Positions 1 through 64,000 of a stretch of DNA of 64,000 nt are shown in pieces. Both the position numbers and the translations under genes were made by a program. The notes beneath the pieces were generated by a model. The model saw nothing but the letters and a program-made list of their open reading frames with translations, was not told the DNA's origin and ran no database searches. Origin of the DNA: an uncultured Desulfobacterales bacterium (GTDB taxonomy: Bacteria > Desulfobacterota > Dissulfuribacteria > Dissulfuribacterales > QOAL01). The stretch lies in NCBI GenBank assembly GCA_964573805.1, contig CAZNKP010000020.1:3761-67760 (forward strand). Reading direction: 5' to 3'. Within the stretch, counting starts at the first letter, position 1, and the number at the start of each line of letters is the position of its first letter.

Positions 1-1258
1 TTAGCATTGCTGTAAATGCCGGATCCAATAGGATATCAGGGGCTGAGAATCTGAAAACCAGAGGTCTTAAGAAGATGGCCAGAGAAGAGACTATGATGTT
101 TCCAAAAAAGACTATATTAAGCCAATTGTCTATAGCCTCTGCATCAAATTTTTTGCTTTCCAAAAGCGGGATATCCTCTTGGAAGAGTTTCCATATAAAA
201 CCGAAAATCAAAACAAGGCAAACAGAGGGATAAAGGATCGTAAAAGTTGTCGAATAATCTAAACAGAGGAAATTGATGCGGAATAGGAGAAATAAAAGAA
301 TGAAATAGATGAAAAGCATTGAGAAAACTAGCAGTAGGAGCTTGCCATAAAAATTAGAAGATTTCTTTTTAACAATGCGGTCATAGGCAAGTGCTGAAGA
401 GAGCAAAGTTGCCAGTGATAGCAATGTAAAGGCAATTATATGAGGCAGTTCCAGTCCCGATGCGTAGTCAGTGAAAAGTTTTCTTATGGCAAGAAATACA
501 TCGTTATAATTTTTTATTTCCACTGCAAGCGATATGCTTCCAAAGTGGAATGCCAGACTCAAAAGGCCCATATAAAGTATGGTGGCCATGATTATCAAGC
601 CTGTGAACCAGAGAAATGGAGCTAAAAAATGGAGAGTCAATGCACCTGCCGATTTAAACATGGTGTTGAAATGAGACCCCCCTGGAAGCAGGTAGTTGGA
701 ATGGTTCCTTAAATGCCTCATTTCGTCTCTGCCAGAGAAGCGGCCAGACCAGACAGAGGATTGAACAGAGTCGTCATCCCTGCATGGGGTATATGGATTG
801 CGAGGAGAATCTCTGAATGGGAAATTTCTCCATTCGGTTGAAAACAGGGGCTTATCGTTAGGGCCAAATTCAAACACATCAGAACCCTCGAGTTCCATCT
901 TTTCATATGGTTCCTTGATGGAAAGAAGGGCTGAAAGGCAACCACCAATGTAACCGCCTCCAGAAACGGTACTCAGTATGTCCACCAGTTTTAAAAAACC
1001 AAGGCGCGAGAAGCCCTGAAGCACTCCAAGATTAAATAAAGCAGATCTTATGCCGCCTCCAGAAAGGGCTAACCCTACGGTTGAATAGCGCGGGTCTGAT
1101 ATCTTGTTTTTTGCGGAAGCAGTATTTTTTTGTTTGAGCTTGTTTTCCCATAACCTGCAACGTCTCTTCTTTAGCACTTCGAGTTCCTGTTCCCAAATTT
1201 CTTTGGTGGAATCAAAAAAGACACGTCTGTCTTCATGCCGTTTGTTGTGGCTTTTCAT
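1..1258 (-). CDS. Patatin-like (cPLA2-like) phospholipase with multiple transmembrane segments; C-terminus runs off the window edge
   Basis: Manual translation gives an open frame from ATG 1258 to position 1 (MKSHNKRHEDRR...). It contains VGLALSGGGIRSALFNLGVLQ (Gly-rich loop), DILSTVSGGGYIG (nucleophile Ser at 962-964), RHLRNHSNYL, then hydrophobic helices. Absent from the ORF track because there is no stop in the window. Confidence 0.85.
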   Translation of the reverse strand, partial: MKSHNKRHEDRRVFFDSTKEIWEQELEVLKKRRCRLWENKLKQKNTASAKNKISDPRYSTVGLALSGGGIRSALFNLGVLQGFSRLGFLKLVDILSTVSGGGYIGGCLSALLSIKEPYEKMELEGSDVFEFGPNDKPLFSTEWRNFPFRDSPRNPYTPCRDDDSVQSSVWSGRFSGRDEMRHLRNHSNYLLPGGSHFNTMFKSAGALTLHFLAPFLWFTGLIIMATILYMGLLSLAFHFGSISLAVEIKNYNDVFLAIRKLFTDYASGLELPHIIAFTLLSLATLLSSALAYDRIVKKKSSNFYGKLLLLVFSMLFIYFILLFLLFRINFLCLDYSTTFTILYPSVCLVLIFGFIWKLFQEDIPLLESKKFDAEAIDNWLNIVFFGNIIVSSLAIFLRPLVFRFSAPDILLDPAFTAML

Positions 1259-1367
1259 GTTGGTCAACCCTTAACAAGACAAATAGCGAATTTTTCTCTT
1301 TTCTAATTTTTACCTATATTATGTTTTTTGTCATAAAATTGGGTGAAAATCAAGAAATATAAGGGGT

Positions 1368-2045
1368 TTAAGTGGTGTTCCCCGGGCACCATCCCTTTAA
1401 GGGGCATTTGTTGCAATTCGGATAAGCTGGCTTGCAAACACTTTGTCCAAAAGAGACAAGAATTGGATTTATCTTGGGCCAAAGGTTTTGGGGAAAGAGC
1501 CTTTTGAGTGCCTGCTCGGTTTCTTGAGGGTTTTTTGTTTTGGCCCAACCCCATAGGTTAGCAAGCCTATGGACATGGGTATCAACGCATATGGCAGGTT
1601 TGCCAAAGGCCCTTGCAAGGACAAGATTGGCGGTTTTTCTACCTACTCCTGGAAGGCTCAGAAGTCTTTCCATGGTAGAAGGAATCCTGCCTCCAAAAGA
1701 TTGCAGGGCTATTGGTAAGGCGGTAAGGAACCTTGCCTTATTTCTGTAAAAACCGACAGGATAGATCAATTGCTCGATCTCTTGGGTACTTAGAGCGGCC
1801 AGTTCCTCAACGCTCCGGGCCCTGGCAAACAGTCTTTTGGCAGCTTTTGTGGTCACCTCGTCTTTGGTCCGAGATGACAAAATGGTGGCAACAAGGATCT
1901 TGAAAGGATCTTTAGACTGGACTTGTTCAAGATCTCTGACCGGCGCACGAAGGTTTTCGATATTTTGTTCTATAACTTCAAGTACTTTTTCAGGATCGAG
2001 AGATGGTTTACGCATTGGCTGGTTAGCCAGGAAATATTTTGGCAA
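1368..2045 (-). CDS. nth: Endonuclease III (HhH-GPD, 4Fe-4S)
   Basis: LPGVGRKTAN HhH motif, VDTHVHR, C-x6-C-x2-C-x5-C cluster motif; the start may be 2015 instead. Confidence 0.93.
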   Translation of the reverse strand: MPKYFLANQPMRKPSLDPEKVLEVIEQNIENLRAPVRDLEQVQSKDPFKILVATILSSRTKDEVTTKAAKRLFARARSVEELAALSTQEIEQLIYPVGFYRNKARFLTALPIALQSFGGRIPSTMERLLSLPGVGRKTANLVLARAFGKPAICVDTHVHRLANLWGWAKTKNPQETEQALKRLFPQNLWPKINPILVSFGQSVCKPAYPNCNKCPLKGWCPGNTT

Positions 2046-4887
2046 GGGCCCTTAGAAGGACCAACCGTTCAACTGGTTTTGATAAAAAGGCGTTTACGCC
2101 AAGCTTCATAAGGAACTCTTCAGTAAGGATATCGCTGTAGCCGCTACATAATATTACAGCCATATCAGGATTTAAAGACCGTGCAGCCTTAATAAGATCG
2201 CTGCCACTTATACCTGGCATTGTCATGTCTGTAATTAAAAGATCCCATCCTTTTGGCGTCTTTTTTAGTTTTTTAAGGGCATCTTGCCCGTTGCGAAATA
2301 CGTCAACCTGAAAATCCATCTCTTCGAGCATGGTCTTAAATATGGAACAAATCATCTCCTCGTCATCTACAAACATAACCCTTTTGCCACTACCGTTTAT
2401 CTTTGTAATCTTAGACACGGGAGGCTGTTTATGATTAGTTGTGGGCTCTTGTTTCAAAACGGGAAGAAAGACTTTAAAAATGCTACCTTTTCCTGGGCTG
2501 CTTTCGACCCTTACACAACCTTTCAGCCCCTTGACGATTCCGTGTACAACGGCCAGACCAAGACCTGTACCCTCGTCTTGATTTTTGGTAGTAAAATAGG
2601 GTTCGAATATCTTGTCCAACATGTCTTGTTCCATTCCACAACCAGTATCTGCCACCTGGAGCACTGCATAGCTTCCCGGTCTCAGACCCAATTCCTGGGC
2701 TTCGTTGTCCGTGAGTTTCTTTTCGTAGAGGGCAATGGCAAGGATACCTCCGCTTTCTCGCATGGCGTGGTAGGCATTTGTGCATAGATTCATGACAATT
2801 TGGTGAAGATCTGAAGGATCTGCCAGTATCTGTCTTGTTGGTCCCATCTGTGTTTCTATTGTTATATTTGCTGGAAGGGTTGAGCGAAGGAGTTTTAGTG
2901 CCTCGTTTATAATCTTTGCAAGGTCCTGGGGCTCTTTGCGTGCATCGGTATACCTACTAAAAGTTAGAATTTGACGTACAAGCTCTTTTGCCCTTTGGGA
3001 GGCAAGCCCGATCTGGGAGAGATATTTTTGAATCTGAGGGATATCTTGGGCCTTTAATAGAGCCAGTTCAGTGTAACCGGTAATTGCAGCAAGGATATTA
3101 TTGAAGTCGTGGGCTATTCCACCTGCCAAGGTTCCTATGGCCTCCATTTTTTGTGCATGCCTCAGCTCTGCCTCTAGTTCCCTGGTCCTGGTAATGTCTT
3201 GTGTCATTGCAATCAGATATTTGACATTGCCGTTTGAGTCTGTAATAGGAGCAAGGTTAAGAGCTACCAATATATGGCTACCGTCCTTTTTTTTGAACCA
3301 TACTTCATGGTGGACCGTTCCTTTACCGGCCTTGATGTTGGCAAGAACCTTTTCCCTGTCAGCCAGGTTTACATAAAGATTATAAGTCTTCACCTCTTTT
3401 ATCACTTCTTCTGGAGAGTCATAACCAAAGATCTCTGCAAAACGGGGGTTCACTGCGATAAAGTCTCCATTTATGGAGCTGAGAGAGATACCTTCGCTTG
3501 CACGGTTAAATATGGTCCTATATCTTTCTTCGCTGTTCCGTAATTCTCTAGTCCTCTTGTTGAAATAGTAGGCTAATTCTCCTAGCTCGTTGTTGGCAGG
3601 TATGTCTAGTTCAAGAGACAGGTCCTCAGAATCCTTTTCGATTTTTTTTAATTGATCTGTTATATGTCTAAGCGGCCTTAGAATGTGGTGGTAAAGGGAA
3701 AGGCCGGCTAAAAAAAGCACCAGAAGTATCAGCACCGCCAGAGAGATGACAATACTGTTAGTAACTTGGCTTACTGGGGCTACTGCCATGCGTCTTGGGA
3801 TCGTAACCACAAGCTTCCAGTTGGTCTCTGGCATAAGGAATACAGAAACCATGGCCGGTTCCTGTAAAATGATATCATTATCGACAGAAAAGCTTTCGAC
3901 CCTACTTGTCACAGACAGCCGGTTTTCCTTTGGTTCACTTAGGTAGGCAGCAATAAGAAGGGCCTCTTTGGGAGTTATATGGTTAGATTCTTCAAGGAGT
4001 TTTTTAGCAAGCCGTTCAACGTTGCCTTTTCGGCAAGCCCTTTCAATTATTGCCTTGTTGAGCTGCTCCAGCTTGTCACTTATTGGTTTGAACTCAGGAT
4101 ATTGTTGGGCGAGTTCCCTGCTTGTAATGTATCTACGTGTGGATAAGCCCTTATGCTCAGACCCTTTTATTAGGATATACTCTTTCCTTGGAAATACAAT
4201 AAATCTATTATTGCGATCTACTGCAAAGATGTACCCTTTTATCTCTTTTGCAGTTTCTGAGAAAAGCTTGTCAAGCCCTGACAGCTTAAGATCAACTGTA
4301 GCCACCCCAAGGAACTGGCCATTTTTATCCATCCTTATAGAACAGGTGACCATAGGTTCATGGGAAAATGGATCTATATAGGCACTAGACCAAAACACCT
4401 TATTGCCCTTTAGGTATTTTACAGGGACATACCATTCTTCTTTGTGGTATCCTGATAAATTATAATCGTTGTAAAATCTTAAACGTCCATTGCTATCCCT
4501 TCCCCAAAAGAAACTGAATCTTTCCTTAGAAGGATCAAATTTAAAAGGTTCTGGCCAGATTCCCCCTCCTGCTGTTATTTGATCAAGACTATCCATATCA
4601 AATATATTTGGCACGGTCTTTTTGATTGCTTCAAAATTTGGAAGAAGGCCCGTTGCCGTAGACCCCACCATAGAAGCTGCTATTTCTGTCTGGCCAAGCA
4701 TACTGTTTATTTTAGTGACTACACTTTTGCCCGTTTCGCCAATACCGTACATTCTTTCCTTTAACAAAACGGGTTTTATTATCGTATGAGTGGAGTAGAC
4801 TACAACAACGATGACAGCTGCTAGAAGTAGCAAAAAGCAAATGGGTACAAAAATTTGTATATTATGTCTGAATTTCGGTTGGGTCAT
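2023..4887 (-). CDS. Membrane hybrid sensor histidine kinase (dCache-HAMP-PAS-HisKA-HATPase-REC)
   Basis: Two TM segments flank a Cache-like region (WYVP...AYIDP); HAMP (ELGELA); H-box GGIAHDFNN; NLCTNA, DTGCG, GTGLGL; C-terminal receiver (VDDE, DMTMP, KP). Confidence 0.9.
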   Translation of the reverse strand: MTQPKFRHNIQIFVPICFLLLLAAVIVVVVYSTHTIIKPVLLKERMYGIGETGKSVVTKINSMLGQTEIAASMVGSTATGLLPNFEAIKKTVPNIFDMDSLDQITAGGGIWPEPFKFDPSKERFSFFWGRDSNGRLRFYNDYNLSGYHKEEWYVPVKYLKGNKVFWSSAYIDPFSHEPMVTCSIRMDKNGQFLGVATVDLKLSGLDKLFSETAKEIKGYIFAVDRNNRFIVFPRKEYILIKGSEHKGLSTRRYITSRELAQQYPEFKPISDKLEQLNKAIIERACRKGNVERLAKKLLEESNHITPKEALLIAAYLSEPKENRLSVTSRVESFSVDNDIILQEPAMVSVFLMPETNWKLVVTIPRRMAVAPVSQVTNSIVISLAVLILLVLFLAGLSLYHHILRPLRHITDQLKKIEKDSEDLSLELDIPANNELGELAYYFNKRTRELRNSEERYRTIFNRASEGISLSSINGDFIAVNPRFAEIFGYDSPEEVIKEVKTYNLYVNLADREKVLANIKAGKGTVHHEVWFKKKDGSHILVALNLAPITDSNGNVKYLIAMTQDITRTRELEAELRHAQKMEAIGTLAGGIAHDFNNILAAITGYTELALLKAQDIPQIQKYLSQIGLASQRAKELVRQILTFSRYTDARKEPQDLAKIINEALKLLRSTLPANITIETQMGPTRQILADPSDLHQIVMNLCTNAYHAMRESGGILAIALYEKKLTDNEAQELGLRPGSYAVLQVADTGCGMEQDMLDKIFEPYFTTKNQDEGTGLGLAVVHGIVKGLKGCVRVESSPGKGSIFKVFLPVLKQEPTTNHKQPPVSKITKINGSGKRVMFVDDEEMICSIFKTMLEEMDFQVDVFRNGQDALKKLKKTPKGWDLLITDMTMPGISGSDLIKAARSLNPDMAVILCSGYSDILTEEFLMKLGVNAFLSKPVERLVLLRALAKIFPG

Positions 4888-5138
4888 AAAGTTGTTTGTT
4901 CTTCTCGGGATTAGCTATTATCGAAACTAGCCAGCCCCTTCTTTTTTTCTTTCATTTTTTTCATATAACTTGGGATAAGACAGCTTGTCAAAGTTAGAAA
5001 AAAATATGCCATCTATTCGACTTCACTCAGGGATTTATATTTTGAATTTGTTAATTTTTTTGCAATTTTGCAAGAAATGGGCTTCTTCTTGACCCGAAGG
5101 TAATGATTGTCGTCGGTCGGAAATTTTTTACCATATTC

Positions 5139-5167
5139 TTGACCAAAGTTTTTCTATACGATATATT
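5139..5167 (+). promoter_or_regulatory. Sigma70-type promoter of nrdDG
   Basis: TTGACC(5139-5144), 17 nt spacer, TATATT(5162-5167). Confidence 0.6.
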
Positions 5168-5171
5168 GTAT
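5156..5171. promoter_or_regulatory. NrdR box 1
   Basis: ATACGATATATTGTAT is a near-palindrome matching acaCwAtATaTwGtgt and overlaps the -10 element upstream of nrdD. Confidence 0.75.
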
Positions 5172-5186
5172 TAGTCTTATCAAAGT

Positions 5187-5202
5187 ATCCAATATGATGT
5201 AT
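5187..5202. promoter_or_regulatory. NrdR box 2
   Basis: ATCCAATATGATGTAT is a degenerate box starting 31 bp after box 1, the typical tandem NrdR spacing. Confidence 0.6.
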
Positions 5203-5250
5203 TTTGTTGGTTTTTAAAAGTCTCTTAGTTAAAAGATACGTGGAGGGAAA

Positions 5251-7380
5251 ATGAAACTAACAATGGAACAGGCTGGATCTGTGCCCAGGCAGTTCTTTTT
5301 CAGTAAGATAGTAAAGCGCGATGGCCGTGTAGTTCCCTTTGCTAGCTCCAAGATAACCAACGCTATTTTGAAGGCCGGCAGGGCCACTGGCGAGTTTGGC
5401 GAGACCGAGGCCCGGCGCCTCACCATCAGGGTGCTCACTCTGGCTCAGGCAGTGTTCGACGGTTCTGTCCCCACGGTTGAAGAGATTCAGGATCTGGTTG
5501 AAGAGGTTCTTTTGGCTTCTCCCTTCAAAAAGACGGCAAAGGCCTACATCCTCTACAGAGATCAGCATGCCCGTATAAGAGAGATGGTCAAGAAGGCGGA
5601 TGTAGATCTAATTGAAAAGTATCTTGAGCGTCTCGATTGGAAAGTCCGTGAAAACAGCAATATGGCCTATTCCCTCCAGGGACTGAACAACTATGTCTCC
5701 AGCGAGGTGACCAAGACCTACTGGCTCAACAAGATTTACACTCCAGAGGTGAGAGAGGCACACAAACAGGGCGATATCCACATTCACGATCTCGGACTTT
5801 TGTCTGTATACTGTGTTGGCTGGGACTTGCAAGACCTTCTTCTTTCCGGTTTCAAGGGGGCGCTAGGCAAGGCAGAAAGCAGTCCAGCAAAGCACTTCAG
5901 GAGCGCTTTGGGTCAGATAGTGAACTTCTTTTATACTTTGCAGGGAGAGGCTGCTGGTGCCCAGGCATTTGCCAATTTCGACACTCTCATGGCTCCGTTT
6001 ATCAGATACGACAACCTCTCTTACAGAGAGGTCAAACAGGCGCTTCAGGAGTTCGTATTCAATGTCAACGTGCCCACAAGGGTGGGCTTCCAGACGCCCT
6101 TCACCAACCTGACTATGGATCTTGAGCCACCTTCTGTATTGAGAGATCAGCATGTGGTAATTGGCGGTAAATATCAGAAGGAGATATATGCGGATTTCCA
6201 GGAAGAGATGAACGTCTTGAACCAGGCCTTTTTGGAGGTCATGTCTGAAGGTGATGCACGAGGGAGAGTCTTCACGTTTCCTATCCCAACCTATAACATC
6301 ACCCCTGATTTTGATTGGGAAAACACAGGACTTAAAAGACTTTGGGAAGTCACTGCCAAGTATGGCATACCCTACTTTGCCAACTTCGTTAATTCTGATA
6401 TGTCTCCAGACGACGCTCGTTCCATGTGCTGCCGTTTGAGGCTTGATGTGAGGAATCTGGAACGTAGAGGCGGAGGACTTTTTGGTGCAAATCCCCTGAC
6501 TGGTTCCATTGGGGTTGTGACAATTAATATGGCAGCATTAGGTTACAGGGCAGAAGGAGAAAAGGAATTTTTCCATCTTTTGGAAAGGGTGATGGAAATC
6601 GCCCGCACCAGCCTGGAAAGTAAACGCAAGGTGCTGGAACACTTCGCAGAGCAGGGCCTTTATCCCTATACGAAGTTCTATTTGCGAAACGTCAAGAGGA
6701 GATACGATAGGTACTGGAGCAATCACTTTTCCACAATAGGTCTCATAGGCATGAACGAGGCTTGTCTCAACATGTTGGGCAAGGATTTGTCCCATTCCGA
6801 GTGTATTAACTTCAGTGTACGAGTACTTGATTTTATGAAGGAAAAGCTTGTTCAGTTTCAAGAAGAGACGGGCAATCTTTACAACCTGGAGGCCACCCCA
6901 GGCGAGGGAACAGCCTACAGACTGGCAAAGCTTGATCAAAAACGTTTTCCCGGTATCAGAATTCATAATAAGGAAAAGACAGGGGTGCCATTCTATACAA
7001 ACTCCACACAACTGCCTGTTGATTTGACAGACGATGTTATAGAGGTTTTGGACTTGCAAGAACCGTTGCAGTCGAGATATACAGGAGGAACAGTGTTGCA
7101 TGTCTATATTGGCGAGGCGGCACCAGATCCAGAGGCTGTCAAGGAATTTGTGCGTATGGTATGCAACAACTATTCGCTTCCCTACTTTACCATCACCCCT
7201 TCTTTCTCAATTTGCCCTGACCATGGCTATATCAAGGGGGAGGTTCCAACCTGCCCAGAATGTGGGCAGAGCACTGAGGTCTATTCGAGAGTGGTGGGCT
7301 ATCTGAGGCCAGTAAACCAGTGGAACGATGGGAAACAGGCAGAATTCAGCCTGAGGAAAAGATTTGCTTTTGGGAAATGA
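5251..7380 (+). CDS. nrdD: Anaerobic (class III) ribonucleoside-triphosphate reductase with ATP cone
   Basis: N-terminal ATP cone (IVKRDGRVVPF), IHIHDL, YCVGW, RSMCCRL, ATPGEG, Zn-site CPDH/CPEC, glycyl-radical motif SRVVGY. Confidence 0.96.
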   Translation: MKLTMEQAGSVPRQFFFSKIVKRDGRVVPFASSKITNAILKAGRATGEFGETEARRLTIRVLTLAQAVFDGSVPTVEEIQDLVEEVLLASPFKKTAKAYILYRDQHARIREMVKKADVDLIEKYLERLDWKVRENSNMAYSLQGLNNYVSSEVTKTYWLNKIYTPEVREAHKQGDIHIHDLGLLSVYCVGWDLQDLLLSGFKGALGKAESSPAKHFRSALGQIVNFFYTLQGEAAGAQAFANFDTLMAPFIRYDNLSYREVKQALQEFVFNVNVPTRVGFQTPFTNLTMDLEPPSVLRDQHVVIGGKYQKEIYADFQEEMNVLNQAFLEVMSEGDARGRVFTFPIPTYNITPDFDWENTGLKRLWEVTAKYGIPYFANFVNSDMSPDDARSMCCRLRLDVRNLERRGGGLFGANPLTGSIGVVTINMAALGYRAEGEKEFFHLLERVMEIARTSLESKRKVLEHFAEQGLYPYTKFYLRNVKRRYDRYWSNHFSTIGLIGMNEACLNMLGKDLSHSECINFSVRVLDFMKEKLVQFQEETGNLYNLEATPGEGTAYRLAKLDQKRFPGIRIHNKEKTGVPFYTNSTQLPVDLTDDVIEVLDLQEPLQSRYTGGTVLHVYIGEAAPDPEAVKEFVRMVCNNYSLPYFTITPSFSICPDHGYIKGEVPTCPECGQSTEVYSRVVGYLRPVNQWNDGKQAEFSLRKRFAFGK

Positions 7381-8054
7381 ACCACTTTGAAATAGGAGGG
7401 TTTACCCCCTTCACCCTCACCGACTTTCCTGGCAAGGTTGCGGCCATAGTTTTCACCCAGGGCTGTAACCTTGCTTGCCCTTTTTGCCATAACAAGTCCC
7501 TCGTCCCTTTGGCAGGGCATGATGCGAGGCGTTCAAACGGTGGGCCAAGGCAGGTCTTGGAATTTTTGGCAAATAGACGCGGAAGGCTTCAGGGGGTCGT
7601 GATAACCGGTGGTGAGCCAACCCTGCATGAAGGGCTTCCGGTATTCATGGCTGAGGTCAAGAGGCTGGGTTTTGAGATAAAGTTGGATACGAATGGCACC
7701 AATCCAAAGATGCTCAAGGCGGTATTAAAAAAGGGGCTTGCAGACTTCGTGGCAATGGACATCAAGGCCCCTTGGCACAAGTATGATCTGCTGGCAGGAA
7801 CCAAGGTGGATATAGAGAGTTTGAAACTATCCCTTGAGCTCATCATGAGCTCAGGCCAGGATTGTCTGTTTCGCACCACAATGGTTCCAGGGCTTTTGAC
7901 TGGGGGCGACATAGATGAAATAAAGTCCTATCTGCCTAAGGGCACAACTCATCTGGTCCAGAAGTATGTACCTCCTGCAGACGCTTCTGGCTCCGTTTTG
8001 ATACCTTCTGCCATTGGTCATACTGAGGAATGGACAGCCAGGCTCAGGGTATGA
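7377..8054 (+). CDS. nrdG: Anaerobic RNR activating radical SAM protein
   Basis: CNLACPFCHN radical SAM motif, ITGGEPT, LDTNG; ATG overlaps the nrdD stop (ATGA). Confidence 0.92.
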   Translation: MNHFEIGGFTPFTLTDFPGKVAAIVFTQGCNLACPFCHNKSLVPLAGHDARRSNGGPRQVLEFLANRRGRLQGVVITGGEPTLHEGLPVFMAEVKRLGFEIKLDTNGTNPKMLKAVLKKGLADFVAMDIKAPWHKYDLLAGTKVDIESLKLSLELIMSSGQDCLFRTTMVPGLLTGGDIDEIKSYLPKGTTHLVQKYVPPADASGSVLIPSAIGHTEEWTARLRV

Positions 8055-8090
8055 CGTTTTCCAATATTTCATCCTTAAATTTAAAGAGAC

Positions 8091-9284
8091 ATGCACCGTC
8101 CTGATTCGAGTCTCAAGGTACTTCACGTTACAACTTCCTTTCCAAGCGGTCCAGGTGACGTTGCCGGCCCTTTCATACTACGCCTTGTTGAGAGTCTTCA
8201 AAGGGATTGTCATATCGAGTGCACGGTGCTTACCCCAGGGAACACCAGTGGCTCTAGTTGGCCAGAATATATGAAGGTGGTGCGATTCCCATATGGACCG
8301 AGACCCTTTCAAATTCTTGCACAACGGCCTGGAGGGATTCCTCAAGCCCTCAAGGAGTCGAAACTCTCATGGTTCCTTCTTCCCTCCATGATGATGTCCA
8401 TGTGGTACTGGATTCAGAGGCTGTCTAAGGAACATCACCTTGTGCATGCCCACTGGTCTGCATCTGGCGCCGTAGCAACCTTTGGAGTCAAAAAAAGGGG
8501 GCTAGTGGTTACCCTGCATGGATCAGACGTCAACAGGGCACGGCCAGGAAATGTTTTTCACCTGCTCCTTGGCAGGGTTGTTTCTTCGGCCGACTATGTT
8601 GCCCTAGTCAGTAGGGATATGGAGGCGAGACTCAAAAGGGACTATAGCATAGATGAAAACAAGGTAGGTTTCGTCCCAAATGGGGTTTCCCAGGACTTTT
8701 TTGACATAGATCCAAGTGCAAGATGGAAAGGGGGCTTATTCAGGTTTCTCTTTGTGGGTTCCCTTATAAAATCAAAGGGATTGGACGTGTTGTTGACGGC
8801 CCTTTCAAAACTGGATGTCGGGCTGGAGTGGGAGTTGGTCATCCTTGGAGATGGACCAGAAAGGACTTCATTGGAGGAACTGGCCGGAAACCTTGGCATT
8901 GGGGCTAGGATCTCCTTTGCCGGAGGGGTTGGTCCTTCTGCCGTGAGTCGATATATGGAAAAGGCCCATTGTTTGGTCCTGCCTTCATACTCCGAAGGAA
9001 GACCGAGCGTCATTCTCGAGGCCATGGCGGCTTCTCTGCCGGTAGTGGCGTCTGACATTCCAGGCAACAGGGAACTTGTCAGGCACAGACGGACAGGCTG
9101 TCTATTCCAGCCGGGAGACGTGAAAGGTCTGGCCCAGACACTGGCCCTTTTGTTGACAGACCATGAACTTGGCCAAAGGATGGGGGCAGAAGGACGAGCA
9201 TGGATGGTACATCAGGGACTTACATGGAAAAGCACTGCCAGGCGTTATGCTGAGATTTACAAAAAAATCGTCTCTTCCAAGTAA
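8091..9284 (+). CDS. Glycosyltransferase family 4 (GT-B)
   Basis: HAHW, TLHGSD, FVGSLIKSKG, EGRPSVILEAMA (E-x7-E). Confidence 0.88.
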   Translation: MHRPDSSLKVLHVTTSFPSGPGDVAGPFILRLVESLQRDCHIECTVLTPGNTSGSSWPEYMKVVRFPYGPRPFQILAQRPGGIPQALKESKLSWFLLPSMMMSMWYWIQRLSKEHHLVHAHWSASGAVATFGVKKRGLVVTLHGSDVNRARPGNVFHLLLGRVVSSADYVALVSRDMEARLKRDYSIDENKVGFVPNGVSQDFFDIDPSARWKGGLFRFLFVGSLIKSKGLDVLLTALSKLDVGLEWELVILGDGPERTSLEELAGNLGIGARISFAGGVGPSAVSRYMEKAHCLVLPSYSEGRPSVILEAMAASLPVVASDIPGNRELVRHRRTGCLFQPGDVKGLAQTLALLLTDHELGQRMGAEGRAWMVHQGLTWKSTARRYAEIYKKIVSSK

Positions 9285-9294
9285 GAGCCCTCCC

Positions 9295-10440
9295 TCAGCC
9301 TTTGAGGACTTTGGCATACCGTTTCCCGATCTTTTCTGGCATGAAATCCCTGGCTCTTGCAAGGCCTGCGCTCTTGAGCCGTTCTTGCAAATCACCATTT
9401 CTATATATCTTGAGCATGGCCTTTGTCAGGGCTTCCGGATTGTCTGGAGGAACAAGGAGGCCACACTTGCCATTCTGCAAAATTTCCCTCGGACCCGTCC
9501 TGCAGTCAGCAGCAACCACTGGGCATTGGCAAGACAAGGCTTCAGGTAGCACGTTGGGCCAGCCCTCGTATCTCGACGGATGAACAAGCATATTGGCTCT
9601 GAGCATGAGTGCCCTGGGCTCTGATGTCCATCCCATAAAAAAGACCTTATTCATGATCCCAAGCCTCTTGGCCATCTCTCTGAGTTTTGCCGCGTCTGGT
9701 CCGTCCCCTGCAAATACGAGATTCAAACGCGGCACCTCCCTGAGCAGATTCTTGAAGGCGTGCAGCGTGAGGTCCTGGCCCTTGGCGGCAATGTTGAGTC
9801 GTCCAACCTGCAGGATGAATGGAGGAGGTGCCTTTGTGGATGCGATGGATTCCACCTTGATTGGAGACGTGTCAATGGGGTTAGGGATGAAACACAGCCT
9901 GCAAGGGTCTATTCCGTAAGTGTGGGCTAGGATGGTGCAGATTTCTTCGGATACGCAAATTATCTTATCCGCTCGTTTGTAGGTACGACTGCTTGCCACC
10001 ATTATCAGTTTGCCAAGAAGCCCTTTGTACTCGTACTGTTTCAAAGGATTTGTCCGCTGGGACAGAAAACACCTGTGGCCTGTGAAACCAGAGGCTAGAA
10101 CGTTAATGATGTTAGCCTGCTCCATAAAACTCAAAACAGAATCGATTTGCAGTCGTCTGACCATTCTTGCCAGACGAGATACCTGCAAGGGAATGCGCAG
10201 GATGTGACGCAACGAGGAGTTGGTTCGAGGAGAAATGGCAACCACTTCCAATCCTTGGGGCAACTTGTGGACTTGCTCGTTGCTCAGGAGCACAGTCTTT
10301 AAGAAAAATTCCCTTGCCAGAACTGGAATCAGGATGGATGCTGTCTTTTCGGCACCGCCGCCTCCAAGGGATGGAATGAGAAATATCACCCTGTTGATGC
10401 GGCCATTTTCTTGATTGAATGAATTTATTTTAGCCGACAT
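9295..10440 (-). CDS. Glycosyltransferase family 4 (PglJ/WbnH-like)
   Basis: LGGGGAEK, VGRL...KG, EGWPNVLPEALSC. Confidence 0.88.
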   Translation of the reverse strand: MSAKINSFNQENGRINRVIFLIPSLGGGGAEKTASILIPVLAREFFLKTVLLSNEQVHKLPQGLEVVAISPRTNSSLRHILRIPLQVSRLARMVRRLQIDSVLSFMEQANIINVLASGFTGHRCFLSQRTNPLKQYEYKGLLGKLIMVASSRTYKRADKIICVSEEICTILAHTYGIDPCRLCFIPNPIDTSPIKVESIASTKAPPPFILQVGRLNIAAKGQDLTLHAFKNLLREVPRLNLVFAGDGPDAAKLREMAKRLGIMNKVFFMGWTSEPRALMLRANMLVHPSRYEGWPNVLPEALSCQCPVVAADCRTGPREILQNGKCGLLVPPDNPEALTKAMLKIYRNGDLQERLKSAGLARARDFMPEKIGKRYAKVLKG

Positions 10441-10444
10441 GCTT

Positions 10445-11602
10445 TTATGCAGGTGATCGGTCGGAACCCACCAGTCTTAGAAGGGATGTTTCATAGGAAG
10501 AAACCATGCTGCTTACGCTGAAATTTTTAACAATATGCCTCCGTGCCGCCCTTCCCATCTTTTTGCGATAGTCAGACTCAAAAGATAGAAGTTCCACCAT
10601 AGCCTGTGCCAAGCCAGAAGGGTCTTTTGGTTCTACAAGCCTCCCACCTTGTCTGCCAATTATTTTACGGCTATCTCCAACGTCCGTGGCTGCGCATAAT
10701 ACCTCACAAGACAGGGATTCTGCAACCACATTTGGAAAACCTTCGCCAGTTGAGGCAGAACACGTTATCCATGAAGCGTTGTAGACAGATAAGACATCGT
10801 CTGTATGGTGGAGCCATGTGATTCTATCAGTTATCCCAAGGGAGTCTGCAAGTGCCTTCAGATCCCTGAAATAGTTCTCAGGTCCGCCACCGGCCATGAG
10901 AAAGTGCACTTTTGTCACTTGGTCTGAAAGTTCTTTTGCAGCCTGCAAGAAAGTCTCGTAACCTTTCATTGGATCTATTCTCCCAATTCGGCTCACAATT
11001 GGTATCGAGGTATTGAAGCCCAGCTTGGCAAGAAGTCTTTCCCCAAGCCCGGAAACCTTTCTGAAGAAAGTGGTGTCTATACCGTTGGGAATTACGGTGA
11101 TCTTGTCTCTTTTGTAGCCTTGATTTCCGTGATGCTCCTTGCCTGCCCATGAGTTGGATACAATTAGGTCTGCTAAGGGAGAGAGCCGAGCGTTAAGCCT
11201 GTAAATCATGCCAGAAAAGGCACTGAATCTGCTGAAATCCATATTGGATGCCCTAAGTCCCCAGACGACCTTGGAACCTTTGTGTAATCTTGCCATAAGT
11301 AGAGCCAAGGTACATGCGTCGCCCATGAGTCCGAATATTATATTGGGCTTGTAAACAGTCACAATTTTTCTCAGTCGAAACAACAGTCTGGCCAGGTCCA
11401 GCCTGCCCCTAAGGTTCAAACAGTTATACTCAACGCCGTGGATGGCCTTGACCCTTTCCTCCCACTGTCCTCCAGAGTAGTAGGTGACAACCACAGGCAG
11501 AAATTTTTTCTTGTTTATGTGCTCAAGCAGGAGAAGGAGTTGCCTTTCAGCGCCACCTGCTTCCAAGCTGCCCAGAATGAAAAGGATTCTTATGCGCCCC
11601 AT
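10445..11602 (-). CDS. Glycosyltransferase family 4
   Basis: LEAGGAERQL, IPNGID, IGRIDPMKG, EGFPNVVAE; start adjusted to MGRIRILF. Confidence 0.88.
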   Translation of the reverse strand: MGRIRILFILGSLEAGGAERQLLLLLEHINKKKFLPVVVTYYSGGQWEERVKAIHGVEYNCLNLRGRLDLARLLFRLRKIVTVYKPNIIFGLMGDACTLALLMARLHKGSKVVWGLRASNMDFSRFSAFSGMIYRLNARLSPLADLIVSNSWAGKEHHGNQGYKRDKITVIPNGIDTTFFRKVSGLGERLLAKLGFNTSIPIVSRIGRIDPMKGYETFLQAAKELSDQVTKVHFLMAGGGPENYFRDLKALADSLGITDRITWLHHTDDVLSVYNASWITCSASTGEGFPNVVAESLSCEVLCAATDVGDSRKIIGRQGGRLVEPKDPSGLAQAMVELLSFESDYRKKMGRAARRHIVKNFSVSSMVSSYETSLLRLVGSDRSPA

Positions 11603-13548
11603 TTTTCCAGCCAGGCCTGGAACATAAGTATGTTCCAAAGGGTGTATTGGTGGTTGTATTTGCCTGAAAGGTGCTGTTGCCAAAGGGTATTTACCACGTC
11701 GGGTTCTAAAAGACCTTCGCGACGTAGTCTATCCGGGTTCAACAGGTAGTTTGCCCACTGCTTCAAGGGACCTCGCAGCCATTTCCCCAGGGGAACGGCA
11801 AAGCCCATCTTGGGCCTTTCAACCAGGTGTTGGGGCACATATTTGTAGAGCACTTGTCTCAGCACCCATTTGCCAACGCCGTCCTTGCATTTAGCCCAAG
11901 CTGGTAGTTTGAAGGAAAGCTCCGCCACTCTGTGATCCAATATGGGCACCCGGGCCTCCAAGGCCACGGCCATACTGGCTCTATCCACCTTGGTGAGGAT
12001 ATCGTCTGGCAAGTATGTGATTATATCAAGAAGAGACATCATCTCGTGCTTGTCTTCAGGAAGATTTTCTAACCGATAAAAGGCTGGAGCGATCATATCG
12101 TGGCCTGGGCACAGGTTCCCGTATGGAAGTATGTGACTGTTGGCAATGCCGTAAAAATTGGAAAATTCCTTGGCACCCAAAAGTTCGCATATCCTAGTGC
12201 TTATGCGTCTTAACGGGCCTTCTGCATGGTAACGGGATGCAATTGGCCTGATGACTGGCCAAAGCAGGTCTAGTATGACGTCTGGCACGGAGCCGAGGAG
12301 CAACTGGCCGAGTTTTTTCATTCTGTGGGGTATCGGTTCCAGAAGCCTCCATACCTTCAAAGTCCTTTGGTATCTTTGGTAACCCCAAAAGAGTTCGTCT
12401 CCCCCATCACCAGATAGGGCAACAGTGACATGGGTCCTGGTTAGTTTTGAGATGAGATATGTTGGTATCTGAGAGGAGTCGGCAAAGGGCTCATCCCAAA
12501 TATTTGGCAGCTCAGTCACCAGCTCGAGGGCATGTTTTGGTTCTACATAGAGTTCGGTATGGTCTGTTCCTAGGTGGGTCGCAATGGCTTTGGCGTACGG
12601 CGCCTCGTCGTAATCTGCGTCTCCAAAGCCTATAGTGAAGGTCTTGACCGGTTTGTTGCTGGTTGCCTGCATGAGTGCTGTCACCATAGAGGAGTCGACT
12701 CCACCGGAGAGAAAGGCGCCAAGTGGAACATGGCTGATAAGCCGCACTTTCACGGCTTCCAGAAGTGCCTCTTCCACTAAAATTACGGCCTCTTCTTCCG
12801 AGATAGATAGCCTGTTCTTTGCACCTTCTGACCATGCCTGGGTTGCAGACCAGTAGTGAAATGATTCAGTCTGTCTGGAATCAAGGTTCTTGGGCGATAT
12901 TGTGATTACCTGCCCGGGAAGGACCTTGAAGACATCTTTGTAGATGGTGTATGGGGCAGGGATATAGTTGTGCCTGAAAAACATTCCAAGTGTATCCAGA
13001 TTGATATCGTTCCTGAAACCCGGATAGGCATGAAAGGCCTTTAATTCCGAGCCGAAAAGAAATGCTCCATCCGAGGAGTTCCAGCCGTAGAAAAGGGGTT
13101 TTATTCCCAACCGGTCCCGTACTAGATGAAGTTTTTTCTTGTCTGCATCCCACAGTGCAAAGGCAAACATGCCTATGAATTTGGAAACAGCCTCCATGCC
13201 CCATTCAACTATAGAGGCCAGCAACACCTCAGTGTCACAGTCGCTTTCGAAGAAGTGGCCCCGTGCCTCTAGTTCTTTTCTGATGGATAGATAGTTGTAG
13301 ATTTCACCATTGTAGACCACGACGAAACGATCGTTCCTGGAAGTCATGGGCTGTCTGCCTGCCTCGGTCAGATCCAGGATAGCGAGCCGTCTGTGACCAA
13401 GGGCCACGCCTGCCTCTTGATCGTCCCATACACCTCCTCCATCTGGCCCCCTGTGACGCAGGGAAGAGGTCATTGCCCGTGCTACATCTGGAAGGTCTGT
13501 AATGCCAAAACCTGACTTTCTCACTATGAGGCCCGCTATTCCACACAT
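11590..13548 (-). CDS. asnB: Asparagine synthase-like glutamine amidotransferase (glycan amidation, WbpS-type context)
   Basis: N-terminal MCGIAG (Ntn Cys), HRGPD, HRRLAILD, YNGEIYN, RDRLGIKPL, LSGGVDSS, SGDGGDE, KVDRASM. Confidence 0.93.
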   Translation of the reverse strand: MCGIAGLIVRKSGFGITDLPDVARAMTSSLRHRGPDGGGVWDDQEAGVALGHRRLAILDLTEAGRQPMTSRNDRFVVVYNGEIYNYLSIRKELEARGHFFESDCDTEVLLASIVEWGMEAVSKFIGMFAFALWDADKKKLHLVRDRLGIKPLFYGWNSSDGAFLFGSELKAFHAYPGFRNDINLDTLGMFFRHNYIPAPYTIYKDVFKVLPGQVITISPKNLDSRQTESFHYWSATQAWSEGAKNRLSISEEEAVILVEEALLEAVKVRLISHVPLGAFLSGGVDSSMVTALMQATSNKPVKTFTIGFGDADYDEAPYAKAIATHLGTDHTELYVEPKHALELVTELPNIWDEPFADSSQIPTYLISKLTRTHVTVALSGDGGDELFWGYQRYQRTLKVWRLLEPIPHRMKKLGQLLLGSVPDVILDLLWPVIRPIASRYHAEGPLRRISTRICELLGAKEFSNFYGIANSHILPYGNLCPGHDMIAPAFYRLENLPEDKHEMMSLLDIITYLPDDILTKVDRASMAVALEARVPILDHRVAELSFKLPAWAKCKDGVGKWVLRQVLYKYVPQHLVERPKMGFAVPLGKWLRGPLKQWANYLLNPDRLRREGLLEPDVVNTLWQQHLSGKYNHQYTLWNILMFQAWLEKWGA

Positions 13549-13592
13549 AATCCTTCCATGTAATTACAAGTTCTTCATCAATTCATGGCAGT

Positions 13593-14645
13593 TTACTCTA
13601 TCAGGCTGGCAAAAAGTTGTGCAAGCTTCTTGGAAATTACACGACTGTCAAATCGCTCAATCACTAGAGCTCTGCCATTTTGGCCCAATTTTTGGGCCAG
13701 TTCCCTGTTCTTGAAAAGAAAATCAAGGGCATCTGTCCAATCGTCCTGTGACTTGGGGCCAAGCCCGACTTCCTTCATGGAAAGAACATCCCTGTTCATT
13801 CCAACCGGTGATGCAACCACTGGTATCCCACATGCCATATACTGTAACATCTTGAAGCTGCATTTTCCCCTGGTCCATTCGTCGTCTGCAAGGGGCATTA
13901 TTCCCACATCCATTGACTGTATGGCTTCTACTTCCATATCCTCAGACCACTGCACGAAGTGGACCTTTTCAGAAGGAAGTGAATCAAAAGAGGGCATGGT
14001 GTTTGAGACCACCAGCAGTCTGGTATCGGTATATCTTTTCAAGAAATTTCCTAGGGCCTTTTGGATTTCATAGAGATATACCAGGTTCCCAGAGGTTCCT
14101 ATCCACCCGACAGTGAAGCGCCTTGGTCTTAGTTGCGGAGTTGTCTTCCTCAGGGGTACAAACTTTGTGGTATCCACTCCTGTTGGAACTACGCTGACCC
14201 GCGGGTTGTATTTCGAGAACCAATCGGCAAGATAATTGTTGCCTGCAATAATGATCGAGGCCTCTTTTACAAGGAAACAGTTGTCCTTTGCCAGGCCTTT
14301 GTTTGTGAGCCATATGGCATCGTCCACGTCTAAGGCAAAAGGAATCCTGACAAATTTTTCCATGCTGAGAAACCCAGGTATCATCTCCCTTTGTAGCCAA
14401 GCTATCTGGAACATGTAAGAACTCAAAGCATGGGAGAGCCGTTCGGCAAATGTTCCAGGCAAGAGGGCAAGCCCTAGGGGCTTTCGCAAAATACCAGGCC
14501 AAGACTGAAAAGAAGGAGGCAAGACACATTTGGGGAAGAATTCGGTCACCTCTATTCCACGTCTTGCAAGATAGGGGATGTTTTGTCGTACCCGATATCT
14601 GGCAGACGGTACGGCTCTACCTTGTGTGAATGCAGCGATCTTCAT
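13593..14645 (-). CDS. Glycosyltransferase family 4
   Basis: SARYRV, DVDDAIW, GWIG, GKCSFKMLQYMACG. Confidence 0.85.
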   Translation of the reverse strand: MKIAAFTQGRAVPSARYRVRQNIPYLARRGIEVTEFFPKCVLPPSFQSWPGILRKPLGLALLPGTFAERLSHALSSYMFQIAWLQREMIPGFLSMEKFVRIPFALDVDDAIWLTNKGLAKDNCFLVKEASIIIAGNNYLADWFSKYNPRVSVVPTGVDTTKFVPLRKTTPQLRPRRFTVGWIGTSGNLVYLYEIQKALGNFLKRYTDTRLLVVSNTMPSFDSLPSEKVHFVQWSEDMEVEAIQSMDVGIMPLADDEWTRGKCSFKMLQYMACGIPVVASPVGMNRDVLSMKEVGLGPKSQDDWTDALDFLFKNRELAQKLGQNGRALVIERFDSRVISKKLAQLFASLIE

Positions 14646-15599
14646 TTATCCTTTGGGTCTAGCCCAGACTGTCATGCGCCCTGTTTGTCCCAAGAGACCG
14701 AGGATGAGTCCAAGGGGATAGAGGGCGGCGTTCAGAAGACCAGCCTTTTCCGGCAGTTTTATAAGCGCCTCTGCCATTTTTTCATATTTATAGTCTTGCA
14801 TCAGGTGCCCCAGGCTTGCAAACAGATTGGTCAATGTCCTGTGGTGATGAATTTTTTTCATTTCCCAGCCAGCCTTATCAAGTACCAAGCCAATGGTTTT
14901 AGGTGTAAAGTGATAGAGGTGACAAGGCAATTGTAGTGCATACCATCTGTCCTTGAAGATGGTAAATTCAAAGGATCCGGCATTTGGTACCGAGATTACC
15001 AGCCAGCCATCTGGCTTGATCCAGCTTCTCAATTTTTTCAATGCCAGGATTGGCTCGTGGAGATGTTCCAAGACCATCCAGCCCACTATCAAATCGAAAG
15101 TAGAGGCAGGAGCAGGGGCCTTTTCCACAGGACCTCGAAAGATTTTGTAGCCAAGCCTTGCAGCCGCCTCTGCTGCCGAAGGCGAAAACTCGATTCCCTC
15201 GACTGTCCATCCTCTTACAGCCATTTTGTGGAGAAAGGCGCCTGATGCACAGCCGATTTCAAGCATCCGTCCAGGTGGCATCTTTGGAAGCCTAGTGGTG
15301 TTGAACTCCAGCACTCTGGTATAAATCGGCCTGAGCACCTTCTTGATCCATTCCTTTTCTTGGGAGCTGTTTGTAGAAACCCTGGTGCCCAGATAAGGCC
15401 CATAGTCCTCGGGATAGTAAAGGCCAATGGAATCCTGTGTGGGGCGGGGGTTGGTTCGCATCAGGCCACAACTTTTGCAGCGAACCACTGCGAATCGTCC
15501 TGGTAGTGCGTGGATACGATCTCTGCCAACCAAAACGGGTTCATCGTCCCTTGGACATCCGAGTGGACATCCAGTGTCTTCAAGAATCACTTTGTTCAT
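14646..15599 (-). CDS. Class I SAM-dependent methyltransferase with N-terminal Cys-rich ribbon
   Basis: CPLGC...RCKSCGL; LEIGCASG motif I; FDLIVGWMVLEHL. Confidence 0.85.
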   Translation of the reverse strand: MNKVILEDTGCPLGCPRDDEPVLVGRDRIHALPGRFAVVRCKSCGLMRTNPRPTQDSIGLYYPEDYGPYLGTRVSTNSSQEKEWIKKVLRPIYTRVLEFNTTRLPKMPPGRMLEIGCASGAFLHKMAVRGWTVEGIEFSPSAAEAAARLGYKIFRGPVEKAPAPASTFDLIVGWMVLEHLHEPILALKKLRSWIKPDGWLVISVPNAGSFEFTIFKDRWYALQLPCHLYHFTPKTIGLVLDKAGWEMKKIHHHRTLTNLFASLGHLMQDYKYEKMAEALIKLPEKAGLLNAALYPLGLILGLLGQTGRMTVWARPKG

Positions 15600-16920
15600 T
15601 CGTCAGATACCGTCTTCTAAACACATAGAATTGCAACAGGAAGTTGGCAAGATAATACACGCTGGTTACCAAGGCCAATCCCGTGGTCTTCCAATAGAAG
15701 AATCCTGCCACCTTGCATGGTATATAGATGGTGTAGGTTACCATGGAAATCTTAGTTGGAGTCTTGGTATCGCCACAGGCATAAAATGCAACAGATGAGA
15801 TTTGCCCAAGGAGCCCGCCAAGCAGGAAACCTCCAAGGGTCACGAGTATCCACCATAGCTCTACCACATTGTCAGGCGAAAACTTGCCCATGACCACGAA
15901 GAGCATGAGCAGGTGCTTGCCAAAGAGGGCAACTATCAAAAGGGCTACAAGTCCCAGCGAGCAGACTATTGTAAGCCTTGAAAAATAGAGCCTCTTCAGT
16001 GGAGAGAGGGCCTTTTTTGAATAGAGGTTGCTTATTTGAGGGACAGTCGGGGCAGCTATGGCCTTGTTCAGTACTTGGCAGAATGCCCCGTAGATTTGTT
16101 GAGCAAAATAGTATAGTGAAAGGTTCCCGCTAGGCGCCATTGAAAGCAGCATACGCTCCACCAGCGGATCTGTCTTATAATAGGTGGTGCCTGCTAGGAG
16201 AGGGACGAGGCGTTTCCATGTTTGTCTTATGATTGGTGTGTCAAAGCGGGGCATTCTTGGCGTTCCCATGCCTGGGAGCAGTAGGATCGTCTGCATGACG
16301 AGTCTGAAAAGAGAAAGCCAGGCAGCAGCTAGAATTCCGAATCTTGGAAGGCTCCAGACTAGAAGAACAAGGGAGGTCAAGGCCGAGACCATGGGCACGA
16401 ATTCCGCCCAGACGAATTTTTGCCTGGCATGGTAGGATGCCCATTGAACGGCATTTACAGCGGACAAGACCAGAGCAAACAACTGGATGCGTGTCAATTT
16501 TATGGCGAGTTTCAGGGTAGGACCCTTGAACCCAGGAAACATGACAGGGACCCAGAATCTTGCCAGCAAAAAGAGCATCGTTGTCAAGGCGGAAAAGAGC
16601 ATAAACACCACGAAGAAAATGGTCCAAGCGTCTTGACTGATCTTTTCTTCAGGCTGTATAGCCAGAACAGGAACCAAGACGTGCATGAGAGAACTGCTTA
16701 CCATGGTGAGAATAAGCTGGGGCACTGTAAAGCTGGCAAAAAAGGCGTCGGTTTCAGCTCCTGCCCCAAGGGTACCCAGCACGAACCATTGAAAGAAAAA
16801 GGCGGCAACTATGGATGTGGCAGAGAATAAGGAGAGAAATAGTCCCTGTTTCAAATGATGATTCAATGTCCTATTGCCCCTGGCATGTCGAGTTTCTCCA
16901 TTGAATCTGTAGATTAGCAC
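15580..16920 (-). CDS. MurJ/MviN-like lipid-linked glycan flippase
   Basis: About 12 hydrophobic segments; GAGAETDAFFASFTVP MviN-like start; FYACGDTKTP; exact start uncertain. Confidence 0.75.
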   Translation of the reverse strand: MLIYRFNGETRHARGNRTLNHHLKQGLFLSLFSATSIVAAFFFQWFVLGTLGAGAETDAFFASFTVPQLILTMVSSSLMHVLVPVLAIQPEEKISQDAWTIFFVVFMLFSALTTMLFLLARFWVPVMFPGFKGPTLKLAIKLTRIQLFALVLSAVNAVQWASYHARQKFVWAEFVPMVSALTSLVLLVWSLPRFGILAAAWLSLFRLVMQTILLLPGMGTPRMPRFDTPIIRQTWKRLVPLLAGTTYYKTDPLVERMLLSMAPSGNLSLYYFAQQIYGAFCQVLNKAIAAPTVPQISNLYSKKALSPLKRLYFSRLTIVCSLGLVALLIVALFGKHLLMLFVVMGKFSPDNVVELWWILVTLGGFLLGGLLGQISSVAFYACGDTKTPTKISMVTYTIYIPCKVAGFFYWKTTGLALVTSVYYLANFLLQFYVFRRRYLTNEQSDS

Positions 16921-17199
16921 AAAATACTACAGTCTTCCTATGAAAATACCTTCCCTAAGCGCCTTTTGCCATCCATACTATTTTGTATATCGTTTTTTTT
17001 GATGAACTTATAAAGCGCCATCTATCTTATATACCGACTGCTGAAGCAGTTGCTAGCCTCTCTTCTTGCACTACCTATTGGTAAAAAGATGGAGTATCTC
17101 GAAATAAAATTTTTGTTTTTAGAGGCAGCTTGAGATTCCAAAAAGATTAGCAGAAGCAGGCAAGAAAAATGTTAAAAGTTGTATAGGGGACCGAACAGT

Positions 17200-17808
17200 T
17201 CAAGTTTGTAGAGATGTTCTGCATTCTAAGGCCTTTTTTAGGGTCATCTTATCTGCATACTTCAGGTCTGTGCCCATAGGAATACCACAGGCAATCCTGG
17301 TAACCTGAACGTCTTTGTCCTTTAGGGTGTCTATTAGATAACTTGCTGTGGCCTCACCTGCTGCTGTGCTGCTAGTGGCAATAATTACTTCTTTTATGGA
17401 TTCTTTTTCTATTCTGTCTATCAGCTCTTTTATTTTCAATTCATCTGGACCTATACCCTCCCTTGGGGAAAGCACTCCCTGCAATACGTGATAGAGTCCT
17501 TTGTAAGAACCAGTTTTTTCTATAGCCACCACATCGCCTGGTTCTTCTACCACACATACAATGTCTTGATTGCGCTCAGAAGCCTGGCAAATCTTGCAGG
17601 GATCCTCCTGTGAGAATGTAAAACAGCGGGAACATATGCCAATCTTGTCATGTAGCTCTATAATAGAAGTGCCTAGCTCCCTTGCAACAGAATGTGGCCA
17701 GCGCAAGATCTGGAGCGCCATTCTCGTTGCGCTCTTTTCACCCACTCCTGGGAAACGCATAAGGTTCTTTATCAGCCTTTCAAGGGCTGGGGGAATGGCC
17801 TGTACCAC
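17200..17808 (-). CDS. recR: Recombination protein RecR
   Basis: PGVGEKSA HhH, CSRC..C..C Zn finger, VVEEPGD, YHVLQG, Toprim. Confidence 0.96.
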   Translation of the reverse strand: MVQAIPPALERLIKNLMRFPGVGEKSATRMALQILRWPHSVARELGTSIIELHDKIGICSRCFTFSQEDPCKICQASERNQDIVCVVEEPGDVVAIEKTGSYKGLYHVLQGVLSPREGIGPDELKIKELIDRIEKESIKEVIIATSSTAAGEATASYLIDTLKDKDVQVTRIACGIPMGTDLKYADKMTLKKALECRTSLQT

Positions 17809-17819
17809 TAAGCGTTCAC

Positions 17820-18134
17820 CTAAAAAAGTCCTGGCATCTTTAGTCCACCGGTGAGCTTGGCCATTTCTGTCTCCACCATTTCTTTTGAACGAGCAAGGGC
17901 CTCGTTTACTGCTGCAACTATCAAATCTTGAAGCATTTCCACATCATCTGGGTCAACCACCTCTTTTTCAATAGTCAGCGAAACAATCTCTGGCTTGCCA
18001 TTTGCCACAGCCTTGACCATGCCTCCACCAACACTGACTTCTATAGTCTTTTTGGCAAGCTCTTCTTGGGTTTTAGCTATTTTATTCTGAAGGATTTGGG
18101 CCTGACGCATCATCTCTTTCATGTTTGGATTCAT
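17820..18134 (-). CDS. ybaB: YbaB/EbfC nucleoid-associated protein
   Basis: GGGMVKAVANG, DVEMLQDLIVAAVNEA; dnaX-ybaB-recR synteny. Confidence 0.93.
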   Translation of the reverse strand: MNPNMKEMMRQAQILQNKIAKTQEELAKKTIEVSVGGGMVKAVANGKPEIVSLTIEKEVVDPDDVEMLQDLIVAAVNEALARSKEMVETEMAKLTGGLKMPGLF

Positions 18135-19783
18135 ATTTCCAGCTCCTTTTTCTTTTTCTTCCCATTATAAATGGTAACACCACTAATTCTTGCTTGAAAG
18201 ATGTTTATCGTCTCTTGAACCAGGGGATTTTTAAGAAGTTCATTCCTTGGATTTGACCTCGGGATAGAATCGTTTTCATTATTTGTTATGCAAGAAGAGC
18301 CATTATCAACTTCGTCTTGCATCTCAAAGACTATCTGGAGAGAGTTTCTGAAAAAGCGCGATGCAAGGGTGTTTATCTGGTTGGCCTTGTCTTTAGAGCA
18401 CAACATTTCTCCCTTGAAATCCCTGGAACACAAGACTTTCAAACATCCCTTTTTTTGAGTCTTTACTTCGATACAAGAGGCGAGGATAGCCCCAAGTCCA
18501 GGATCATTTTCTTCTACAAAGCTTACAAACTGTGGCCACAAAGATTCGTAGCCTGCCTGAGAGCCATCTTCTGGATCTAGGTTTTCATCTTGTTGAGCAC
18601 CCGATGATGTATTTTGTTCTTTTGAATCTAAATGACTCTCTTTATCAAGCACTAGCCTTTCAAGGCTATCCAATACCTCTTCTATTTCTATGAATTGCCC
18701 AAGACTACATATTTTCATAAAGAGGATTTCTAGGCTAATCCGCGGAGTAAGGCTCCTGTGGATTTCATCCAAATTTTCAGAGACCATATCCATGGCCTGC
18801 AAAATGGCAAAAAAGGGAATCTCAGAAAAATCCTGCAACAACTTCTTGATACGCTCGGATGAAAGCCTGGTCAAAGAACAGGCAGCCTTCCTGTTCACAC
18901 TTTTTATTACTGCAAGGTCTCTCAAAAACTTCAGCAGGTCTTGAACAAGTCTTTGCAGATCCACTCCTAGGCCATAAACCCGGCCCAAGATATTCAGGGC
19001 CCTTTCAATATCAGATCTCAGCAAGGCCTTGGCAAGCCCTTCTATGGTGTCAATGCCTGCAATGCCAAGGGCTTGGCACACTTCCTCGTAATTCCTGGCA
19101 CCATAGGCAACTATCTGGTCTAGAAGACTCAGGCTGTCTCTAACGCTTCCCTTGGCCTGACAGGCAAGGAGAAGGGTTACTTCTTTTGGAAGGCCTAGCC
19201 CTTCCCTTTCAACTATGTTGTTAAGATGCTTCTGCAAGACCGATTCTGAAAGGCGCCTAAACTCATAATGTTGACACCGGGAACGAATGGTTTCCGGAAT
19301 TTTTCTCGGCTCTGTTGTGGCGAATATGAAATATGCATGTGCAGGAGGCTCTTCAAGAGTCTTAAGAAGGGCGTTGAAGGCTTCATTAGTAAGCATATGC
19401 ACTTCGTCAATTATATATATTCTATATCTGCATAATACAGGCTGAAAACGGATTTCTTCTCTGAGCTGCCTTATTTCATCGATACCCCTGTTTGATGCCC
19501 CATCTATTTCGTTTACATCTACACAACTTCCAGCAGTAATCTGTTTGCAAATGTCGCAATCGTTGCACGGGTTTGAAGCCGGGCCTTTATCACAATTTAG
19601 GGACTTGGCAAGTATCCTTGCAACAGAGGTCTTGCCAACGCCTCTGGGACCGCTAAATATCAAGGCATGGGCTACCCTGTCAGAGGATAAGGCATTTTGC
19701 AGGGCCCTTGTTACATGACTCTGGCCAATAACCTCTTCAAAAGACTGAGGCCTCCATTTTCGAGCCAGTACCAAATAAGACAT
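18131..19783 (-). CDS. dnaX: DNA polymerase III subunit gamma/tau
   Basis: MSYLVLARKWRPQ start, GPRGVGKT Walker A, IDEVHML, LLKTLEEPP, SRC motif. Confidence 0.96.
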   Translation of the reverse strand: MSYLVLARKWRPQSFEEVIGQSHVTRALQNALSSDRVAHALIFSGPRGVGKTSVARILAKSLNCDKGPASNPCNDCDICKQITAGSCVDVNEIDGASNRGIDEIRQLREEIRFQPVLCRYRIYIIDEVHMLTNEAFNALLKTLEEPPAHAYFIFATTEPRKIPETIRSRCQHYEFRRLSESVLQKHLNNIVEREGLGLPKEVTLLLACQAKGSVRDSLSLLDQIVAYGARNYEEVCQALGIAGIDTIEGLAKALLRSDIERALNILGRVYGLGVDLQRLVQDLLKFLRDLAVIKSVNRKAACSLTRLSSERIKKLLQDFSEIPFFAILQAMDMVSENLDEIHRSLTPRISLEILFMKICSLGQFIEIEEVLDSLERLVLDKESHLDSKEQNTSSGAQQDENLDPEDGSQAGYESLWPQFVSFVEENDPGLGAILASCIEVKTQKKGCLKVLCSRDFKGEMLCSKDKANQINTLASRFFRNSLQIVFEMQDEVDNGSSCITNNENDSIPRSNPRNELLKNPLVQETINIFQARISGVTIYNGKKKKKELEI

Positions 19784-19810
19784 GACTAGGGATGAATTAA
19801 TAAAAAAGAT

Positions 19811-19912
19811 GATAGCCAGGCACCCCTGCGGCACACGAAGGGTCCCACTACCGTTGCTTCCTTCCGGACCTGGCGGGGTTCGCGGGATTTCGTTGCGCAG
19901 GACCCGGCTATC
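19811..19912 (-). ncRNA. ffs: Signal recognition particle RNA (4.5S type)
   Basis: Minus strand GATAGCCGGG...CAGGTCCGGAAGGAAGCAAC...CCTGGCTATC; long hairpin with GGAA tetraloop; upstream of dnaX. Confidence 0.93.
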
Positions 19913-19929
19913 AAAAGGTATCCAGTTTG

Positions 19930-20020
<91 letters not shown>

Positions 20021-20046
20021 ATAAACATATTCAAAATAGGTTCACT

Positions 20047-20076
20047 CTTATACACTTTCAAGGCCCATTGAGTCAA
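20047..20076 (-). promoter_or_regulatory. Sigma70-type promoter for tRNA-Ser(GGA)/ffs
   Basis: Minus strand TTGACT, 18 nt spacer, TATAAG. Confidence 0.45.
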
Positions 20077-20090
20077 CAAAATAAAATGAG

Positions 20091-20184
<94 letters not shown>

Positions 20185-20369
20185 ACCGCGGTAGAAACAA
20201 CATTATGTAGTGCAAGTTTCAACAAGAAGATAGCAAATGAGAGGATTTAAGGCAAGAAAGGCAATGACTGCCTAAATAACCTTTTCAATCTCGTCTTTTT
20301 AAAATAGGATTAGCTCTCTGATGCTTGCCAAGTGCAGGCAATCCCTATCAAAAGCAAGGAGGAAAAAGA

Positions 20370-20570
20370 TTGAGCGAAGTCATAAACAAGGAACTTTTAG
20401 ACATAATTGCCTGTCCAAAGTGCAAAGGTGACGTCTCGCTCAGTAAAAAGGGCGATGCTCTAATTTGCCATAAATGTTCTTTGGTCTATGAGATCAGAGA
20501 AGGCATCCCCGTCATGCTTATTGACGAGGCCATAACCTTGAAAGAGTATCAAGCGAAAAAAGATGAATAA
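20370..20570 (+). CDS. Trm112/YcaR family protein
   Basis: LLDIIACPKCKG...C...YEIREGIPVML; TTG start after an AGGAGG RBS. Confidence 0.9.
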   Translation: MSEVINKELLDIIACPKCKGDVSLSKKGDALICHKCSLVYEIREGIPVMLIDEAITLKEYQAKKDE

Positions 20571-21576
20571 CGACACTGTAAGGCAGCGGCTCCTTCAGGC
20601 TGTGGAGGCCTTTGCTGCCAGAAAGATACTGGTAATTGGAGACATAATGCTGGATCAGTTCGTTTGGGGAGAAGTCAGCAGGATCTCTCCCGAAGCCCCG
20701 GTGCCAGTAGTTCAGGTTGAGAAGGAGTCTTTTTTGCTTGGTGGCGCTGCAAATGTGGCGAACAACCTCAGAAGCCTTGACGCTAAAGTCTATTTGTCTG
20801 GTGTTATCGGCAGTGATGGATTTGGTCAAACCGTGCATTCTCTTTGTGCTCAAAAGAAAATTGATACCTCCGCACTGATTACAGACCACAACAGGCCAAC
20901 AACCTTGAAAACAAGGATTGTAGCAAGGGGGCAACAGGTGGTGCGGGTCGACCGGGAAAGACCTGCACCTCTGGATTCCGACACTGCAACCGCTATAAAG
21001 CACAGCCTGACAAAAGCCCTTGCCAACTGTGATGCTGTGATTGTTTCGGATTATAATAAGGGAGTGATCTGTAAAGCAATCATGGATCTCATCGTAGGCC
21101 TTGCCAAAGAGAACGCCATACCGACCTTGGTGGACCCGAAACCTGTAAATGCATCTCTTTATAGGGGAGTCAATGTCATAACCCCAAATCTCAAAGAGGC
21201 AGAAGATATTGCTGCATTGCATGCCCAAAGCGATACAGATCTTGAAAGGTCCGCCAGAACAATGGCCGAAAGACTAGAACTTGAGATAGTGCTTATTACA
21301 AGGGGGGCAGAGGGAATGGCCCTTTGGCAACAAGACAAGGGGCTCTTCACGATTCCTACCATGGCCAGAGAGGTATTTGACGTTACAGGAGCAGGAGATA
21401 CGGTCATAAGCCTTATGGCATTGGGGCTTGTAAGTGGTTTGTCTCCCTGTGAATCGGCTCTTATAGCTAATCTTGCCGCAGGCATTGTGGTTGGCAAGAT
21501 AGGAACTGCAACAGTAACCAGGGAAGAACTTGAACAGGCCATCGCACAGGTAGCTATTGATTCCCTGTATACCTAA
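20563..21576 (+). CDS. rfaE1: D-glycero-beta-D-manno-heptose-7-phosphate kinase (HldE kinase domain only)
   Basis: RISPEAPVPV, GGAANVA, SDYNKG, DPKP, TPN..EA, DVTGAGDT (PfkB). Confidence 0.93.
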   Translation: MNNDTVRQRLLQAVEAFAARKILVIGDIMLDQFVWGEVSRISPEAPVPVVQVEKESFLLGGAANVANNLRSLDAKVYLSGVIGSDGFGQTVHSLCAQKKIDTSALITDHNRPTTLKTRIVARGQQVVRVDRERPAPLDSDTATAIKHSLTKALANCDAVIVSDYNKGVICKAIMDLIVGLAKENAIPTLVDPKPVNASLYRGVNVITPNLKEAEDIAALHAQSDTDLERSARTMAERLELEIVLITRGAEGMALWQQDKGLFTIPTMAREVFDVTGAGDTVISLMALGLVSGLSPCESALIANLAAGIVVGKIGTATVTREELEQAIAQVAIDSLYT

Positions 21577-21579
21577 AAA

Positions 21580-22119
21580 ATGGCAAGAAAAGATTTAAAA
21601 ACACCGTCTAAGGCGCTACTTGTATCTGGAATCATTTATTCGCCAGAGGTGGAGTTGAATGATATACTGTCTACCCTTAATGCCACCTTTGGGGATATTC
21701 TTTTAAAGGCAGGTCCTGTGGATTTTACATGGACTAGATACTACGAAAGAGAGATGGGACAAGGACTCAAACGATATTTTGTGGCCTTTGATGAACTTGT
21801 GAATCAAGACAGTTTGCCGTTTGTCAAGCTTAAGGCAATGGCTCTAGAAGATAACTGGACGCTAAAAGGTGGGCGCAGGGTAAACATTGATCCTGGGATA
21901 CTCACTCTAGAAAGGCTTGTTCTTGCAACCACCAAGAACTTTACGCACAGGGTTTATCTTGGGCATGGCATATATGCAGACCTGACACTTGTATATCAAA
22001 AGGGAAATTTTTCTGTGCTTCCATGGACTTATCCTGACTATCGTTCACAGTTTGCCATGGATTTTTTAACAAGGGCCAGAAAGAAATACCTTGCAACAAT
22101 AAAAAGAGAAAGGGGTTAA
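21580..22119 (+). CDS. DUF4416 family protein
   Basis: YYEREMG, RRVNIDPG, LATTKNFTHRVYL, PWTYPDY. Confidence 0.8.
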   Translation: MARKDLKTPSKALLVSGIIYSPEVELNDILSTLNATFGDILLKAGPVDFTWTRYYEREMGQGLKRYFVAFDELVNQDSLPFVKLKAMALEDNWTLKGGRRVNIDPGILTLERLVLATTKNFTHRVYLGHGIYADLTLVYQKGNFSVLPWTYPDYRSQFAMDFLTRARKKYLATIKRERG

Positions 22120-22122
22120 ATC

Positions 22123-23004
22123 GTGCTTAGGAGCATGACTACATTTGCCAAAAAAGAGGCCTCTGGGCCAGACTGGAGCCTTAGCCTAGAATTAAAATCA
22201 GTAAACTCAAGATATTTTGATTTTCACTTAAAGGCATCAAGAGAATTTGTGGCCCTTGAAGATCGCATCAGAAGACTCTTAAAAGAAAAATTAGTCAGGG
22301 GAAGGGTTGATCTATTTATCCAGTACGAGTCTTTTGATGAAATACCTGTCTCCTTTGAGCCAAAGCCGGCTATGGCCAGGGGTTATTTGGAGGCTGTACA
22401 TAAACTTGCCAAGGATGTAAATCTAGAACCTGATTTAAAGATGCCAGAGTTGCTTATGCTTTTGCGCGATGTTGTAGTTGCCAAGGAAGAGCAGATGGAT
22501 ATAGATACCTTATGGAACCGCTTAAGGCCTCCCCTTGAAGACTTAGTGGAGGCAGCCCTTGAAATGTCTCAAAAGGAGGGCAAAGCTACAGAGAAGGATA
22601 TTATTAAAAGGATCCAGCACATAGAGGAACTGGCAGGAAAAATAGAGACTAGGGCGAGACAAAATCTAAAGGAACAACAGGAAAGGCTAAAAGAGAGGAT
22701 ACTTTCCAGGTTGAAGGAGTTGCCTCTTGATGAGCAAAGGCTTATACAAGAAGCGGCAATTATGGCTGATAGGCTTGATATCAACGAAGAGCTTGTCCGC
22801 CTTGGGAGTCATATTAGCCAGTTTTATAAATATCTTGAAATTGACGAACAAATAGGAAGGAAATTGGATTTTTTGCTTCAAGAGATATTCAGGGAGGTAA
22901 ACACAATAGCTTCCAAGTCTTCGGATTCTTCAATCTCGCATTTGGTGGTTGAAATGAAGTCAGAGATTGAAAAAATCCGTGAGCAGTTACAAAATATTGT
23001 GTAG
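22123..23004 (+). CDS. yicC: YicC/YloC family endoribonuclease
   Basis: MLRSMT, ELKSVNSRY, GRKLDFLLQE..RE.NT..SK, EKIREQLQNI. Confidence 0.92.
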   Translation: MLRSMTTFAKKEASGPDWSLSLELKSVNSRYFDFHLKASREFVALEDRIRRLLKEKLVRGRVDLFIQYESFDEIPVSFEPKPAMARGYLEAVHKLAKDVNLEPDLKMPELLMLLRDVVVAKEEQMDIDTLWNRLRPPLEDLVEAALEMSQKEGKATEKDIIKRIQHIEELAGKIETRARQNLKEQQERLKERILSRLKELPLDEQRLIQEAAIMADRLDINEELVRLGSHISQFYKYLEIDEQIGRKLDFLLQEIFREVNTIASKSSDSSISHLVVEMKSEIEKIREQLQNIV

Positions 23005-23089
23005 CAGGAAAAAAGGGGTAATATGATTTATTAAAATTTTGTAAGCACGAATTTTTATGCACACATTCACAAACAAGAGGTAAATTATT

Positions 23090-23365
23090 ATGAGCTGTAA
23101 ATGTAAACTCTTGAATATAGGCTTTGGCAATACAGTGGTAGCAGAGCGAGTGGTAGCCATAGTGAATCCCTCATCCGCTCCAATGAAAAGGCTTAGAGAA
23201 GAGGCAAAACAAAACAGTAAGCTAATAGATGCCACCCAAGGCAGACGCACCAGGTCAATAGTCATAACGGACTCGAATCATGTCATCCTCTCTGCGATTC
23301 AGGCCGAGACCATTTCCCAAAGGCTAAGCTCGGATTTGCTCAGCAAGGCCGAGGAATCTGATTAA
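23090..23365 (+). CDS. DUF370/RemA family protein
   Basis: [22 protein letters not shown]; yloC-remA-gmk synteny. Confidence 0.9.
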
Positions 23366-23380
23366 GCAGGCGGATTCCAA

Positions 23381-24016
23381 ATGGACAGAGGGGATCTATT
23401 TATTATTTCAGCCCCTTCTGGGACTGGCAAGACAACATTGTGTTCTATGGTGATCGAGGAACTAGAAAATATTTCCTTTTCTGTCTCTCATACTACCAGA
23501 TCCCCGCGTCCAGGAGAGGTAAACGGGAAGGACTATTACTTTATATCTGAGCAGGAGTTTGAACGGCTAGTGGCTGAAGACGCCTTTTTGGAATGGGCCA
23601 GAGTGCATGGTAACTTTTATGGCACCCACAGAGGGTATGTCATGGAAAAACTGGCTCAAGGCGTTGATGTAATACTGGATATAGATGTACAGGGTGCCAA
23701 ACAGGTCAAAAAAAAACTGCCAAGTGCCATAACCATATTTATTTTGCCTCCATCATGGCAGGCCCTTGAAGAGCGGCTACTAAAACGGGGCAGCGAAGAT
23801 ATGGAGAAGATAAAACTAAGACTCCAAAATGCCATGAAGGAAATAGAAGAGGTGACAAATTACCACTATGCTGTGGTAAATGATCAGCTTCTAAAGGCCC
23901 TGCAAGAATTGAAAACAATAATATTGGCTGAAAGGAGCAAAACGAGAAGGGTTTTGGCAAGCAGAATAGACATGGCTGCCCTAAAACCGAGGCCGGATTC
24001 CTGGGTCCTTTCTTAG
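23381..24016 (+). CDS. gmk: Guanylate kinase
   Basis: SAPSGTGKT, TTRSPRPGE, EWARVHGNFYGT, DIDVQG. Confidence 0.96.
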   Translation: MDRGDLFIISAPSGTGKTTLCSMVIEELENISFSVSHTTRSPRPGEVNGKDYYFISEQEFERLVAEDAFLEWARVHGNFYGTHRGYVMEKLAQGVDVILDIDVQGAKQVKKKLPSAITIFILPPSWQALEERLLKRGSEDMEKIKLRLQNAMKEIEEVTNYHYAVVNDQLLKALQELKTIILAERSKTRRVLASRIDMAALKPRPDSWVLS

Positions 24017-24028
24017 GCGGAGATACAG

Positions 24029-24769
24029 TTGCCAGATTACCTCCTGATATGGGGCATACATCCGGTAGAAGAGGCTATTAAGACAAGACCTGAATTTGTA
24101 AAACAGATAGAAATTCTGCCTAGTTTTGGCCGCAAGAAAAGCCAAAGGGGTCTTTTGGAGCTTCTCTACAACCAAGGTCTGCAAGCCTCCCGGAGGGCTG
24201 ACTTTCACAAATATAATCTGCCAAAGGGGGCTGTACACCAGGGTGTATGTGCCAAGGTAAAAGTCTTTTGGGAGACAAGCCTCGAAGAGATAATAAGGCG
24301 CTGCTTATCTTTGGGCCAGAGCATTGTAGCTTGCGACCAAATAGAAGATCCGCAAAATCTTGGGGCCCTTATTAGAGCTGCTGTTGCCTTTGAAGTATCT
24401 GGCATTGTAATACCTAAAAGACAAAATGCCTCTATCAACGGGACAGTGGTAAAGGCATCATCTGGTGCAGTATTTCACGCCCAAATATGCACCAAAGGCC
24501 TTGCTGTGGCCATTAAGGCAATAAAGCAAGAGAGGATTCCAATAGTTGGCTTGGATTCCCGTGGAGCTATACCGATCTATAAACTTGATATAAAAGGGCC
24601 AGTATGTCTAATATTAGGGTCGGAATCCAAGGGGATACGAAAAAATATACGCAAAATGACAGATGTTCTAGGAGTGATACCAATAAACCCTGTCTTAGAT
24701 TCCCTAAATGTATCAAATGCAGCATCTGTTGCCCTTTATGAATTCAAGAGGAAAAAGCTCTGTGACTAA
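24029..24769 (+). CDS. rlmB: 23S rRNA (G2251-2'-O) methyltransferase, SPOUT family
   Basis: HQGV, DPQNLGALIR, GSESKG, SLNVSNA. Confidence 0.88.
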   Translation: MPDYLLIWGIHPVEEAIKTRPEFVKQIEILPSFGRKKSQRGLLELLYNQGLQASRRADFHKYNLPKGAVHQGVCAKVKVFWETSLEEIIRRCLSLGQSIVACDQIEDPQNLGALIRAAVAFEVSGIVIPKRQNASINGTVVKASSGAVFHAQICTKGLAVAIKAIKQERIPIVGLDSRGAIPIYKLDIKGPVCLILGSESKGIRKNIRKMTDVLGVIPINPVLDSLNVSNAASVALYEFKRKKLCD

Positions 24770-26077
24770 ATGGGCTGGCTAGAATTTTACCGTACAGTTA
24801 CAACTCCTATAGGTCTAGTTGTCATACCTGTCATACGTTTTTTTGAAAAGAGATCCAGCGATCCCTCTGCATGGCGTCAAAGAAGAGGGCTTCTTCCTGA
24901 AACTGTATTAAAACAGGCTCCTTTTGACCTATGGATACATGGTGCATCTGTTGGAGAGATGACGGCAGTCAAGGCAATAGTAGACCAGATTATGAAAATG
25001 AGACCTTCTACCAAGGTGTTGGTTTCCTCCTTCACTCCGGCAGGCGTACTTCAGGCCCGAAAAATTTTTGCCCACAATATCCCGACGATACACCTTCCTA
25101 TTGATTATCCAAAGGCTACACGATTGGTATCGTCTGCACTTTCACCAAAGGTTTTCTGCACAGTAGAAACAGAACTATGGCCCAATCTCCTCCTTAGCCT
25201 TAGAGAGACGGGAAGCAGGCTTTTACTGTTAAACGGTAGGATTTCTGGACGTTCCTTTAACTCCTATAAAAGGATTCGTTTCCTCTTGAAGGAGCTGCTT
25301 GGTTCCTTTGATTTTATCTGCACAATTACGAACGCGGACAGGGAGAGGCTAATTTGTCTTGGTGCAAAGACAAAAAGACTCAAGATATGTGGAAATGCAA
25401 AATATGAAGATATGCTTATTAAGGCAGATCCCCAAAAGGCTAAGGCCGTTGGTCAAAAACTAGGACTTGCGCAGATTGACAGACCTGTCATAGTGGCAGG
25501 GAGTATCAGGGCCAATGAATATAGAGATGTATACCAGGCCAGTATACGTTTAAGGCGGGACGGCCTGGAGCCATTTATCGTACTTGTTCCAAGGCATCTT
25601 GAAAGGACAAAACAAATAAAGGCGTACCTGGAGGCCAAAGGGGAAACTTTTCAACTGTCCAGTCAAGTCTTATCAAGCAGACTTCCAACAATTGCCTACA
25701 AAAACTGTTCTTTTCTGATAATTGATCAAATTGGTTTGTTGTTTTGGCTTTACCATTACTGCCATGTAGCCTTTGTAGGAGGGTCTATCGCACCCCTTGG
25801 CGGCCAGAATATAATGGAGCCTGCAGCTTGGGGGAAACCAGTAATTTTTGGTCCCTTCGTAGACAACTTCCAGGAAGCTGCAGACTTGCTTATTCAGCAA
25901 GGGGGTGGCCGGATGGTTAGAAATAGCGATGATCTCTACCTGGAATTAAAAAGAATTTTAGTTAATCAAAACCTTCGTAAAGGGGCTGGCAAGATGGCAA
26001 AAAAAACTCTAGAGATGTTGGGCAAAGGGGCGGCTTCTATCCAGGCCCAAAAGATATTGGAATTCCTTTGTGAATGA
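24770..26077 (+). CDS. waaA: 3-deoxy-D-manno-octulosonic acid transferase
   Basis: WIHGASVGE, ETELWPN, VPRHLER, FVGGS..P.GGQN..EPA. Confidence 0.93.
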   Translation: MGWLEFYRTVTTPIGLVVIPVIRFFEKRSSDPSAWRQRRGLLPETVLKQAPFDLWIHGASVGEMTAVKAIVDQIMKMRPSTKVLVSSFTPAGVLQARKIFAHNIPTIHLPIDYPKATRLVSSALSPKVFCTVETELWPNLLLSLRETGSRLLLLNGRISGRSFNSYKRIRFLLKELLGSFDFICTITNADRERLICLGAKTKRLKICGNAKYEDMLIKADPQKAKAVGQKLGLAQIDRPVIVAGSIRANEYRDVYQASIRLRRDGLEPFIVLVPRHLERTKQIKAYLEAKGETFQLSSQVLSSRLPTIAYKNCSFLIIDQIGLLFWLYHYCHVAFVGGSIAPLGGQNIMEPAAWGKPVIFGPFVDNFQEAADLLIQQGGGRMVRNSDDLYLELKRILVNQNLRKGAGKMAKKTLEMLGKGAASIQAQKILEFLCE

Positions 26078-26089
26078 AATTCATGAATG

Positions 26090-26133
26090 GTAAGGGCTTC
26101 TAACGGATTTTCTGCCAGAAACCCTTACTTTTT
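26090..26133. terminator. Probable terminator between convergent waaA and the cytochrome gene
   Basis: GTAAGGG-C-TTCT ... AGAA-A-CCCTTAC followed by TTTTT. Confidence 0.5.
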
Positions 26134-26192
26134 AAGGAACCTGGTCCATGACTGTTTAAAGAGCTGATTGTATCGGCTAGGAGCGGTCCAGA

Positions 26193-26591
26193 TTAATGTT
26201 TCCCTGGGGCAAGGGGTTTCCCCCTTCGTTCATAAGTAATATACGCCTCTAGGGCTATCATCTTGGGATCATCTAGTTTGAGCGGTTCTCCTTCAAGGGG
26301 ATTTTGTATGCACCAGTTGATCATGTCTCTAAGTGCGACCACCTTGCCAATCTGTTTCTGGAATTTGGGATAGGTCTCCGGGTGAGTATTTGAGGCATTT
26401 GGATGACACATGTCGCAGGAAACCTTGTTGGTTCCAAGGGCACTGTGAAATAACCTGTCTCCCTCTTTTACAACGGTCATAAATTCCTTATTCCATTTTT
26501 CCAGGTCCTTCTGGGTGAATTCATCTGAAATGGCCAAATTGCCAATTCCAATAAAGAATACCAAGCTGATTAATGATAGTAGTTTTTTCAT
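26193..26591 (-). CDS. Periplasmic monoheme cytochrome c, SoxA/TsdA-like heme domain
   Basis: Signal peptide; single CDMCH; TYPKF...LRDMINWCIQNPLEG resembles the SoxA/TsdA segment that carries the Cys ligand. Confidence 0.75.
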   Translation of the reverse strand: MKKLLSLISLVFFIGIGNLAISDEFTQKDLEKWNKEFMTVVKEGDRLFHSALGTNKVSCDMCHPNASNTHPETYPKFQKQIGKVVALRDMINWCIQNPLEGEPLKLDDPKMIALEAYITYERRGKPLAPGKH

Positions 26592-26606
26592 GTCTATTGT
26601 CTCCTT

Positions 26607-27680
26607 TTAATAGTGTTGCTGAGGTGGAATCCGCCTTTCAGGATTTTGGTATTCGATATCAACTGGGTAACCGAGTTTTTTATCGTATCTGATTACACGA
26701 TCCCTGTTCTCCCACAGCTTGTAATGATTGGTTACCCGGCCATCTTCAAGGTTAAGGACAGACCAGCCTGTTGCATCCCTCTCATGGAAAGGATCGGCCC
26801 TGTTCATAAACACAGTAATCTTGGGAACTAGGTTGGGTTTCTGGATATAGCTTGGTGGATAGGGCCATGGCCAAGCCGTAGACATCATTGCCTGAAAGGT
26901 GATATTACCTATCTGATTATAAAGAATCTGGTGTACGTGGCCATGAAGGACAGTGACCTTTTCAAAGGGCTGAAGTAACGCCTGCACCTTTTCTGCATCA
27001 TCTGTCCAGAAGTTCCAGGGTTTGAAAATCTTGTAGAGAGGTGAATGAGACATGACTACTACCGGCGTCTCCTTAGATATTTTAGACAGGTCCTTTCTCA
27101 ACCATTCGAGCTGTGTGTTTCCTACCATGAACGGGGAACCTTCTGGATTGTCAAGGCGCGCCATGTTGTTCATCCGTTCTTCAGGGCTTTTCCATCTATT
27201 CATCCAGGTGTTGTAGGTGAGTATCGAATTGAGCACCACGAAGTGGATGCCCTTATGATTAAAGCTGTAGGTGGTCTTTGAAATCTTGTCTTCCCAGAAC
27301 CTTCCAAGGTCAAGATAATAGTCGTGCTCACCTATGACCCATCTTATCGGGTGTCTGAGCCTCGACATGATCTCAAGCCCATGTTCAAGCTCTTCCCTTT
27401 TGCCAAGCTGTGCAAGATCTCCTCCATATACTACAAAGTCCGGTTTCGGAGACATAAAGTTGCACTCAGTAACTGCTCTTTTTAGACCCTTGTCAAAATT
27501 TCTGACAAATTCGGTACCCTTGATATGGGTGAGATGGGAATCCGAGATATAGGCAAGGGTGAAATTTTGGCGATCGTTCTTCCCCCATGAAAATTCCACC
27601 AGGCCTAGGGGCAGGCTCGCTGCTGCGGCAACGGCTGCCCCTGCTTTTATAAATCCCCTTCGTGTAATTTTTTTCTTCAC
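26607..27680 (-). CDS. Tat-exported calcineurin-like metallophosphoesterase
   Basis: TRRGFIK twin-arginine signal; ISDSH, GGDL, GEHD, MSHSP and HGHVH motifs. Confidence 0.85.
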   Translation of the reverse strand: MKKKITRRGFIKAGAAVAAAASLPLGLVEFSWGKNDRQNFTLAYISDSHLTHIKGTEFVRNFDKGLKRAVTECNFMSPKPDFVVYGGDLAQLGKREELEHGLEIMSRLRHPIRWVIGEHDYYLDLGRFWEDKISKTTYSFNHKGIHFVVLNSILTYNTWMNRWKSPEERMNNMARLDNPEGSPFMVGNTQLEWLRKDLSKISKETPVVVMSHSPLYKIFKPWNFWTDDAEKVQALLQPFEKVTVLHGHVHQILYNQIGNITFQAMMSTAWPWPYPPSYIQKPNLVPKITVFMNRADPFHERDATGWSVLNLEDGRVTNHYKLWENRDRVIRYDKKLGYPVDIEYQNPERRIPPQQHY

Positions 27681-27692
27681 TGCTTCCTCCTT

Positions 27693-28805
27693 TTATTTGT
27701 TGTTTTTAAGCAATGTTTGATATGCTGGGCTGGTTAAGGCCTTGAGAAATTCAAGCAGATCAAGCTTTTCTTGTTCTGTAAGATTGAGTGGCCTTATTCC
27801 GCTGTCCAGCATCGGGTTATCCTCACCGCCCTGATCGTAAAGTTCAATAACCTCTTCCAGGGTTTCTATGCTTCCGTCATGCATATAAGGGCCTGTCACA
27901 GCCACGTTTCTTAGCGTAGGGGTCTTAAATCTGCCAATGTCTTCTATATCCATGGTTACTGCAAAACGCCCCAGCTCTGAAATTTCCTGTTTTTCAAGAA
28001 CTTTTTCATCTAAGGCCAGTCCTTTGGATTTTGCCTTTCTGATTTTTTCCACTATTGCCATGAGTTTTGGCTCGATCCTGAAAAATCCCACCCCAAGATT
28101 GTGAAATTTGTTGTCTGTAAATATTGCGCTTGTCTGGCTGATTGTATGACAATCCTGGCATCTTGCCTTGGTGCGGAAAATGTCGAGTCCGCGGATTGCT
28201 GCCTTTGACATTGCATCCTTTTCTCTGCCATACATGTATCTATCAAAGGGGGAATCTCCAGAAATCACGGTCCTCTCAAAGGAGGCTATGGCCTTTACAA
28301 CATGGTTTATGTTGATATCAGCAGTTTTTACCCCAAAGGCCTTGTTAAAAAGCGAGGGGTATTCATGGTCTTTTGTTATTATTTCAATTATTGGCGAAAA
28401 GTCTTTAAGGCCGTGTTCTACCGGATTTATAAAAGGGCCCTTTGCCTGTTCTTCCAAGGTTTCTACTCTCCCGTCCCAAAATTGGGAGGTGTAATAGGCT
28501 GAATTTATTACTGTAGGTGAATTTCTTGTCCCTTTTTTCTTTTGAATTCCTCGGGCCACAGGACGACCATCTGTAAACGCCTTTTGGGGATCATGGCAGG
28601 TGGCGCAGCTCACAGTGGAATCAGCGCTAAACCTCTTGTCCTCAAAAAGACGCTTCCCCAGTATTATTTTGGCTGGGTTCTGCTGATTGTCTGCAGGTAT
28701 GGGAACCGGTGGCAGCCCTAAAGGGGTGTCGTGTCCTCCCGCAAGCGTTATTCCTGCAACGGACAAGACAATCAAGACAACAAAAAACACAGTGATTTTT
28801 TTCAT
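27693..28805 (-). CDS. Diheme bCcP/MauG-superfamily enzyme (MauG-like)
   Basis: Signal peptide; CATCH and CQDCH; RNSPT, QFWDGR, NPVE, FKTPTLRN, PYMHDG, ELY. Confidence 0.9.
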   Translation of the reverse strand: MKKITVFFVVLIVLSVAGITLAGGHDTPLGLPPVPIPADNQQNPAKIILGKRLFEDKRFSADSTVSCATCHDPQKAFTDGRPVARGIQKKKGTRNSPTVINSAYYTSQFWDGRVETLEEQAKGPFINPVEHGLKDFSPIIEIITKDHEYPSLFNKAFGVKTADININHVVKAIASFERTVISGDSPFDRYMYGREKDAMSKAAIRGLDIFRTKARCQDCHTISQTSAIFTDNKFHNLGVGFFRIEPKLMAIVEKIRKAKSKGLALDEKVLEKQEISELGRFAVTMDIEDIGRFKTPTLRNVAVTGPYMHDGSIETLEEVIELYDQGGEDNPMLDSGIRPLNLTEQEKLDLLEFLKALTSPAYQTLLKNNK

Positions 28806-28948
28806 AAATACTTTCCTCCTTTTAACAATGATGTTTTATGCCAATCAAGGGCGTTGCTAATAATAGAAACTAAGTCCATTTTTCAAGTAGTTTAGATTTA
28901 AAACTAATTCAGAATAATTCTTTAAATTGATGCAAAAAATTTTATTTG

Positions 28949-29416
28949 TCATTTTCCATTTTTTTTAAGGCATTCTTTGCAGACGCCCCTAATTTCCACC
29001 ACTTGATCAACCACTTTGCCATAGTTCGCTAACTCCTTTGGAAGAGGAATCGTATCAAATTCTGGCCATTTAAAATCTATTATTTTTTTACATATCTTAC
29101 AAACAAAGTGATGATGCATGGATAAGTCTGGCTCAAACCTGATGTAATCAAAGACCTGAACCCGCCTGATAAGGCCCAGCTGCTCAAGAGTCGATAAGGT
29201 TCTGTAAACTGTATCAAGGGAAATGGTGGGCGCATCCTCTTTTAAGCGTTCGTATAAAACTTCGGCTGAAGGGTGATCCTTTGCATCCATTATAGCATTG
29301 TATATCATGATTCTTTGATGAGTCAGCCTGAGACCTGCCTCTTCAAAGACTTTTCTCAACTCCTCGATAGACAGCCTATCGGCAACTTTTTTAATTTTGT
29401 TTTCTGCCATTTTCAT
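28949..29416 (-). CDS. Fur-family (PerR-like) transcriptional regulator
   Basis: HPSAE, TVYRTL, HHHFVCKIC, CKEC; start adjusted. Confidence 0.88.
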   Translation of the reverse strand: MKMAENKIKKVADRLSIEELRKVFEEAGLRLTHQRIMIYNAIMDAKDHPSAEVLYERLKEDAPTISLDTVYRTLSTLEQLGLIRRVQVFDYIRFEPDLSMHHHFVCKICKKIIDFKWPEFDTIPLPKELANYGKVVDQVVEIRGVCKECLKKNGK

Positions 29417-29548
29417 TGGAAATATTAATTCATAATCATTCTTATTTAAGAAGAACACAAAACGATATCTTTTGCAAGGGGAAAACCGGCTTTTTTTGGG
29501 GTTTAAAAATTATCTACAGATCTGATAGCAGGGACATTAGATCTTCCT

Positions 29549-31015
29549 TTAAGATCCGTTCTTTTCAAAAAGCTTTCTAATCAATGCCAACGCCTCTTTT
29601 TTGCTGGATATCTTTCCTTCAACCTGGGCATCCTTAACAGCTTGCAGGGCCATACCAACAACAGGGCCTGGACCAACTCCTAAAATCTCCATAACATCGT
29701 TTCCCCTAACAAGAGGGGGACTGCCTTCTATAGGTTTCAGACTCTTGAGATAAAAAGAATGAATCTTATCAAAAAGGAGGCTTATCTCTTCATCTAGACC
29801 CTTTGGCTTCATCGGTCCACACCCTGCCATGCTGTCTGCCATGGCGAGGAGAAACAGAGCTGGATAGTCTTGGCCTATATTCTCGAGAAGCCGACGCATG
29901 GCCCTTTTGGTAGGACCAGATTTCCGAAGGTCGTTAAGCAGGTGAAATGGGCGCATGTGAAGTCTGACAAGGCGGGAAACAAACTCTTGTTTCGATTTTG
30001 ACCACCTTAAGCGTTTGGCCACATCTCTTGCCATTAGTGCCCCAGCCCTGTCATGTTCATAAAAGGTGACCCTTCCGTCTTCCTTAATTCCCTTTTTGAC
30101 AGGTTTGCCAAAGTCGTGCATGAAGGCGGCCCATTTGACCCAAGGCACTTTCTTTTTATTCTTTTCTATCCATTCCTTAAGGGGCTTGCAGTTTGCAAAC
30201 TTTACACAAGGATCTTTTACAAGAAGATCTATAGAAGATAGGGTCTCAAAGAGGTGTCCAAGCACATCCAGGTGATGGAAACCCGGTTGTTCCACTCCAT
30301 CCATGATAAGGGTTTCTGGAACGATGACTTTTAGCAATCCAGAGCTGTACAAATTTTTTAATGTGGGACCTGCATGATGGGATGCCATGATCTGGTCAAG
30401 TTCTGCGCTTATCCTCTCAGGCGCACAACGAGTGATCTCTTTTGCTAACTCTTCGATCCACGTTACAGTCTGCGGATCTATGCAAAACCCAAGTATTGCA
30501 CTGAATCGAAAGGCCCTCAGGAGTCGCAGCGGATCCCTTTGCAAGTTGGTCCTTGAAATGGCCTTAACGGTACCAGTAGCAATGTCTCTAACCCCATTAA
30601 AGGGATCTATCAAAAGGGGAGGGAGCAACTCTTTGGGAAAGACAAGCCCTTGGCCAGTCTGCTTCAGATCTGTCAAGATATCGGTCAGGCGGACAGCCAT
30701 GGCATTTATTGTGAAATCTCTATGACAGAGGTCCTCCTCAATTGAACTTGCCCCTCTACGGTATTGGCTGAAATCAAAGGTATATCCTTCAACCACTACC
30801 CTAGCCACCTGAAACTCTTCATCTAACATAACAAAGGTGCCAGAAGAAACCGTAGCCATCTTCCTTGCCAAAAAGATGGCATCCTTATTAAGAACAAGGT
30901 CAACGTCCTTGACCGAACGCCTTAAAAGCCAATCCCTGACAGGGCCTCCAGCAATAAAAATTTCATAGATTCCTCGGAAGTTCGCCACTTTTTTTAAAAA
31001 ATCGGCAGGGTCCAA
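29549..31015 (-). CDS. tRNA nucleotidyltransferase/poly(A) polymerase family protein with HD domain, probably CC-adding
   Basis: GGPVRD, DVD, HRDFTINAM, RDPLRLLRA, HD motif (MHDFGK); TTG start after AGGAGGT. Confidence 0.85.
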   Translation of the reverse strand: MDPADFLKKVANFRGIYEIFIAGGPVRDWLLRRSVKDVDLVLNKDAIFLARKMATVSSGTFVMLDEEFQVARVVVEGYTFDFSQYRRGASSIEEDLCHRDFTINAMAVRLTDILTDLKQTGQGLVFPKELLPPLLIDPFNGVRDIATGTVKAISRTNLQRDPLRLLRAFRFSAILGFCIDPQTVTWIEELAKEITRCAPERISAELDQIMASHHAGPTLKNLYSSGLLKVIVPETLIMDGVEQPGFHHLDVLGHLFETLSSIDLLVKDPCVKFANCKPLKEWIEKNKKKVPWVKWAAFMHDFGKPVKKGIKEDGRVTFYEHDRAGALMARDVAKRLRWSKSKQEFVSRLVRLHMRPFHLLNDLRKSGPTKRAMRRLLENIGQDYPALFLLAMADSMAGCGPMKPKGLDEEISLLFDKIHSFYLKSLKPIEGSPPLVRGNDVMEILGVGPGPVVGMALQAVKDAQVEGKISSKKEALALIRKLFEKNGS

Positions 31016-31025
31016 TATAAACCTC

Positions 31026-31376
31026 CTATTTAAAAAATAGATAGCAGGCAAGACCAAAGAGTACTAAAGCAAAAATCTTTCTGAACTGCCCTGTGGATAC
31101 ATGCTCAAGCAACTGGGCTCCTAGCTGGGCTCCTGCTAATCCCCCAAGTCCCAAGAGCAATCCGGTTTTGACATCCACATTATGGAGCTTGCCATGGGCC
31201 AAGAGGGCCGATCCGCTAATGACAAGTATGGTAACGAAGCTCGTACCAACTGCCTTTTGGGCATCGTATCCCATAAATAACAGTATGGGCACAACCAAAA
31301 ATCCTCCCCCAAGGCCTGTAAAAGATGCCCCAATTCCTATGGCAGTCCCAAAAAACAAAAGCGTAGCCCAATTCAT
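31026..31376 (-). CDS. Half-size TauE/SafE (TSUP) family membrane protein
   Basis: GLGGGFLVVP, AVGTS, G..GAQLGA; about 4 TM helices in 116 aa. Confidence 0.8.
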   Translation of the reverse strand: MNWATLLFFGTAIGIGASFTGLGGGFLVVPILLFMGYDAQKAVGTSFVTILVISGSALLAHGKLHNVDVKTGLLLGLGGLAGAQLGAQLLEHVSTGQFRKIFALVLFGLACYLFFK

Positions 31377-31474
31377 AAATCAACCTCATATGTCATGGAA
31401 TCTTTTATTTATATTGCAAAAAGGGCGTACCAGCTTTATATTTGCCCAAAAAATAATTCTGTGGAGTAAGAGAT

Positions 31475-31765
31475 ATGCAGTGTACTACCAACAGGCCGGG
31501 AGATGAATGCAAATTTATGGGAAAAAAAGGGTGCACTTTTATTGGTGGCGCTTGTTTCCAGATAATTGAAAAATGTGAAGGATGCAACAAAATTGTTGAA
31601 ACTGCTGCTGGACGTTTTTGTGCCGTATTTCCTCATCCAGAGATGAAGTGGAAAAGAGGAGTGTGCAACTTTGCAAGCCATGTGAAACCGGAGATAAAAC
31701 AGGATGCCTCTGGAAAAGCGATAAATCCACTAAAGGCGGCAAAGAGGGCATCAAGGGGTCGCTAG
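31475..31765 (+). CDS. PxxKW family cysteine-rich protein
   Basis: Eight Cys; PEMKW motif; CNFASH; NPLKAAKR tail. Confidence 0.8.
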   Translation: MQCTTNRPGDECKFMGKKGCTFIGGACFQIIEKCEGCNKIVETAAGRFCAVFPHPEMKWKRGVCNFASHVKPEIKQDASGKAINPLKAAKRASRGR

Positions 31766-31785
31766 TTTTTCAAGTTGGAAAAATC

Positions 31786-31815
31786 AAAGGAGGGGCCGTA
31801 TTGCCCCTCCTTTTT
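31786..31815 (+). terminator. Rho-independent terminator (likely bidirectional)
   Basis: AAAGGAGGGGC-CGTATT-GCCCCTCCTTT followed by T-tract. Confidence 0.85.
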
Positions 31816-32836
31816 ATTTAAAAAGCCTTCTTAGATCTAACTTCTTCTTTAAGAGTCCTTGCTGAAACATCACCTTATAGGTTTGGGTCCATGCATCTTT
31901 ATCAATAAAACCCACAGGGCGTTGTCCGTGAAAGGTTACCAGGTCTGCGGTAACCTCAAGTTGACGCAGAATGGTGGCTATAGATAGGGTTTTTTCGTAA
32001 CGGCTCAAAATAGTTGCCATTTCGTTACGATTGTTTGGAGAAATGGCCTGCTTCCAGCCATCTATTATACATTTGGTAAAGGCCTCTACGGTGTCTGGAT
32101 ATCTTTGAGCGAATTTTTTTGATGTGATCAAGGAGTTGGCGACAAAGCTTATGCCATAGAGGGACGGATCCAAAAAACCCGGACGATCGTTCATTGCCTC
32201 CATCTTTTCTGAAAGGGTTATGCCTTGCGTATTTCTATAACAAGGCCAAAGGTCCACTTGACCACGCCAAAAGGGTGTATAGTCATAGGTAATGGCATAT
32301 ATATGGAGTCTGTCTGGATCAAGTCCAAGGCTTTTGACAAGTGCCATAAATATGGCCTCATCATTACCACCGTATGTTATTCCCACTGTAAGTCTTTGGA
32401 GGGCTTTTTTAAGCTGGATGCTATTCAGTCCCTCTAGGTCAACCCGGGACTTCATATATATCCACTGAAGCGGATTTATTTGGAAGATCTGGGCAAGGAC
32501 CAGTACATCTGCACCGCGGGAGATAGCCCGCAGGACCTGATCAGCAGAAGCTACTCCAAACTGTGCCCTTCCAAGTTCTATTTCTTCTATGGCATCTTGT
32601 TCTGCTCCACCTTCTTTTACTTGAACCAAAAGACCCCTGGCCTTAAAAAGCCCCTTTTCCTTAGCCCAGAGGTCACCGGCAGTGCTGGCATTATAAAGCC
32701 ATTTGAGGCGGTAGGTTATCTTACGGCCGCTAAAAGCTTTAGAGCCGCCTTTATTGGCATTTGGCTGTTGACAACCCGTCAACCCTAGGGCAAAGATCAA
32801 ACATGTCAACAACCAAAAACAAAGACAACGGGGCAC
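31814..32836 (-). CDS. ABC transporter substrate-binding lipoprotein, NMT1/THI5-like
   Basis: Lipobox LTGC; RLKWLYN..TAG; EGG....I..I..G.AQFG. Confidence 0.75.
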   Translation of the reverse strand: MPRCLCFWLLTCLIFALGLTGCQQPNANKGGSKAFSGRKITYRLKWLYNASTAGDLWAKEKGLFKARGLLVQVKEGGAEQDAIEEIELGRAQFGVASADQVLRAISRGADVLVLAQIFQINPLQWIYMKSRVDLEGLNSIQLKKALQRLTVGITYGGNDEAIFMALVKSLGLDPDRLHIYAITYDYTPFWRGQVDLWPCYRNTQGITLSEKMEAMNDRPGFLDPSLYGISFVANSLITSKKFAQRYPDTVEAFTKCIIDGWKQAISPNNRNEMATILSRYEKTLSIATILRQLEVTADLVTFHGQRPVGFIDKDAWTQTYKVMFQQGLLKKKLDLRRLFK

Positions 32837-32843
32837 AACAGTT

Positions 32844-33653
32844 CTACTCCAATTTCGCCTTTTTAAACCCCCTTGGTATCTGAAAGGCAGAAGCAGGGAT
32901 GGTCTCTTCTTTTACAGAAACAACCTCTTGATAGCTCCCTTGCATATTCATGTTAAGGCTACTTGGATAATGTATCTGTTTTACTATTTCACCCCTTTTC
33001 TGGAGTTTCTCTTCCATCTTCATAAGCTCAGCCATATTGGAATTGCCAAAGATGTTTAGCTGACTGGATATATTAGACATGGCCTTTTCAAACTTATCTA
33101 TTTTGTCTCTATCCAACTCCTTGAGGATTTTGTCTCTCAGCTGCTTGGAAACCCAATATTCTGCAATTTTTTTATTCCCTTGAGTTATTGCAAAATGTTC
33201 GGCATCATAACCGGCAATCCTTTGCTTATCTGCCAATTTTTTAAGTTGAAGCCTTTTTTTGCCTTTCTGGGACATCCCCATCATCTTTTCCAACATGGCC
33301 CTCTGCTCAGGATTAAGTCCCTCCAAATGGGCCTTGAGCCTGTTCATGCCCTTCTGCATCTGATTCAGCATTTCATCCAATGTGGTAACAGAATATTCCC
33401 TCTTTTGGGGGTCTACCAGTGTCACTGTGCCAGTTTTTAAGTCCACAATGGTATAACTTCCATCAGGCTCTACAGTCTTTACCTTATTACTCTTAAAATA
33501 TCCCACCATTTTGGTGGCCTTGTTTTTGTCTGGATTTATGCCAGGGCTGTGAATTCTTTCTATGACAAGACCTGCCATGGCCTGGGAATAGAAAAATAAT
33601 ATTGCAATAGCCGTTGCAAGTGCGATACTAGACAACCTGTTTTTGTTAGTCAT
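32844..33653 (-). CDS. DUF4412-like secreted protein
   Basis: Signal peptide; IVDLKTG..TLVD...REY; IAGYDAEHF; FQIP.GFK. Confidence 0.6.
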   Translation of the reverse strand: MTNKNRLSSIALATAIAILFFYSQAMAGLVIERIHSPGINPDKNKATKMVGYFKSNKVKTVEPDGSYTIVDLKTGTVTLVDPQKREYSVTTLDEMLNQMQKGMNRLKAHLEGLNPEQRAMLEKMMGMSQKGKKRLQLKKLADKQRIAGYDAEHFAITQGNKKIAEYWVSKQLRDKILKELDRDKIDKFEKAMSNISSQLNIFGNSNMAELMKMEEKLQKRGEIVKQIHYPSSLNMNMQGSYQEVVSVKEETIPASAFQIPRGFKKAKLE

Positions 33654-33656
33654 AAC

Positions 33657-34244
33657 CTACTCCTCCATGGCCTTTTTAATCTTTGTAAAATCTAGTTTTT
33701 TGGCAAAGTCATATAGGATGTCTTTAGATTTAAGCCCGCTTCCACTGATAGTTATAAGCATGCGATTTTGCAAGACTATCTGTATCTTGCCCGATTTATC
33801 CTGAGTGTTCCATTCCTCTATCCCTTTCTCTCCGTTTATTGAAACAAGCCTTCCGCCTCCCATTATCATAGGATTTGAAAGAAGCATCATGACGCTGGAA
33901 AGGAGGGGAGAGTCTGTAATCATCTCGATGCGTATCCTCTGGTGGTCTCCTGATGAATAATCTCTTGAGACAGTGATACCACCACCCATAATATTCCCTG
34001 GGGCCCTAGAACCTTCTACTTGACCTGCATTCCAACCTGCAGGGGCTTCAGGGAAAAGGGATTTGAACCTGTCAAGCTGTTTATCTTGGATAAGCCCTAT
34101 TGCAAAGTTGAGTTCTGTGACCGCTTTATAATATTTCCCCTGCTTATAAAGGGTCTTGGCCTTTTCCAAGCTCTCTATTACTGAGTCCCCAAAGGCTGGT
34201 GTTGACAAAAGAAAAATCACCAAAATTATCCCCAAAAATCGCAT
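33657..34244 (-). CDS. Secreted hypothetical protein
   Basis: Signal peptide, RBS (GGAGG), operon-like spacing with the downstream gene. Confidence 0.6.
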   Translation of the reverse strand: MRFLGIILVIFLLSTPAFGDSVIESLEKAKTLYKQGKYYKAVTELNFAIGLIQDKQLDRFKSLFPEAPAGWNAGQVEGSRAPGNIMGGGITVSRDYSSGDHQRIRIEMITDSPLLSSVMMLLSNPMIMGGGRLVSINGEKGIEEWNTQDKSGKIQIVLQNRMLITISGSGLKSKDILYDFAKKLDFTKIKKAMEE

Positions 34245-34351
34245 AATTCCCTCCTTTAACTCCTTTTTATTTTTAGCAAAAGGTGCTATATAAAAAATTT
34301 TCTTTTCGCTAGCAGACAGAACTATAAAAGAACAGCCGGATCAAAATTAAC

Positions 34352-35545
34352 ATGAACCATGACATGAACACAAGAAAAGCCTTTGAATACCTTGCTAAAA
34401 CATACGCCCGCTTTCCAGTGGTTATACAAAAAGGCCAGGGGGTCTATGTGTGGGATGACAGTGGCAAAAGATATATAGATTTCACTTCAGGGATTGCAGT
34501 TTGCAGCCTCGGACATTGCAATCCTGCTATAACCGGTGCAGTAAAAAGACAGACAGACAGGTTGTTTCATATTTCCAATCTCTATTGGACTGTTCCACAG
34601 GCTAAACTCGCCAGGCTTATCTGTGAAAATTCTTTTGGGGAACAGGTGTTTTTCTGCAATTCTGGTGCTGAAGCAGTAGAAGCAGCCATCAAACTTGCAA
34701 GAAAGTTTGGACATGAAACCAAAGGACCAGACTGCTACGAAATAGTATGTCTCGAGGGTTCTTTTCACGGAAGAACCTTGGCCACTATAACGGCAACAGG
34801 CCAGCCGGTCTATCAACGCGGATTCGAACCGCTTCCAGACGGTTTTACCCATATTCCTCCAAACGATATCAGGGCCCTAGAGTTAGCAGTGAGCGAACGG
34901 ACTGCTGCTATACTTTTGGAACCTATTCTCGGTGAAGGAGGGGTAAAGATATTGGATGATGACTTTTTAAAGGCGGCAAGACAAGCTGCCCTAGAGCTTG
35001 GAAGCCTTCTCATTTTTGACGAAATCCAAGTTGGAATGGGACGAACAGGTACCCTTTTCGCCTATCAACAAACTGGTGTAGAACCTGATGTAATGTGTCT
35101 TGCAAAGGCACTTGCAAATGGTCTGCCCATCGGTGCTATGGTGGCCAGGGAAGAGGTTATGAAACACCTTGGTCCAGGCAGCCATGCCTCTACCTTTGGC
35201 GGTAACCCCATTGCCTGTGCTGCAGGGATTGAAGTTTTAAAGATACTCTTGAATACCGATATCTTGAAAAAGGTCAACGAGATTGGCCTGTACATGTTGA
35301 ATCAACTACAAAAGCTTGCCCAAAACTGGCCAGAGGTCCTTGAAGTACGTGGCAGGGGACTTATTCAGGCAATTGAGTTCAGAAGGCCTGTTCCTGGCCT
35401 TGCCAGCTTTTTGCTTGAAAGGGGATTTCTTGTACTAGTTGCTCATGACCGTCTACTAAGGTTATTGCCGCCTTTTCTTGTAGAAAAAAGGCATGTGGAT
35501 CAGTTGCTTGCAGCAATCAACGATTTTAAAAGGCAGACCTCTTGA
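34352..35545 (+). CDS. argD: Acetylornithine aminotransferase
   Basis: FCNSGAEAVE, FHGRT, DEIQVGMGRTG, LAKALANG, STFGGNP. Confidence 0.93.
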   Translation: MNHDMNTRKAFEYLAKTYARFPVVIQKGQGVYVWDDSGKRYIDFTSGIAVCSLGHCNPAITGAVKRQTDRLFHISNLYWTVPQAKLARLICENSFGEQVFFCNSGAEAVEAAIKLARKFGHETKGPDCYEIVCLEGSFHGRTLATITATGQPVYQRGFEPLPDGFTHIPPNDIRALELAVSERTAAILLEPILGEGGVKILDDDFLKAARQAALELGSLLIFDEIQVGMGRTGTLFAYQQTGVEPDVMCLAKALANGLPIGAMVAREEVMKHLGPGSHASTFGGNPIACAAGIEVLKILLNTDILKKVNEIGLYMLNQLQKLAQNWPEVLEVRGRGLIQAIEFRRPVPGLASFLLERGFLVLVAHDRLLRLLPPFLVEKRHVDQLLAAINDFKRQTS

Positions 35546-35576
35546 AACCAACAGGTCTAAAGATTTGGAGTAAAAA

Positions 35577-36509
35577 ATGGATAAAGGTGTAAGACATTAT
35601 CTTCAGGTAGCAGATCTTAAAAGAAAAACGCTCATTCACCTCATAAACAGGGCAATGGAGCTGAAAGAGCTGCAAAGGCAAGGCGTATCTTACAGTCCAG
35701 CCAAGGGAAAAGTCCTTGGAATGATTTTTGAGAAGGCCTCAACCCGTACGAGGGTATCTTTTGAGGCAGCCATGTTTCAGCTTGGCGGTGATGTGTCATT
35801 CATGGCCAAGAAAGACCTGCAGCTAGACCGGGGAGAACCGCTAAAAGACACCGCAAGGGTCCTTTCGCGTTATCTGGATTGCATGGTCGTTAGGACCTAC
35901 GGACAAGCAATGGTTGAGGAATTGGCACATTGGTCTGATATTCCTATAATAAATGGCCTTACAGACTCTCATCATCCATGCCAGATATTGTCAGATCTGA
36001 TGACTGTTATGGAAAAAAAGGGCAAGGATCTCTCTTCACTCAAGATAACGTGGCTGGGAGATGGAAACAATATGGCGCAATCTTGGATACAGGCAGCAGC
36101 CAGGATCGGCTTTCCTCTTTATCTCGCCTGCCCTGAAGGATATGATCCAGATCAGGAAATAATGACAAGGGCAAAAGAAGAGACAAGCTTTCCTCTAGAG
36201 CTGGTTCGGGATCCTGTAGAGGCGGTCAGGGATGCCGATGTTATCAATACAGATGTATGGGCCAGTATGGGGCAGGAGCACGAGGCTGAAAAGAGAAAGA
36301 GGATATTCAGGCCTTTCCAGCTCAACCAAGAGTTGCTGAGATATGCAAGGCCAGACTGTATAGTTCTTCACTGTCTACCTGCTTATAGGGGTCAAGAAAT
36401 TACAGATGATGTCCTTGAAGGACCACAATCTGTAGTCTGGGATCAAGCAGAAAACAAGATGCACCTGCATAAATCGGTGCTTGAATGGGCCATGCAACTT
36501 AAGGATTAG
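35577..36509 (+). CDS. argF: Ornithine carbamoyltransferase
   Basis: STRTRVSF, HPCQ, TDVWASMG, HCLP. Confidence 0.96.
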   Translation: MDKGVRHYLQVADLKRKTLIHLINRAMELKELQRQGVSYSPAKGKVLGMIFEKASTRTRVSFEAAMFQLGGDVSFMAKKDLQLDRGEPLKDTARVLSRYLDCMVVRTYGQAMVEELAHWSDIPIINGLTDSHHPCQILSDLMTVMEKKGKDLSSLKITWLGDGNNMAQSWIQAAARIGFPLYLACPEGYDPDQEIMTRAKEETSFPLELVRDPVEAVRDADVINTDVWASMGQEHEAEKRKRIFRPFQLNQELLRYARPDCIVLHCLPAYRGQEITDDVLEGPQSVVWDQAENKMHLHKSVLEWAMQLKD

Positions 36510-36518
36510 GGGGCACTT

Positions 36519-37739
36519 ATGAACGACAAGACCGATATCAAAAAGATTGTGCTTGCTTATTCCGGAGGGCTTGATACATCGGTGATACTCAAGTGGTTGC
36601 AGACAAGATACGATTGTCCTGTGGTTGCGTATGCGGCAGATATAGGTCAAAACGAAGACTGGGAGGCTGTAAGGCAAAAGGCTATAGCCACTGGAGCAAG
36701 TAAGGTTTATATCCAAGACCTGAAAGAAGAGTTTGTCAGGGACTTTTGTTTCCCTATGTTTAGGGCAAACGCCATATACGAAGGTGTTTACCTTCTTGGT
36801 ACCTCTATTGCCCGCCCCCTTATCGCCAAAGAACAGATCGAAATAGCTCGCAAGGAGGGAGCAGACGCAGTCAGTCATGGCGCAACCGGCAAAGGCAACG
36901 ATCAAGTGCGTTTCGAGCTCACCTACATGGCCCTTGAACCGTCCATCAAGATTATAGCCCCGTGGCGTCAGTGGGATCTAAATTCCCGCACCAAACTTAT
37001 AGATTTCGCCAACAAGCATGGCATCCCTGTTCCTGTCACTAAAAAGAAACCCTACAGTATGGACGCAAATATGCTTCATATAAGTTACGAAGGCGGTATC
37101 TTGGAAGATCCTTGGGCAGAACCACCAAAAGATATGTTTACCTGGACAGTGAGTCCTGAAGATGCCCCAGACAAACCGACTTATATTGAGATAGATTTTG
37201 AAAATGGGGATCCGGTGGCCCTTGATAATAATCCCTTGACGCCTGCCCAGATACTTGCAACCTTGAACGAGATAGGGGCAGCTAACGGTGTCGGTAGGGT
37301 TGATCTTGTAGAAAATCGCTTTGTGGGCATGAAATCTCGCGGGGTTTATGAAACTCCTGGAGGCACCATAATACGCACTGCCCATATGGCCCTTGAATCC
37401 ATAACCTTGGATAGGGAGGTGATGCATATAAGAGACGGGCTTGTTCCAAAATATTCAGAACTTATCTATTACGGTTTCTGGTATGCGCCAGAGCGTGAAA
37501 TGTTGCAGGCAATGATAGATGAGACTCAGAAAAGAGTGACCGGGACGGTTCGTCTTAAAATATATAAAGGCAACTGCATGGTTGTAGGCAGAAAATCACC
37601 TTACAGTCTATATACTCCTGAATTTGCTACCTTTGAAGAAGATGAGGTGTACAGCCAAAAGGATGCAGAAGGCTTTATAAGGCTGCAAGGACTCCGACTA
37701 CGGATAAGATCCATGCTGCAAAAAGATAACAATCAATAG
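36519..37739 (+). CDS. argG: Argininosuccinate synthase
   Basis: [36 protein letters not shown]. Confidence 0.97.
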
Positions 37740-37748
37740 GGGGACGAT

Positions 37749-38150
37749 TTGGAGCAACTGGAGAACACGGAAAGACGCAGATTTTTAAGGGTTCCCTTTG
37801 AGACCGAAACGGTGATAAGGGATCTTGAAAGCGGTAGGGTAACCAGTTCTGTTCAATCAAAAAACATTTCGCTAAAAGGAATGTACTGTTTTACAAAGGA
37901 ACCCTTTGCCCCCGATACACCTTGCTCTATAGAGCTTCGACTGACTGGGACAAGTTCCAAGTTATGGCTTAACATAAAAGGCCATGTTGTTCGTAACGAT
38001 GAATATGGCATGGCTATTTCCTTTGACTCAATGGATCTTGACGTCTTTATCCACTTGAAAAACATCTTATATTACAACTCAGGAGATCCTGACAGGATTG
38101 ACCAAGAAGTCAAACAATTTAATGTCAATGTGCAAATGGAGAAAAAATGA
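37749..38150 (+). CDS. PilZ domain protein (c-di-GMP receptor)
   Basis: RxxxR (RRFLR) and NxSxxG (NISLKG) motifs. Confidence 0.85.
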   Translation: MEQLENTERRRFLRVPFETETVIRDLESGRVTSSVQSKNISLKGMYCFTKEPFAPDTPCSIELRLTGTSSKLWLNIKGHVVRNDEYGMAISFDSMDLDVFIHLKNILYYNSGDPDRIDQEVKQFNVNVQMEKK

Positions 38151-38446
38151 AAAAAAGACAAATATATTACTACAGCAACATGAGTCCCTTTGCTGTCCTT
38201 GGCCTGGCCTTATTGGTGCTCGGGGCCTTTTTCCTGACCCTTCCCATTTTTATTGCAGCCTTTGTAATCTTTGGGGCCATTGGTTCATACATGGCGTGGC
38301 GTCTGACCAGGGCCATCAAAAAGGCAGAAGAAGAGATGCTAAAGCGTCAGCAACAGACTATGGCTTCCGAGTTTCAGGAAGACATCATAATAGACATAAC
38401 TCCAGGCCCAGAGGATAGACGATCTATTGAACATGGAAGGTTTTGA
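38147..38446 (+). CDS. Hypothetical membrane protein
   Basis: Long hydrophobic stretch; ATGA coupling with the PilZ gene. Confidence 0.55.
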   Translation: MKKRQIYYYSNMSPFAVLGLALLVLGAFFLTLPIFIAAFVIFGAIGSYMAWRLTRAIKKAEEEMLKRQQQTMASEFQEDIIIDITPGPEDRRSIEHGRF

Positions 38447-39989
38447 TCCTGTAGCAACTTCCCTAAAGCTGGAATTAAAGCCTCCAAAGCTAGGAGATAA
38501 CCGCAGTCCAGAGAAGAGGCTCAGGGATGGCCTTGTCCAGGAGCTGGGACAAGGCCCATTTCATCTGCCTATTCATATAGCAAGGTCACTTCCGGGTATA
38601 TTATCTGCAGCGGATTACAAGATCCAGGTGGTTGTTGTCAAAGATGTTTGTGGCTGGAGAATTTGCAGTTGTGAGCCGCAATCCGAGTCCGTTAAGGTGC
38701 TTGGGCTTGCTGTCGATCTTGGCTCAACTTCGGTGGTATTTTATCTTGTTGATTTGCATACAGGTGAAATCATTCAAACCCTTTCAAAAGAGAATCCTCA
38801 GAGGATTCATGGAGAAGATATTCTAGACAGGATAATCTTTGCTCAAAGAGGCGGGCTTCAGAGGCTCCATAAAGAGGTTCTGGAACTTTTTAACAAAAGC
38901 GCAAGCCAGATGTGCACACAGGCCGGAGCAGATACGACCGAGATATTTTTTATGACGGTTGCAGGCAATACCACCATGTGCCATTTTTTCTTGGCCCTAG
39001 ATCCCAGCCATATATGCAAGGAACCTTATATCCCGGCAGCAAACAAGTTTGATCTGCTGTCTCCACAGGACCTTGGATTGAATATAAATCCAAGTGCCTC
39101 TATCTATGTGTTGCCAAATGTGGGCTCATACTTCGGCGGAGACCTCATTGCAGGCATACTTGCATCTGGTATGGCTGAAAGAGAAGAGATCTCCATGCTG
39201 GTGGATGTAGGCACCAATGCTGAAGTAGTCCTTGGAAACAAAGACTGGTTAGTAGCATGTGCCGGGGCAGCAGGCCCTGCTCTTGAAGGAGGCATACTGT
39301 CATGCGGTATGAGAGCGCAGCCAGGCGCTATAGAAAGGGTGGAAATATCCCCGTCCGATTTGTCTGCTAAGATAAAAACCATTGGGAATCAACCTCCTAA
39401 CGGGCTGTGTGGTTCTGGGATTATTGACCTGTTGGCCTCCATGTTTGAAGCAGGCCTTGTGGACCAGACAGGCAAGCTATTGGTAGAGAGGGCTCCTTCC
39501 AGAATGATCAAGGTAGACCATGAGTGGGCGTATATTGTGGCTCCTGAAACCGAAACAGCTAACGGCAAGCCAGTGTATATTACCCAGAGCGATATCAAAA
39601 ATCTTATCCGCTCAAAAGGTGCCATGTATACTATCTTGAATGTGGTGATACAAAGTGTCGGCATCACCTTTGAAGACATCGAAAATTTTTATGTTGCAGG
39701 TGCCTTTGGCAACTATATAGATGCCCAGAGGGCCATAACCATTGGCATGCTTCCTGATATCCCCTTAAAAAAATTCAAACCTCTAGGAAACTCTGCTGGA
39801 CAGGGGGCAATTAGGGTCCTATTAGAAAAAGATTCGCTTGGGAAGATGGACAGAATCTGCGAAAAAATAACCTATCTTGAGATGAATGTGAGGGGGGATT
39901 TCATGAATCAGCTCACAGGTGCCCTTTTTCTTCCTCATACTGATCTCAGCCGTTTCCCCAGTGTTACCAAAAGACTGGAATTGACCTGA
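38433..39989 (+). CDS. ASKHA-family ATPase (RACo/DUF4445-like reductive activator) lacking the N-terminal 2Fe-2S domain
   Basis: AVDLGSTS, NPQ..HGED, AGNTTM, VDVGTNAE, AGPALEG, GLCGSG, AGAFG. Confidence 0.85.
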   Translation: MEGFDPVATSLKLELKPPKLGDNRSPEKRLRDGLVQELGQGPFHLPIHIARSLPGILSAADYKIQVVVVKDVCGWRICSCEPQSESVKVLGLAVDLGSTSVVFYLVDLHTGEIIQTLSKENPQRIHGEDILDRIIFAQRGGLQRLHKEVLELFNKSASQMCTQAGADTTEIFFMTVAGNTTMCHFFLALDPSHICKEPYIPAANKFDLLSPQDLGLNINPSASIYVLPNVGSYFGGDLIAGILASGMAEREEISMLVDVGTNAEVVLGNKDWLVACAGAAGPALEGGILSCGMRAQPGAIERVEISPSDLSAKIKTIGNQPPNGLCGSGIIDLLASMFEAGLVDQTGKLLVERAPSRMIKVDHEWAYIVAPETETANGKPVYITQSDIKNLIRSKGAMYTILNVVIQSVGITFEDIENFYVAGAFGNYIDAQRAITIGMLPDIPLKKFKPLGNSAGQGAIRVLLEKDSLGKMDRICEKITYLEMNVRGDFMNQLTGALFLPHTDLSRFPSVTKRLELT

Positions 39990-40021
39990 GTTAACGTTTT
40001 GCAAAAGCTGGAGAATCTCTT

Positions 40022-40399
40022 TTGATGGATCTAATTTTCATAGGAATGGGCGGCTTCTTGGGTGCCATATCCCGGTACTTGACAGCATCGTTGATGCATA
40101 GACTATTTGGCATAGGCTTTCCATATGGAACCCTATTTGTAAATGTGCTTGGCACCTTTATCCTTTGCACATTTCTTCCTCTGAGTCTTGAAATCTATCA
40201 AATACCAGCGGAGCTTAGGGCTGCAGTTACAGTTGGGTTTTGTGGAGCATTTACCACATTTTCTACCTTCAGCTTTGAGACACTGTCCCTTTTGCAAGAT
40301 GGCTATAACACTGTGGCCTTTCTTAATATCTTTGGAAACCTGTTTTTGTGTTTGCTGGCTGGCTGGCTGGGATTTATGGTCAGCCGCCTTTTAGGATAA
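40022..40399 (+). CDS. crcB: Fluoride channel Fluc
   Basis: GG..GAISRY, PYGTLFVN, GFCGAFTTFSTF. Confidence 0.94.
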   Translation: MMDLIFIGMGGFLGAISRYLTASLMHRLFGIGFPYGTLFVNVLGTFILCTFLPLSLEIYQIPAELRAAVTVGFCGAFTTFSTFSFETLSLLQDGYNTVAFLNIFGNLFLCLLAGWLGFMVSRLLG

Positions 40400-40412
40400 A
40401 AGGAGACCTGCT

Positions 40413-40754
40413 ATGCCTACCACACGCCTTGAGGGAGACCAGATGTGCATGCGCATCTATATAGGAGAAAAGGACAAATGCAGGGGCAAGCCTCTCTACA
40501 GGGCCATTTTGGACTATCTAAAGGAGAGCGATATTGCGGGTGCCACTGTTTACAGGGCCATGGCTGGCTATGGTCCCAACAGTTATTTTAGGACAGTAAA
40601 TTTACTCTCCCTCTCTACCGACCTGCCTGTAGTAGTGGAAGTTGTGGATGACCCGATAAAAATAGAAAAGGTCCTTCTTGAATTGGACAAGATGATTCCA
40701 GCAGGGATGATAACATTACAAAACGTCCATGTACTTACCTACAAGAAGAGTTGA
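40413..40754 (+). CDS. DUF190 (PII-like) protein
   Basis: RIYIGE.D, AGATVYR..AGYG, LSTDLPVVVE; usual crcB partner. Confidence 0.88.
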   Translation: MPTTRLEGDQMCMRIYIGEKDKCRGKPLYRAILDYLKESDIAGATVYRAMAGYGPNSYFRTVNLLSLSTDLPVVVEVVDDPIKIEKVLLELDKMIPAGMITLQNVHVLTYKKS

Positions 40755-40777
40755 TTCGTTGGCCAGGAGGTAACAGG

Positions 40778-41323
40778 ATGAACGGGGCTTTTTCATTCCT
40801 TGTAAGCATGGATGAGAGACTGGCCAGAAACCTCAAAATTTTTGGCATCGTGCTATGTATTATAGGGCTTATAGGGATAATTGCACCCAAGATCATGGCG
40901 GTAGCAGTATCAATTGTCATAGCCTTTATGTTGATTTTTACAGGATTAGTGCTTTGTTTCTTTAGTTACATTACAGGTCAAAAGAAAAAAATGGCGTGGA
41001 TTAAGGCAGTTAGCCCCTTGGCTCTTGGTCTTTTTATAATTTTAAAGCCCTTTGCCCTTATCGTTGTGCTTGGTTTTGCCATCTTTATATATTTTATCCT
41101 GGAAGGAGTCACAAGTATGACCCTTGCCTTAGAGCTTAAGCCTTGGTCTGGATGGAGGCTTTTATTCATTAACGGCGTATTTTCCCTTGCCCTAGCAGGT
41201 CTTTTTATACTTTTCTGGCCTTACAGTACCCACTGGTATCTGGGATGGATGGTAGGAATTAGCCTGATTTTAAACGGGATTTTTTTTATAGCACTTTCTA
41301 AGGGCGTACAAATAGACCAATAA
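40778..41323 (+). CDS. HdeD/DUF308 family membrane protein
   Basis: About 6 TM helices; W.LG..VGISL..NG; start after GGAGG. Confidence 0.7.
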   Translation: MNGAFSFLVSMDERLARNLKIFGIVLCIIGLIGIIAPKIMAVAVSIVIAFMLIFTGLVLCFFSYITGQKKKMAWIKAVSPLALGLFIILKPFALIVVLGFAIFIYFILEGVTSMTLALELKPWSGWRLLFINGVFSLALAGLFILFWPYSTHWYLGWMVGISLILNGIFFIALSKGVQIDQ

Positions 41324-41356
41324 TTTCAACTTCAGTCTCCTGATTTTATAAGGAAC

Positions 41357-41385
41357 AATGAAGGCGGGAGTATCCCGCCTTCATT
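41357..41385. terminator. Bidirectional terminator hairpin
   Basis: Perfect 13-bp inverted repeat AATGAAGGCGGGA-GTA-TCCCGCCTTCATT between convergent genes. Confidence 0.8.
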
Positions 41386-41413
41386 AAGGTTGCAGGGAGT
41401 GCTGCTTACTGAA

Positions 41414-43795
41414 TTAAGGTATTACAAACCTCTGTAAGTTAATAGTGGTGGAGCCTACAGTAACCGTAGCGTGATTTGCATCAGTGAAATTAATGTTGAT
41501 CGTACCACCTTCGCCAGGAATTACTGTAGGAGGAGAGGTAAATGGACAACCTACACACTGCCCATTCATCCAACCATCCAAAGAACCTGTATAAGTCGTT
41601 GCTCCGTCGGCAAATGGAGCGCTAGAAGTCCACCAACGAGGGCTGTGATCATCACGGTAGTTGTACCATACCATTGCCATCTTTCCACCTCTTGCATCAA
41701 GATAGAAGCCCATACCGTTGTAGTTAGGATCATACCACCAACCAGTAAGATTCCTTGAGTCCTTGTCTCCTGGTGCAAAGTCCTTCATAAAGGAGCTGAA
41801 ATTATGAGACACCATCTTGTCTCCTATGGTTGCTGTAAAATTTATAAGATCGTTGGAGCCCTTGTTGAATACCATGCTAATAGAGCCTACTACTTCACTA
41901 GTTGGAGGAGAGTATGGCTCTTTTCCCCAAGCCCAACCTGTGAACTTCCAGAGCTGGCCCACGTATGCAGTTTCATTGACCAAGGATCCGCCTGAAGCGT
42001 ACCATGTTGTCCTGCCGTTTTCATCATATACAAACCAGGCCAGGAAGAGCTTATTGTTTTCCTGGATTTCAACTGCCATGCCTGTTCCTGGCTGGGAGGG
42101 ATCATACCACCAACCAGTGAAACGCTGTCTGGTCTCTTCCATAGGATCAGAGACCGCTTCGGTGGTGAATGTGTTATCCTCTCCCTCTACAGATCCACCT
42201 GCATTTTCTGCAACAAGGCGGAAATGATAGGTGGTTCCAGGTTGCAGGTCATTTACAGTTGCATTTACGCTGATTTCAGATGACCCGTCTCCTGCAGCAA
42301 ACCATGGGGTGGTGTTTCCATAATTAGTATCTGTGCCATATTCAAAGCGGTATTTTGTCTCTGCCCCCTGGGGGTTTAGGGTTCCTGTAAGAACGGCCGT
42401 ACGGGCAGTGACTTGCTCTGCAGAGCCTGTAGAGGCAACCGGTGCAGTTACACTTATGGCCGTAGTAGTGAACGTTCTGTCTGAACCCATGGATGTGCCT
42501 GTAGGATTTACTGCAACCAGTCTGTAATGGTAGGTAGTGCCAGGCGTAAGGTTGGCGATAATCTCATCTACAGTCTTGCTTGTTTTGTCAGAACCGGCGT
42601 CCCTGTCTGGTGTTACATTTCCGTAGCTTGTGGAAGTGCCCCACTCAAAATGATAGGTAGTGGCCTGGCCATTTGGATTTACAGAACCTCTCAATTTAGC
42701 GCTGGTCTGGGTAACATCCTGAGCAGAAAGGGTAGATACCGTTGGCTTCTCAGGGACATCGATTTCTGCATAATAAATATCCCAATCTGATCCATTCTTG
42801 GCCTGCCATAGGATTGCTCCGTTATCCAAAGACACCTGCTTATCGTCGATATTGTTGACAGTAACTCGGGTTATCTTTTCACCATCCCAATAATAGATTT
42901 CATAGTCAGAGCCATCATATCCCTGCCAGGCTATCTTGCCATTCCAAAGGGAGGGATATGTATCATCTTTGTCATTGTTGGTTATCTGAATTACCTGGGA
43001 GCCGTTCCAGTAGTAGATCTCCCAATCGTTACCATCGTATCCCTGCCAAGCTATCTTACCGTCATAGAGACTGGGGTATTTATCGTCGTTGCCGTTGTTT
43101 GTAAGTTGCCGCTTGGTGTTACCGTCCCAGTAATATATCTCATAATCGTTACCATCGTTTCCATACCAGGCAACTGTTTCACCAAATAGGGAAGGCGAAT
43201 AATCATTTCTACTATTGTTGCTAACATTGGCTTCAAAGGCCCCTTTTTTGACTATGATTTCATAGTCATGCCCGTCATATTTAGAATAGGCGATATTATC
43301 CTGATAAAGACTAGGTTTTTGGGCATTGTAATCTATCCAAGATGTTGAGTTTCCGTCCCACAATCCTATTGCGTCGGTGTCATAAAAATTCAAGCCTAAA
43401 TCTAGTGAATAATTTCCCCAAAAGGCAACCTTTTGGCCAAATGAGGATAGAGATTTAAGAGACGAGTCATTTGCAAAAAAAAGTTCAGCAGGGCGGTTGC
43501 TTAATGGATCAAATACCTTTTGGGCTGTTGACAGATCATTACTGGTATCCCACATGTATACACCATCACCTACTTTGTACCAAACGGCGTAACCGTTACG
43601 CAAAGAAGGGAAAATGTCGTTCTTGTTATCATCTGTAACATGCGAGATAATCACCGTATTAACAATTACTTGAAAGTTTGGAATTATAATAGCGTAAGAA
43701 GGACCATATGCCCAAACAGAATTTGAGTAAAAAAAGACAGCAAACAAAACAACCCAGTAAGATCGATTAATCAATCTGGCTAAAACACTCCTCAT
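41414..43795 (-). CDS. Large secreted modular protein (beta-propeller-like repeats, two FnIII-like domains, duplicated C-terminal domain)
   Basis: Signal peptide; 40-aa repeats; two A.L.G..NP.G..T.Y.FE.G modules; two TGWWYDP modules. Confidence 0.75.
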   Translation of the reverse strand: MRSVLARLINRSYWVVLFAVFFYSNSVWAYGPSYAIIIPNFQVIVNTVIISHVTDDNKNDIFPSLRNGYAVWYKVGDGVYMWDTSNDLSTAQKVFDPLSNRPAELFFANDSSLKSLSSFGQKVAFWGNYSLDLGLNFYDTDAIGLWDGNSTSWIDYNAQKPSLYQDNIAYSKYDGHDYEIIVKKGAFEANVSNNSRNDYSPSLFGETVAWYGNDGNDYEIYYWDGNTKRQLTNNGNDDKYPSLYDGKIAWQGYDGNDWEIYYWNGSQVIQITNNDKDDTYPSLWNGKIAWQGYDGSDYEIYYWDGEKITRVTVNNIDDKQVSLDNGAILWQAKNGSDWDIYYAEIDVPEKPTVSTLSAQDVTQTSAKLRGSVNPNGQATTYHFEWGTSTSYGNVTPDRDAGSDKTSKTVDEIIANLTPGTTYHYRLVAVNPTGTSMGSDRTFTTTAISVTAPVASTGSAEQVTARTAVLTGTLNPQGAETKYRFEYGTDTNYGNTTPWFAAGDGSSEISVNATVNDLQPGTTYHFRLVAENAGGSVEGEDNTFTTEAVSDPMEETRQRFTGWWYDPSQPGTGMAVEIQENNKLFLAWFVYDENGRTTWYASGGSLVNETAYVGQLWKFTGWAWGKEPYSPPTSEVVGSISMVFNKGSNDLINFTATIGDKMVSHNFSSFMKDFAPGDKDSRNLTGWWYDPNYNGMGFYLDARGGKMAMVWYNYRDDHSPRWWTSSAPFADGATTYTGSLDGWMNGQCVGCPFTSPPTVIPGEGGTININFTDANHATVTVGSTTINLQRFVIP
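42768..43220 (-). repeat. About four tandem 40-aa (120-bp) coding repeats
   Basis: NN..DD.YPSL..GKIAWQGYDG.DYEIYYW.G....Q.T repeated. Confidence 0.8.
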
Positions 43796-43985
43796 AAAAA
43801 AACCTCCTTTCGTTACGCATTTTTTGTAGTTCTTGTTGGAAATATGTTCCCTGTACCAAATAAAAAGTTCAAAAAATTGTTAAAAATAAAAGTAATAAAT
43901 AAAAAGACAGATAGGCCAAAGGGCATTTTTTACATAATATAAATTTTGTCGACATATTAATCCAAGGACCTTAAAAATAACCTGC

Positions 43986-46766
43986 TTACTTGGTACATAC
44001 CAAGCCCTCGCACTCGGAAACGAGACATTTACGCACCTTCAAGGCCAACTCTAGAGGATTAAAAGGCTTTTTAATAAGCCTTAGACCGTTACCATTGGAG
44101 TTTTTTAAAGACTCGGAAAGGTCTGATATGGATGTGTAACCGCTGCAAAAGAGTATCTTTGCATTGGGATCAAACTCCATAATTTTCTTCGCAGATTCTA
44201 TTCCATCCATTTCTGGCATAAGTACATCCATGATAACCAAATCTATGTTAGGATAACCTTCTCTATATGCCTCAATGGCTTCCCGGCCGTTTGAGACTGT
44301 AACGATTTTGTAGCCGTAAGGCCGAAGAATTTCTTTTGCCAGAGCCCGTAACATTTCCTCATCATCAACGATGAGAATGGTTTCTTTCCCCTTTAGAGAT
44401 TCATGCCCGCAAGCTGAGCGGTTTGCAGCGGCCCTCTTGTCTGACGTAGGGAAATAAAGCTCAAATGTTGTCCCTAATCCTACTTGACTTTTGACATCTA
44501 CCGCTCCGCCAATCCTTTCCATTATTCCATAAACCATGGCCAATCCTAAACCGGAGCCCTTACCAACTTCCTTGGTAGTAAAAAAAGGATCAAAAATCCT
44601 CTCCAAGATTTCAGGAGCTATTCCACTTCCTGTATCAATGACACTGACTTTTAGGAAACTGTTTCCAGTTATTCGCTTTCGAATGGCAAAAGGCAATACA
44701 GAATAGGAAATCTGCTCAAGCACAACCGTGATCTTCCCGCCCCTGGGCATGGCATCCCTGGCGTTGATACATAAGTTTGTAATAATCTGTTGGAATTGAC
44801 TGGCACTGCAGGTGATATCTGGACATGCATTAGGCATTTTGACCTCTATCAGTATGTTTTTGGGAAAAGAACTCTTTATTAGTGCGATGGTTTCATCTAA
44901 AACAGTACTTGGCGAGCATACATCATCATCTTGTAGGCCAGCGTCCCTGCTAAAGACCAACATCTTTTTGACTAGATCAGCAGCCCTGAGACTAGATTTT
45001 TCTATGATTTCAGTGAATCGTGCAAGGTCGGGCATGTCTTTGGTCTTTTCTTTCATAAGGCTCGTAAAACCCAAGATGCCAGTCAGTATGTTATTAAAGT
45101 CGTGGGCTATACCACCTGCCATTGTCCCTATGGATTCCAGCTTTTGGGCCTGCAGCAACTTTCGTTCTAATTCTTTCTGATGGGTAAGGTCCGTTATCAG
45201 GGCCAAGCATCCCTGCATAGAATCGTCATTTTCATTGGTAATTGGTACACTGCTAATCAATGCAGGAACCACCGTGCTCCTATCCAGCGAACAGAGCACT
45301 AACTCCTCCTTGGCCTGCTGTCCCTGATAGTTGGCCATCATAAGAGAAACCAGTCTTTTCCGATCTTCTTCCTCAGGAACCAGGTTATATATATTTACTC
45401 CATTGAGGCCCTCTGCTCTCATAAGTTCGTTCATTTTCCTATTTGAGAAAAGGATGGAACCACCCTCATTCATAATGAGAATGCCCTCGTTTATATTTTC
45501 AACGATCTGGCGATACTTCTTCTCTGAAGTTTCTATGCGTTTATAAAGACTTGCATTTTCTATAGCCATTGCTATGTGGTTGGCAAAACTGGTTAGAAAA
45601 TCCCGGTCAATATCCTTTATAAACTCTTTGTTCGCCGCATTATCTCCAACCAGTATTCCAATTACTTCGCCTCTAACAGTAAGGGGAACTATTACAAACG
45701 CCTTGGGCTTAAAGGCTCTGAGCAAGGGATTACGCCTATTGAGCGTAATGCTGTCCACGTCGTCAACGAGTATTGGTCTTTGAGATTGGGCTGCCCGTGC
45801 AATGATGTTGTTCTTTTTATCTATCGGAATATAATATTTTTTTAATCTGTTTAAGGTTGACTCTTCTATTCCAGCTGCATGGATAAGGCTCAGTCTTTTC
45901 CCTTCTGCATCTACCAAAAACACTCCAGCCCTGTCTAGCTTTGCTATCACCATCATTCTTTTCAGTACCTTATCCAACAGCTCCGTAAGATCCAGGGTTG
46001 AAAGTATAGCCGTGCTAGTTTCATATAGTGCGGAAAGCTGGTCTATTTTGGCATTTAATTCCTTATTGAGGGCGTGAATCTTTTCGTACTTTTGTTGAAG
46101 AATCTCTTTGTCGTGCTCTAGCTCCTGAATAGACTCTTTTGCTATCTTCCAAGGTGCTATTATTTGGAAAAACTTATGTTTTAACAAAGACTTGGCCTTC
46201 CAAGAGAGATGATATTCGCAGTAGGGATCTCCCTTGAAAAAACACCTTTCCTCGCGTACGGTACATGACCTGCCACCCCATATAGTCGGAATTGCAGAGT
46301 ATATTCCTTGATTAAAAAGACAAAAATCTCTAGTCAGCTTTAAGTCTTTGTGCCAGTGGAGCTGTAATATGGCATTGTCTTTATTTATGTTCACCAAGTG
46401 TATGGTTTTTGTTTTGTTGAATTTATCGTTTACCTTCTGGGCATATCTCAGGATCTTGCTTGGTTTCCCAAAGGCGTATATTAGGATCTTTTGGACATAG
46501 CCAAAGCGTCTTCTTATTATTGAATCGTATCCTATTTTGTAGGCTATATTTTTGTCATTGGTTATCTTTTGGGCATTTTTATAAAGCCTGACAAGGACTT
46601 CTGAAGATACCCAATTATTTGGATCAGTTAGGAATTCCTTTTTGTTTTCTATTTCAGGAAGTTCGTCATCTAATCCTTCAAAGAGTTCATGAACCCTGTC
46701 AGGTTGATTTTCTTCGATATATCGGATAATTGCCTCGGTATTAAGACAACTGTTTGTCTTTTTCAT
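43986..46766 (-). CDS. Cytoplasmic hybrid histidine kinase (V4R/HNOB-like, GAF, PAS, HisKA, HATPase, REC)
   Basis: No TM segments; N-terminal C...E-x2-C-x7-C; GAF ([11 protein letters not shown]); GGIAHDFNN; receiver DVLMP; start adjusted to MKKTN. Confidence 0.88.
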
Positions 46767-46912
46767 TCTTCTTATAAGACCAATTCCAATCAAGTGGTTC
46801 AAAAATCAACATCACCTTTAACAAAGCTAAAAGGATTTGATTTTTGAATTTTTTCTATTAACTATTATAATAAAAATGGTTTTACATATAAAGGTAGTCC
46901 TTTTGTGTATTT

Positions 46913-46929
46913 CTGGCATCTTTTATGCT
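46913..46929 (+). promoter_or_regulatory. Sigma54-dependent promoter (-24/-12)
   Basis: CTGGCATCTTTTATGCT: GG(46915-16), 10 nt, GC(46927-28), matching YTGGCACGNNNNTTGCW. Confidence 0.7.
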
Positions 46930-47035
46930 CTTATAATATCGGAGGTGGTTATATGACATAAAACAACTCCCAACCCTTTTTATCTAGAAACAAGAAACAG
47001 GCGCTCAGACAATAATAAAAGAGGAGGAGAAGACG

Positions 47036-48019
47036 ATGAGACGTCCTGTCACCTTTAAAAAGCTGGGTATTAGCCAGTTTTTCCAGCTCCCATTTAATGT
47101 TTATCTGGCAAAGGCCATGCCTATACCTCTTTTGAGATGTTATATGTATTTTTGGGGGCTTTTGTATGTGCTTTTCCAAATCCGAATGTTTTTAAACATA
47201 GCAACATGTTTAAGCCTCATTTACAGATCCCGTCCCTTCGATTACAAATTCATCGTTTATCTTCTAAGATCTCTTTTCGGCGTTTTTGAGCATTACTTTG
47301 AAAAAATGGTAATGGCCTATAAGGAGCTAGACGAGCTCCAAAACTATTTAGAGCAGAGACTGATAATCTGTAACAAGGATCTCCTTGATAGGCTAGCCAG
47401 AAAAGGTAAGGGCGCACTTTTAGTAACTGGACACTTCGGCTCGGTAGAGTACCTTCCGTTATCCTTGGCCATGCATGGATACAAGGTATCTATGATATGT
47501 AAGTTTAAGACCCAAACATTAAAGGAGGCCCTAACAGAAAAGGCTGCCTGTTTTGGTGTACAGCTTATCGATGCTAATGAGCCAGGTGTTGCTTTTAAGG
47601 CCGTAAGGGCAATAAAGGAAGGAAGGTTTCTGATAACCGAATGTGATGAATTTTCGGAGTGGCGATTCCACAGGACGCACAGGGTATCTGTACTTGGATT
47701 GTTACTCCCCCAAGATAGGACCTTGGACTTCTTTTTCAAAAAGGCCAAGGCACCTGCGTTCTTAACTCTCATGAAACGAGAAAATGGCAGAATAAAAATG
47801 ATGGTGGAATTTTTGGCTGATGGAAGCAGAGATGAGAGTGTTGCTGCCGTTGCATGGAGAAAAATGGAAACATTTATTTTAAACTATCCATTCCAGTGGT
47901 ATCAGATCAAAGGGGCTTCCAAATTCCTATTGGAGAATGCACTTGAGCCACATGTTGATAATAAAAAAGGCCAAGATATTTCAGGTAAGGATTCCGTTCT
48001 CAGTCCAAGTTACTCATAA
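47036..48019 (+). CDS. LpxL-like (lysophospholipid) acyltransferase family protein
   Basis: LLVTGHFGSVE (H-x4-E/D), N-terminal hydrophobic anchor, YPFQWY tail; GAGGAGGA RBS. Confidence 0.72.
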   Translation: MRRPVTFKKLGISQFFQLPFNVYLAKAMPIPLLRCYMYFWGLLYVLFQIRMFLNIATCLSLIYRSRPFDYKFIVYLLRSLFGVFEHYFEKMVMAYKELDELQNYLEQRLIICNKDLLDRLARKGKGALLVTGHFGSVEYLPLSLAMHGYKVSMICKFKTQTLKEALTEKAACFGVQLIDANEPGVAFKAVRAIKEGRFLITECDEFSEWRFHRTHRVSVLGLLLPQDRTLDFFFKKAKAPAFLTLMKRENGRIKMMVEFLADGSRDESVAAVAWRKMETFILNYPFQWYQIKGASKFLLENALEPHVDNKKGQDISGKDSVLSPSYS

Positions 48020-49094
48020 TCTTGCCAAAAGGCAGGAGAGTCATGGCTTTTTATTAGAGCTTACAGATAAAGACGGACTTAGAGGATACGGTGAAGGTAC
48101 GCCCAGATCTTATGTCACAGGGGAGGCCTTTGAAGAGACAAAAAAGGTTCTCAATCAGATTGCTGGGGAGCTTGTTGGTTACCAAGCAGAAAACGAAGGC
48201 ATTTTCCTGCATTTTTTAGAACAACTAAAGGAAGACGACAGGTTAGCATCATATCCTTCAGCACTTTGTTGCCTTGAGCTGGCCCTTTTGGATCTCTATT
48301 GCAAAAGAATCAGTATCCCCATATGGAAACTCGTAGTGGACAAGCCAGCTACTGATACCATCTCTTATTCCTCTATCCTTCCACTTCTTTCCTCAATGCA
48401 GCGCAAGTCCATTCTCAGGCTTACAAAGCAGTTCCAGATACGCCAAATAAAAACAAAGGCCACCTCAATTGGTGATACCTTAAAGGTTGTGACTGAAATA
48501 CAAAACACTCTAGGGGCTGATGCTGATATTCGGATTGACGCAAACGGGGCATTCAGCGCTGAACAGGCTATTGGCCTTGCTAGAGAAATAGAGGCGGCAG
48601 GGCTTTCCATTTCTAGCCTGGAACAGCCTGTCCCCAAAGAAGATCTGGAGGGCATGAAAGAGGTAGAGAAGGCAACAGGGCTTCCAACTATAGCTGATGA
48701 ATCCTTTTGCTCTAAAGATGATCTCCAAAGGATAATAGCTAAAAGGAGTTGCAAAGGTCTTAATGTCAGGCTTTCAAAGTGTGGCGGATTATTGAACTGC
48801 AAGGATATGGTTGAATGTGCCAGGAATGCCGGTCTATTTTGTCAACTTGGATGCCATGTTGGAGAAACATCTATACTTTATGCAGCTGGTCGTCAACTTG
48901 CTGCCATATGTGGACCTTTTAGATATACAGAGGGATGTTATTCAAAATTCCTGTTAAAAGAAGATATTGTCCTAAATCCCCTGGAATTTGGTTTGGAAGG
49001 CAAGACAACCATTCCGACTGATCCTGGGCTTGGAGTCAAAATCAAAGAGTCGGCCTTGAGACGTTACTGTCATCCTGTGGCCGAAATATACTGA
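47952..49094 (+). CDS. Enolase-superfamily enzyme (MLE/epimerase subgroup)
   Basis: GYGEG, KxK (KTK), RIDANG, LEQPV, IADES, LSKCGG, GCHVGE. Confidence 0.85.
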   Translation: MLIIKKAKIFQVRIPFSVQVTHNLAKRQESHGFLLELTDKDGLRGYGEGTPRSYVTGEAFEETKKVLNQIAGELVGYQAENEGIFLHFLEQLKEDDRLASYPSALCCLELALLDLYCKRISIPIWKLVVDKPATDTISYSSILPLLSSMQRKSILRLTKQFQIRQIKTKATSIGDTLKVVTEIQNTLGADADIRIDANGAFSAEQAIGLAREIEAAGLSISSLEQPVPKEDLEGMKEVEKATGLPTIADESFCSKDDLQRIIAKRSCKGLNVRLSKCGGLLNCKDMVECARNAGLFCQLGCHVGETSILYAAGRQLAAICGPFRYTEGCYSKFLLKEDIVLNPLEFGLEGKTTIPTDPGLGVKIKESALRRYCHPVAEIY

Positions 49095-49111
49095 CATATT
49101 ACAGGCCAACA

Positions 49112-50449
49112 TCAACTTTCAGGGCAGTTATCTGAAAAGGGCTGATTTGAGAAGATTCTATTTAAACGTCCTCTTATCTCGGGATGATATTCAACCCTAT
49201 TATTGATGTCTCTCAACCCGGGGGGTAACTTTTGCTGCGAACAAATTGTCCTTTTTCTTATTTCCCTGAGATTATCTTGATAAATCCGCTTTCCCCTTTT
49301 CATAACCCTGACCAAAAGGGGCTTCGCAGATGGAATATTTTCATCCATAGTTGTTATAACATCCGATTCAAACAGTCCCTTCCTGTCAAAGCATCTGAAT
49401 ACCTGTTTTCTATATGGCAAGGTCTTCTTTCCTGTTGAATACTTCATACGTGGTGCTCTTTCGTATTCAACCATCTTATAGGCGCAATCCAAAAATGGCG
49501 CATCGGCTGAGGTGTCTACTAGGGTGCCAACGCCAAAGCCGTCTATAGGTGCACCACTTGCAACTAGGTTATTGATCTTTGTTTCATCCAGTCCCCCAGA
49601 GACAAATATCAAAAGCTCATTGCAACCTTCTTGATCAAAGATTTTTCGCACCCGCCTCGAAAGCTCAAACAGGTCACCGCTGTCAATTCGGACGCCTTTG
49701 ATCCTGATTCCCTTTTTCAAATATTCGTGATAAAGTCTTGTGACCAGCCTGGCACATTTTAGGGTGTCAAAGGTATCGATGAGCAAAATGGCCTTCTGGG
49801 GATGCATGTCAATGAAACTTCTAAAGGCCGCCTCTTCTGAACCGTGGGCAAGAACAAACGAATGGGCCATTGTGCCCGTAACAGGAATGCCGTATGCTCT
49901 GCCAGCCTCAACTGTGGCAGTGCCACTAAAACCTCCAATGTAACATGCCCGGGAAGCCAAAAGTCCTGCTGAGGCTTCATGGCTGCGCCTTAGTCCAAAA
50001 TCTAGTAAAGGCTTACCCCTTGCCGCCAGTGTAACCCGTATGGCCTTGCTGGCAATAAGTATCTGAAAATGCAAGATATTGATAATCCGTGTCTCTACAA
50101 GCTGTGCCTGTGGAAGTGGAGCTTCTACTCTCAGGATGGGTTCGTTTGCAAAGAAGATGGTTCCTTCTGGCATTGCCCAGACGTCTCCAACAAACGAGAA
50201 TTTGGCAAGATAATCTAGTAGATCTTGACTGAAACCGATTTCCTTTAGATACGAAAGCTCTTCTATTCCGAAACGCAGGCCTTCTAGATACATCATCACC
50301 TGCTCAAGACCTGCTGCTACCAAAAAATTCCGTTTTTCTGGAAGCTTTCTTACAAAAAACTCAAAACTTGCCCATCCATTGAGGCCTCTTTTCACATAGA
50401 CCTCGATCATAGATAACTGATAGTAATCTAACAAAAGGGGGCAATTCAC
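49112..50449 (-). CDS. pncB: Nicotinate phosphoribosyltransferase
   Basis: LLDYYQLSM, DFGLRR, GTMAHS, LIDTFD, RIDSGD, GFGVGT; GTG start after GAGGTG. Confidence 0.93.
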   Translation of the reverse strand: MNCPLLLDYYQLSMIEVYVKRGLNGWASFEFFVRKLPEKRNFLVAAGLEQVMMYLEGLRFGIEELSYLKEIGFSQDLLDYLAKFSFVGDVWAMPEGTIFFANEPILRVEAPLPQAQLVETRIINILHFQILIASKAIRVTLAARGKPLLDFGLRRSHEASAGLLASRACYIGGFSGTATVEAGRAYGIPVTGTMAHSFVLAHGSEEAAFRSFIDMHPQKAILLIDTFDTLKCARLVTRLYHEYLKKGIRIKGVRIDSGDLFELSRRVRKIFDQEGCNELLIFVSGGLDETKINNLVASGAPIDGFGVGTLVDTSADAPFLDCAYKMVEYERAPRMKYSTGKKTLPYRKQVFRCFDRKGLFESDVITTMDENIPSAKPLLVRVMKRGKRIYQDNLREIRKRTICSQQKLPPGLRDINNRVEYHPEIRGRLNRIFSNQPFSDNCPES

Positions 50450-50457
50450 AGGCCACC

Positions 50458-51060
50458 TCACGCAAGATGTAGGCCTTTGAGCAATTTGGCTCCCAACTGC
50501 TCCATCCTGTTCAAGGCTTCGTTGGCCTTTTTTTCGTCCACTCCTAAGATACAATCGGTAATCACAAACGTGTCCAGACCCAGGTTGATAGCGTCTTTAA
50601 CTGTTTCAAAAACACAATATTCGGTGGCAAGGCCAGTTACAAATATCCTTTTCACATCCTTTTCCTTAATCATTGTGTATAGATCCGTGCCCTTAAATCC
50701 TGAATAGGCCTCTTGTTCCCTGTCGGTAGCCTTTGAAACAACATACGCGCTTGAAGGCACAAAGAGACCAGAGGCAAACATTGCCCCTTTTGTATTCTTG
50801 ACACAGTGCACAGGCCACATGCCTCCATAATCTTTAAAAGAACAGTGATCCTTTGGATGCCAGTCTCTAGTGAAAAATATAGGAAGCCCCTTTTTATCAA
50901 ACAAATTAACCATCCTGTTTATTGGCTCTATAAGCCTTCGCCCACCGGTTACGGCCAAAGCGCCTCCATCCATAAAATCTTCCTGCATGTCCACTACTAT
51001 CAGCCCGCAATATGCATCAAGGGCCACACATAGCTCGTTTCCTGTTTTCTCAACATACAT
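50458..51060 (-). CDS. pncA: Nicotinamidase/pyrazinamidase
   Basis: VVDMQEDF, DWHP..H, WPVHC, SK, GLATEYC. Confidence 0.92.
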   Translation of the reverse strand: MYVEKTGNELCVALDAYCGLIVVDMQEDFMDGGALAVTGGRRLIEPINRMVNLFDKKGLPIFFTRDWHPKDHCSFKDYGGMWPVHCVKNTKGAMFASGLFVPSSAYVVSKATDREQEAYSGFKGTDLYTMIKEKDVKRIFVTGLATEYCVFETVKDAINLGLDTFVITDCILGVDEKKANEALNRMEQLGAKLLKGLHLA

Positions 51061-52984
51061 GTTCAAATATCAGCCTGCCGGTGTCTCTTGTATCATATCC
51101 TCCCAAGGCTTCTACTGCCTTTTTAAAACATTCTTCCCTTATACATTCGAGGAAAAGTCTTATCGGGTGCTGGCCCATTAATCTTTTTAAGATCAGTATG
51201 TCATACCTCTCTTCCACCACTGGAATAAAATCGAGTCCCAGGGCCTTTGCAGCCGACAGTATCCCAAGTCCTGCATCTGCCTTTCCGCTCAGTACACTCA
51301 CAGCCACTGCCATATGAGTGTATTCTTCATTTTCATATCCTTTGACACGGCTTGGATTCAATCCTGCTTTTGAGAGTTCAAAATCCAACAATACCCTTGT
51401 TCCAGAACCAAGCTGTCTGTTTACAAATGTGATATCATGGCGCTCTAGATCTTTTAAAGAAGAGATTCCTTTTGGATTGCCCTTAGGCACCATTAAGCCT
51501 TGCTGCCTATACACCAAGTTTATCAAAATGGCCGGTTCGTTTATGTATCTTTTTATATAGCTCACGTTGTAACCACCATCTTCCGGATCAAGGAGATGGG
51601 TCCCTGCAATGTGACAAAGCCCCTTTGCAATAGCATGTATTCCTCCAAGGCTGCCCACATGGGTAGAGGCCATCTGAATAGCAGGCGATCTCTTTTTCAA
51701 CAAGTCTGAAATAATATCAAGGGAGAGATCGTGGCTGCCAATACATATCAGGGTCTTGTCGAGGCTCTGCCATGGTCTTAAAAGCTCAATATCAACCAGG
51801 CTCCCCTCTTCAATCCCTTCGGATTCCAAAGGTATCCTTAATATTCCGTTTGCCCTGGTAATAGTTGTAATTGAGCCAGCCCCCTTTTTTATAGGGCTCG
51901 CAACAATATGCTCTCCAACCTTGCCGGCAACAACCCGCCTAAACTCTTCGATTCCGGCCCTTGACGGCAAAGATTTTGACAGGATGGCCTTCGTCTTTGA
52001 AGGCTTGGGTACATCCTTACCCTGGAGTCTATTCAATAAAGGGGCAACTATTTGCTCAAATGCAATTATGGCAGAGACTGGATAACCAGGAATTCCTATT
52101 ACGGGTTTGCCTTTCACAATGCCTACAATTGTTGGCTTCCCTGGCATTACAGTAATTCCATGGACAAGGACCTGGCCGAGCCTTTCAAGTATGGATACTG
52201 TATAATCTGCTGAACCAGCAGATGAACCAGCATTGACAAGAACTACATGGGCATTGGAATCACAGGCCTTTATAACGGCCTTTTCTATTTCACATGGATC
52301 ATCTTTCACTATACTTGTTACTTGAGGTATGGCTCCGCATGCTTCTGCAAGAGATGCTAGCACTGCAGAGTTTGACTCTGGAATCTGTCCTGGCTCCGGA
52401 TTAGCGCCATCTAGGGACTCTAGATCGACTAGTTCCGAACCAGTTGGAATTATAGTTACAACTGGCCGTTTCCACACCTTGACCTTGAGATTCCCGCTGG
52501 CTATCAAGCCTCCTATATCATAAGGTGCCAATAAGTGATTGGTGGGAAAGACAAGTTCTGTCGCCACTATGTCTTCGCCAACTTTTCTGACATTTTGCCA
52601 TGGGAAGACCGGGGTGCGAATTAGGATGTGTTCCCTGGCCCTGTCTATAAGACAGTGCTCGATCATAACCACTGCATTTTTCCCTTCAGGCAGTGGGAAT
52701 CCTGTGTTTACAGCAAGGGCTTCATTTCCTATCTTTAAGGCAACAGGCTTGTCATCTCTGGCAGAAAAGGTTTGCTCTGCAACAACCGCATATCCGTCCA
52801 TAGCTGCTGAATGAAATCCTGGAGCGGATATACGGGCAAAAACCGGACATGATGTTACACGTCCAGAAGCTGCCTTGCTGGCTACTTCCTCGTCTCCCAC
52901 CATGTCTCCAGGGCCAAAGCGATCTAGCAGAAGAGAACGGGCCTGTCCTAATTCCTTCATGTTCAGATAAATTCTTCTTTTCAT
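51050..52984 (-). CDS. moeA: Molybdopterin biosynthesis MoeA fused to a PBP/LysR-type substrate-binding domain
   Basis: AMDGYAV, IPTGSE, MPGKPT, PGYPVSA, then GSHD, GSLGG, NRQ.GSGTR. Confidence 0.92.
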   Translation of the reverse strand: MKRRIYLNMKELGQARSLLLDRFGPGDMVGDEEVASKAASGRVTSCPVFARISAPGFHSAAMDGYAVVAEQTFSARDDKPVALKIGNEALAVNTGFPLPEGKNAVVMIEHCLIDRAREHILIRTPVFPWQNVRKVGEDIVATELVFPTNHLLAPYDIGGLIASGNLKVKVWKRPVVTIIPTGSELVDLESLDGANPEPGQIPESNSAVLASLAEACGAIPQVTSIVKDDPCEIEKAVIKACDSNAHVVLVNAGSSAGSADYTVSILERLGQVLVHGITVMPGKPTIVGIVKGKPVIGIPGYPVSAIIAFEQIVAPLLNRLQGKDVPKPSKTKAILSKSLPSRAGIEEFRRVVAGKVGEHIVASPIKKGAGSITTITRANGILRIPLESEGIEEGSLVDIELLRPWQSLDKTLICIGSHDLSLDIISDLLKKRSPAIQMASTHVGSLGGIHAIAKGLCHIAGTHLLDPEDGGYNVSYIKRYINEPAILINLVYRQQGLMVPKGNPKGISSLKDLERHDITFVNRQLGSGTRVLLDFELSKAGLNPSRVKGYENEEYTHMAVAVSVLSGKADAGLGILSAAKALGLDFIPVVEERYDILILKRLMGQHPIRLFLECIREECFKKAVEALGGYDTRDTGRLIFEHVC

Positions 52985-54222
52985 GGCAGTAGCATCACCT
53001 CCGCCTCTTCTCCCTCATGATATCCTTCTCTGTCTCGCGGTATTTTCAACAGCCCTTGGGCAGCGACAAGGGTAGAGATCAGTCCGGACTTGCCATAGAT
53101 GGGATAGGCCACAGGTAGGTCGACATTGTCCTCCCTTTGCAATCGAACCCTAACGTAGTCTTCCCTCCCTGTGACTGAAGGAAACATCTGGCCGCATATT
53201 ACATCCTTGAATTCCATGCCTGTGTCAGGGGCCAGTCCCAACATAATGTTAAGCAGGTACTGGACAAATAACAGATACACCACCATACAAGAGGCAGCAT
53301 GGCCTGGAAGACCAAAAAGGGCCTTATCTCCAAGACGGGAAATGATGGTAGGTTTGCCAGGCCTTATGGCCACTCCATGGACAAGGGGAGGAGAGCCCGA
53401 AAGATTCCGAAACACCTTTAAGGTGTAGTCCCTTGCTCCAACAGAGCTTCCACCTGATACAAGAATCACATCAGCCCCAAGCTCCAGGGCTTCCTTGCAT
53501 CTTTGGTATATTGCATCAAAAGAATCTTTAACTATGCCCAACCTTACAGGGATACCTCCTCCTTGACATACAAGGGCCGACAGGGTTGTTGAGTTGATAT
53601 CTCTAACTTTTCCAATACTAATGGATTCGTTTTCTGAGACAATTTCATCTCCAGTGCTTATAATGGCCACTTTGGGCCTTTTGATCACCTGCACCTTTGT
53701 CACTCCAAGGCCTGCCAAAAGTCCAAGGTCCTGTGGACGAAGCCTTGCCCCTTTTTTTATACATACCTGACCCTTTTGACAATCTTCACCCTTTAATATG
53801 ACGTTATCATTTGGTGCGGCTGCCTTATATATCTCTATTAGTGATGGATCAATCTCTTTGGTATATTCTACCATGACCACCGCATCTGCTCCCTTTGGCA
53901 ACATGCCTCCTGTCCATATTCGAACCGCTTCACCCACATCTAAGGGCCCTGCTCCTGGATCTTGACCCATTTGCACCTCACCAATCACCTTTAACAGGGC
54001 AGGCTCTGTTTCAGAGGCACCGAATATGTCTTTGGCGCGCACTGCATATCCATCCATTGTGGAACGAGAAAAAGGAGGAAGATCCTCGGGAGATAAAATG
54101 TCGCAAGCCACAGTCCTTCCCAGGGCATCTGAAAGGGCCACTTGCTTGTGTGTTAGTTCCGGAAAGGACTGCAAAATTTGCTGTACTTGTGATGTTGTCA
54201 AAAGCCTGAAAAAGCCCTTCAT
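52981..54222 (-). CDS. moeA: Molybdopterin molybdotransferase MoeA (Glp)
   Basis: PPFSRSTMDGYAV, STGDE, SGGSSVG..D, RPGKP. Confidence 0.94.
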   Translation of the reverse strand: MKGFFRLLTTSQVQQILQSFPELTHKQVALSDALGRTVACDILSPEDLPPFSRSTMDGYAVRAKDIFGASETEPALLKVIGEVQMGQDPGAGPLDVGEAVRIWTGGMLPKGADAVVMVEYTKEIDPSLIEIYKAAAPNDNVILKGEDCQKGQVCIKKGARLRPQDLGLLAGLGVTKVQVIKRPKVAIISTGDEIVSENESISIGKVRDINSTTLSALVCQGGGIPVRLGIVKDSFDAIYQRCKEALELGADVILVSGGSSVGARDYTLKVFRNLSGSPPLVHGVAIRPGKPTIISRLGDKALFGLPGHAASCMVVYLLFVQYLLNIMLGLAPDTGMEFKDVICGQMFPSVTGREDYVRVRLQREDNVDLPVAYPIYGKSGLISTLVAAQGLLKIPRDREGYHEGEEAEVMLLP

Positions 54223-54320
54223 GAGCGAGGCTCCCCAAAAATCTGAATTTAGACAACACTCTTGCCCTGTTTCTGGTCAAAGTCAAGAACAAGACTTGAA
54301 GGATGAGAAAGAAACCAGTT

Positions 54321-55019
54321 CTACCGATCCTTACACGATAGTTTGTCAAGACTCAAAGCCGCCAAGTCAGCAATGGATATCTCTTTTAGGTCATCATCAA
54401 GGAAAATCTTTACGAGCCTTCTATCCGACAGATTATTAGCTATATCGTCGCACAGTTCCCTGACACCGGAATAACCAAGAGCCAAGATAGCAAGGGCCTT
54501 TGATTCGGCATCCCGATCTGATAAGTAACCTTTTAATATCTTCCATGCCTCTATCTCTCTAAAGATTTTCGTCCTGGTCTTGGCAAGCCTATAAAGGCCC
54601 CAAAGTGCCCCGCGTCTTAAAGGCATGTATTCTAGAAAGTTTCCATCTTCCCATATATATGAAAGAAGAATCCTGGAATACTCTCTGGCAAGGATTTCGT
54701 TTTGAGACATGGCCTCTGCCATGGCCTCTGGAGCCCCCCAGCCTATACCTCCAGATTCGTCGTTGAGGCTCCACATAAGCCTCCTCATTACAACTCTAGC
54801 CGCTTCTACATCCTTTTGGGCCAAGCGATTTATCACGTGTCCAAAGGCCCTTATCGCAATCCATCGTTCAAGGCCTTCAGGTTGGTAGAAGCTTCTGATA
54901 AGAGTTGAAATTAGCTTTTGGGGTGGGAATGACGAGATATAATCCATAACAGGCGGAAGCCTCCCCTCTTTAAGGAGCAGGGATAACCTCCGCCTATCTT
55001 TATAAGAAAAACCGGACAT
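54321..55019 (-). CDS. DVU0298 family HEAT-repeat protein
   Basis: RLMWSLNDESGGIGWGAPEAMAE; start adjusted to MSGFS. Confidence 0.78.
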   Translation of the reverse strand: MSGFSYKDRRRLSLLLKEGRLPPVMDYISSFPPQKLISTLIRSFYQPEGLERWIAIRAFGHVINRLAQKDVEAARVVMRRLMWSLNDESGGIGWGAPEAMAEAMSQNEILAREYSRILLSYIWEDGNFLEYMPLRRGALWGLYRLAKTRTKIFREIEAWKILKGYLSDRDAESKALAILALGYSGVRELCDDIANNLSDRRLVKIFLDDDLKEISIADLAALSLDKLSCKDR

Positions 55020-55036
55020 GATGGCATGTGCTATTT

Positions 55037-55366
55037 CTAGTCTAGCGGCTCCATCTCTTTGCCACAACACATAGGAACCGGCTGGCCCATCCTGCAGTTC
55101 ATGTATTTGTTGCATACAGCACAATAATAGGTACAGTCTTCCTCTACTTTGTGTTCTGGTGAATAAGTGGTCTGACCACCTTTGATACCCTCTATATGAA
55201 ACCTGGCTACCTTGTCGTGTCCTGGAACATAGTTTCCCATTGGCACTATCTTTTTATTATCTCCATAACAGTCGACCACAACTTTCCAAAGCACCTCCAA
55301 GGACGCTGCCTCTTGGGGGTTTTCTGGTTCAAATTCAACTACATTTTTATCTACTAAGATCTTCAT
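55037..55366 (-). CDS. Small protein with C-terminal desulforedoxin-like CxxC...CC domain
   Basis: CAVC-x14-CCG; start adjusted to MKILV. Confidence 0.65.
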   Translation of the reverse strand: MKILVDKNVVEFEPENPQEAASLEVLWKVVVDCYGDNKKIVPMGNYVPGHDKVARFHIEGIKGGQTTYSPEHKVEEDCTYYCAVCNKYMNCRMGQPVPMCCGKEMEPLD

Positions 55367-55397
55367 ATATCTTGAAACTCCTTGTTGCTTTGTAAGT

Positions 55398-56603
55398 TTA
55401 GTTCTGATTCTCAAGAGAGTCTATTATCTTTTGCCCCATAAGCTGTCCGATCTCTTTGCACTTTTTAAGGTCTTCGTGGGTCGGCACATACTTTACCTTC
55501 ATTCCTTCATGAACCAGCTCAAACTTCCATTCTTCCATTGCCTTATTCATATGTTTTACTGCCTCTCCGCTCCAACCATAAGAACCAAATGCAAAGCCAA
55601 ACTTCTGGGCTGGCCTTAGCCCCCGAAGGTACATAAGGAAACCAGCCATGGCGGGCAAGAGCCCGTTGTTTAAGGTTGGACAGCCAAGACATATACCTTT
55701 TGCATCTATTACATCTGTTACAATCTCGCTTCTATGATTAACGCCAAGATCAAGAAGCTTTACGCTTACGCCCGTTGATTCGAGGCCATCTGCCACCGCC
55801 TTGGCCATCATCTCGGTGCTATGCCACATGGTATCATATATTACCAAGGCCTTTTGGGTTCCCCTGTGGTGTGACCAATTTTCATAGGCCTTTAGGATCT
55901 TGCCAGGGTCTTTTCTCCAAATAACACCATGATCCGGGGCTATCATGTCTATCTCAATTCCAGCATCTGCAACACTTTTTAGGAGTTTTCTGACCTGTGG
56001 TGAATAGAGATAGAGTATGTTGGCGTAGTATTTCTTTGCCTGGTACATGAGTTCGGATTGGTCTACTTCATCATCAAAGCGCTCGCTTGTGCCAAGGTGC
56101 TGTCCAAATGCGTCACTTGATATGAGAAGCTTCTCCTCTGGAATGTAGGAAAACATGGAGTCTGGCCAATGCAACATCCTTGTCTCTATAAATGTTATGG
56201 AGCGCTTGCCAACTGATATGGTTTCCCCGTTTTCTACCACATGATATGGCCATTCTGGCCTGTGAAAGTGGGCTAGAAGATTTTTATGTCCCATCTTGGA
56301 GCAGATTATTTTTTCTGGTTTTACAAGTTCTACGATTTCCGGCAAAGAACCACTGTGATCCATTTCTACATGGTTGACCACTATATAGTCGATCTTTTCC
56401 GGATCGGTCAGGGTGCGTATCCTATGCACCAAATCGGAGCACAGGTTATGTTTTACAGTGTCAAAGAGGACGGTCTTTTCATCAAACATCAAAAAGGCAT
56501 TATAGGTCGTACCCTTATAGGTTGAATAGCCATGGAAGTCTCTTACAAGCCAGTCCACAGCCCCTACCCAGTAGATATCTTTCTTTATCTCATATACCTG
56601 CAT
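55398..56603 (-). CDS. fprA: Flavodiiron protein (rubredoxin:oxygen/NO oxidoreductase)
   Basis: HVEMDHSG, HWPD, SDAFG, PDHG; flavodoxin domain TMWHST, SYGWSG. Confidence 0.95.
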   Translation of the reverse strand: MQVYEIKKDIYWVGAVDWLVRDFHGYSTYKGTTYNAFLMFDEKTVLFDTVKHNLCSDLVHRIRTLTDPEKIDYIVVNHVEMDHSGSLPEIVELVKPEKIICSKMGHKNLLAHFHRPEWPYHVVENGETISVGKRSITFIETRMLHWPDSMFSYIPEEKLLISSDAFGQHLGTSERFDDEVDQSELMYQAKKYYANILYLYSPQVRKLLKSVADAGIEIDMIAPDHGVIWRKDPGKILKAYENWSHHRGTQKALVIYDTMWHSTEMMAKAVADGLESTGVSVKLLDLGVNHRSEIVTDVIDAKGICLGCPTLNNGLLPAMAGFLMYLRGLRPAQKFGFAFGSYGWSGEAVKHMNKAMEEWKFELVHEGMKVKYVPTHEDLKKCKEIGQLMGQKIIDSLENQN

Positions 56604-56621
56604 AACGATTTTCCTCCACTA

Positions 56622-56783
56622 CTACTCTGCCGGCTCGAACTGATCCTTTGATGCTCCACAGATGGGACAAGTCCAGTCCTCTGGAAGATCATCAAAGGGC
56701 GTGCCGGGCTTAATGCCATTTTCAGGATCTCCGTTTTTAGGATCATATACATAGCCGCATACTGTACATCTATACTGTTTCAT
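56622..56783 (-). CDS. rub: Rubredoxin
   Basis: [10 protein letters not shown]...WTCPICG. Confidence 0.95.
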
Positions 56784-56866
56784 TGATTTCACCTCTGTCC
56801 TTTTCGAGGCCACCTCAAAAAATTTTTCATGGATCTTCAAAACTTGAGGATGGCCTTTGTTTATTT

Positions 56867-57088
56867 CTATGCTGTAGTTTTGGTATGTGCTTCCGCAACA
56901 GACCCATCACCTGCCAAAGGCCTGAACATGGCCTTTGTGGCACCGCATACAGGGCATCTCCAATCATCTGGAAGATCCTCAAATTTTGTCCCCTTGGGGA
57001 TCTTTCCTTTCCTGTCTCCTTTATCGGGATTATAAATATAGCCACAGTTGACAGTTTGACACTGGTACATCTCTTCAGGCTGTGCCAT
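56867..57088 (-). CDS. Rubredoxin-like protein (CxxxxC type)
   Basis: [10 protein letters not shown]...WRCPVCG. Confidence 0.88.
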
Positions 57089-57153
57089 GATTTCCTCCTT
57101 GATTTAGTGGTGTGGCCAGGCTTTTTTCGGCCTTTTATGAAAAATCAAAAGCT

Positions 57154-57184
57154 GCAGGGCCTGTTGTTTTTAACAGGCACCTGC
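57154..57184 (-). terminator. Rho-independent terminator after ferritin
   Basis: Minus strand GCAGG-T-GCCTGTT-AAAAAC-AACAGGC-CCTGC followed by a T-rich tail. Confidence 0.65.
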
Positions 57185-57209
57185 CATTGTTACTCCAAAA
57201 GAAGGGCTA

Positions 57210-57731
57210 TTATTCTTGAGGCATCGGAACAGGAAGAGGTCTTTGGCCAAGCTCCCTGTCCACCATAAAGAGGCCGCCGCCCTTGCCATCAGGGCCACTG
57301 GCCAGTTTTAATTTCTGAACAACCGCATTTGCAGAAGCCTCTTCCTCCACCTGCTCGCTGACAAACCACTGGAGAAAGATCTGGGTGGCATGATCTTTTT
57401 CTTCAATAGCCAAATTCATAAGGTCGTTGATCAGGCTGGTTACGTACTGCTCATGCTCATAGGCATGCTCAAATACAGCCAAGGCCGAATCCCAGTCCTG
57501 CTTTGGGGCCTGAATGGCATCCAGCAAGACCCTGCCTCCGCGTTCGATCACAAAATCGTATATCTTCATGGCGTGAATCGTCTCTTCTTGGGTCTGGGCC
57601 TTCATCCACTTGGCACACCCTTCTAGATCCACGCTTTCAAAATACGAAGCCATTGATAGATACAGATAGGCCGAATAGAGTTCTGCATTTATCTGCTTAT
57701 TCAGTGCCTTTTCCATCTTTTCACTTAGCAT
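57210..57731 (-). CDS. ftn: Non-heme ferritin
   Basis: [32 protein letters not shown]; start adjusted to MLSEK. Confidence 0.93.
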
Positions 57732-57733
57732 TT

Positions 57734-58108
57734 TTAGCTCCTCCACAGTCCATGAAGGTTGCAGTAGGCCCGGGCGGTTACCGTTGAGGCATCTGTGCAG
57801 AAACTTGCCTCTGGTTCCTGACCTGGCCTGAGAAATACACGCTGAGAGACATCTCCAGCAATAAGCTCGATCCACTCGATATAGTGTTTGTCTTCCATGG
57901 GATGGGCAGCAGTGCCGACTCTTACCTTGTAGCCCTTGTCTATCTTTTCTAATACAGGGACGTGTTTTTCTTTAGCAGCATCAACGGAATTCTCTTCCAT
58001 GAGCACCATGGGCTTACCGCAACATACCAACTGCCCTTTGCCCTCATGGACCATCTCGACCATGTTTCCGCAGATTTCACATTTGTATACCTCTAGTTTC
58101 CGAGTCAT
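57734..58108 (-). CDS. dfx: Desulfoferrodoxin (2Fe superoxide reductase)
   Basis: CEICGN-x-CCG desulforedoxin domain; EKHVP, HPM...HYIEW, CNLHG. Confidence 0.95.
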
Positions 58109-58141
58109 AGTCTTGCTCCTTTTGCCTTGTCTGATTAAATA

Positions 58142-58600
58142 CTAGGTCACCTTTATATGCACAGGCTCGCTCAGCCAGGTTCCATGAAGATTGCAATCTG
58201 CAACGGCCTCCAGTTTTGTGTCCCCTGGCTTGTTGAGCCTTATTTCAAAACATGCGTTGGAGGAGGTGATTCCCCCTGCCAAATTCACCACCTCGGAAAC
58301 CTTTTTACCACCTACGTGCAACTCAATACGGTCTATCCAGTGCTCAGGAATCGAGGGATGCTCCAACATGAAACCCACTTTCACATTCACATCAAACCAA
58401 CGCCCCTTTTTAACGGTCTTTGGAGCCTCCACAAGAGGCACGTGTTTCTTTTCAAGATTGGAAGGGCTTTTTTTATTTACCAAGGTGTTAATCTTTGCAT
58501 TGCCTGCCCCCATTTTATAGTGACCGGCCTGGGCGATCTTTTCCAAAAACATCAAGACCGCCCCTGTCATGCCAACCTTCACGAACTGTCTTCTTTTCAT
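58142..58600 (-). CDS. Tat-signal neelaredoxin-type (1Fe) superoxide reductase
   Basis: MKRRQFVK twin-arginine signal; EKKHVP, EHP...EHWI, CNLHG. Confidence 0.8.
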   Translation of the reverse strand: MKRRQFVKVGMTGAVLMFLEKIAQAGHYKMGAGNAKINTLVNKKSPSNLEKKHVPLVEAPKTVKKGRWFDVNVKVGFMLEHPSIPEHWIDRIELHVGGKKVSEVVNLAGGITSSNACFEIRLNKPGDTKLEAVADCNLHGTWLSEPVHIKVT

Positions 58601-58613
58601 TTTTTCAACCTTT

Positions 58614-59951
58614 TTATTTTACATTGAGGGTCATCTGGGCACTGTTTACAAGTATTGGACTATACTCGTCTTCCGGCAGTTTAAAGAATTTACCCACAGA
58701 GCTTGGCACCTGGGCATAGAATAAGTTTGCATTTATGGTTAATTTACCCTTAGGCAGATCCTTCGGAAGCTGCCATACATAGTTTTCTATCTTTGTCTCT
58801 CTTGGCTTGATTCTATAATCAACCAATGAATTGTCTTTGGTGTACCACTGGCATACGGTCATACGTCCCTTTGGATCAAAGAAGGGTTTTCTAAAGATTC
58901 TGGCGCCACTTGGCACGTCACCATCCCTTTTAAGTCCCTTAAAACCTTTGATTTCCATGATTTCTCCTATAGCTTGGTACGCCAAGGCCTTTGAGTTGGC
59001 AATGGTATACTCCTCACCCTTAAAACCTTTGGGTTTCACTGGAATCTGATAACTCTTGCCATTTTCATCAATGGCCACAACCTCAAGCCACAACATACGT
59101 TCTTCAGAGGAACCAGAAGGGATAGCGTGGCCTACTTTGCCATTGAACAACACTGCTCTAATGCTGAGACTACTGCCAGGAGATAGTTCTTTTTTGTTGG
59201 TATAAATGGCAAGATCAACCGCCCCTGCAAGTTTTGTTGAAGAATGGGAACCTTGAAAAACGTGATGGGCGATATCATCCCTTTCTTTGCCTCCCATGGC
59301 AGACTTGCCAGGATGCTTGTGCATGTGGCAATCCTGACAGGTAACGCCTTCTTTTGCATAAGGTCCTTGTTTCCATTCCCTATATGTAGATTTTACCCAT
59401 GCTCCATAGGGGCTCTGCTCATCGTGACAGGTTGCACAAAACTCTGCTGTCTTGTGAAACTGGCTAAACCTGGTGGAATGAAAAGAAGATTTTGCATCCT
59501 TTCTGGGACCATTCTTTACCTTCCCTGGCTCGATCTTGAAACTAAAATTAAACGGTTCTTTTTCAGTTGTGCCTGTAATGCTGTGACACACATCACAGGA
59601 CACGCCTTCGTTGGCCCGCGTATTGGCAGAGGCCTCCTTTGGCGGAATATCTCCAGACAAAAATGCCAAAGGGCCATGACACGCGATACAACCGGCCTTC
59701 ACGCCTGCAACCTTTTCCAGCTTTTTGGAATGGGGCAGGGCCAGCTTGAAATACTCGACCTGATCCCATCGGTGGGTAAAACTTTGGGACATCAATGTCT
59801 TTTGCCATTCCTGGTATATTGCCTTATGGCACATGCTGCACTTTTTAGGTTTTGAAAAGTCACTATACTTATGGCTACCCATCTGTGCGCCAAAGAGATA
59901 GCCAGGCACAATTAGCGCTATAAGCACGCCCAACAAGACCTTTCCTTTCAT
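58614..59951 (-). CDS. Periplasmic pentaheme cytochrome c (c554-like family)
   Basis: Signal peptide; CSMCH, CIACH, CDVCH, CATCH, CQDCH; GHAIPSG...R.LWLEV; start adjusted to MKGKV. Confidence 0.85.
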   Translation of the reverse strand: MKGKVLLGVLIALIVPGYLFGAQMGSHKYSDFSKPKKCSMCHKAIYQEWQKTLMSQSFTHRWDQVEYFKLALPHSKKLEKVAGVKAGCIACHGPLAFLSGDIPPKEASANTRANEGVSCDVCHSITGTTEKEPFNFSFKIEPGKVKNGPRKDAKSSFHSTRFSQFHKTAEFCATCHDEQSPYGAWVKSTYREWKQGPYAKEGVTCQDCHMHKHPGKSAMGGKERDDIAHHVFQGSHSSTKLAGAVDLAIYTNKKELSPGSSLSIRAVLFNGKVGHAIPSGSSEERMLWLEVVAIDENGKSYQIPVKPKGFKGEEYTIANSKALAYQAIGEIMEIKGFKGLKRDGDVPSGARIFRKPFFDPKGRMTVCQWYTKDNSLVDYRIKPRETKIENYVWQLPKDLPKGKLTINANLFYAQVPSSVGKFFKLPEDEYSPILVNSAQMTLNVK

Positions 59952-60064
59952 TCTCCTTCCTCCTTTTTTATAAGCAACTGCTGAGACCGTTTTTCTAAGA
60001 ACTTGTATTGAGAACCATTGAGCATGGGGGGGCTTGCCCCCCAACAATTACCCATCTGGTTTAT

Positions 60065-60658
60065 CTATTTGGCATGTTTTTTCAAATAGTCTTTAACCCC
60101 TTCTTGAGTAGGTTTCATGGCATCCTCTCCAGGCCGCCAATTGGCAGGGCAAACCTCGCCATGACCCTCATGATACTGTAATGCCTCGAGAATCCTTAGG
60201 GCCTCATCAATGTTTCTCCCAAGTGGCAGATCGTTCACAAGCTGATGCCTTACCACCCCGTCTTTATCAAGGAGGAATAAGCCCCTCAAAGAAATGCCTT
60301 CATCCTCAAGAAGAACTCCATATGACAAGGAGATCTTTTTTGTGAGATCTGAAACGAGAGGATAACTTATCTTTCCAATCCCACCTTCCTCTACAGGTGT
60401 TTGGCGCCATGCATAATGTGTAAATGGTGAGTCCACGGAGATGGCAAGAATCTCGCAGTTTTTCTCGCGGAACTTATCTGCCGCCTTGTCCAAGGCGATT
60501 ATTTCGGTTGGTCAGACAAAAGTAAAGTCTAAAGGATAGAAAAAGAGAAGAACATACTTCCCCTTGTACTGAGACAAGGTGATTTCTTCTATAGCATCAT
60601 TTGGCATTACAGCTTGGGCCTTAAAATCCGGTGCCTTCTTGGTAACCATTACACACAT
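60065..60658 (-). CDS. ahpC: Peroxiredoxin AhpC with selenocysteine at the peroxidatic position
   Basis: Two in-frame ORFs joined by TGA at 60514-60512 read [14 protein letters not shown]; resolving motif GEVCPANW. Confidence 0.92.
60482..60497 (-). promoter_or_regulatory. Bacterial SECIS hairpin
   Basis: CGCCTT-GGAC-AAGGCG; the G-starting loop lies 20 nt downstream of the UGA. Confidence 0.75.
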
Positions 60659-60726
60659 TTTTGCTTCCTCCTTGTTTTTGTTTTTTATTAACCCTATACG
60701 GGCAATATTTTTCAATTTCTGATCCC

Positions 60727-61302
60727 TTACCAGGTCTCTACCATAAGCTCAAAGTATCCCTTTGAATGGGCACAGGCCGGACACTTCTCAGGGGGCTCTT
60801 TGCCATCATGCACATAACCACAGTTTCTGCATTTCCATTTCACAGGCTCGTCCCTCTTAAAGACCTTGCCTTCTTCAATGTTTTGGGCAAGCTGCTTGTA
60901 ACGTTCCTCGTGGAACTTTTCTGCGACAGCTATTGCCTCAAATATGCAGGCAATTTCATTAAACCCCTCTTCTTTTGCCTTTGCCGCAAACTGGGGATAC
61001 ATCTGGGTATGCTCATAGTTTTCACCTTCTGCCGAAGCCTTTAGATTGTCAAGGGTGCTTCCTATAACGCCGGCAGGAAAACTTGCGCATATCTCGAGTT
61101 CACCGCCTTCTAAAAACTTGAATAACCTCTTGGCATGTTCTTTTTCCTGGTTGGCAGTCTCCTCAAACACAGCAGCGATTTGCACATAGCCTTCCTTTTT
61201 GGCTTTGCTTGCAAAATATGTGTAGCGATTTCTTGCCTGTGATTCCCCGGCAAAGGCCTTTAAAAGATTTTTTTCTGTTTCTGTACCCTTAAGTGATTTC
61301 AT
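60727..61302 (-). CDS. rbr: Rubrerythrin
   Basis: [24 protein letters not shown]-terminal CRNCG...CPAC. Confidence 0.96.
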
Positions 61303-61377
61303 TGTTCTGTTATTTTTTTCCTTTCTTTCTTATTAGCTGTTATGTCTTTTAATTTCTTTTTTTGAAAGAGATGCGAC

Positions 61378-61626
61378 TCAGGCTTCTATTGCCTGACGAC
61401 CTGCCTCTGTAATTTCATATTTGCACCTTGAAGGGCTATCAAGAAGCCCCTTTGTCCTTAGACTTCTTATCCTGCAGCTAAGGGATTTTGAGGGGATTCC
61501 TGTTGCCTCTGCTATATCTTTTGAGGCTACAGGTCCTTCCATCTCAGCCATTGCCATAAGAATCCTCTTTTGCTCTTCAGTGAGCCTTAACTCTTTTTCT
61601 CCCGTTTTCTTACGCTTGCAAGCCAT
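61378..61626 (-). CDS. Small winged helix-turn-helix protein
   Basis: VASKDIAEATG...SLSCRIRSL..KGL...KYEIT..G; AGGAGG RBS. Confidence 0.7.
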   Translation of the reverse strand: MACKRKKTGEKELRLTEEQKRILMAMAEMEGPVASKDIAEATGIPSKSLSCRIRSLRTKGLLDSPSRCKYEITEAGRQAIEA

Positions 61627-61684
61627 TTTACCTCCTATTCTATCTATTTATTACATAATATTTTGAAAATGAAAATATATGCTT

Positions 61685-62080
61685 TTAATCTTTTTGAGAT
61701 CTGTTGTTTTGCTGGCAGAATGGACAAATTCCCTCAAACTGGACACCGCATTTTAGGATCTTATAGCCCCTGGAATCCAAAACCATGTCTAATATCTCTG
61801 AGTCATCCCTGGTTTTCACATCTGATATCCTGCCGCATTTTACGCAAAAAACATGGCTATGGGGGCTTATATCTCCATCAAACCTTTTCTGACGGCCACC
61901 GTATTCTAATTTATGTATCATCCCGGCCTCTGACAACCTCTCTAGGTTTCTGTAAACAGTCGCGATGCTAATTCTGGGAAGCCGTTTTCTTACTACCTCA
62001 TAAAGCTCGTCAGCCGTAGGATGGGTTTTAAGTTTTCGGAGCTCTTCCAAAATTATTTCCCGCTGGTTTGTAATTCTCAT
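61685..62080 (-). CDS. perR: Peroxide-stress regulator PerR (Fur family)
   Basis: HPTAD, TVYRNL, RFDG...HSHVFCVKCG..SD, CPFC; heads the rbr/ahpC cluster. Confidence 0.85.
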   Translation of the reverse strand: MRITNQREIILEELRKLKTHPTADELYEVVRKRLPRISIATVYRNLERLSEAGMIHKLEYGGRQKRFDGDISPHSHVFCVKCGRISDVKTRDDSEILDMVLDSRGYKILKCGVQFEGICPFCQQNNRSQKD

Positions 62081-62290
62081 TCAGAATCGAATCCTTTTTG
62101 ATAATTTTTACTATTTAATAGCATGTTTTAAAAAGAATGTCAATAAAGCAGATAAAAAAAATCATATTTATTTAATATGCAGACCTCTAATCTTTTGGCA
62201 CTAACAAGAATTATTCGTATCTTACAGTATTGTAACTGATAAATTTAACGATAAGATAAATGGATACTTTTAAAGGAGGAAAATTTCCTG

Positions 62291-63577
62291 ATGAAGATAG
62301 ATACTGTCGGAATCGTTGGCTTGGGTTATGTTGGTCTGCCTTTGGCCGTTGCCTTTGGCAAAAAGATTAACTGCATAGGTTTTGACATTAGTAAAGAAAA
62401 GATAGAGAACTTTAAAAACAAATCTGATCCAACAGGAGAAGTCTCAGAAAGAGACTTTACAGAGGCCACTAAACTTTCCTTTACTGCCAATCCAGAAGAG
62501 CTAAAGCAGGCCCAGGCAATCATTGTTGCTGTCCCAACCCCAATTACTAATGCTCATTTACCAGACCTTCGACACATACAATCAGCATCTGAGCTAGTTG
62601 GTCAGGCACTAACTCCTGGCACAATAGTGGTATATGAATCTACTGTCTATCCAGGCGTAACGGAAGACGTTTGTGTTCCTATTCTTGAAAGGGTTTCTGG
62701 TTTATCAAACGACACGGATTTCAAGGTTGGTTATTCCCCCGAACGCATAAATCCTGGAGATAAAGAACATACTCTATCTAAAATAGTAAAGGTGGTTGCA
62801 GCCCAAGATAAAGAGACCTTAGAAACAATAGCAGCATTATACGAATTGGTTGTAGAAGCCGGTGTCTATCGGGCTAGCAGTATAAAGGTGGCAGAGGCGG
62901 CTAAAGTGATTGAGAATACCCAAAGAGACCTAAATATTGCGCTCATGAATGAGTTGGCCATAATTTTTAACCGTCTTGGCATTGATACAAAAGAAGTCCT
63001 TGATGCTGCATGTACCAAATGGAATTTTCTTCCATTTAGACCCGGACTGGTAGGGGGACATTGCATTGGTGTTGACCCATATTACCTGACATATTGTGCC
63101 CAAATGACCGGCTACAGACCAGAAGTGATACTCGCTGGCAGGCGCATAAACGATTCCATGGGAGCCTATATAGCCCAACGCACGGTGAAAGAACTGATCC
63201 ATGCAGGGGTGCGTGTGCAAGGTGCTCGAGTTTCTGTTCTTGGCCTTACATTCAAGGAAAATTGCCCTGATATCAGGAACACAAAAGTTATGGATATTAT
63301 TGCCGAACTTAGAGATTATGGGATAGAACCTCTTGTTCATGATCCCCTTGCTGATCCAAGGGAAGCAGAAATGGTCTATGGTTTAAAGCTTGTTAAAGAT
63401 CTGCCTCCAAATTCTGATGCGGTTATATTGGCGGTGGCGCATGATGATTATATTAAAGAAGGACCCCAAAGGGTAATTCAAATGCTTACACCTGATAAAG
63501 GTGTTGTCGTGGATGTCAAAAGCATGTTCACGCAAAAAGATTTTGAAGGGGCAAATATTCGTTACTGGCGCCTATAA
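62291..63577 (+). CDS. UDP-GlcNAc/GalNAc 6-dehydrogenase (TviB/WbpO-like)
   Basis: [56 protein letters not shown]. Confidence 0.9.
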
Positions 63578-63596
63578 AGTTTTAAAGGAGGCAGGT

Positions 63597-64000
63597 ATGG
63601 CACTGACAAAGGAAGAAAAGATATTCTTATTAAGACTTGCTAGGGCTGCCATTGAAGCAGAGTTGCAGGGAAAGGCACTAGAGCTGCCATTGGTATCAAG
63701 TTCGGGGTTATTGGAAAAAAGAGGGGCCTTTGTTACCTTGCACAAACATGGCCAACTACGAGGCTGTATAGGTAACTTCGTTTCCGAGAAGCCCTTGTAT
63801 GAAACTGTGGCAGACATGGCCATTGCAGCCGCCTTTCAAGACCCAAGATTCAAACCACTTGAACCGCAAGAGTTAAAGGAGATTGACATAGAAATCTCTG
63901 CACTTACTCCCTTAGAGCCGGTCTCTAGTCCGGAAGATATAAAGGTTGGAAAACATGGCATCTATCTGATTAATGGACCTTATCACGGGGTGCTTTTGCC
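63597..64000 (+). CDS. amrA: AmmeMemoRadiSam system protein A (AMMECR1 domain), partial
   Basis: Manual translation MALTKEEK...GAFVTL...LRGCIG...DPRF...IEISAL...GKHGI...GVLL; runs off the window. Confidence 0.9.
   Translation, partial: MALTKEEKIFLLRLARAAIEAELQGKALELPLVSSSGLLEKRGAFVTLHKHGQLRGCIGNFVSEKPLYETVADMAIAAAFQDPRFKPLEPQELKEIDIEISALTPLEPVSSPEDIKVGKHGIYLINGPYHGVLL

Follow-up and report, generated by a model that had tools for sequence, protein, structure and literature searches.

The 64-kb stretch of DNA analysed here (hereafter the window) holds a row of three minus-strand genes for exported proteins. The most upstream (27693–28805, 370 aa) encodes a di-heme enzyme of MauG/MbnH type that carries a Sec signal peptide (Pfam CCP_MauG, 8e-59), the second (26607–27680, 357 aa, GTG start) a putative Tat-exported dinuclear metallophosphoesterase (MPE; Pfam Metallophos, 1e-13, and TAT_signal, 4e-6), and the third (26193–26591, 132 aa) a monoheme SoxA/TsdA-type cytochrome c, also with a Sec signal peptide (PF21342, SoxA-TsdA_cyt-c, 4e-16). 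The diheme and MPE genes are separated by 12 nt (AAGGAGGAAGCA) and the MPE and cytochrome genes by 15 nt (AAGGAGACAATAGAC), and both spacers contain a Shine-Dalgarno sequence. On the same strand, 143 nt upstream of the trio, is a gene for a PerR-like regulator of the Fur family (28949–29458, Pfam FUR, 2e-25). The initial annotation had described three exported genes 12–15 nt apart, with ribosome-binding sites, behind a Fur/PerR-like gene, and our coordinates, spacers, and Shine-Dalgarno sequences agree with that description. It had also remarked on the absence of mau and methanobactin genes, and in the window the trio is indeed flanked by housekeeping genes (KdtA, CCA/poly(A) polymerase, SpoU, Gmk, and YicC) and by no mau or mbn genes (mauA/B, MbnP).

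The arrangement is conserved far outside this genome. Failure to recur in other genomes had been named beforehand as grounds for abandoning the proposal; instead, clade A has the gene order of the window in 78 of the 78 loci with enough upstream flank, together with the cytochrome in 80 of 80, across many phyla, which is far beyond chance. A more distant clade B keeps the trio order, with the diheme enzyme in 27 of 28 loci. In clade C, which is of a rhizobial type and only ~38% identical to the trio clades, the pair of MPE and cytochrome occurs without any diheme enzyme. The MPE and the SoxA-like cytochrome are adjacent in all informative loci of the three clades (80/80 in A, 36/37 in B, and 28/28 in C). 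The clade-C pair has other partners: a cupredoxin-like protein encoded upstream carries a type-1 copper-like pattern (HNTHG...CDAHGWM, invariant in 25 of 25), and a FixO-containing cbb3-type oxidase follows directly downstream in 12 of 14 loci. In 11 loci, the cytochrome gene and ccoN are separated by a gene for a fused SoxY-SoxZ (Pfam 5e-18 and 2e-12), whose sequence includes a GGCAG carrier-Cys motif, and on Sinorhizobium pSymA, soxY, soxZ, and a flavocytochrome c sulfide dehydrogenase adjoin the operon. Genes for SCO and a copper-ATPase are also seen in clade C. In clades A and B, a search out to 6–7 kb from the trio gave no SoxYZ gene. Transporter and iron-handling genes are not among the recurrent neighbours, and beyond the trio itself clade A has no other conserved genes except for Fur, peroxiredoxin, and sensor genes in a minority of loci. 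Fusions among the three proteins were absent from the top 120 homologues of each. The long ORFs seen in some clade-A loci are out-of-frame extensions. Overall, the operon is present in at least ~570 species-level genomes and in hundreds of metagenome contigs, where databases label its products as cytochrome c peroxidase, metallophosphoesterase, and cytochrome c. Our literature search found no description of the trio or of the clade-C operon, and no link between the trio and GSU1538 of G. sulfurreducens, which has been called MauG-like and is cobalt-induced. The trio is a genuine operon, conserved across phyla and uncharacterised.

The diheme enzyme belongs to the bCcP/MauG superfamily (PF03150), with a CCP_MauG domain and two CxxCH motifs (C67–H71 and C216–H220) that are both kept in 75–76 of 76 relatives. 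Where CcP has its Met ligand, it has Tyr323 (codon 27837–27839; 28805 − 3 × 322 = 27839). This residue falls on MauG residue 294 by HMMER coordinates (query 45–325 against chain 9–296) and on Met275 of the P. aeruginosa enzyme (1eb7; sub-query 147, which is L322, against residue 274), and MbnH also has Tyr here ("VIDIY"). A Tyr is found at this position in 75/75 relatives and in 28/28 further sequences, and from the alignments we predict that it serves the second heme as its sixth ligand. A distal His is lacking, since "GIQKKKG" aligns with "GHGWQKG" of Geobacter peroxidases, and the position is I, F, or V in 72 of 76 relatives. Other parts of the peroxidase framework align with the Geobacter enzymes, namely the inter-heme Trp110 (75/76 relatives), the Ca-site N95 (74/76), and the catalytic Q120 and E130 (76/76 each) of a Gln120/Pro124/Glu130 set. 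MauG Trp199, which lies two residues before Cys201, has no equivalent as judged by residue numbering, because position −2 from the second CxxCH is Ala214. The missing distal His loop, the Tyr in place of Met that matches MauG Tyr294, and the lack of a Trp199 equivalent had all been proposed in the initial annotation, and each is upheld by these comparisons.

Assigning the enzyme to a named family is less straightforward. Its top NCBIfam match is the MbnH family (TIGR04039), at 268 bits and so below the cut-off of 363, and it scores 225 bits against the MauG model (TIGR03791), below the cut-off of 444. The best solved relative is 6e1c (4.6e-54), which carries only the PDB title "Di-heme enzyme" and which we take to be MbnH. 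The enzyme of the window is set apart from MauG proper by its sub-cut-off score, the lack of a mau operon, and the Trp199 absent by numbering; from the MbnH family by its sub-cut-off score and the lack of an adjacent MbnP (no MbnP-like neighbour occurs among 80 loci); and from canonical bCcP by Tyr at the Met position and by the lack of the distal His loop that marks the reductively activated class. Judged by its residue signature, it is a MauG-type (His/Tyr) enzyme.

The MPE has the PF00149 motifs DSH, GGD, SHS, and GHVH, all invariant, and its predicted metal ligands (D47, H49, D88, E118, H212, H248, and H250) are invariant in the family alignments. Motif III, however, reads GEHD and not the usual GNHD, with Glu118 replacing the metal-binding Asn, and this change is itself invariant in all three clades. 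Two aromatic motifs, PWNFW (221–225) and WPWPY (270–274), are likewise invariant. The twin Arg of a Tat substrate (R7 and R8) is at least 90% conserved in all three clades, and the C-terminal 106 residues have no Pfam match even at E ≤ 10. Its family is compact, forming just 79 clusters (50% identity) at E ≤ 1e-30, and the proteins are 60–83% identical across phyla. An AF2 model built with 76 sequences reached a pLDDT of 77.6, and was used in place of a 20-sequence model (pLDDT 62) that was too poor. Its top Foldseek matches are GpdQ (4e-13), Rv0805, and purple acid phosphatases, with 5′-nucleotidases appearing only from rank 33, so the predicted fold is GpdQ/Rv0805/purple-acid-phosphatase-like. 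SoxB, a two-domain dinuclear-Mn enzyme of the 5′-nucleotidase type, is also Tat-exported and belongs to the metallophosphoesterase superfamily, but we rejected the MPE as a true SoxB homologue given the lack of an NCBIfam SoxB match, the structural neighbours above, and the length of 357 aa. A SoxB-like role would rest on analogy, without family-level homology.

The small cytochrome has a single heme motif (C59xxC62H63) and a conserved C-terminal PGKH. The initial annotation had called it a Cys-heme cytochrome, and this is in keeping with Cys94 (NWC), which in alignments matches the Cys of both SoxA heme domains (1h31) and of TsdA "RIGDCF", the residue that ligates heme in those solved relatives. 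Cys94 is kept without exception in 81 clade-A and 69 clade-B/C sequences, and is the predicted axial ligand. With its CxxCH and conserved Cys the protein fits the SoxA/TsdA domain (PF21342); against the SoxA model (TIGR04484), it scores 56 bits, below the cut-off of 110, and is not SoxA proper. There is no SoxX-like gene among the recurrent neighbours of the trio.

Several features link the operon to peroxide. Among NCBIfam models, the Fur-like regulator scores best with clostridial PerR (107 bits, short of the cut-off of 180), and its gene probably starts at ATG 29416. A Fur-like gene lies directly upstream of the trio on the same strand in loci L001–L007, overlaps the diheme gene start by 4 nt and is translationally coupled in L081–L083, and is also found upstream of the trio in three clade-B loci. 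An operator-like motif with a core palindrome AGAAT-T-ATTCT is located on the minus strand at 28905–28921 (AGAATTATTCTGAATTA), 100 nt upstream of the diheme gene, and a second copy at 29426–29442 on the same strand (AGAATGATTATGAATTA), just upstream of ATG 29416. With up to 2 mismatches, these are the only two matches in the window, where the pattern is post hoc, having been derived from both sites. The same search gave 8 matches in 0.96 Mb of related loci, five of them 30–46 nt upstream of the Fur-like gene (L003, L007, and L081–L083) and a sixth (L077) 30 nt downstream of a Fur-like ORF. In ~14 clade-A loci and one clade-B locus, a peroxiredoxin-type gene is encoded no more than 6 kb from the trio, and in four of those loci it comes directly after the cytochrome gene. 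Besides sensor proteins, Fur/PerR-like and peroxiredoxin-type genes are the only recurrent functional neighbours of the trio.

His/Tyr diheme enzymes (MauG, MbnH, and BthA) are a small and intensively studied group, with long-range bis-Fe(IV) chemistry, and to our knowledge substrates are established for only two of them. The trio resembles the MbnH–MbnP and MauG–preMADH systems in having a Tyr ligand, a predicted five-coordinate heme for peroxide, an inter-heme Trp, and an adjacent gene for the partner, but it differs in that the enzyme falls below both cut-offs and its partners are a dinuclear hydrolase-fold protein and a cytochrome. Burkholderia BthA–phosA offers another parallel, a His/Tyr diheme enzyme that is always encoded beside a secreted protein of the metallophosphoesterase superfamily (PMC6405878). 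That neighbour, a putative purple acid phosphatase, was proposed as the BthA substrate by its discoverers (PMC6405878). BthA forms bis-Fe(IV) yet turns over H2O2, and its function has been called cryptic (PMC6405878; PMC11892367). It is, however, a distant and partial match to the enzyme of the window (6nx0, 1e-17), is without the inter-heme Trp and Ca site that the latter keeps, and has not been reported with a SoxA-type cytochrome. Canonical bCcPs (P. aeruginosa CcpA and G. sulfurreducens MacA/CcpA) share the fold, the catalytic Gln/Glu, the Trp, the Asn of the Ca site, a periplasmic location, and probably regulation by peroxide stress, with N-terminal domain matches of 1e-37 to 1e-46. In contrast to them, the enzyme of the window has Tyr for the Met ligand, lacks the distal His loop, and carries 14 inserted residues between the second CxxCH and PYMHDG. 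With Sox and TsdA the trio shares a SoxA/TsdA heme domain with the conserved Cys and a Tat-exported dinuclear enzyme of the metallophosphoesterase superfamily, and SoxYZ is found inside or beside clade-C operons, but not near the trio in the clade of the window. It departs from Sox in its 132-aa monoheme cytochrome, below the SoxA cut-off and without SoxX, in an MPE that is GpdQ/PAP-like and not SoxB/5′-nucleotidase-like, and in its proposed electron sink, a peroxide-using diheme enzyme.

Taking these observations together, we favour, tentatively and at a little short of even confidence, a reading in which the MPE and the His/Cys cytochrome act as a Sox-like oxidising core, the His/Tyr diheme enzyme relays the electrons of this core to H2O2, and the whole is subject to PerR-like control. 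By analogy with SoxA and TsdA, the Cys-ligated heme would oxidatively capture a reduced sulfur oxyanion, for example thiosulfate; the MPE, as a dinuclear hydrolase, would free the oxidised product (sulfate), as SoxB does; and two electrons would exit through the cytochrome. In clades A and B these would be accepted by the His/Tyr diheme enzyme, working as a low-potential peroxidase of the BthA kind, perhaps by way of a bis-Fe(IV) state, and if its peroxide-binding heme is five-coordinate, it could react directly with H2O2. In clade C the core would instead supply the cupredoxin-like protein and a dedicated, O2-reducing cbb3-type oxidase. In the lineage of the window, a PerR-like repressor would turn the operon on under peroxide stress, and the net effect would be the removal of periplasmic H2O2 at the expense of reduced sulfur. 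The oxidising core is supported by the constancy of the MPE–cytochrome pair while its third partner switches between clades, and by the fact that all invariant aromatics and ligands of the MPE are common to the diheme-less clade. Sulfur as the substrate is suggested by SoxYZ and sulfide dehydrogenase in clade C and by the SoxA/TsdA family of the cytochrome, but it is extrapolated from a ~38%-identical clade, since there is no SoxYZ near the clade A/B trio. It is weakened by the position of the MPE off the SoxB/5′-nucleotidase branch, and by hosts such as Leptospira, Steroidobacter, and Methylomonas, which are not known as sulfur oxidisers. The peroxide sink is supported by the Fur/PerR-like gene upstream in the closest relatives and by the peroxiredoxin-type neighbours. 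BthA shows that a His/Tyr diheme enzyme may be a true peroxidase (PMC6405878), and the low potential of His/Tyr hemes (PMC11892367) would suit a low-potential His/Cys donor. However, two of the three characterised His/Tyr enzymes (MauG and MbnH) modify proteins instead of turning over H2O2, and PerR control is weakened by a regulator below the PerR cut-off and a post hoc operator motif.

The main challenge to this oxidation pathway is that the diheme enzyme could be a maturase, using bis-Fe(IV) and H2O2 to oxidise one or more residues of the MPE or the cytochrome into a protein-derived cofactor or metal ligand. We consider this unlikely. In its favour, the closest solved relative (6e1c, presumably MbnH) and the best NCBIfam family both point to MbnH, the Tyr ligand is invariant and no distal His is present, and MauG and MbnH have their substrates (preMADH and MbnP) encoded beside their own genes. 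The MPE is Trp-rich, with an invariant WPW that resembles the WxW motif at which MbnP is modified, and its Tyr138 and His146 are confined to the diheme-bearing clades. The pairing of BthA with a purple acid phosphatase is a precedent (PMC6405878), and such phosphatases are among the structural neighbours of the MPE. Clade C, on the other hand, retains the pair, the GEHD ligands, and every invariant Trp and Tyr, including WPWPY, with no diheme enzyme nearby, and what replaces that enzyme is an electron-transfer and oxidase module and not another modifying enzyme. The diheme enzyme thus looks like an exchangeable terminal-oxidant module and not a dedicated maturase. We accordingly rejected WPW as specific evidence for an MbnP-like kynurenine target, because W270, W272, and Y274 are equally invariant in clade C. 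The missing Trp199 equivalent and the sub-cut-off MbnH score also count against a maturase, and H2O2-dependent maturation would be awkward in strict anaerobes unless the system serves peroxide stress anyway. For the initial annotation, which had proposed a protein-modification/redox system with the neighbours as substrates of Trp oxidation, the redox part fits better, and the protein-modification part is weakened by clade C.

It is also conceivable, but quite improbable in our view, that the wiring is as we propose and the substrate is another. In such a case the MPE site would be redox-active or oxyanion-binding and oxidise Fe(II), Mn(II), phosphite, arsenite, or sulfite; the Asn-to-Glu change would make the site more anionic, and the His/Cys heme would act as a low-potential relay to H2O2 or O2. 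The GEHD motif invariant in all three clades, Tat export (suggestive of cytoplasmic metal loading), the linked Fur-family regulator, the SCO and copper-ATPase genes of clade C, and partner modules that are terminal oxidant reductases are all consistent with this purely inferential idea. Against it, transporter and iron-handling genes do not recur in the neighbourhoods, and in the whole family only SoxYZ and sulfide dehydrogenase recur as neighbours that relate to a substrate. Very unlikely, finally, is plain peroxide detoxification, with the diheme enzyme as a cytochrome c peroxidase, the cytochrome as its donor from the respiratory chain, and the MPE as an unrelated, co-transcribed phosphatase. 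This would match the database annotations of the three proteins and the PerR-like and peroxiredoxin genes nearby. However, Tyr takes the place of Met as E-heme ligand in 75/75 and 28/28 sequences, the donor role would fall to a SoxA-type His/Cys heme and not to a class I His/Met cytochrome, and the MPE is never absent, staying with the cytochrome even in the clade that has exchanged the peroxidase, with 60–83% identity across phyla that is unusual for a bystander.

Returning to the oxidation pathway, its pattern points more to a new periplasmic route, whose substrates are probably sulfur compounds, than to protein modification. A broader proposal, which we regard as possible but doubtful, is that the GEHD MPE and His/Cys cytochrome are an unrecognised periplasmic oxidoreductase, either a non-orthologous, minimal replacement of SoxXA and SoxB or another oxyanion or metal oxidase, pluggable into H2O2 by a His/Tyr diheme enzyme or into O2 by a cupredoxin-like protein and a private cbb3 oxidase. 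The operon represents a third or fourth lineage of His/Tyr diheme enzymes, one whose two partners are obligatory. Should the maturase reading hold, there would be a new protein-derived cofactor in a phosphoesterase fold. If the oxidoreductase reading is true, MauG-type bis-Fe(IV) enzymes would gain a catalytic, respiratory-type role, and a possible function would be suggested for the BthA/phosA pair. One core wired either to a peroxide enzyme or to an O2 reductase and SoxYZ hints at a novel pathway for oxidising sulfur (or other) compounds, an alternative to canonical SoxAX/SoxB in soil bacteria, including rhizobia, and one that may couple oxidation to peroxide removal at oxic-anoxic interfaces.

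The open reading frames, derived anew, reproduce the three genes of the initial annotation, together with its tyrosine codon at 27837-27839. All three lie head-to-tail on the minus strand: a diheme enzyme (27693-28805, 370 aa; Pfam CCP_MauG, 8e-59), a Tat-exported metallophosphoesterase (MPE; 26607-27680, 357 aa, GTG start; Pfam Metallophos, 1e-13, and TAT signal, 4e-6), and a cytochrome (26193-26591, 132 aa; Pfam SoxA/TsdA cytochrome domain, 4e-16). The spacers are 12 and 15 nt long, both with an AGGAG-type ribosome-binding site, and a Fur-family gene (28949-29458; Pfam FUR, 2e-25) shares their strand, 143 nt upstream. The flanks are housekeeping genes (KdtA, CCA/poly(A) polymerase, SpoU, Gmk, YicC), and the window holds no mau or methanobactin genes, as had been noted before. 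Elsewhere in the surroundings, the match of a 116-aa ORF (31026-31376, minus) to the TauE/SafE sulfite-exporter profile is confined to the profile's N-terminal half (positions 1-109 of 237); this ORF overlaps the CCA/poly(A) polymerase gene at that gene's start. A small Cys-rich ORF (31475-31765, plus, 96 aa) strongly matches DUF6811 (9e-35), and at 19811-20184, minus, two tRNA genes follow a signal recognition particle RNA (82 bits).

Whether the trio is conserved across genomes was the check proposed in the initial annotation, and the answer is clear. A scan for MPE relatives limited to a single genome for each species gave at least 574; among the best 80, which form clade A with the window MPE, the diheme gene is directly upstream in 78/78 loci with flank there, and the cytochrome gene directly downstream in 80/80. 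Look-ups based on the cytochrome gave the identical arrangement. No further conserved genes were found around the trio in clade-A loci, only minority neighbours such as Fur-like genes (9 loci) and sensor proteins; peroxiredoxin-type genes lie within 6 kb in about 14.

The Fur-like gene of Dissulfuribacter-like MAGs has a 4-nt overlap with the diheme gene. The window carries two copies of an operator-like motif, AGAATnATTnTGAATTA, with the core palindrome AGAAT-N-ATTCT, one upstream of the diheme gene (28905-28921) and one upstream of the Fur-like gene (29426-29442). The second copy falls within the long ORF that begins at GTG, so the more probable start of the regulator is the ATG at 29416, giving ~155 aa, compared with 145 aa in homologues. 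Similar motifs precede the Fur-like gene in the relatives' loci L003, L007, and L081-L083, a post hoc result that is consistent with autoregulated control of the PerR type.

The diheme enzyme scores below threshold in both of its best NCBIfam families, MbnH (268 bits; cut-off 363) and MauG (225 bits; cut-off 444). Its closest solved relative is 6e1c (4.6e-54), titled in the PDB merely "Di-heme enzyme", which we take to be MbnH. Next come Geobacter peroxidases and MauG; BthA matches only in part. In the alignment, ARGIQKKKGTRNSPT stands opposite SIGHGWQKGPRNSPT, and thus the distal His is missing, as the initial annotation had read from the loop; 72 of 76 relatives drawn from trio loci have I, F, or V there. 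Its reading of a Tyr at the position of the peroxidase Met also holds: VIELY aligns with "VIDIY" of MbnH and "VKIM" of MacA, and the alignment coordinates place Tyr323 on MauG residue 294 and on Met275 of the P. aeruginosa enzyme. Of the relatives, 75/75 have Tyr323 and 75/76 the inter-heme Trp, and there is next to no variation in Gln120, Pro124, Glu130, or either CxxCH motif. His/Tyr ligation defines MauG-type enzymes and accompanies low heme potentials and bis-Fe(IV) formation (reviews; PMC11892367). By its predicted His/Tyr ligation, the trio enzyme is MauG-type, a new clade within a known kind. A literature lead on "MauG-like" diheme peroxidases is G. sulfurreducens GSU1538, which is induced under cobalt stress (PMC7726332).

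The MPE keeps the motifs DxH, GD, H, and GHxH, with motif III reading GEHD rather than the usual GNHD. It is 60-83% identical from Desulfobacterota to Leptospira and Gamma-, Beta-, and Alphaproteobacteria, an unusually high conservation, and the family is narrow, with only 79 clusters (50% identity) at E<=1e-30 among 1.8 billion representatives. Its AF2 model (pLDDT 77.6) most resembles GpdQ, Rv0805, and then purple acid phosphatases; the 5'-nucleotidase/SoxB branch comes in no earlier than rank 33. The cytochrome is a single SoxA/TsdA domain, whose Cys94 lines up with the Cys found in TsdA and in each of the two SoxA heme domains; CxxCHP, THPxxYPKFQ, LRDMINWC, and a PG[KR]H at the C-terminus show conservation throughout. 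The extreme C-termini of the cytochrome (26193-26204, ending in PG[KR]H) and of the MPE (26607-26618, final residue Tyr357, ...PPQxHY in clade A) are conserved in all three MPE clades, and these tails may be inserted in the partner's active site.

Plasmid records and a metagenome scan yielded two more distant MPE clades. In clade B (~45% identical to the window MPE; one example is on a plasmid of Methylocystis sp. MJC1) the trio is retained, with the diheme gene upstream in 27/28 loci, the cytochrome gene downstream in 36/37, and Tyr323 in 28/28. Clade C (~38% identical; e.g., Sinorhizobium pSymA, Phyllobacterium, many soil contigs) has the MPE-cytochrome pair in 28/28 loci and no diheme enzyme in any. 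Its loci (L092-L128, L089, L091) run from a cupredoxin-like/CarboxypepD_reg protein through the GEHD metallophosphoesterase, the SoxA-like cytochrome, and in some a fused SoxYZ to a divergent cbb3-type oxidase. The upstream gene (25/25) has an invariant, type-1 copper-like HNTHG...CDAHGWM pattern; the oxidase, CcoN plus a fused FixO/diheme subunit, is directly downstream in 12/14, often with an SCO gene near. Fused SoxY-SoxZ with the GGCAG carrier motif lies between cytochrome and ccoN in 11 loci, and the S. meliloti locus has soxY, soxZ, and a flavocytochrome c sulfide dehydrogenase alongside. Two fused proteins (L105, 8673-9536; L107, 2466-3299) have a Tat-like signal, the carrier Cys in the linker between the domains instead of at the C-terminus, and a Desulfoferrodoxin-domain Pfam match across the SoxY region. 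SCO, hemA, and groEL are close by on rhizobial megaplasmids, and the Phyllobacterium locus L091 has a full TauE/SafE gene after its cbb3 genes.

Across all three clades, the predicted metal ligands of the MPE, Glu118 included, are invariant, as are W129, W159, W193, W222, W225, W270, W272, and Y274; Tyr138, His146, and Phe184 are the sole positions specific to the diheme-bearing clades. Mobile elements have disrupted some copies: a Methylocystis bryophila plasmid (L087) has an orphan MPE (57% identical) beside IS110 genes and gene fragments, with no diheme or cytochrome gene at the locus, and in S. meliloti RCAM1115 (L088) the cupredoxin-like gene is in two parts, with an IS66 insertion between them. 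Databases call the trio proteins "cytochrome c peroxidase", "metallophosphoesterase", and "cytochrome C", and our literature search found no publication describing the trio or the clade-C operon. To all appearances, neither the three-part system nor its modular relatives have been described before, the clade-C operon being, as far as found, a second such type.

The initial annotation proposed the adjacent proteins as substrates of the diheme enzyme. This idea has real support, as the closest relatives of the enzyme modify proteins encoded next to them, and BthA too always adjoins a putative purple acid phosphatase, the substrate suggested for it by its discoverers (PMC6405878). Clade C, where the MPE-cytochrome pair occurs without the diheme enzyme, weakens the idea, and we consider such modification rather unlikely. 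A plain peroxidase with a bystander phosphatase is very improbable given the invariant Tyr and the obligate MPE.

SoxA/TsdA hemes are known for chemistry on sulfur-sulfur bonds, and SoxB, which is Tat-exported and dinuclear, belongs to the superfamily of the MPE. With these parallels, the conserved MPE-cytochrome unit, the exchangeable oxidant reducer, and SoxYZ and sulfide dehydrogenase as the only substrate-related genes recurring anywhere in the MPE family, we tentatively favour, at a little under even confidence, a Sox-like oxidising core formed by the MPE and a His/Cys cytochrome. Its electrons would pass to H2O2 through the His/Tyr diheme enzyme, in the role of a BthA-like peroxidase of low potential, and peroxide would induce the operon through the PerR-like regulator. 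Weaknesses are that the trios of clades A and B have no SoxYZ gene in the 6-7 kb around them and that the MPE is not SoxB-type; the same wiring with another substrate (Fe or Mn, phosphite, arsenite, or sulfite) is distinctly unlikely. In the family as a whole, the conserved unit is the MPE with its predicted His/Cys cytochrome and the variable unit is the reducer of the terminal oxidant, which would be H2O2 in clades A and B and O2 in clade C.

Follow-up and report, generated by a model that had tools for sequence, protein, structure and literature searches.

The V4R domains of XylR, DmpR and MopR sense substrates of their pathways, and the zinc site of DmpR is formed by C151, E172, C177 and C185 (PMC7264223). 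In aminolipid synthesis, the second step is carried out by an O-acyltransferase of the LPLAT family, which includes LpxL, LpxM and PatA, and FeeM-type enzymes share an N-acyltransferase family with the LuxI-type synthases LasI and EsaI (PMC11631085). [quoted passage not shown] A passage in PMC7293339, citing Craig et al. 2011, describes NAS genes as genomically linked to PEP-CTERM/exosortase systems.

We analyzed a 64 kb stretch of DNA (64,000 nt in full, hereafter the window) in which a hybrid kinase gene diverges from an acyltransferase gene and an enolase-superfamily gene. All of the elements that an earlier note had described between 43986 and 49094 are present. The three genes form a real, undescribed unit across about 80 sulfate-reducing species; we found no paper in the literature that describes a kinase-acyltransferase-enolase module. 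Relatives numbered 183 among 185,579 species genomes, and carriers of the triad span Thermodesulfatator, Desulfocapsa, SEEP-SRB2, Desulfosarcina, Syntrophobacterales and Desulfobaccales. The triad stays together with differing flanks while acyltransferase identity ranges from 77% down to about 33%. Clustering of the neighboring ORFs at 90 loci yielded the acyltransferase (82), the kinase (75) and the enolase (71), then FadL (20) and an NtrC-type activator (14). Co-conservation, which had been proposed as a check, was clear: of the 39 species loci that could be evaluated in full, with 4 kb or more on each side, 36 contain the kinase, and the enolase gene was immediately downstream of the acyltransferase gene in 53 of 71 loci. 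In 37 of those 53, the two ORFs overlap by 1-85 nt, always in the +1 frame. Some rearranged loci are collinear in the order kinase-acyltransferase-enolase (L080/81/84/86/88), and in others the acyltransferase gene is followed by the kinase gene (L059/62/64/68/78). The enolase gene was not within reach in 12 of the 71 loci and the kinase gene is missing from at least one locus (L007), both of which count against the explanation we favor below.

The kinase gene and its domains are arranged as follows.

43986-46766, minus strand: soluble hybrid histidine kinase, with sensor, coiled coil, GAF, PAS, HisKA, HATPase_c and REC in that order
46158-46766, minus strand: predicted N-terminal Zn-V4R/H-NOX-fold ligand-binding domain, ~203 aa (AF2, Foldseek, Pfam V4R in relatives, Cys/Glu cluster)
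45558-45995, minus strand: GAF domain (Pfam PF01590/PF13185, residues 270-415)
45183-45518, minus strand: PAS domain (Pfam PF13426/PF00989, residues 429-540)
44034-45128, minus strand: transmitter (HisKA and HATPase_c) and C-terminal REC (Pfam PF00512, PF02518, PF00072)

As listed, the kinase ORF covers 43986-46802 on the minus strand (938 aa) and opens at TTG 46802. A start at ATG 46766 (926 aa) is more likely because homolog alignments begin at residue 12-13 of the listed ORF. Pfam identified GAF, PAS, HisKA, HATPase_c and Response_reg domains, and the translation contains the H-box AHDFNN and the REC motif MDVLMP. The kinase core matched the PrsK model weakly (87.7 bits vs a cut-off of 300). 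No segment reached the level of a transmembrane helix in a hydropathy scan of the kinase (the maximum, 1.85, lies in a GAF strand containing R and E), so the protein is predicted to be soluble.

The first ~200 residues of the kinase gave no significant Pfam match (V4R E = 0.11), and 19 of 40 relatives of this domain matched Pfam V4R, the best with E = 2.9e-10. When the AF2 model of the domain (pLDDT 87) was submitted to Foldseek, H-NOX domains came first (TM 0.66-0.71, E 1e-7), followed by the MopR/PoxR V4R sensor domains (TM about 0.5) and Bet3. The cluster C149...E172-x2-C175-x7-C183 is near-invariant among relatives, and the family alignment contains no conserved His. A haem sensor was ruled out as the identity of the domain, which has neither a conserved proximal His nor a YxSxR motif. 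The earlier description of a soluble hybrid kinase with a V4R/HNOB-like domain holds at the level of predicted fold and in the lack of transmembrane segments; it had left the GAF and PAS domains unmentioned.

Between the divergent genes lie three further elements.

46798-46848, no strand assigned: perfect 12-nt inverted repeat TTCAAAAATCAA-N27-TTGATTTTTGAA, 66-116 nt upstream of the -24 element
46914-46929, plus strand: sigma-54-type -24/-12 promoter TGGCAT-N5-ATGCT, TGGCATCTTTTATGCT (pattern match and conservation)
46941-46961, plus strand: leader mini-ORF at the predicted transcript 5' end, with SD GGAGG (46941-45), then ATG-ACA-TAA (46953-61)

The GG and GC of the sigma-54 element are at 46915-16 and 46927-28, and transcription is predicted to start near 46940. 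When both strands of the window were scanned for TGGCAYN5WTGCW, this promoter was the sole match. The chance expectation is 0.43 per window and about 0.001 for the 269-bp spacer in the same orientation, and 31% of shuffled sequences have the pattern somewhere in 64 kb. The element is retained in 10 of 12 aligned orthologous spacers of close relatives, and a second clade keeps it in the form GGCAY-yAATT-yTGCr. Family-wide, only two clades have one, and the Desulfocapsa and Desulfosarcina clades gave no match. The spacer also holds a sigma-70-like promoter. Both observations, the two clades with no match and the sigma-70-like promoter, count against our favored explanation. The inverted repeat might serve as an activator-binding site; it shows no visible conservation in the alignment of orthologous spacers. 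The mini-ORF pattern of SD, ATG, one codon and stop persists in the closest relatives, in which the codon and the stop vary. No GAFTGA-type activator is encoded in the window, in agreement with the earlier suggestion that the activator is encoded elsewhere. At six loci of relatives (L024/25/30/32/36/70), an NtrC-type gene (REC-Sigma54_activat-HTH_8) adjoins the acyltransferase gene and thus supplies the regulator absent from the window.

Downstream of the promoter are the two enzyme genes.

47036-48019, plus strand: LpxM/PatA-fold acyltransferase (LPLAT superfamily, PF03279), 327 aa (Pfam, AF2, structure search)
47952-49094, plus strand: atypical MLE-subgroup enolase-superfamily enzyme, 380 aa from M6 (ATG 47952), where the family N-terminus fits

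The acyltransferase scored only 24 bits against PF03279. Its AF2 model (pLDDT 84.6) matched LpxM (5KN7, the best) and PatA with E values of 3e-11 to 1e-8. The putative catalytic dyad H133-x4-E138 lies within the invariant motif TGHFGAVE, residues 41-63 form one marginal hydrophobic helix, and the C-terminal tail is disordered. Identity as an LpxL ortholog was rejected (29 vs 248 bits for the LpxL equivalog cut-offs). The earlier note had placed an LpxL-like acyltransferase outside any LPS cluster. The location stands, the nearest LPS gene being waaA, 21 kb off at 24770-26077, and the enzyme is instead a relative of the LpxM/PatA fold.

The enolase ORF opens at 47937 and overlaps the acyltransferase gene by 83 nt from that position or by 68 nt from ATG 47952; the overlap of about 68 nt noted before fits the M6 start. 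Assignment to the enolase superfamily was correct, with the revision that this is an atypical member. It keeps K172-x-K174 and the metal ligands D201/E229/D254, and R278 occupies the position of the strand-6 catalytic Lys, as in 22/22 and 48/48 aligned members. Among 120 further family members, this position is Arg in 112 and Lys in none, and KxK is preserved in 115. The Arg-for-Lys replacement is one of two new points. Since the invariant Arg replaces the strand-6 catalytic Lys, the sequence suggests that the enzyme is probably not a two-base racemase. It misses every NCBIfam equivalog cut-off by a wide margin. In a profile search, its closest solved relatives were dipeptide epimerases (3JVA/1JPM/3Q45) and an N-succinyl-Arg/Lys racemase (2P88), with E values of 1e-56 to 1e-66, all of which act on N-acylated amino acids. 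The DxD motif, which has a role in dipeptide epimerases, is not present in this enzyme.

The second new point is the fusion of the sensor domain with FeeM. Proteins of other lineages join the same sensor domain to a FeeM-type N-acyl amino acid synthase and a kinase. Clustered at 50% identity, these fusions fall into four independent groups (P0276 at 46.9 bits), and their genes sit in a conserved cluster that also holds a stand-alone FeeM. As a separate line of evidence, they support a link between an acyl-transferring synthase and the sensor domain. The fused sensors are distant family members (24-32% identity), so the ligand class need not carry over. The module product is probably an acylated amino-acid-like lipid.

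We favor, with confidence slightly short of even, a two-component/sigma-54 circuit that is controlled by a ligand and governs how such a lipid is made or modified. This explanation builds on the observed gene content, folds, motifs, co-conservation and promoter conservation. The kinase, acyltransferase and enolase would be one functional unit specific to Desulfobacterota. The cytoplasmic kinase would use its zinc-containing V4R/H-NOX-fold domain to bind a small molecule of hydrophobic or lipid-like character, with GAF and PAS contributing further inputs, and would pass phosphate to a putative phosphorelay partner, an NtrC-type response regulator whose gene is adjacent in some relatives and would lie elsewhere in the window's genome. 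This regulator would switch on the promoter at 46914-46929, driving two translationally coupled enzymes that would share one acylated carboxylic acid. This acid would most probably belong to the N-acyl-amino-acid-type lipids (aminolipids or lipoamino acids). A fatty acyl group would be added by the LpxM/PatA-fold enzyme; one possible site, the one used by OlsA/GlsA-type enzymes, is the 3-hydroxyl group of an N-(3-hydroxyacyl) amino acid. K174, the single remaining base of the enolase-type enzyme, would take the proton beside the free carboxylate, and the proposed reaction type is a one-base elimination or ring closure, not racemization. The kinase ligand may be the lipid product or its precursor, in which case the circuit would match enzyme output to lipid level. 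Several points count against this explanation. The hybrid kinase has no Hpt domain for a phosphorelay to the NtrC-type regulator. No OlsB/FeeM-type N-acyltransferase is present in the 90 triad loci or the window, so the neighborhood lacks a step that would yield the N-acyl amino acid. To our knowledge, no LpxL-family enzyme has a proven aminolipid activity.

It is possible, though doubtful, that the two enzymes are instead the synthase of a diffusible acylated autoinducer and the V4R kinase its receptor, with sigma-54 positive feedback and, where found, FadL/TodX readmitting the hydrophobic signal. This is consistent with the phylum-wide synteny of synthase beside receptor, with the patchy, accessory distribution of the relatives, and with the many carriers in lineages that form consortia or biofilms, SEEP-SRB2 and Desulfosarcina among them (record titles). 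Fusions of FeeM synthase, sensor domain and kinase also exist, FeeM being in the LasI/EsaI family (PMC11631085). However, synthase-receptor fusion favors intracellular product sensing over population sensing, and the sensor here is cytoplasmic. No exporter is conserved among the neighbor ORFs of the triad loci, neither enzyme is homologous to a known autoinducer synthase, and the frequent FadL/TodX neighbor equally fits uptake of an outside compound. An acylated molecule as a cell-cell signal is plausible but unproven. The earlier note's interpretation, in which a diffusible enzyme product might be sensed by the V4R pocket in the style of quorum sensing, is partly supported as a whole.

Uptake is the basis of another, unlikely explanation: an outside hydrophobic carboxylate, fatty-acid-like or other, would enter via FadL/TodX and be sensed by the V4R kinase, and the enzymes would assimilate, modify or detoxify it, its activated form supplying the acyl group for the acyltransferase. 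Of the 80 species loci, 18, spread over several clades, have a FadL/TodX gene within about 1-3 kb, and at L003/L015-18 the gene after it encodes an AMP-binding FadD-like ligase. The locus also has the classic catabolic-operon layout, a sensor gene divergent from a sigma-54-driven operon. Sensing of pathway substrates is what the XylR/DmpR/MopR V4R domains do (PMC7264223). Against this, FadL/TodX is missing from most loci and from the 64 kb window, two conserved enzymes do not make a catabolic pathway, and the tight acyltransferase-enolase coupling has a biosynthetic look.

Regulated lipid A remodeling, in which a conditional LpxL/LpxM paralog (compare the cold-induced LpxP) would add a secondary acyl chain and the enolase-type gene would be a side function, is very improbable. 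LpxM is the best structural match and has the same HX4E dyad (the title of PDB 5KNK gives a catalytic-residue substitution, E127A), and the organism makes Kdo-containing LPS, as indicated by WaaA. However, PatA, which is not an LPS enzyme, matches equally well; the score is far under the LpxL equivalog cut-offs; the acyltransferase family is limited to a small fraction of one phylum; and obligatory overlap with an enzyme needing a free carboxylate alpha-proton is alien to lipid A chemistry. Chance adjacency of three unrelated genes with a fortuitous -24/-12 match, for which a single window and the frequency of the pattern in shuffles both leave room, is effectively refuted by retention of the triad in dozens of species despite unrelated flanks and rearrangement, and by promoter conservation at orthologous positions in two clades.

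Like XylR, DmpR, MopR and PoxR, the kinase has a V4R-type pocket domain, in which the cysteines of the Cys3/Glu zinc site are spaced identically; as with those regulators, the output would be a sigma-54 promoter that drives an enzyme operon in divergent orientation. In those systems the V4R A domain sits on an AAA+ activator, whereas here it heads a hybrid kinase with GAF and PAS; its fold is closer to H-NOX than to MopR/PoxR, the phenol-positioning His is not conserved, and the target genes do not serve aromatic catabolism. Over the ~190-residue domain as a whole, H-NOX gas sensors match best in structure, and they likewise act upstream of a histidine kinase, but they have the proximal His and YxSxR absent here and are separate proteins rather than fused to the kinase. 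Dipeptide epimerases and N-succinylamino acid racemases, the closest sequences to the enolase-type enzyme, share its KxK and D/E/D metal ligands, and differ from it in the strand-6 Lys and, for the dipeptide epimerases, in DxD. We know of no aminolipid pathway that includes an enolase-superfamily enzyme. PEP-CTERM/exosortase-linked systems include a two-component kinase and a sigma-54 response regulator (PrsK/PrsR); the sensor domain and enzymes here differ from theirs, and exosortase or PEP-CTERM genes were not found here. The NAS linkage in the passage cited above is similar in that it, too, connects an acyl-amino-acid synthase with a further system in the genome (PMC7293339). OlsB/OlsA and GlsB/GlsA offer the same two-step logic, an LPLAT-family O-acyltransferase acting on an N-(3-hydroxyacyl) amino acid (PMC11631085), with PF01553 (OlsA/PlsC type) in place of the PF03279 (LpxL/PatA type) found here. 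FeeM-type systems are similar in that FeeM is physically fused to the sensor family and the enolase's nearest relatives use N-acyl amino acids; unlike all of these, the triad loci carry no OlsB/FeeM gene. As in LuxM/LuxN, CqsA/CqsS, PhcB/PhcS and RpfF/RpfC, the putative small-molecule synthase gene or genes adjoin a hybrid sensor kinase and a lipid-like molecule is expected, but the synthase families are unrelated and the receptor here is soluble and cytoplasmic, not membrane-embedded.

The stretch at 43986-49094 holds three genes arranged head-to-head (ORF listing): a hybrid kinase gene on the minus strand and, divergent from it, an acyltransferase gene followed by a gene for an enolase-superfamily enzyme. 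The features that anchor the module are the following.

46802 (TTG start of the listed ORF), minus strand: hybrid kinase, 938 aa, from the ORF call
46914-46929, plus strand: predicted sigma-54 -24/-12 element, TGGCATCTTTTATGCT, with GG and GC correctly spaced, ten bases apart
47036-48019: acyltransferase, identified by PF03279 (the LpxL/LpxM/PatA family) and the fold of its AlphaFold (AF2) model

Homologues of the acyltransferase were restricted to Desulfobacterota in our database search. Gene order was compared using six context look-ups and a one-genome-per-species scan, in which 183 relatives were found and 80 loci fetched. When neighbouring ORFs were clustered across 90 loci, the acyltransferase occurred in 82, the kinase in 75 and the enolase in 71. 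FadL/TodX channels (20) came next, then NtrC-type activators (14), and no other family was present more than 11 times. An earlier note had proposed a synthase/receptor pair here and had named a lack of co-conservation as the first ground for abandoning that idea. The genes proved to be co-conserved: a kinase with this sensor domain at its N-terminus was found in 36 of the 39 species-level loci having at least 4 kb on each side, the enolase gene lay directly downstream of the acyltransferase gene in 53 of 71 loci, and the genes flanking the triad varied between clades. The kinase was divergent and adjacent in 55 of 68 loci with at least 1.5 kb upstream. The enolase gene had been relocated within about 3-5 kb in 6 of the 71 loci and was not seen in 12. 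All three genes lie on one strand, in the order kinase, acyltransferase, enolase, in relatives' loci L080, L081, L084, L086 and L088; L059, L062, L064, L068 and L078 have the acyltransferase followed by the kinase, and the enolase gene is absent. The association of the triad survives rearrangement. The divergent arrangement is intact in the complete genome of Desulfosarcina variabilis Montpellier (L060; NZ_CP159846.1, region 4702250-4723080), whose kinase has a sensor domain 26% identical and is without GAF.

Several other features of these loci were noted. Just downstream of the kinase, a 793-aa secreted protein (41414-43795, minus strand) has a signal peptide, two FN3 domains and a repetitive N-terminal half (DG.DYEIYYWDG repeats); it keeps this position in the closest relatives alone (6 loci), so we place it outside the core module. 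Convergent to the enolase gene are genes for NAD salvage (nicotinate phosphoribosyltransferase and nicotinamidase) and two MoeA-type molybdopterin genes (49112-54222, minus strand), retained solely in the closest relatives, L001 and L002. At L008 (2859-6697) the kinase orthologue is divided among four ORFs (163, 573, 116 and 71 aa) and a FadL gene on the same contig is split in two, reflecting either a decaying locus or indel errors in a long-read assembly.

The earlier note's overlap of 68 nt between the acyltransferase and enolase genes was reproduced when the enolase was started at M6 (47952), a start that fits the family's N-terminal consensus, MMxIKKxxIY. Overlaps of 1-85 nt were found in 37 of 53 loci, and in every one of the 53 the enolase ORF is offset by +1 from the acyltransferase frame (the ORFs overlap at 47937-48019 in the window). 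These overlaps and the constant frame, which we attribute to shared ancestry, point to translational coupling of the two genes. A programmed frameshift fusing both enzymes was considered and rejected: the A-run in the overlap is not slippery in the upstream frame. The overlapped acyltransferase tail is poorly conserved and modelled as disordered (pLDDT < 50 at residues 305-327).

The -24/-12 element reads TGGCAT-N5-ATGCT, agreeing with the consensus TGGCAC-N5-TTGCW at 8 of 11 positions. On both strands of the 64-kb window the pattern TGGCAYN5WTGCW had a single match, at this site; 0.43 chance matches are expected per window, or about 0.001 for the 269-bp spacer in this orientation. The element forms a conserved block in 10 of 12 aligned orthologous spacers from relatives whose proteins are 60-77% identical, and a second clade (L023-L026, L028, L035, L036, L070) has GGCAY-yAATT-yTGCr at the corresponding place. 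It was seen in neither the Desulfocapsa nor the Desulfosarcina clade. The site is a predicted sigma-54 promoter conserved at orthologous positions in two clades. The spacer also contains a sigma-70-like promoter, and the locus had no Rfam match to a riboswitch or leader RNA. Elsewhere in the window, Rfam identified an SRP RNA (19811-20184, minus strand, 81.8 bits) with two long-arm tRNA genes after it.

Two smaller features of the spacer deserve mention. A leader mini-ORF (46941-46961), with the SD sequence GGAGG and then ATG-ACA-TAA, starts at the predicted sigma-54 transcription start, near 46940, and precedes the acyltransferase's real SD/ATG by about 75 nt. The arrangement of SD, ATG, one codon and stop is maintained in L001, L002, L010-L013 and L022, with the codon (ACA, GTC, ATC or ACT) and the stop (TAA, TAG or TGA) varying among the closest relatives, and it arises in 0.3% of shuffled spacers. 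It may be a translational control or ribosome loading element. Upstream of the -24/-12 element, a perfect 12-nt inverted repeat, TTCAAAAATCAA-N27-TTGATTTTTGAA (46798-46848), is a candidate activator-binding site; its conservation in relatives is not obvious.

The earlier note had placed the sigma-54 activator elsewhere, and this agrees with what we found: the 64-kb window encodes no GAFTGA-type activator, so an NtrC-type regulator would have to lie elsewhere in this genome. In six loci of a SEEP-SRB2-like clade (L024, L025, L030, L032, L036 and L070), a REC-Sigma54_activat-HTH_8 gene adjoins the acyltransferase gene (mutual identity 74-100%), usually with FadL/TodX between the two (for example L025, 10993-13910). 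Here the enolase gene is displaced by about 4.5 kb, past the kinase, to sit beside a PP-loop ATPase, and the -24/-12 element is retained. Because the NtrC-type gene and the element occur together there, these loci support a predicted chain from kinase through NtrC-type regulator to sigma-54 promoter.

Homologues of the kinase start at residue 12-13 of the listed ORF, which makes ATG 46766 the likelier start. The description of the product as a soluble hybrid kinase was correct: Pfam recognised HisKA, HATPase_c and a C-terminal receiver, together with GAF and PAS domains that the earlier note had not mentioned; the translation shows an H-box (AHDFNN) and the receiver Asp (in MDVLMP); and hydropathy showed no membrane-spanning segment. 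A second hybrid histidine kinase in the window (2023-4887, minus strand; dCache-PAS-HisKA-HATPase-REC) is unrelated to the module.

The first ~200 residues of the kinase, its sensor domain, had no PDB match by sequence search and needed a fold search. An AF2 model built on 16 sequences (pLDDT 87, pTM 0.84) gave 42 top Foldseek matches that were all H-NOX (E down to 9e-8, TM 0.66-0.71), followed by the phenol-sensing domains of MopR and PoxR and TRAPP Bet3 (E about 1e-4). On this model the domain belongs to the H-NOX/V4R/Bet3 fold. The haem-binding residues of H-NOX are a proximal His and YxSxR. Neither an invariant or near-invariant His nor YxSxR was present in two sensor-domain alignments, so we rejected a haem sensor despite the H-NOX fold. 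C7, C149, E172, C175 and C183 are near-invariant across the broad family; the Cys spacings of 26 and 8 residues equal those of C151/C177/C185 in DmpR, whose zinc site is C151/E172/C177/C185 (PMC7264223). The domain carries this Cys-Glu-Cys-Cys pattern and hence a candidate metal site. Its earlier description as a V4R/HNOB-like small-molecule-binding domain holds at the level of fold and motif but not of strict Pfam membership, since the window's protein matches V4R (PF02830) only weakly (13 bits against a cut-off of 31, E 0.11). Pfam V4R was matched at the equivalent position in 19 of 40 sampled relatives (best E 2.9e-10) and in the kinase orthologue of L059 (E 4.4e-5).

The sensor domain found only 15 matches, mostly fragments, in a word-indexed protein search; these served for the structure alignment and not for judging distribution. 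Searching 1.84 billion representative proteins exhaustively gave 764 relatives at a cut-off of E<=1e-3, of which 225 remained at E<=1e-10 and 46 at E<=1e-30. At E <= 1e-10 the family has at least 225 clusters at 50% identity. Its fusion partners are kinases, cyclases, an ABC exporter and FeeM synthases. The domain seems to be an input domain that is under-annotated, and its ligand class can now be guessed at, as acyl amino acids or lipids, and put to the test.

The acyltransferase passes PF03279 marginally (24.2 bits, cut-off 22.3), with residues 102-199 alone aligning, and had no match in a PDB sequence search. Its AF2 model (pLDDT 84.6) matched Acinetobacter LpxM 5KN7 (E 3e-11, TM 0.63-0.65) and Mycobacterium PatA (E about 1e-9, range to 1e-8; TMt 0.74-0.77), with every other fold match at E > 0.02. 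The HX4D/E dyad, H133-x4-E138 inside TGHFGAVE, is invariant in 21 family members. Scores against the LpxL equivalogs of NCBIfam were far below threshold (29 bits against 248 for NF006270; 21.9 against 281 for NF006487), and we rejected identity with LpxL, the Kdo2-lipid IVA lauroyltransferase, on this wide gap. Taken with the modelled fold and the invariant dyad, these scores indicate an LPLAT-superfamily acyltransferase of LpxL/LpxM/PatA fold that is not an LpxL orthologue. The organism itself makes LPS, since the window contains a polysaccharide cluster (8091-16920: four GT4 glycosyltransferases, asparagine synthase, a methyltransferase and a MurJ-like flippase) and, separate from it, the Kdo transferase WaaA (24770-26077). 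The acyltransferase gene is 21 kb from the nearest LPS gene.

Both MR_MLE domains are present in the enolase protein (Pfam). Among solved proteins, those nearest to it by profile (E 1e-56 to 1e-66) are dipeptide epimerases (3JVA, 1JPM and 3Q45) and 2P88, an N-succinyl-Arg/Lys racemase. The Mg ligands D201, E229 and D254 on strands 3-5 are invariant and align with D191, E219 and D244 of the dipeptide epimerase YkfB. At the end of strand 2, K172-x-K174 aligns in the profile with KiK of 3JVA and 1JPM; K174 is invariant, and KxK, counted by anchoring on the DAN motif, occurs in 115 of 120 further family members. The DxD motif of dipeptide epimerases binds the dipeptide ammonium group; it is missing here, where YTEGC aligns with FDFDA of YkfB. 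R278 aligns with YkfB K268, the strand-6 catalytic Lys. This position is Arg in all 48 locus-derived members, throughout the curated alignment of 22 and in 112 of another 120 database members; none of the three sets has a Lys there. Scores against dipeptide epimerase equivalogs are low (NF041118, 112 bits, cut-off 500; NF011708, 59, cut-off 343). We rejected a plain dipeptide (L-Ala-D/L-Glu) epimerase on R278 and the missing DxD. Catalytic lysines on strands 2 and 6 define the MLE subgroup; the strand-6 Lys serves as acid/base in the two-base racemase reaction but has a purely electrostatic part in OSBS dehydration (bioRxiv 10.1101/2022.03.03.481873). As aligned, our enzyme fails one defining feature of the subgroup, the strand-6 Lys. 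Given the replacement of that Lys by Arg and the missing DxD, we infer a one-base reaction (elimination or cyclisation) and not epimerisation.

A clue to the molecule comes from fusions. In 4 of the 40 sampled proteins, each from a separate 50%-identity cluster, a FeeM-type N-acyl amino acid synthase precedes the sensor domain, which in turn precedes a kinase ATPase (P0276, 46.9 bits, and P0236, 32.6, against a cut-off of 27; P0220 and P0196 just under it). Three lines of comparison point to an N-acyl-amino-acid-type lipid as the molecule. First, N-acylated amino acids are the substrates of all the closest relatives of the enolase protein. Second, the missing ammonium-binding motif suggests a substrate nitrogen without a free amine. 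Third, aminolipid pathways end with an O-acyltransferase of the LPLAT family, which includes LpxL, LpxM and PatA, and the authors of a recent review expect more, undiscovered O-acyltransferase types (PMC11631085). Counting against such a lipid, none of the triad loci has an OlsB/FeeM-type gene, nor does the window.

Two of the FeeM fusions share one conserved cluster with a stand-alone FeeM, further kinases and a response regulator (L090, 1393-9248; L091, 1589-9947). The order is an HTH_17-REC regulator, the stand-alone FeeM, a 110-aa protein, a HATPase protein, a REC-kinase and the fusion gene (FeeM, V4R-like domain and kinase), then SDR and/or B12 radical SAM. By its annotation this module groups several kinases around an acyl-amino-acid synthase. 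In another relative, P0179 (L092, 7001-10123, on an 842-kb contig), the V4R-like sensor domain of this family forms the C-terminus of an MsbA-like ABC exporter (ABC_membrane and ABC_tran).

The folds, motifs, synteny, promoter conservation and fusions are observations, from which we infer a phosphorelay partner, substrate, reaction and ligand. The cytoplasmic kinase would bind a lipid-like ligand in the pocket of its Zn-V4R/H-NOX fold and signal via an NtrC-type regulator to the sigma-54 promoter, which would drive two coupled enzymes. These would add an acyl chain to an acyl-amino-acid-like carboxylate and then, by one-base chemistry, convert it at the carbon adjoining the carboxylate. The kinase's ligand would be the enzymes' product or precursor. 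As a whole, we consider this mechanism plausible, at slightly under an even chance.

A true autoinducer system, as the earlier note proposed, seems to us rather unlikely: the linkage of synthase and receptor genes is present in the module's synteny, but the enzymes have no homology to known autoinducer synthases and match PF03279 and MR_MLE alone. A little more doubtful is its fullest form, an undescribed lipid-signalling class in sulfate-reducing Desulfobacteria (Desulfobacterota), in which the LpxM/PatA-fold acyltransferase and the Lys-to-Arg one-base enolase would make a modified acyl-amino-acid-like autoinducer and the cytoplasmic zinc-V4R/H-NOX-fold hybrid kinase would read it, with an NtrC-type regulator and sigma-54 carrying the feedback. 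Slightly less probable again is that a hydrophobic acid from outside enters through FadL and is sensed and processed. Among the 80 species loci, 18, drawn from several clades, have FadL/TodX within about 1-3 kb; in L003 and L015-L018 an AMP-binding ligase comes next. The window contains no FadL gene. Regulated late acylation of lipid A is very improbable for an enzyme that shares the LpxM fold and scores so far below the LpxL equivalogs. Chance adjacency is scarcely credible for genes that recur together through rearrangement.

The mechanism we favour, a lipid-sensing kinase controlling two coupled enzymes, concerns organisms in which cell-cell or lipid signalling is almost unknown, namely sulfate reducers and the partners of methane-oxidising archaea; a conserved sensor-plus-enzyme module is a concrete, testable entry point. 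It is valuable mainly as a well-supported lead for which a cultured and sequenced carrier exists, Desulfosarcina variabilis Montpellier. In so intensively studied a superfamily, an enolase branch whose strand-6 catalytic Lys is replaced by an invariant Arg would represent a new type of reaction or, failing that, a new specificity, and the acyltransferase widens the LpxL/PatA fold beyond LPS and PIM synthesis. Literature searches turned up no published description of the module. Its enzymes are new subfamilies of known superfamilies. Kinase-based quorum-sensing pairs resemble it in layout only. The proposed circuit resembles XylR/DmpR control, in which a V4R sensor acts on a sigma-54 operon, but the sensor of the module sits on a kinase.

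Follow-up and report, generated by a model that had tools for sequence, protein, structure and literature searches.

A PHC-family pentaheme cytochrome encoded directly upstream of a predicted Tat-exported superoxide reductase in an oxygen-defence operon: a candidate periplasmic electron donor

The window, a 64-kb stretch of DNA from a hydrothermal-vent Thermodesulfobacteriota bacterium (an anaerobe), contains an oxygen-defence gene cluster, all genes of which are on the minus strand. The cluster is headed by a Fur-family (PerR-like) regulator (61685-62080; Pfam FUR, 1.5e-30), followed by a small 82-aa putative winged-helix/HTH protein (61378-61626), which is conserved in the cluster and for which profile comparison gave no significant family match, rubrerythrin (60727-61302; Pfam, 3.6e-33), and a 2-Cys-type peroxiredoxin (60065-60715), which has an in-frame TGA at the position of the peroxidatic Cys and is probably a selenoprotein. 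Next lie the genes of a PHC-family pentaheme c-type cytochrome (58614-59951) and of a 152-aa precursor of a class II (1Fe) superoxide reductase (58142-58600), hereafter Tat-SOR. These are followed by a cytoplasmic desulfoferrodoxin (2Fe-SOR, Dfx; 57734-58108; TIGR00320, 201.9 bits, above the cut-off), ferritin (57210-57734; Pfam, 1.3e-44), two rubredoxins (56867-57088 and 56622-56840; Pfam, 9.3e-22 and 9.9e-26), and a flavodiiron protein of the rubredoxin:oxygen oxidoreductase type (55398-56603; Pfam ODP and Flavodoxin_1). The tail of the cluster, which is conserved in relatives, consists of orf125 with a C-terminal CxxC-x14-CC (55037-55414) and a DVU0298-family HEAT-repeat protein (54321-55124; NCBIfam, 1.9e-59). 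A promoter-like site, TTGACA-17-TATTAA, was read by eye at 62115-62143; a consensus scan did not report it.

The spacer between the stop codon (TAA) of the cytochrome and the ATG of the Tat-SOR was 13 nt (58601-58613, minus strand) and contained AAGG as a weak ribosome-binding site, and the ATG of the cytochrome was preceded by a strong Shine-Dalgarno sequence (AAGGAGGAAGGAGA). No terminator-like site was found on the minus strand from 62080 to 55100. The common strand, the 13-nt gap, and this terminator-free stretch suggest that the two genes are co-transcribed. The earlier note had described them as a candidate module; the adjacency is real, but the pair appears to be no more than the predicted periplasmic portion of an oxygen-defence operon that is much larger.

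The Tat-SOR matched Pfam Desulfoferrodoxin (PF01880) over residues 48-143 with an E-value of 1.1e-21 and 77.6 bits against a cut-off of 22.2, and phmmer aligned it with solved 1Fe-SORs at an E-value of 2e-8, whereas TIGR00332 of NCBIfam gave 47.6 bits, below its cut-off of 61.9. In the AlphaFold2 model, pLDDT exceeded 90 for most of residues 35-152; residues 1-34 were below 50 and predicted to be disordered, which fits a signal peptide and a linker. The best 16 Foldseek matches of the model were all neelaredoxin-type 1Fe-SORs (TM 0.63-0.74); PDB 4BK8 and 6GQ8 were among the structural and sequence matches. The four-His-one-Cys ligand set of centre II was present in the SOR beta-sandwich fold, and these ligands (H53, H81, H87, C136, and H139), which the earlier note had picked out, did not vary across an alignment of 23 sequences or across 20 diverse Tat-SORs. 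The Glu-Lys pair claimed at the same time was also present near the iron site as E50 and K52, but its spacing was not canonical: Glu was at -3 of the first His (E50-K51-K52-H53), with Lys52 kept, instead of -2 (E-K-H) as in AKEKHVP of the neighbouring Dfx. A non-redundant set of 50 Tat-SORs was collected, 49 of which had the E-x-K/G-H spacing, and natural SORs without one of the Glu and Lys before the first His are active. The only Cys residues of the mature protein were C117 and C136; unlike the neighbouring Dfx, it had no match to PF06397, the N-terminal desulforedoxin domain (CXXC...CC). On this sequence evidence, the protein is a bona fide class II (1Fe) SOR, for which superoxide reduction is predicted. 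Its dN was 0.22-0.26 with saturated synonymous sites, indicating purifying selection, and it has evolved about 2-9 times faster than the neighbour genes.

The prevailing view of superoxide reductases is that they work in the cytoplasm with rubredoxin as electron donor. Residues 1-26 of the Tat-SOR form a putative twin-arginine signal peptide (58523-58600, minus strand; MKRRQFVKVGMTGAVLMFLEKIAQA, followed by G), with cleavage expected after AQA. K2-R3-R4-Q5-F6-V7-K8 fits S/T-R-R-x-F-L-K; R3 and R4 never varied in either of two alignments, one of 16 closer and one of 20 diverse Tat-SORs; F6 and K8 were likewise fixed in the former, which gives a leader pattern of M-x-R-R-x-F-x-K. The twin-arginine signal reported earlier was thus confirmed as KRRQFVK, although generic TAT-signal HMMs (Pfam TAT_signal and TIGR01409) gave no match with the window copy at E<=1. 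Among 20 homologues, the Pfam model matched 11 and TIGR01409 matched 8. The h-region of the window copy contained only 11 uncharged residues, followed by E-K. Since the RR leader is conserved, we infer that the Tat-SOR is exported to the periplasm via Tat.

On sequence grounds, the TAT-SOR class has been recognized since 2011; in SORGOdb it includes Gmet_2613 and members from Geobacter uraniireducens, Desulfuromonas acetoxidans, and Desulfovibrio salexigens (PMC3116461). A TAT-1Fe-SOR showed high transcription in Sulfurimonas pluma, an abundant vent bacterium (PMC10066037). Like these, the window protein is a single-domain centre-II SOR that carries a twin-arginine leader at its N-terminus and is predicted to be periplasmic, and by these sequence features it belongs to the class already described. 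As the earlier note had stated, Tat-SORs have been recognized bioinformatically without an established donor: the literature searched, which gives bioinformatic and transcription descriptions, named none (PMC3116461, PMC10066037). Those reports also name no conserved neighbour, whereas the window gene directly follows that of a pentaheme cytochrome in an operon headed by a Fur/PerR-family regulator. The Sulfurovum-type Tat-SORs compared were only 29-35% identical to the window protein, and their genes stand alone.

The cytochrome, 445 aa starting with MKGKVLL, contained exactly five CXXCH motifs (all on the minus strand): CSMCH (C38-H42, 59826-59840), CIACH (C88-H92, 59676-59690), CDVCH (C119-H123, 59583-59597), CATCH (C172-H176, 59424-59438), and CQDCH (C205-H209, 59325-59339). 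A Sec-type signal peptide was read from the translation at residues 1-22 (MKGKVLLGVLIALIVPGYLFGA; 59886-59951, minus strand), with no lipobox Cys in this N-terminal signal, and c-type heme attachment requires export. The position of the SOR gene 13 nt downstream of an exported five-heme cytochrome, as claimed earlier, is therefore upheld. The five heme motifs were invariant across 42 orthologues and 17 distant relatives. The protein consists of an N-terminal helical cap that carries the five hemes, followed by an Ig-like beta-sandwich at the C-terminus (about residues 245-445); the AlphaFold2 model had a pTM of 0.77, with pLDDT mostly above 90 in the C-terminal domain, and the N-terminal heme region passed the cut-off of Pfam Cytochrome_C554 with 34.7 bits.

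The orthologues were 62-91% identical, with 135 invariant columns. Invariant residues outside the motifs included H60, H158, H230, H236, H275, and M54, which would be enough for five six-coordinate hemes, whereas relatives of 28-49% identity retained about four conserved distal-ligand candidates (M54/H55, H158, H230, and H275) for the five hemes. The loop G274-H275-x-x-P278-x-G280-S281-x-E283-E284-R285 was also invariant, and the sole non-motif Cys, C367 in the Ig-like domain, was about 90% conserved. The whole family comprised 2,910 cluster representatives at E<=0.001.

In the earlier note, the function of the cytochrome was given as unknown; the protein can be assigned to the PHC family, which comprises Thermochromatium tepidum c552, ExtKL/MccSep, and the cable-bacteria PHCs. 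The low-potential pentaheme c552 (5ZE8) was matched by phmmer over the whole length in three collinear stretches (2.8e-10), and the model matched it in Foldseek with an E-value of 2.7e-17 and a TM of 0.61. Both proteins have the same five-heme cap and C-terminal Ig-like domain, although the structural-alignment identity was only 16%, and the His and Cys of c552 that align with positions 54 and 187 of the window protein are replaced there by Met and Lys. MccSep/ExtKL (GSU2937-2936) of Geobacter sulfurreducens shares the family-level fold, the five heme motifs, and a GHxxPxG loop in the Ig domain. MccSep is a pentaheme selenocysteine polysulfide reductase with heme 2 as the active site (bioRxiv 10.1101/2025.11.18.688581), and CIACH is the counterpart of this heme in the window cytochrome. 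However, the catalytic Sec in the GHxIPDG-U loop of MccSep corresponds to the invariant Ser281 (GHAIPSGSSEER), the distal Cys of heme 2 (C239) aligned with V186/K187, and NCBIfam NF040886 (MccSep/ExtKL) gave 1.7e-18 with 66.4 bits against a cut-off of 250. Membership in the MccSep/ExtKL polysulfide reductases was rejected on these grounds. Furthermore, MccSep is encoded in the ext cluster, whereas the context of the window cytochrome is oxidative stress.

The cable-bacteria PHCs, which have five hemes and reside in the periplasm, belong to the same family by structure. Among them, sPHC and lPHC have been listed as potentially catalytic and as having pentacoordinate hemes (PMC11976967), and a fusion of lPHC with truncated hemoglobin was proposed to be a periplasmic O2 reductase (PMC11976967, PMC7875522). 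Unlike these fusions, the window cytochrome lacks a globin domain, and the 10 longest of its 150 nearest representatives showed no fusion to a globin or to any other O2-binding domain. Two other candidate families were rejected. All motifs were CXXCH with no CXXCK, and NrfA profiles matched about 25 residues with 15-16 bits against cut-offs of 595-692, which excludes NrfA; no match to PF03150 was obtained, which excludes a di-heme CCP/MauG protein. In Geobacter, CCP/MacA is a periplasmic c-type cytochrome encoded in PerR clusters under the peroxide-stress regulator (PMC545781). The window cytochrome differs from it in having no CCP_MauG domain, and a separate gene of the window (27693-28805; CCP_MauG PF03150, 8.3e-59) encodes a canonical di-heme cytochrome c peroxidase.

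Synteny was compared in 64 loci orthologous to the cytochrome, 57 of which were assessable for Tat-SOR, with only adjacency being scored. Oxidative-stress genes flanked the cytochrome in 46 of the 64 loci, with PerR-HTH-Rbr-Prx-PHC-(slot)-Dfx-ferritin-Rd-Rd-FDP as the conserved order, and none of the neighbours checked was identified as a sulfur-metabolism gene. A Tat-SOR gene was found directly behind the cytochrome in 19 of the 57 assessable loci, 15-80 nt downstream (main clade, 15-31 nt; second clade, 47-80 nt). An HAO-like octaheme cytochrome adjoined the pentaheme cytochrome in 17 of the 64 loci; the ORF list of the window contained no such gene beside its cytochrome. Dfx lay directly downstream of the cytochrome in 10 loci, 8 of which also had no adjacent HAO-like gene. 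The order was HAO-PHC-TatSOR in locus L013 and TatSOR-HAO in L157; in L054, the nearest HAO-like gene adjoined an NrfH-like cytochrome gene.

When the search was anchored on the SOR, the same pair was found in 9 metagenome loci and L163, corresponding to about 10 of approximately 35 loci. The pair recurs in genomes (19 loci) as well as in metagenomes (about 10 loci). Stand-alone Tat-SORs were found in L081-L093, Nitrospirae (Nitrospirota; L156), Nitrospinaceae (L162), and Sulfurovum (L160 and L161). In a rough unbootstrapped NJ tree, the cytochrome-adjacent Tat-SORs formed two separate clades, suggesting that the association has originated, or has been retained, on at least two occasions. The co-occurrence expected in the earlier note was observed as a recurrent pair, but two thirds of the assessable cytochrome loci are without a Tat-SOR, and an obligate pair of adjacent SOR and donor genes is ruled out by the frequencies from both anchors. 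Most Tat-SOR lineages have no neighbouring cytochrome, and these SORs evidently manage with other donors. As the pair is real and recurrent but not obligatory, the cytochrome is a plausible electron donor for the Tat-SOR.

We tentatively propose, with somewhat less than even confidence, that the cytochrome is a facultative periplasmic electron hub that feeds the Tat-SOR, and that the pair serves as the periplasmic branch of the oxygen-defence operon. The SOR would gain its iron centre in the cytoplasm and leave in the folded state via the Tat pathway, and in the periplasm it would convert superoxide, generated by low-potential periplasmic redox proteins autoxidising on contact with O2, to H2O2. 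The Sec-exported cytochrome, encoded 13 nt upstream on a presumably shared message, would take electrons from a periplasmic low-potential pool (a hydrogenase, a formate dehydrogenase, or a cytochrome pool) and pass them to the SOR iron site; this direction of electron flow and a physical interaction between the two proteins are presumed in the proposal. The centres of c-type multiheme cytochromes typically lie far below the SOR iron centre, which is at roughly +200 to +300 mV. The cytochrome would thereby do for the exported SOR what the two rubredoxins would do for desulfoferrodoxin, rubrerythrin, and the flavodiiron protein in the cytoplasm; neither rubredoxin has a signal peptide, and the earlier note had described rubredoxin, the normal SOR donor, as cytoplasmic. 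In the PerR-associated clusters of Desulfovibrio and Geobacter, an SOR gene is paired with the gene of a one-electron donor (PMC545781). The window carries the same cytoplasmic set as the rbo-rub and perR-rbr-roo operons of these genera, whereas its proposed donor is a Sec-exported multiheme cytochrome and its SOR is predicted to be exported by Tat; by analogy, the pair would be a periplasmic counterpart of rbo-rub and not a member.

The partnership would be facultative: in relatives, the cytochrome would remain the fixed periplasmic redox protein of the operon, and the slot that follows is filled by an HAO-like octaheme cytochrome or left empty. A constant cytochrome with a variable partner fits a donor that serves exchangeable enzymes, as known from the donor-enzyme pairs c554-HAO and NrfB-NrfA. 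The resemblance lies in the gene of a small soluble multiheme cytochrome beside that of a periplasmic multiheme enzyme, which is of the HAO family in the 17 relatives; compared with the four-heme c554 and the NrfB of about 190 aa, the window cytochrome has five hemes and an Ig-like domain, and its partner is a non-heme iron SOR. Against the hub stand the lack of an adjacent cytochrome in most Tat-SOR lineages and the score of the window Tat leader below generic HMM thresholds. Where neither Tat-SOR nor an HAO-like gene is adjacent, a pure donor would be left without a partner encoded nearby. The partner of a donor can lie elsewhere: in the MAG CAZVXP01, PHC-HAO is on one contig (L023) and the Tat-SOR is on another (L159).

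The HAO-like octaheme as the other recurrent partner widens the possible role of the cytochrome to a hub or an enzyme in its own right. The latter, a near rival that we consider possible but doubtful, is that the cytochrome itself reduces H2O2 or O2 in the periplasm as a multiheme enzyme whose heme 2 site is open or labile, acting in series with the Tat-SOR to clear the H2O2 made by it, while the SOR would obtain electrons from generic periplasmic cytochromes or only incidentally from the pentaheme enzyme. Several observations favour this and at the same time weigh against the hub: the cytochrome is kept in the operon in the 8 loci with neither partner gene adjacent (among the 10 with Dfx directly downstream); its conservation is far above that of typical shuttle cytochromes and includes the G274-R285 loop, which aligns with the Sec-bearing active-site loop of MccSep; and its cable-bacteria relatives are potentially catalytic or, as the globin fusion, a proposed O2 reductase (PMC11976967, PMC7875522). 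MccSep shows that the fold can be an enzyme, the more distant relatives have only about four distal-ligand candidates, and all other non-regulatory genes of the operon encode a scavenger, its donor, or an iron store. However, the invariant His and Met of the orthologue group suffice for full six-coordination, the window already has the di-heme cytochrome c peroxidase, and the 10 longest of the nearest representatives carry no O2-binding fusion. We also know of no member of the PHC family that reduces O2 or H2O2.

It is unlikely, although it merits consideration, that the adjacency reflects co-regulation only. In that case, the real partner of the cytochrome would be the HAO-like octaheme, in nitrogen-oxide or hydroxylamine detoxification as with c554-HAO, and the Tat-SOR, merely inserted in the stress operon, would use any periplasmic donor at hand. 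Indeed, HAO-like genes adjoin the cytochrome about as often as Tat-SOR genes (17 and 19 loci), Tat-SORs are stand-alone in most lineages, SORs accept electrons from several donors in vitro, and the Tat-SOR evolves faster than its neighbours. On the other hand, the window cytochrome has no HAO-like gene beside it, the nearest one in L054 is next to the NrfH-like gene, and two separate Tat-SOR clades fill the identical slot behind the cytochrome. Furthermore, the adjacency of Tat-SOR and HAO-like genes in L157 points to all three genes being linked, and not to two pairs unrelated to each other.

Returning to the electron hub, the locus and its roughly 30 syntenic relatives provide a concrete, testable candidate donor for TAT-SORs. 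They also place a large orphan cytochrome family for the first time in a functional context, oxygen defence; of this family, a sulfur enzyme is the only member characterised, and the cable-bacteria members are suspected oxygen reductases. With rather low confidence, we further consider that the PHC-type cytochrome may be a new periplasmic O2-/peroxide-reducing enzyme or a dedicated electron distributor for such enzymes, forming a complete periplasmic ROS-reducing chain. In strict anaerobes, such a chain may include the Tat-SOR and, in relatives, the HAO-like octaheme, and may be co-regulated with the cytoplasmic rubredoxin chain. If this is true, the first physiological partner of TAT-class SORs would be named, and periplasmic oxygen handling by PHC cytochromes, including the cytochrome-globin fusions of cable bacteria, would gain independent genomic support. 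If the link holds, strict anaerobes would run parallel cytoplasmic and periplasmic detoxification chains from one operon; if it fails, Tat-SORs would be donor-promiscuous and the cytochrome would have a separate role.

A cytoplasmic SOR, translated from Met17 or carrying a dead leader and served by rubredoxin as a second such enzyme, is very improbable. The public gene call of a 99% identical metagenome copy begins at Met17 (P0121, 136 aa), and the short h-region and the failure of the TAT-signal HMMs would agree with it. Nevertheless, Met17 is not conserved, being Leu in close relatives, whereas the leader pattern before it is; the stretch upstream of Met17 remains an open reading frame in all relatives, and the operon already has a cytoplasmic Dfx. 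Scarcely credible is an MccSep-like reductase of polysulfide or another sulfur compound placed in the operon by accident: distant ExtKL/MccSep homology, many sulfur-disproportionating or sulfur-reducing thermophiles among the hosts, and the suggested role of T. tepidum c552 in sulfur metabolism (PMC11976967) would speak for it, but the Sec and distal Cys positions are occupied by S281 and V186/K187, the NF040886 score is far below its cut-off, and the cytochrome lies among oxidative-stress genes in most of the loci compared.

The pentaheme cytochrome gene (58614-59951, minus strand) encodes 445 amino acids and is followed by the Tat-SOR gene (58142-58600, minus strand; 152 amino acids). Reading of the sequence confirmed the coordinates and the 13-nt gap given in the earlier note, the gap running from the cytochrome TAA to the SOR ATG. 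By translation, the cytochrome begins with a Sec-type leader lacking a lipobox cysteine, MKGKVLLGVLIALIVPGYLFGA, and contains exactly five CXXCH motifs (C38, C88, C119, C172, and C205); its ATG is preceded by a strong ribosome-binding site, AAGGAGGAAGGAGA. The pair lies in a co-directional cluster in the order Fur/PerR-family regulator, small putative helix-turn-helix protein, rubrerythrin, peroxiredoxin, cytochrome, Tat-SOR, desulfoferrodoxin, ferritin, two rubredoxins, flavodiiron protein, small Cys-rich protein, and DVU0298-family protein. We propose that the cytochrome and the Tat-SOR would form the periplasmic arm of this oxygen-defence operon.

Co-occurrence was examined from both sides. 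The proteins of the window were compared with 64 orthologous cytochrome loci (63 from a scan with one genome per species and one from a protein look-up in Dissulfurimicrobium) to score neighbours. At least one oxidative-stress gene flanked the cytochrome at 46 of 64 loci, and a Tat-SOR lay 15-80 nt 3' of it at 19 of the 57 loci with enough downstream sequence. Desulfoferrodoxin stood directly 3' at 10 loci without Tat-SOR, and an HAO/HDH-family octaheme cytochrome, identified with NCBIfam, adjoined the cytochrome at 17 of 64 (L014, L015, L022-L026, L029, L031, L032, L034, L039, L042, L045, L051, and L154, and L013 in the order HAO-cytochrome-TatSOR). The Dissulfurimicrobium operon carries the HAO gene inside (PerR-Rbr-Prx-cytochrome-HAO-Dfx-ferritin-Rd-Rd-...-FDP), with a cytochrome bd oxidase two genes beyond. 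From the SOR side, where a Tat-SOR profile was run against metagenomes and eight context look-ups were made, the cytochrome was immediately 5' of the Tat-SOR at about ten loci. At one further locus (L079) it lay 1.7 kb 3', beyond ferritin, peroxiredoxin, and rubredoxin genes, and at another (L157) an HAO-like octaheme cytochrome (4482-5969), 69% identical to the HAO flanking the cytochrome in Thermodesulfatator autotrophicus (L014), was directly 3' of the Tat-SOR. The occurrence of HAO-like genes next to either partner speaks for a three-way link in the periplasm that would join cytochrome, Tat-SOR, and HAO-like protein. About 23 Tat-SOR loci, including those of Nitrospirae, Nitrospinaceae, and Sulfurovum genomes, had no nearby multiheme cytochrome, and one MAG (CAZVXP01) carried its SOR (L159) and a cytochrome-HAO pair (L023) on separate contigs. 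Thermodesulfatator atlanticus, a cultured relative, has genes for both a Tat-SOR (P0176) and the cytochrome (L051). Neighbour-joining without bootstrap divided the cytochrome-linked SORs into two separate groups, one of them nested among stand-alone SORs. The co-occurrence proposed as a check in the earlier note is real and recurrent but obligatory in neither direction, and the link is confined to Thermodesulfobacteriota-type oxygen-defence clusters.

The cytochrome is no orphan and has recognizable relatives. Its AlphaFold2 model (pTM 0.77) was mostly above pLDDT 90 in the Ig-like C-terminal half and low in the heme cap, as expected for a model built without cofactors. A search with this model returned Thermochromatium tepidum cytochrome c552 (5ZE8) first (E 2.7e-17, TM 0.61), and the remaining matches covered the Ig-like domain only. 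The NCBIfam ExtKL/MccSep model gave 66 bits, below the cut-off of 250. MccSep, as recently described (bioRxiv 10.1101/2025.11.18.688581), is a tetrameric pentaheme selenoenzyme in which heme 2 is the site of polysulfide reduction; a distal Cys takes part in catalysis together with a Sec residue borne by an Ig-like-domain loop. When MccSep-like genes from six distant loci were read through TGA and aligned with the cytochrome, the Sec position corresponded to an invariant Ser in the group of the window cytochrome (S281, GHAIPSGSSEER) and the distal Cys to V186/K187. On these two replacements, the alignment places the cytochrome as a relative of the MccSep group and not a member.

At E<=0.001 the family numbered 2,910 cluster representatives, of which 186 passed E<=1e-30. 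Orthologues were 62-91% identical and came from MAGs labelled Thermodesulfobacteriota, Acidobacteriota, and Phycisphaerales; 135 of 445 columns were invariant. Outside the motifs, H60, H158, H230, H236, H275, and M54 were invariant within this group, and, with ligation judged from conservation only, would suffice for five six-coordinate hemes. In relatives at 28-49% identity only M54/H55, H158, H230, and H275 persisted, so that one heme there has no obvious conserved distal ligand.

We tentatively favour the reading in which the cytochrome is a periplasmic electron hub. The cytochrome is the constant element, while the periplasmic reductases encoded in the slot 3' of it are exchangeable; the operon encodes a dedicated donor, rubredoxin, for the cytoplasmic enzymes; and the heme region of the cytochrome is c554-like. 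Furthermore, SOR iron is high-potential, so that electron flow to it from the cytochrome would be downhill.

In a close rival reading, itself rather unlikely, the cytochrome would itself be the enzyme that reduces peroxide or oxygen. Its retention in the operon without an adjacent partner, its enzyme-like conservation, including the loop that forms the active site in MccSep, and the open heme suspected in its relatives would all fit such an enzyme, whereas a canonical di-heme cytochrome c peroxidase (27693-28805, minus strand; CCP_MauG 8.3e-59) is already encoded 30 kb away in the window. The latter belongs to a three-gene periplasmic set (26193-28805) with a co-directional Tat-signal metallophosphoesterase (26607-27680, minus strand) and a SoxA/TsdA-type monoheme cytochrome (26193-26591, minus strand). 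Cable-bacteria members of the pentaheme family have been classed as potentially catalytic, and a cytochrome-globin fusion has been proposed as a periplasmic oxygen reductase in these bacteria (PMC11976967, PMC7875522); among the 150 nearest representatives, the 10 longest were examined and carried no fused globin or other O2-binding domain. As candidates for known enzymes, NrfA was rejected, since all five motifs are CXXCH and NrfA profiles scored far below their cut-offs, and so was CCP, as no CCP_MauG domain is present in the cytochrome.

It is improbable, though less so than the two remaining alternatives, that the cytochrome and SOR are co-regulated without partnership.

A consensus scan found no terminator-like site on the minus strand from 62080 to 55100, in a window where promoter and terminator sites were no more numerous than in shuffled sequence. 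A GGGGGG-CAAG-CCCCCC hairpin without a following U-run (60027-60042, minus strand) lies in the gap that separates the peroxiredoxin and cytochrome genes; G/C hairpins of other sequence occupy the same place at three other loci (L001, L007, and L060) and, by alignment, at L002 and L004. A role as partial terminator is possible, as is one in processing or stabilisation; because the hairpin recurs, the cluster may be read as two expression units, with cytochrome and SOR together either way. A promoter-like TTGACA-17 nt-TATTAA (62115-62143, minus strand), absent from the consensus-scan output, was seen 35 nt 5' of the regulator ATG, and AT-rich partial palindromes near it and 5' of the small helix-turn-helix gene could be operators. 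In Geobacter, genes for periplasmic cytochrome c peroxidases occur in PerR clusters (PMC545781). The literature searched contained nothing relevant linking a pentaheme cytochrome with PerR or oxidative-stress operons. Nor was a publication found that places a cytochrome of this pentaheme (PHC) family in an operon for oxygen defence, or that names a conserved neighbour or donor for Tat-SOR, a weak absence given the thin coverage of subscription journals.

That the SOR is not exported is very unlikely.

Residues 48-143 of the SOR matched Pfam Desulfoferrodoxin (E 1.1e-21), and the protein matched solved 1Fe-SORs (E 2e-8). In the AlphaFold2 model, built with 16 homologues, most of residues 35-152 exceeded pLDDT 90 and residues 1-34 stayed under 50; the best 16 PDB matches were all neelaredoxin-type SORs (TM 0.63-0.74). 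The iron ligands noticed earlier, four His and one Cys (H53, H81, H87, C136, and H139), were invariant in all SOR alignments made. The Glu-Lys pair is also present but non-canonical: Glu, usually two residues before the first His, stands three before it (E-K-K-H-V-P), a spacing shared by 49 of 50 Tat-SORs collected. As the earlier note had recognized, the leader is of the twin-arginine type: MKRRQFVK agrees with the consensus and would direct the protein to the Tat route. R3 and R4 were invariant in 16 closer Tat-SORs (42-70% identical), as was F6 in these only, and both arginines were also invariant in the wider 20-sequence set reaching Sulfurovum- and Nitrospinaceae-type proteins at 29-35% identity; all 50 non-redundant SOR copies collected carried an RR-containing leader. 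Generic TAT-signal HMMs matched 11 (Pfam) and 8 (TIGR01409) of 20 homologues but not the window leader, whose uncharged core is only 11 residues long and is followed by Glu-Lys. The public gene call on a 99% identical metagenome contig (P0121, locus L074) starts at Met17 and lacks the twin-arginine leader. This start was rejected because close relatives have Leu at position 17 yet conserve the leader. The true gene is thus the longer one, and automatic calls of this kind may lead to an under-count of Tat-SORs. The class has been described (PMC3116461), and transcription data have led to the proposal that it acts in the periplasm (PMC10066037). Against the same relatives, dN was 0.22-0.26 for the SOR and 0.03-0.13 for neighbouring genes, with dN/dS unusable owing to saturated synonymous sites (pS 0.55-0.88); hence the SOR gene is constrained, yet its rate of evolution is several times that of the other operon genes. 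SoxY models were weakly matched by 10-13 of the 20 diverse Tat-SORs in alignment A4 (best 2.7e-8), and SoxYZ structures were among the fold matches; candidate sources are the shared Tat leader and the common Ig-like sandwich.

Least probable of all is a sulfur enzyme: an MccSep-type polysulfide reductase was rejected, as the cytochrome has neither Sec nor distal Cys and falls short of the family cut-off.

Two other members of the cluster deserve description. The peroxiredoxin gene (60065-60715, minus strand) has an in-frame TGA (60512-60514) exactly at the peroxidatic cysteine, and a 6-bp G/C hairpin, CGCCUUGGACAAGGCG (60482-60497), begins 17 nt 3' of it; the gene probably encodes a selenocysteine peroxiredoxin. 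Its counterparts in Dissulfurimicrobium (L154) and at another locus (L163) were annotated at full length, pointing to Cys in place of selenocysteine there. The product of orf125 (55037-55414, minus strand) had no NCBIfam family match, and in its C-terminal CAVC-x14-CCGKEM the cysteines are spaced as in a desulforedoxin-type FeS4 site; in relatives orf125 is kept at the cluster end, immediately ahead of the gene for the DVU0298-family HEAT-repeat protein (54321-55124). The window sequence was present in two DNA runs only, both hydrothermal-vent metagenomes.
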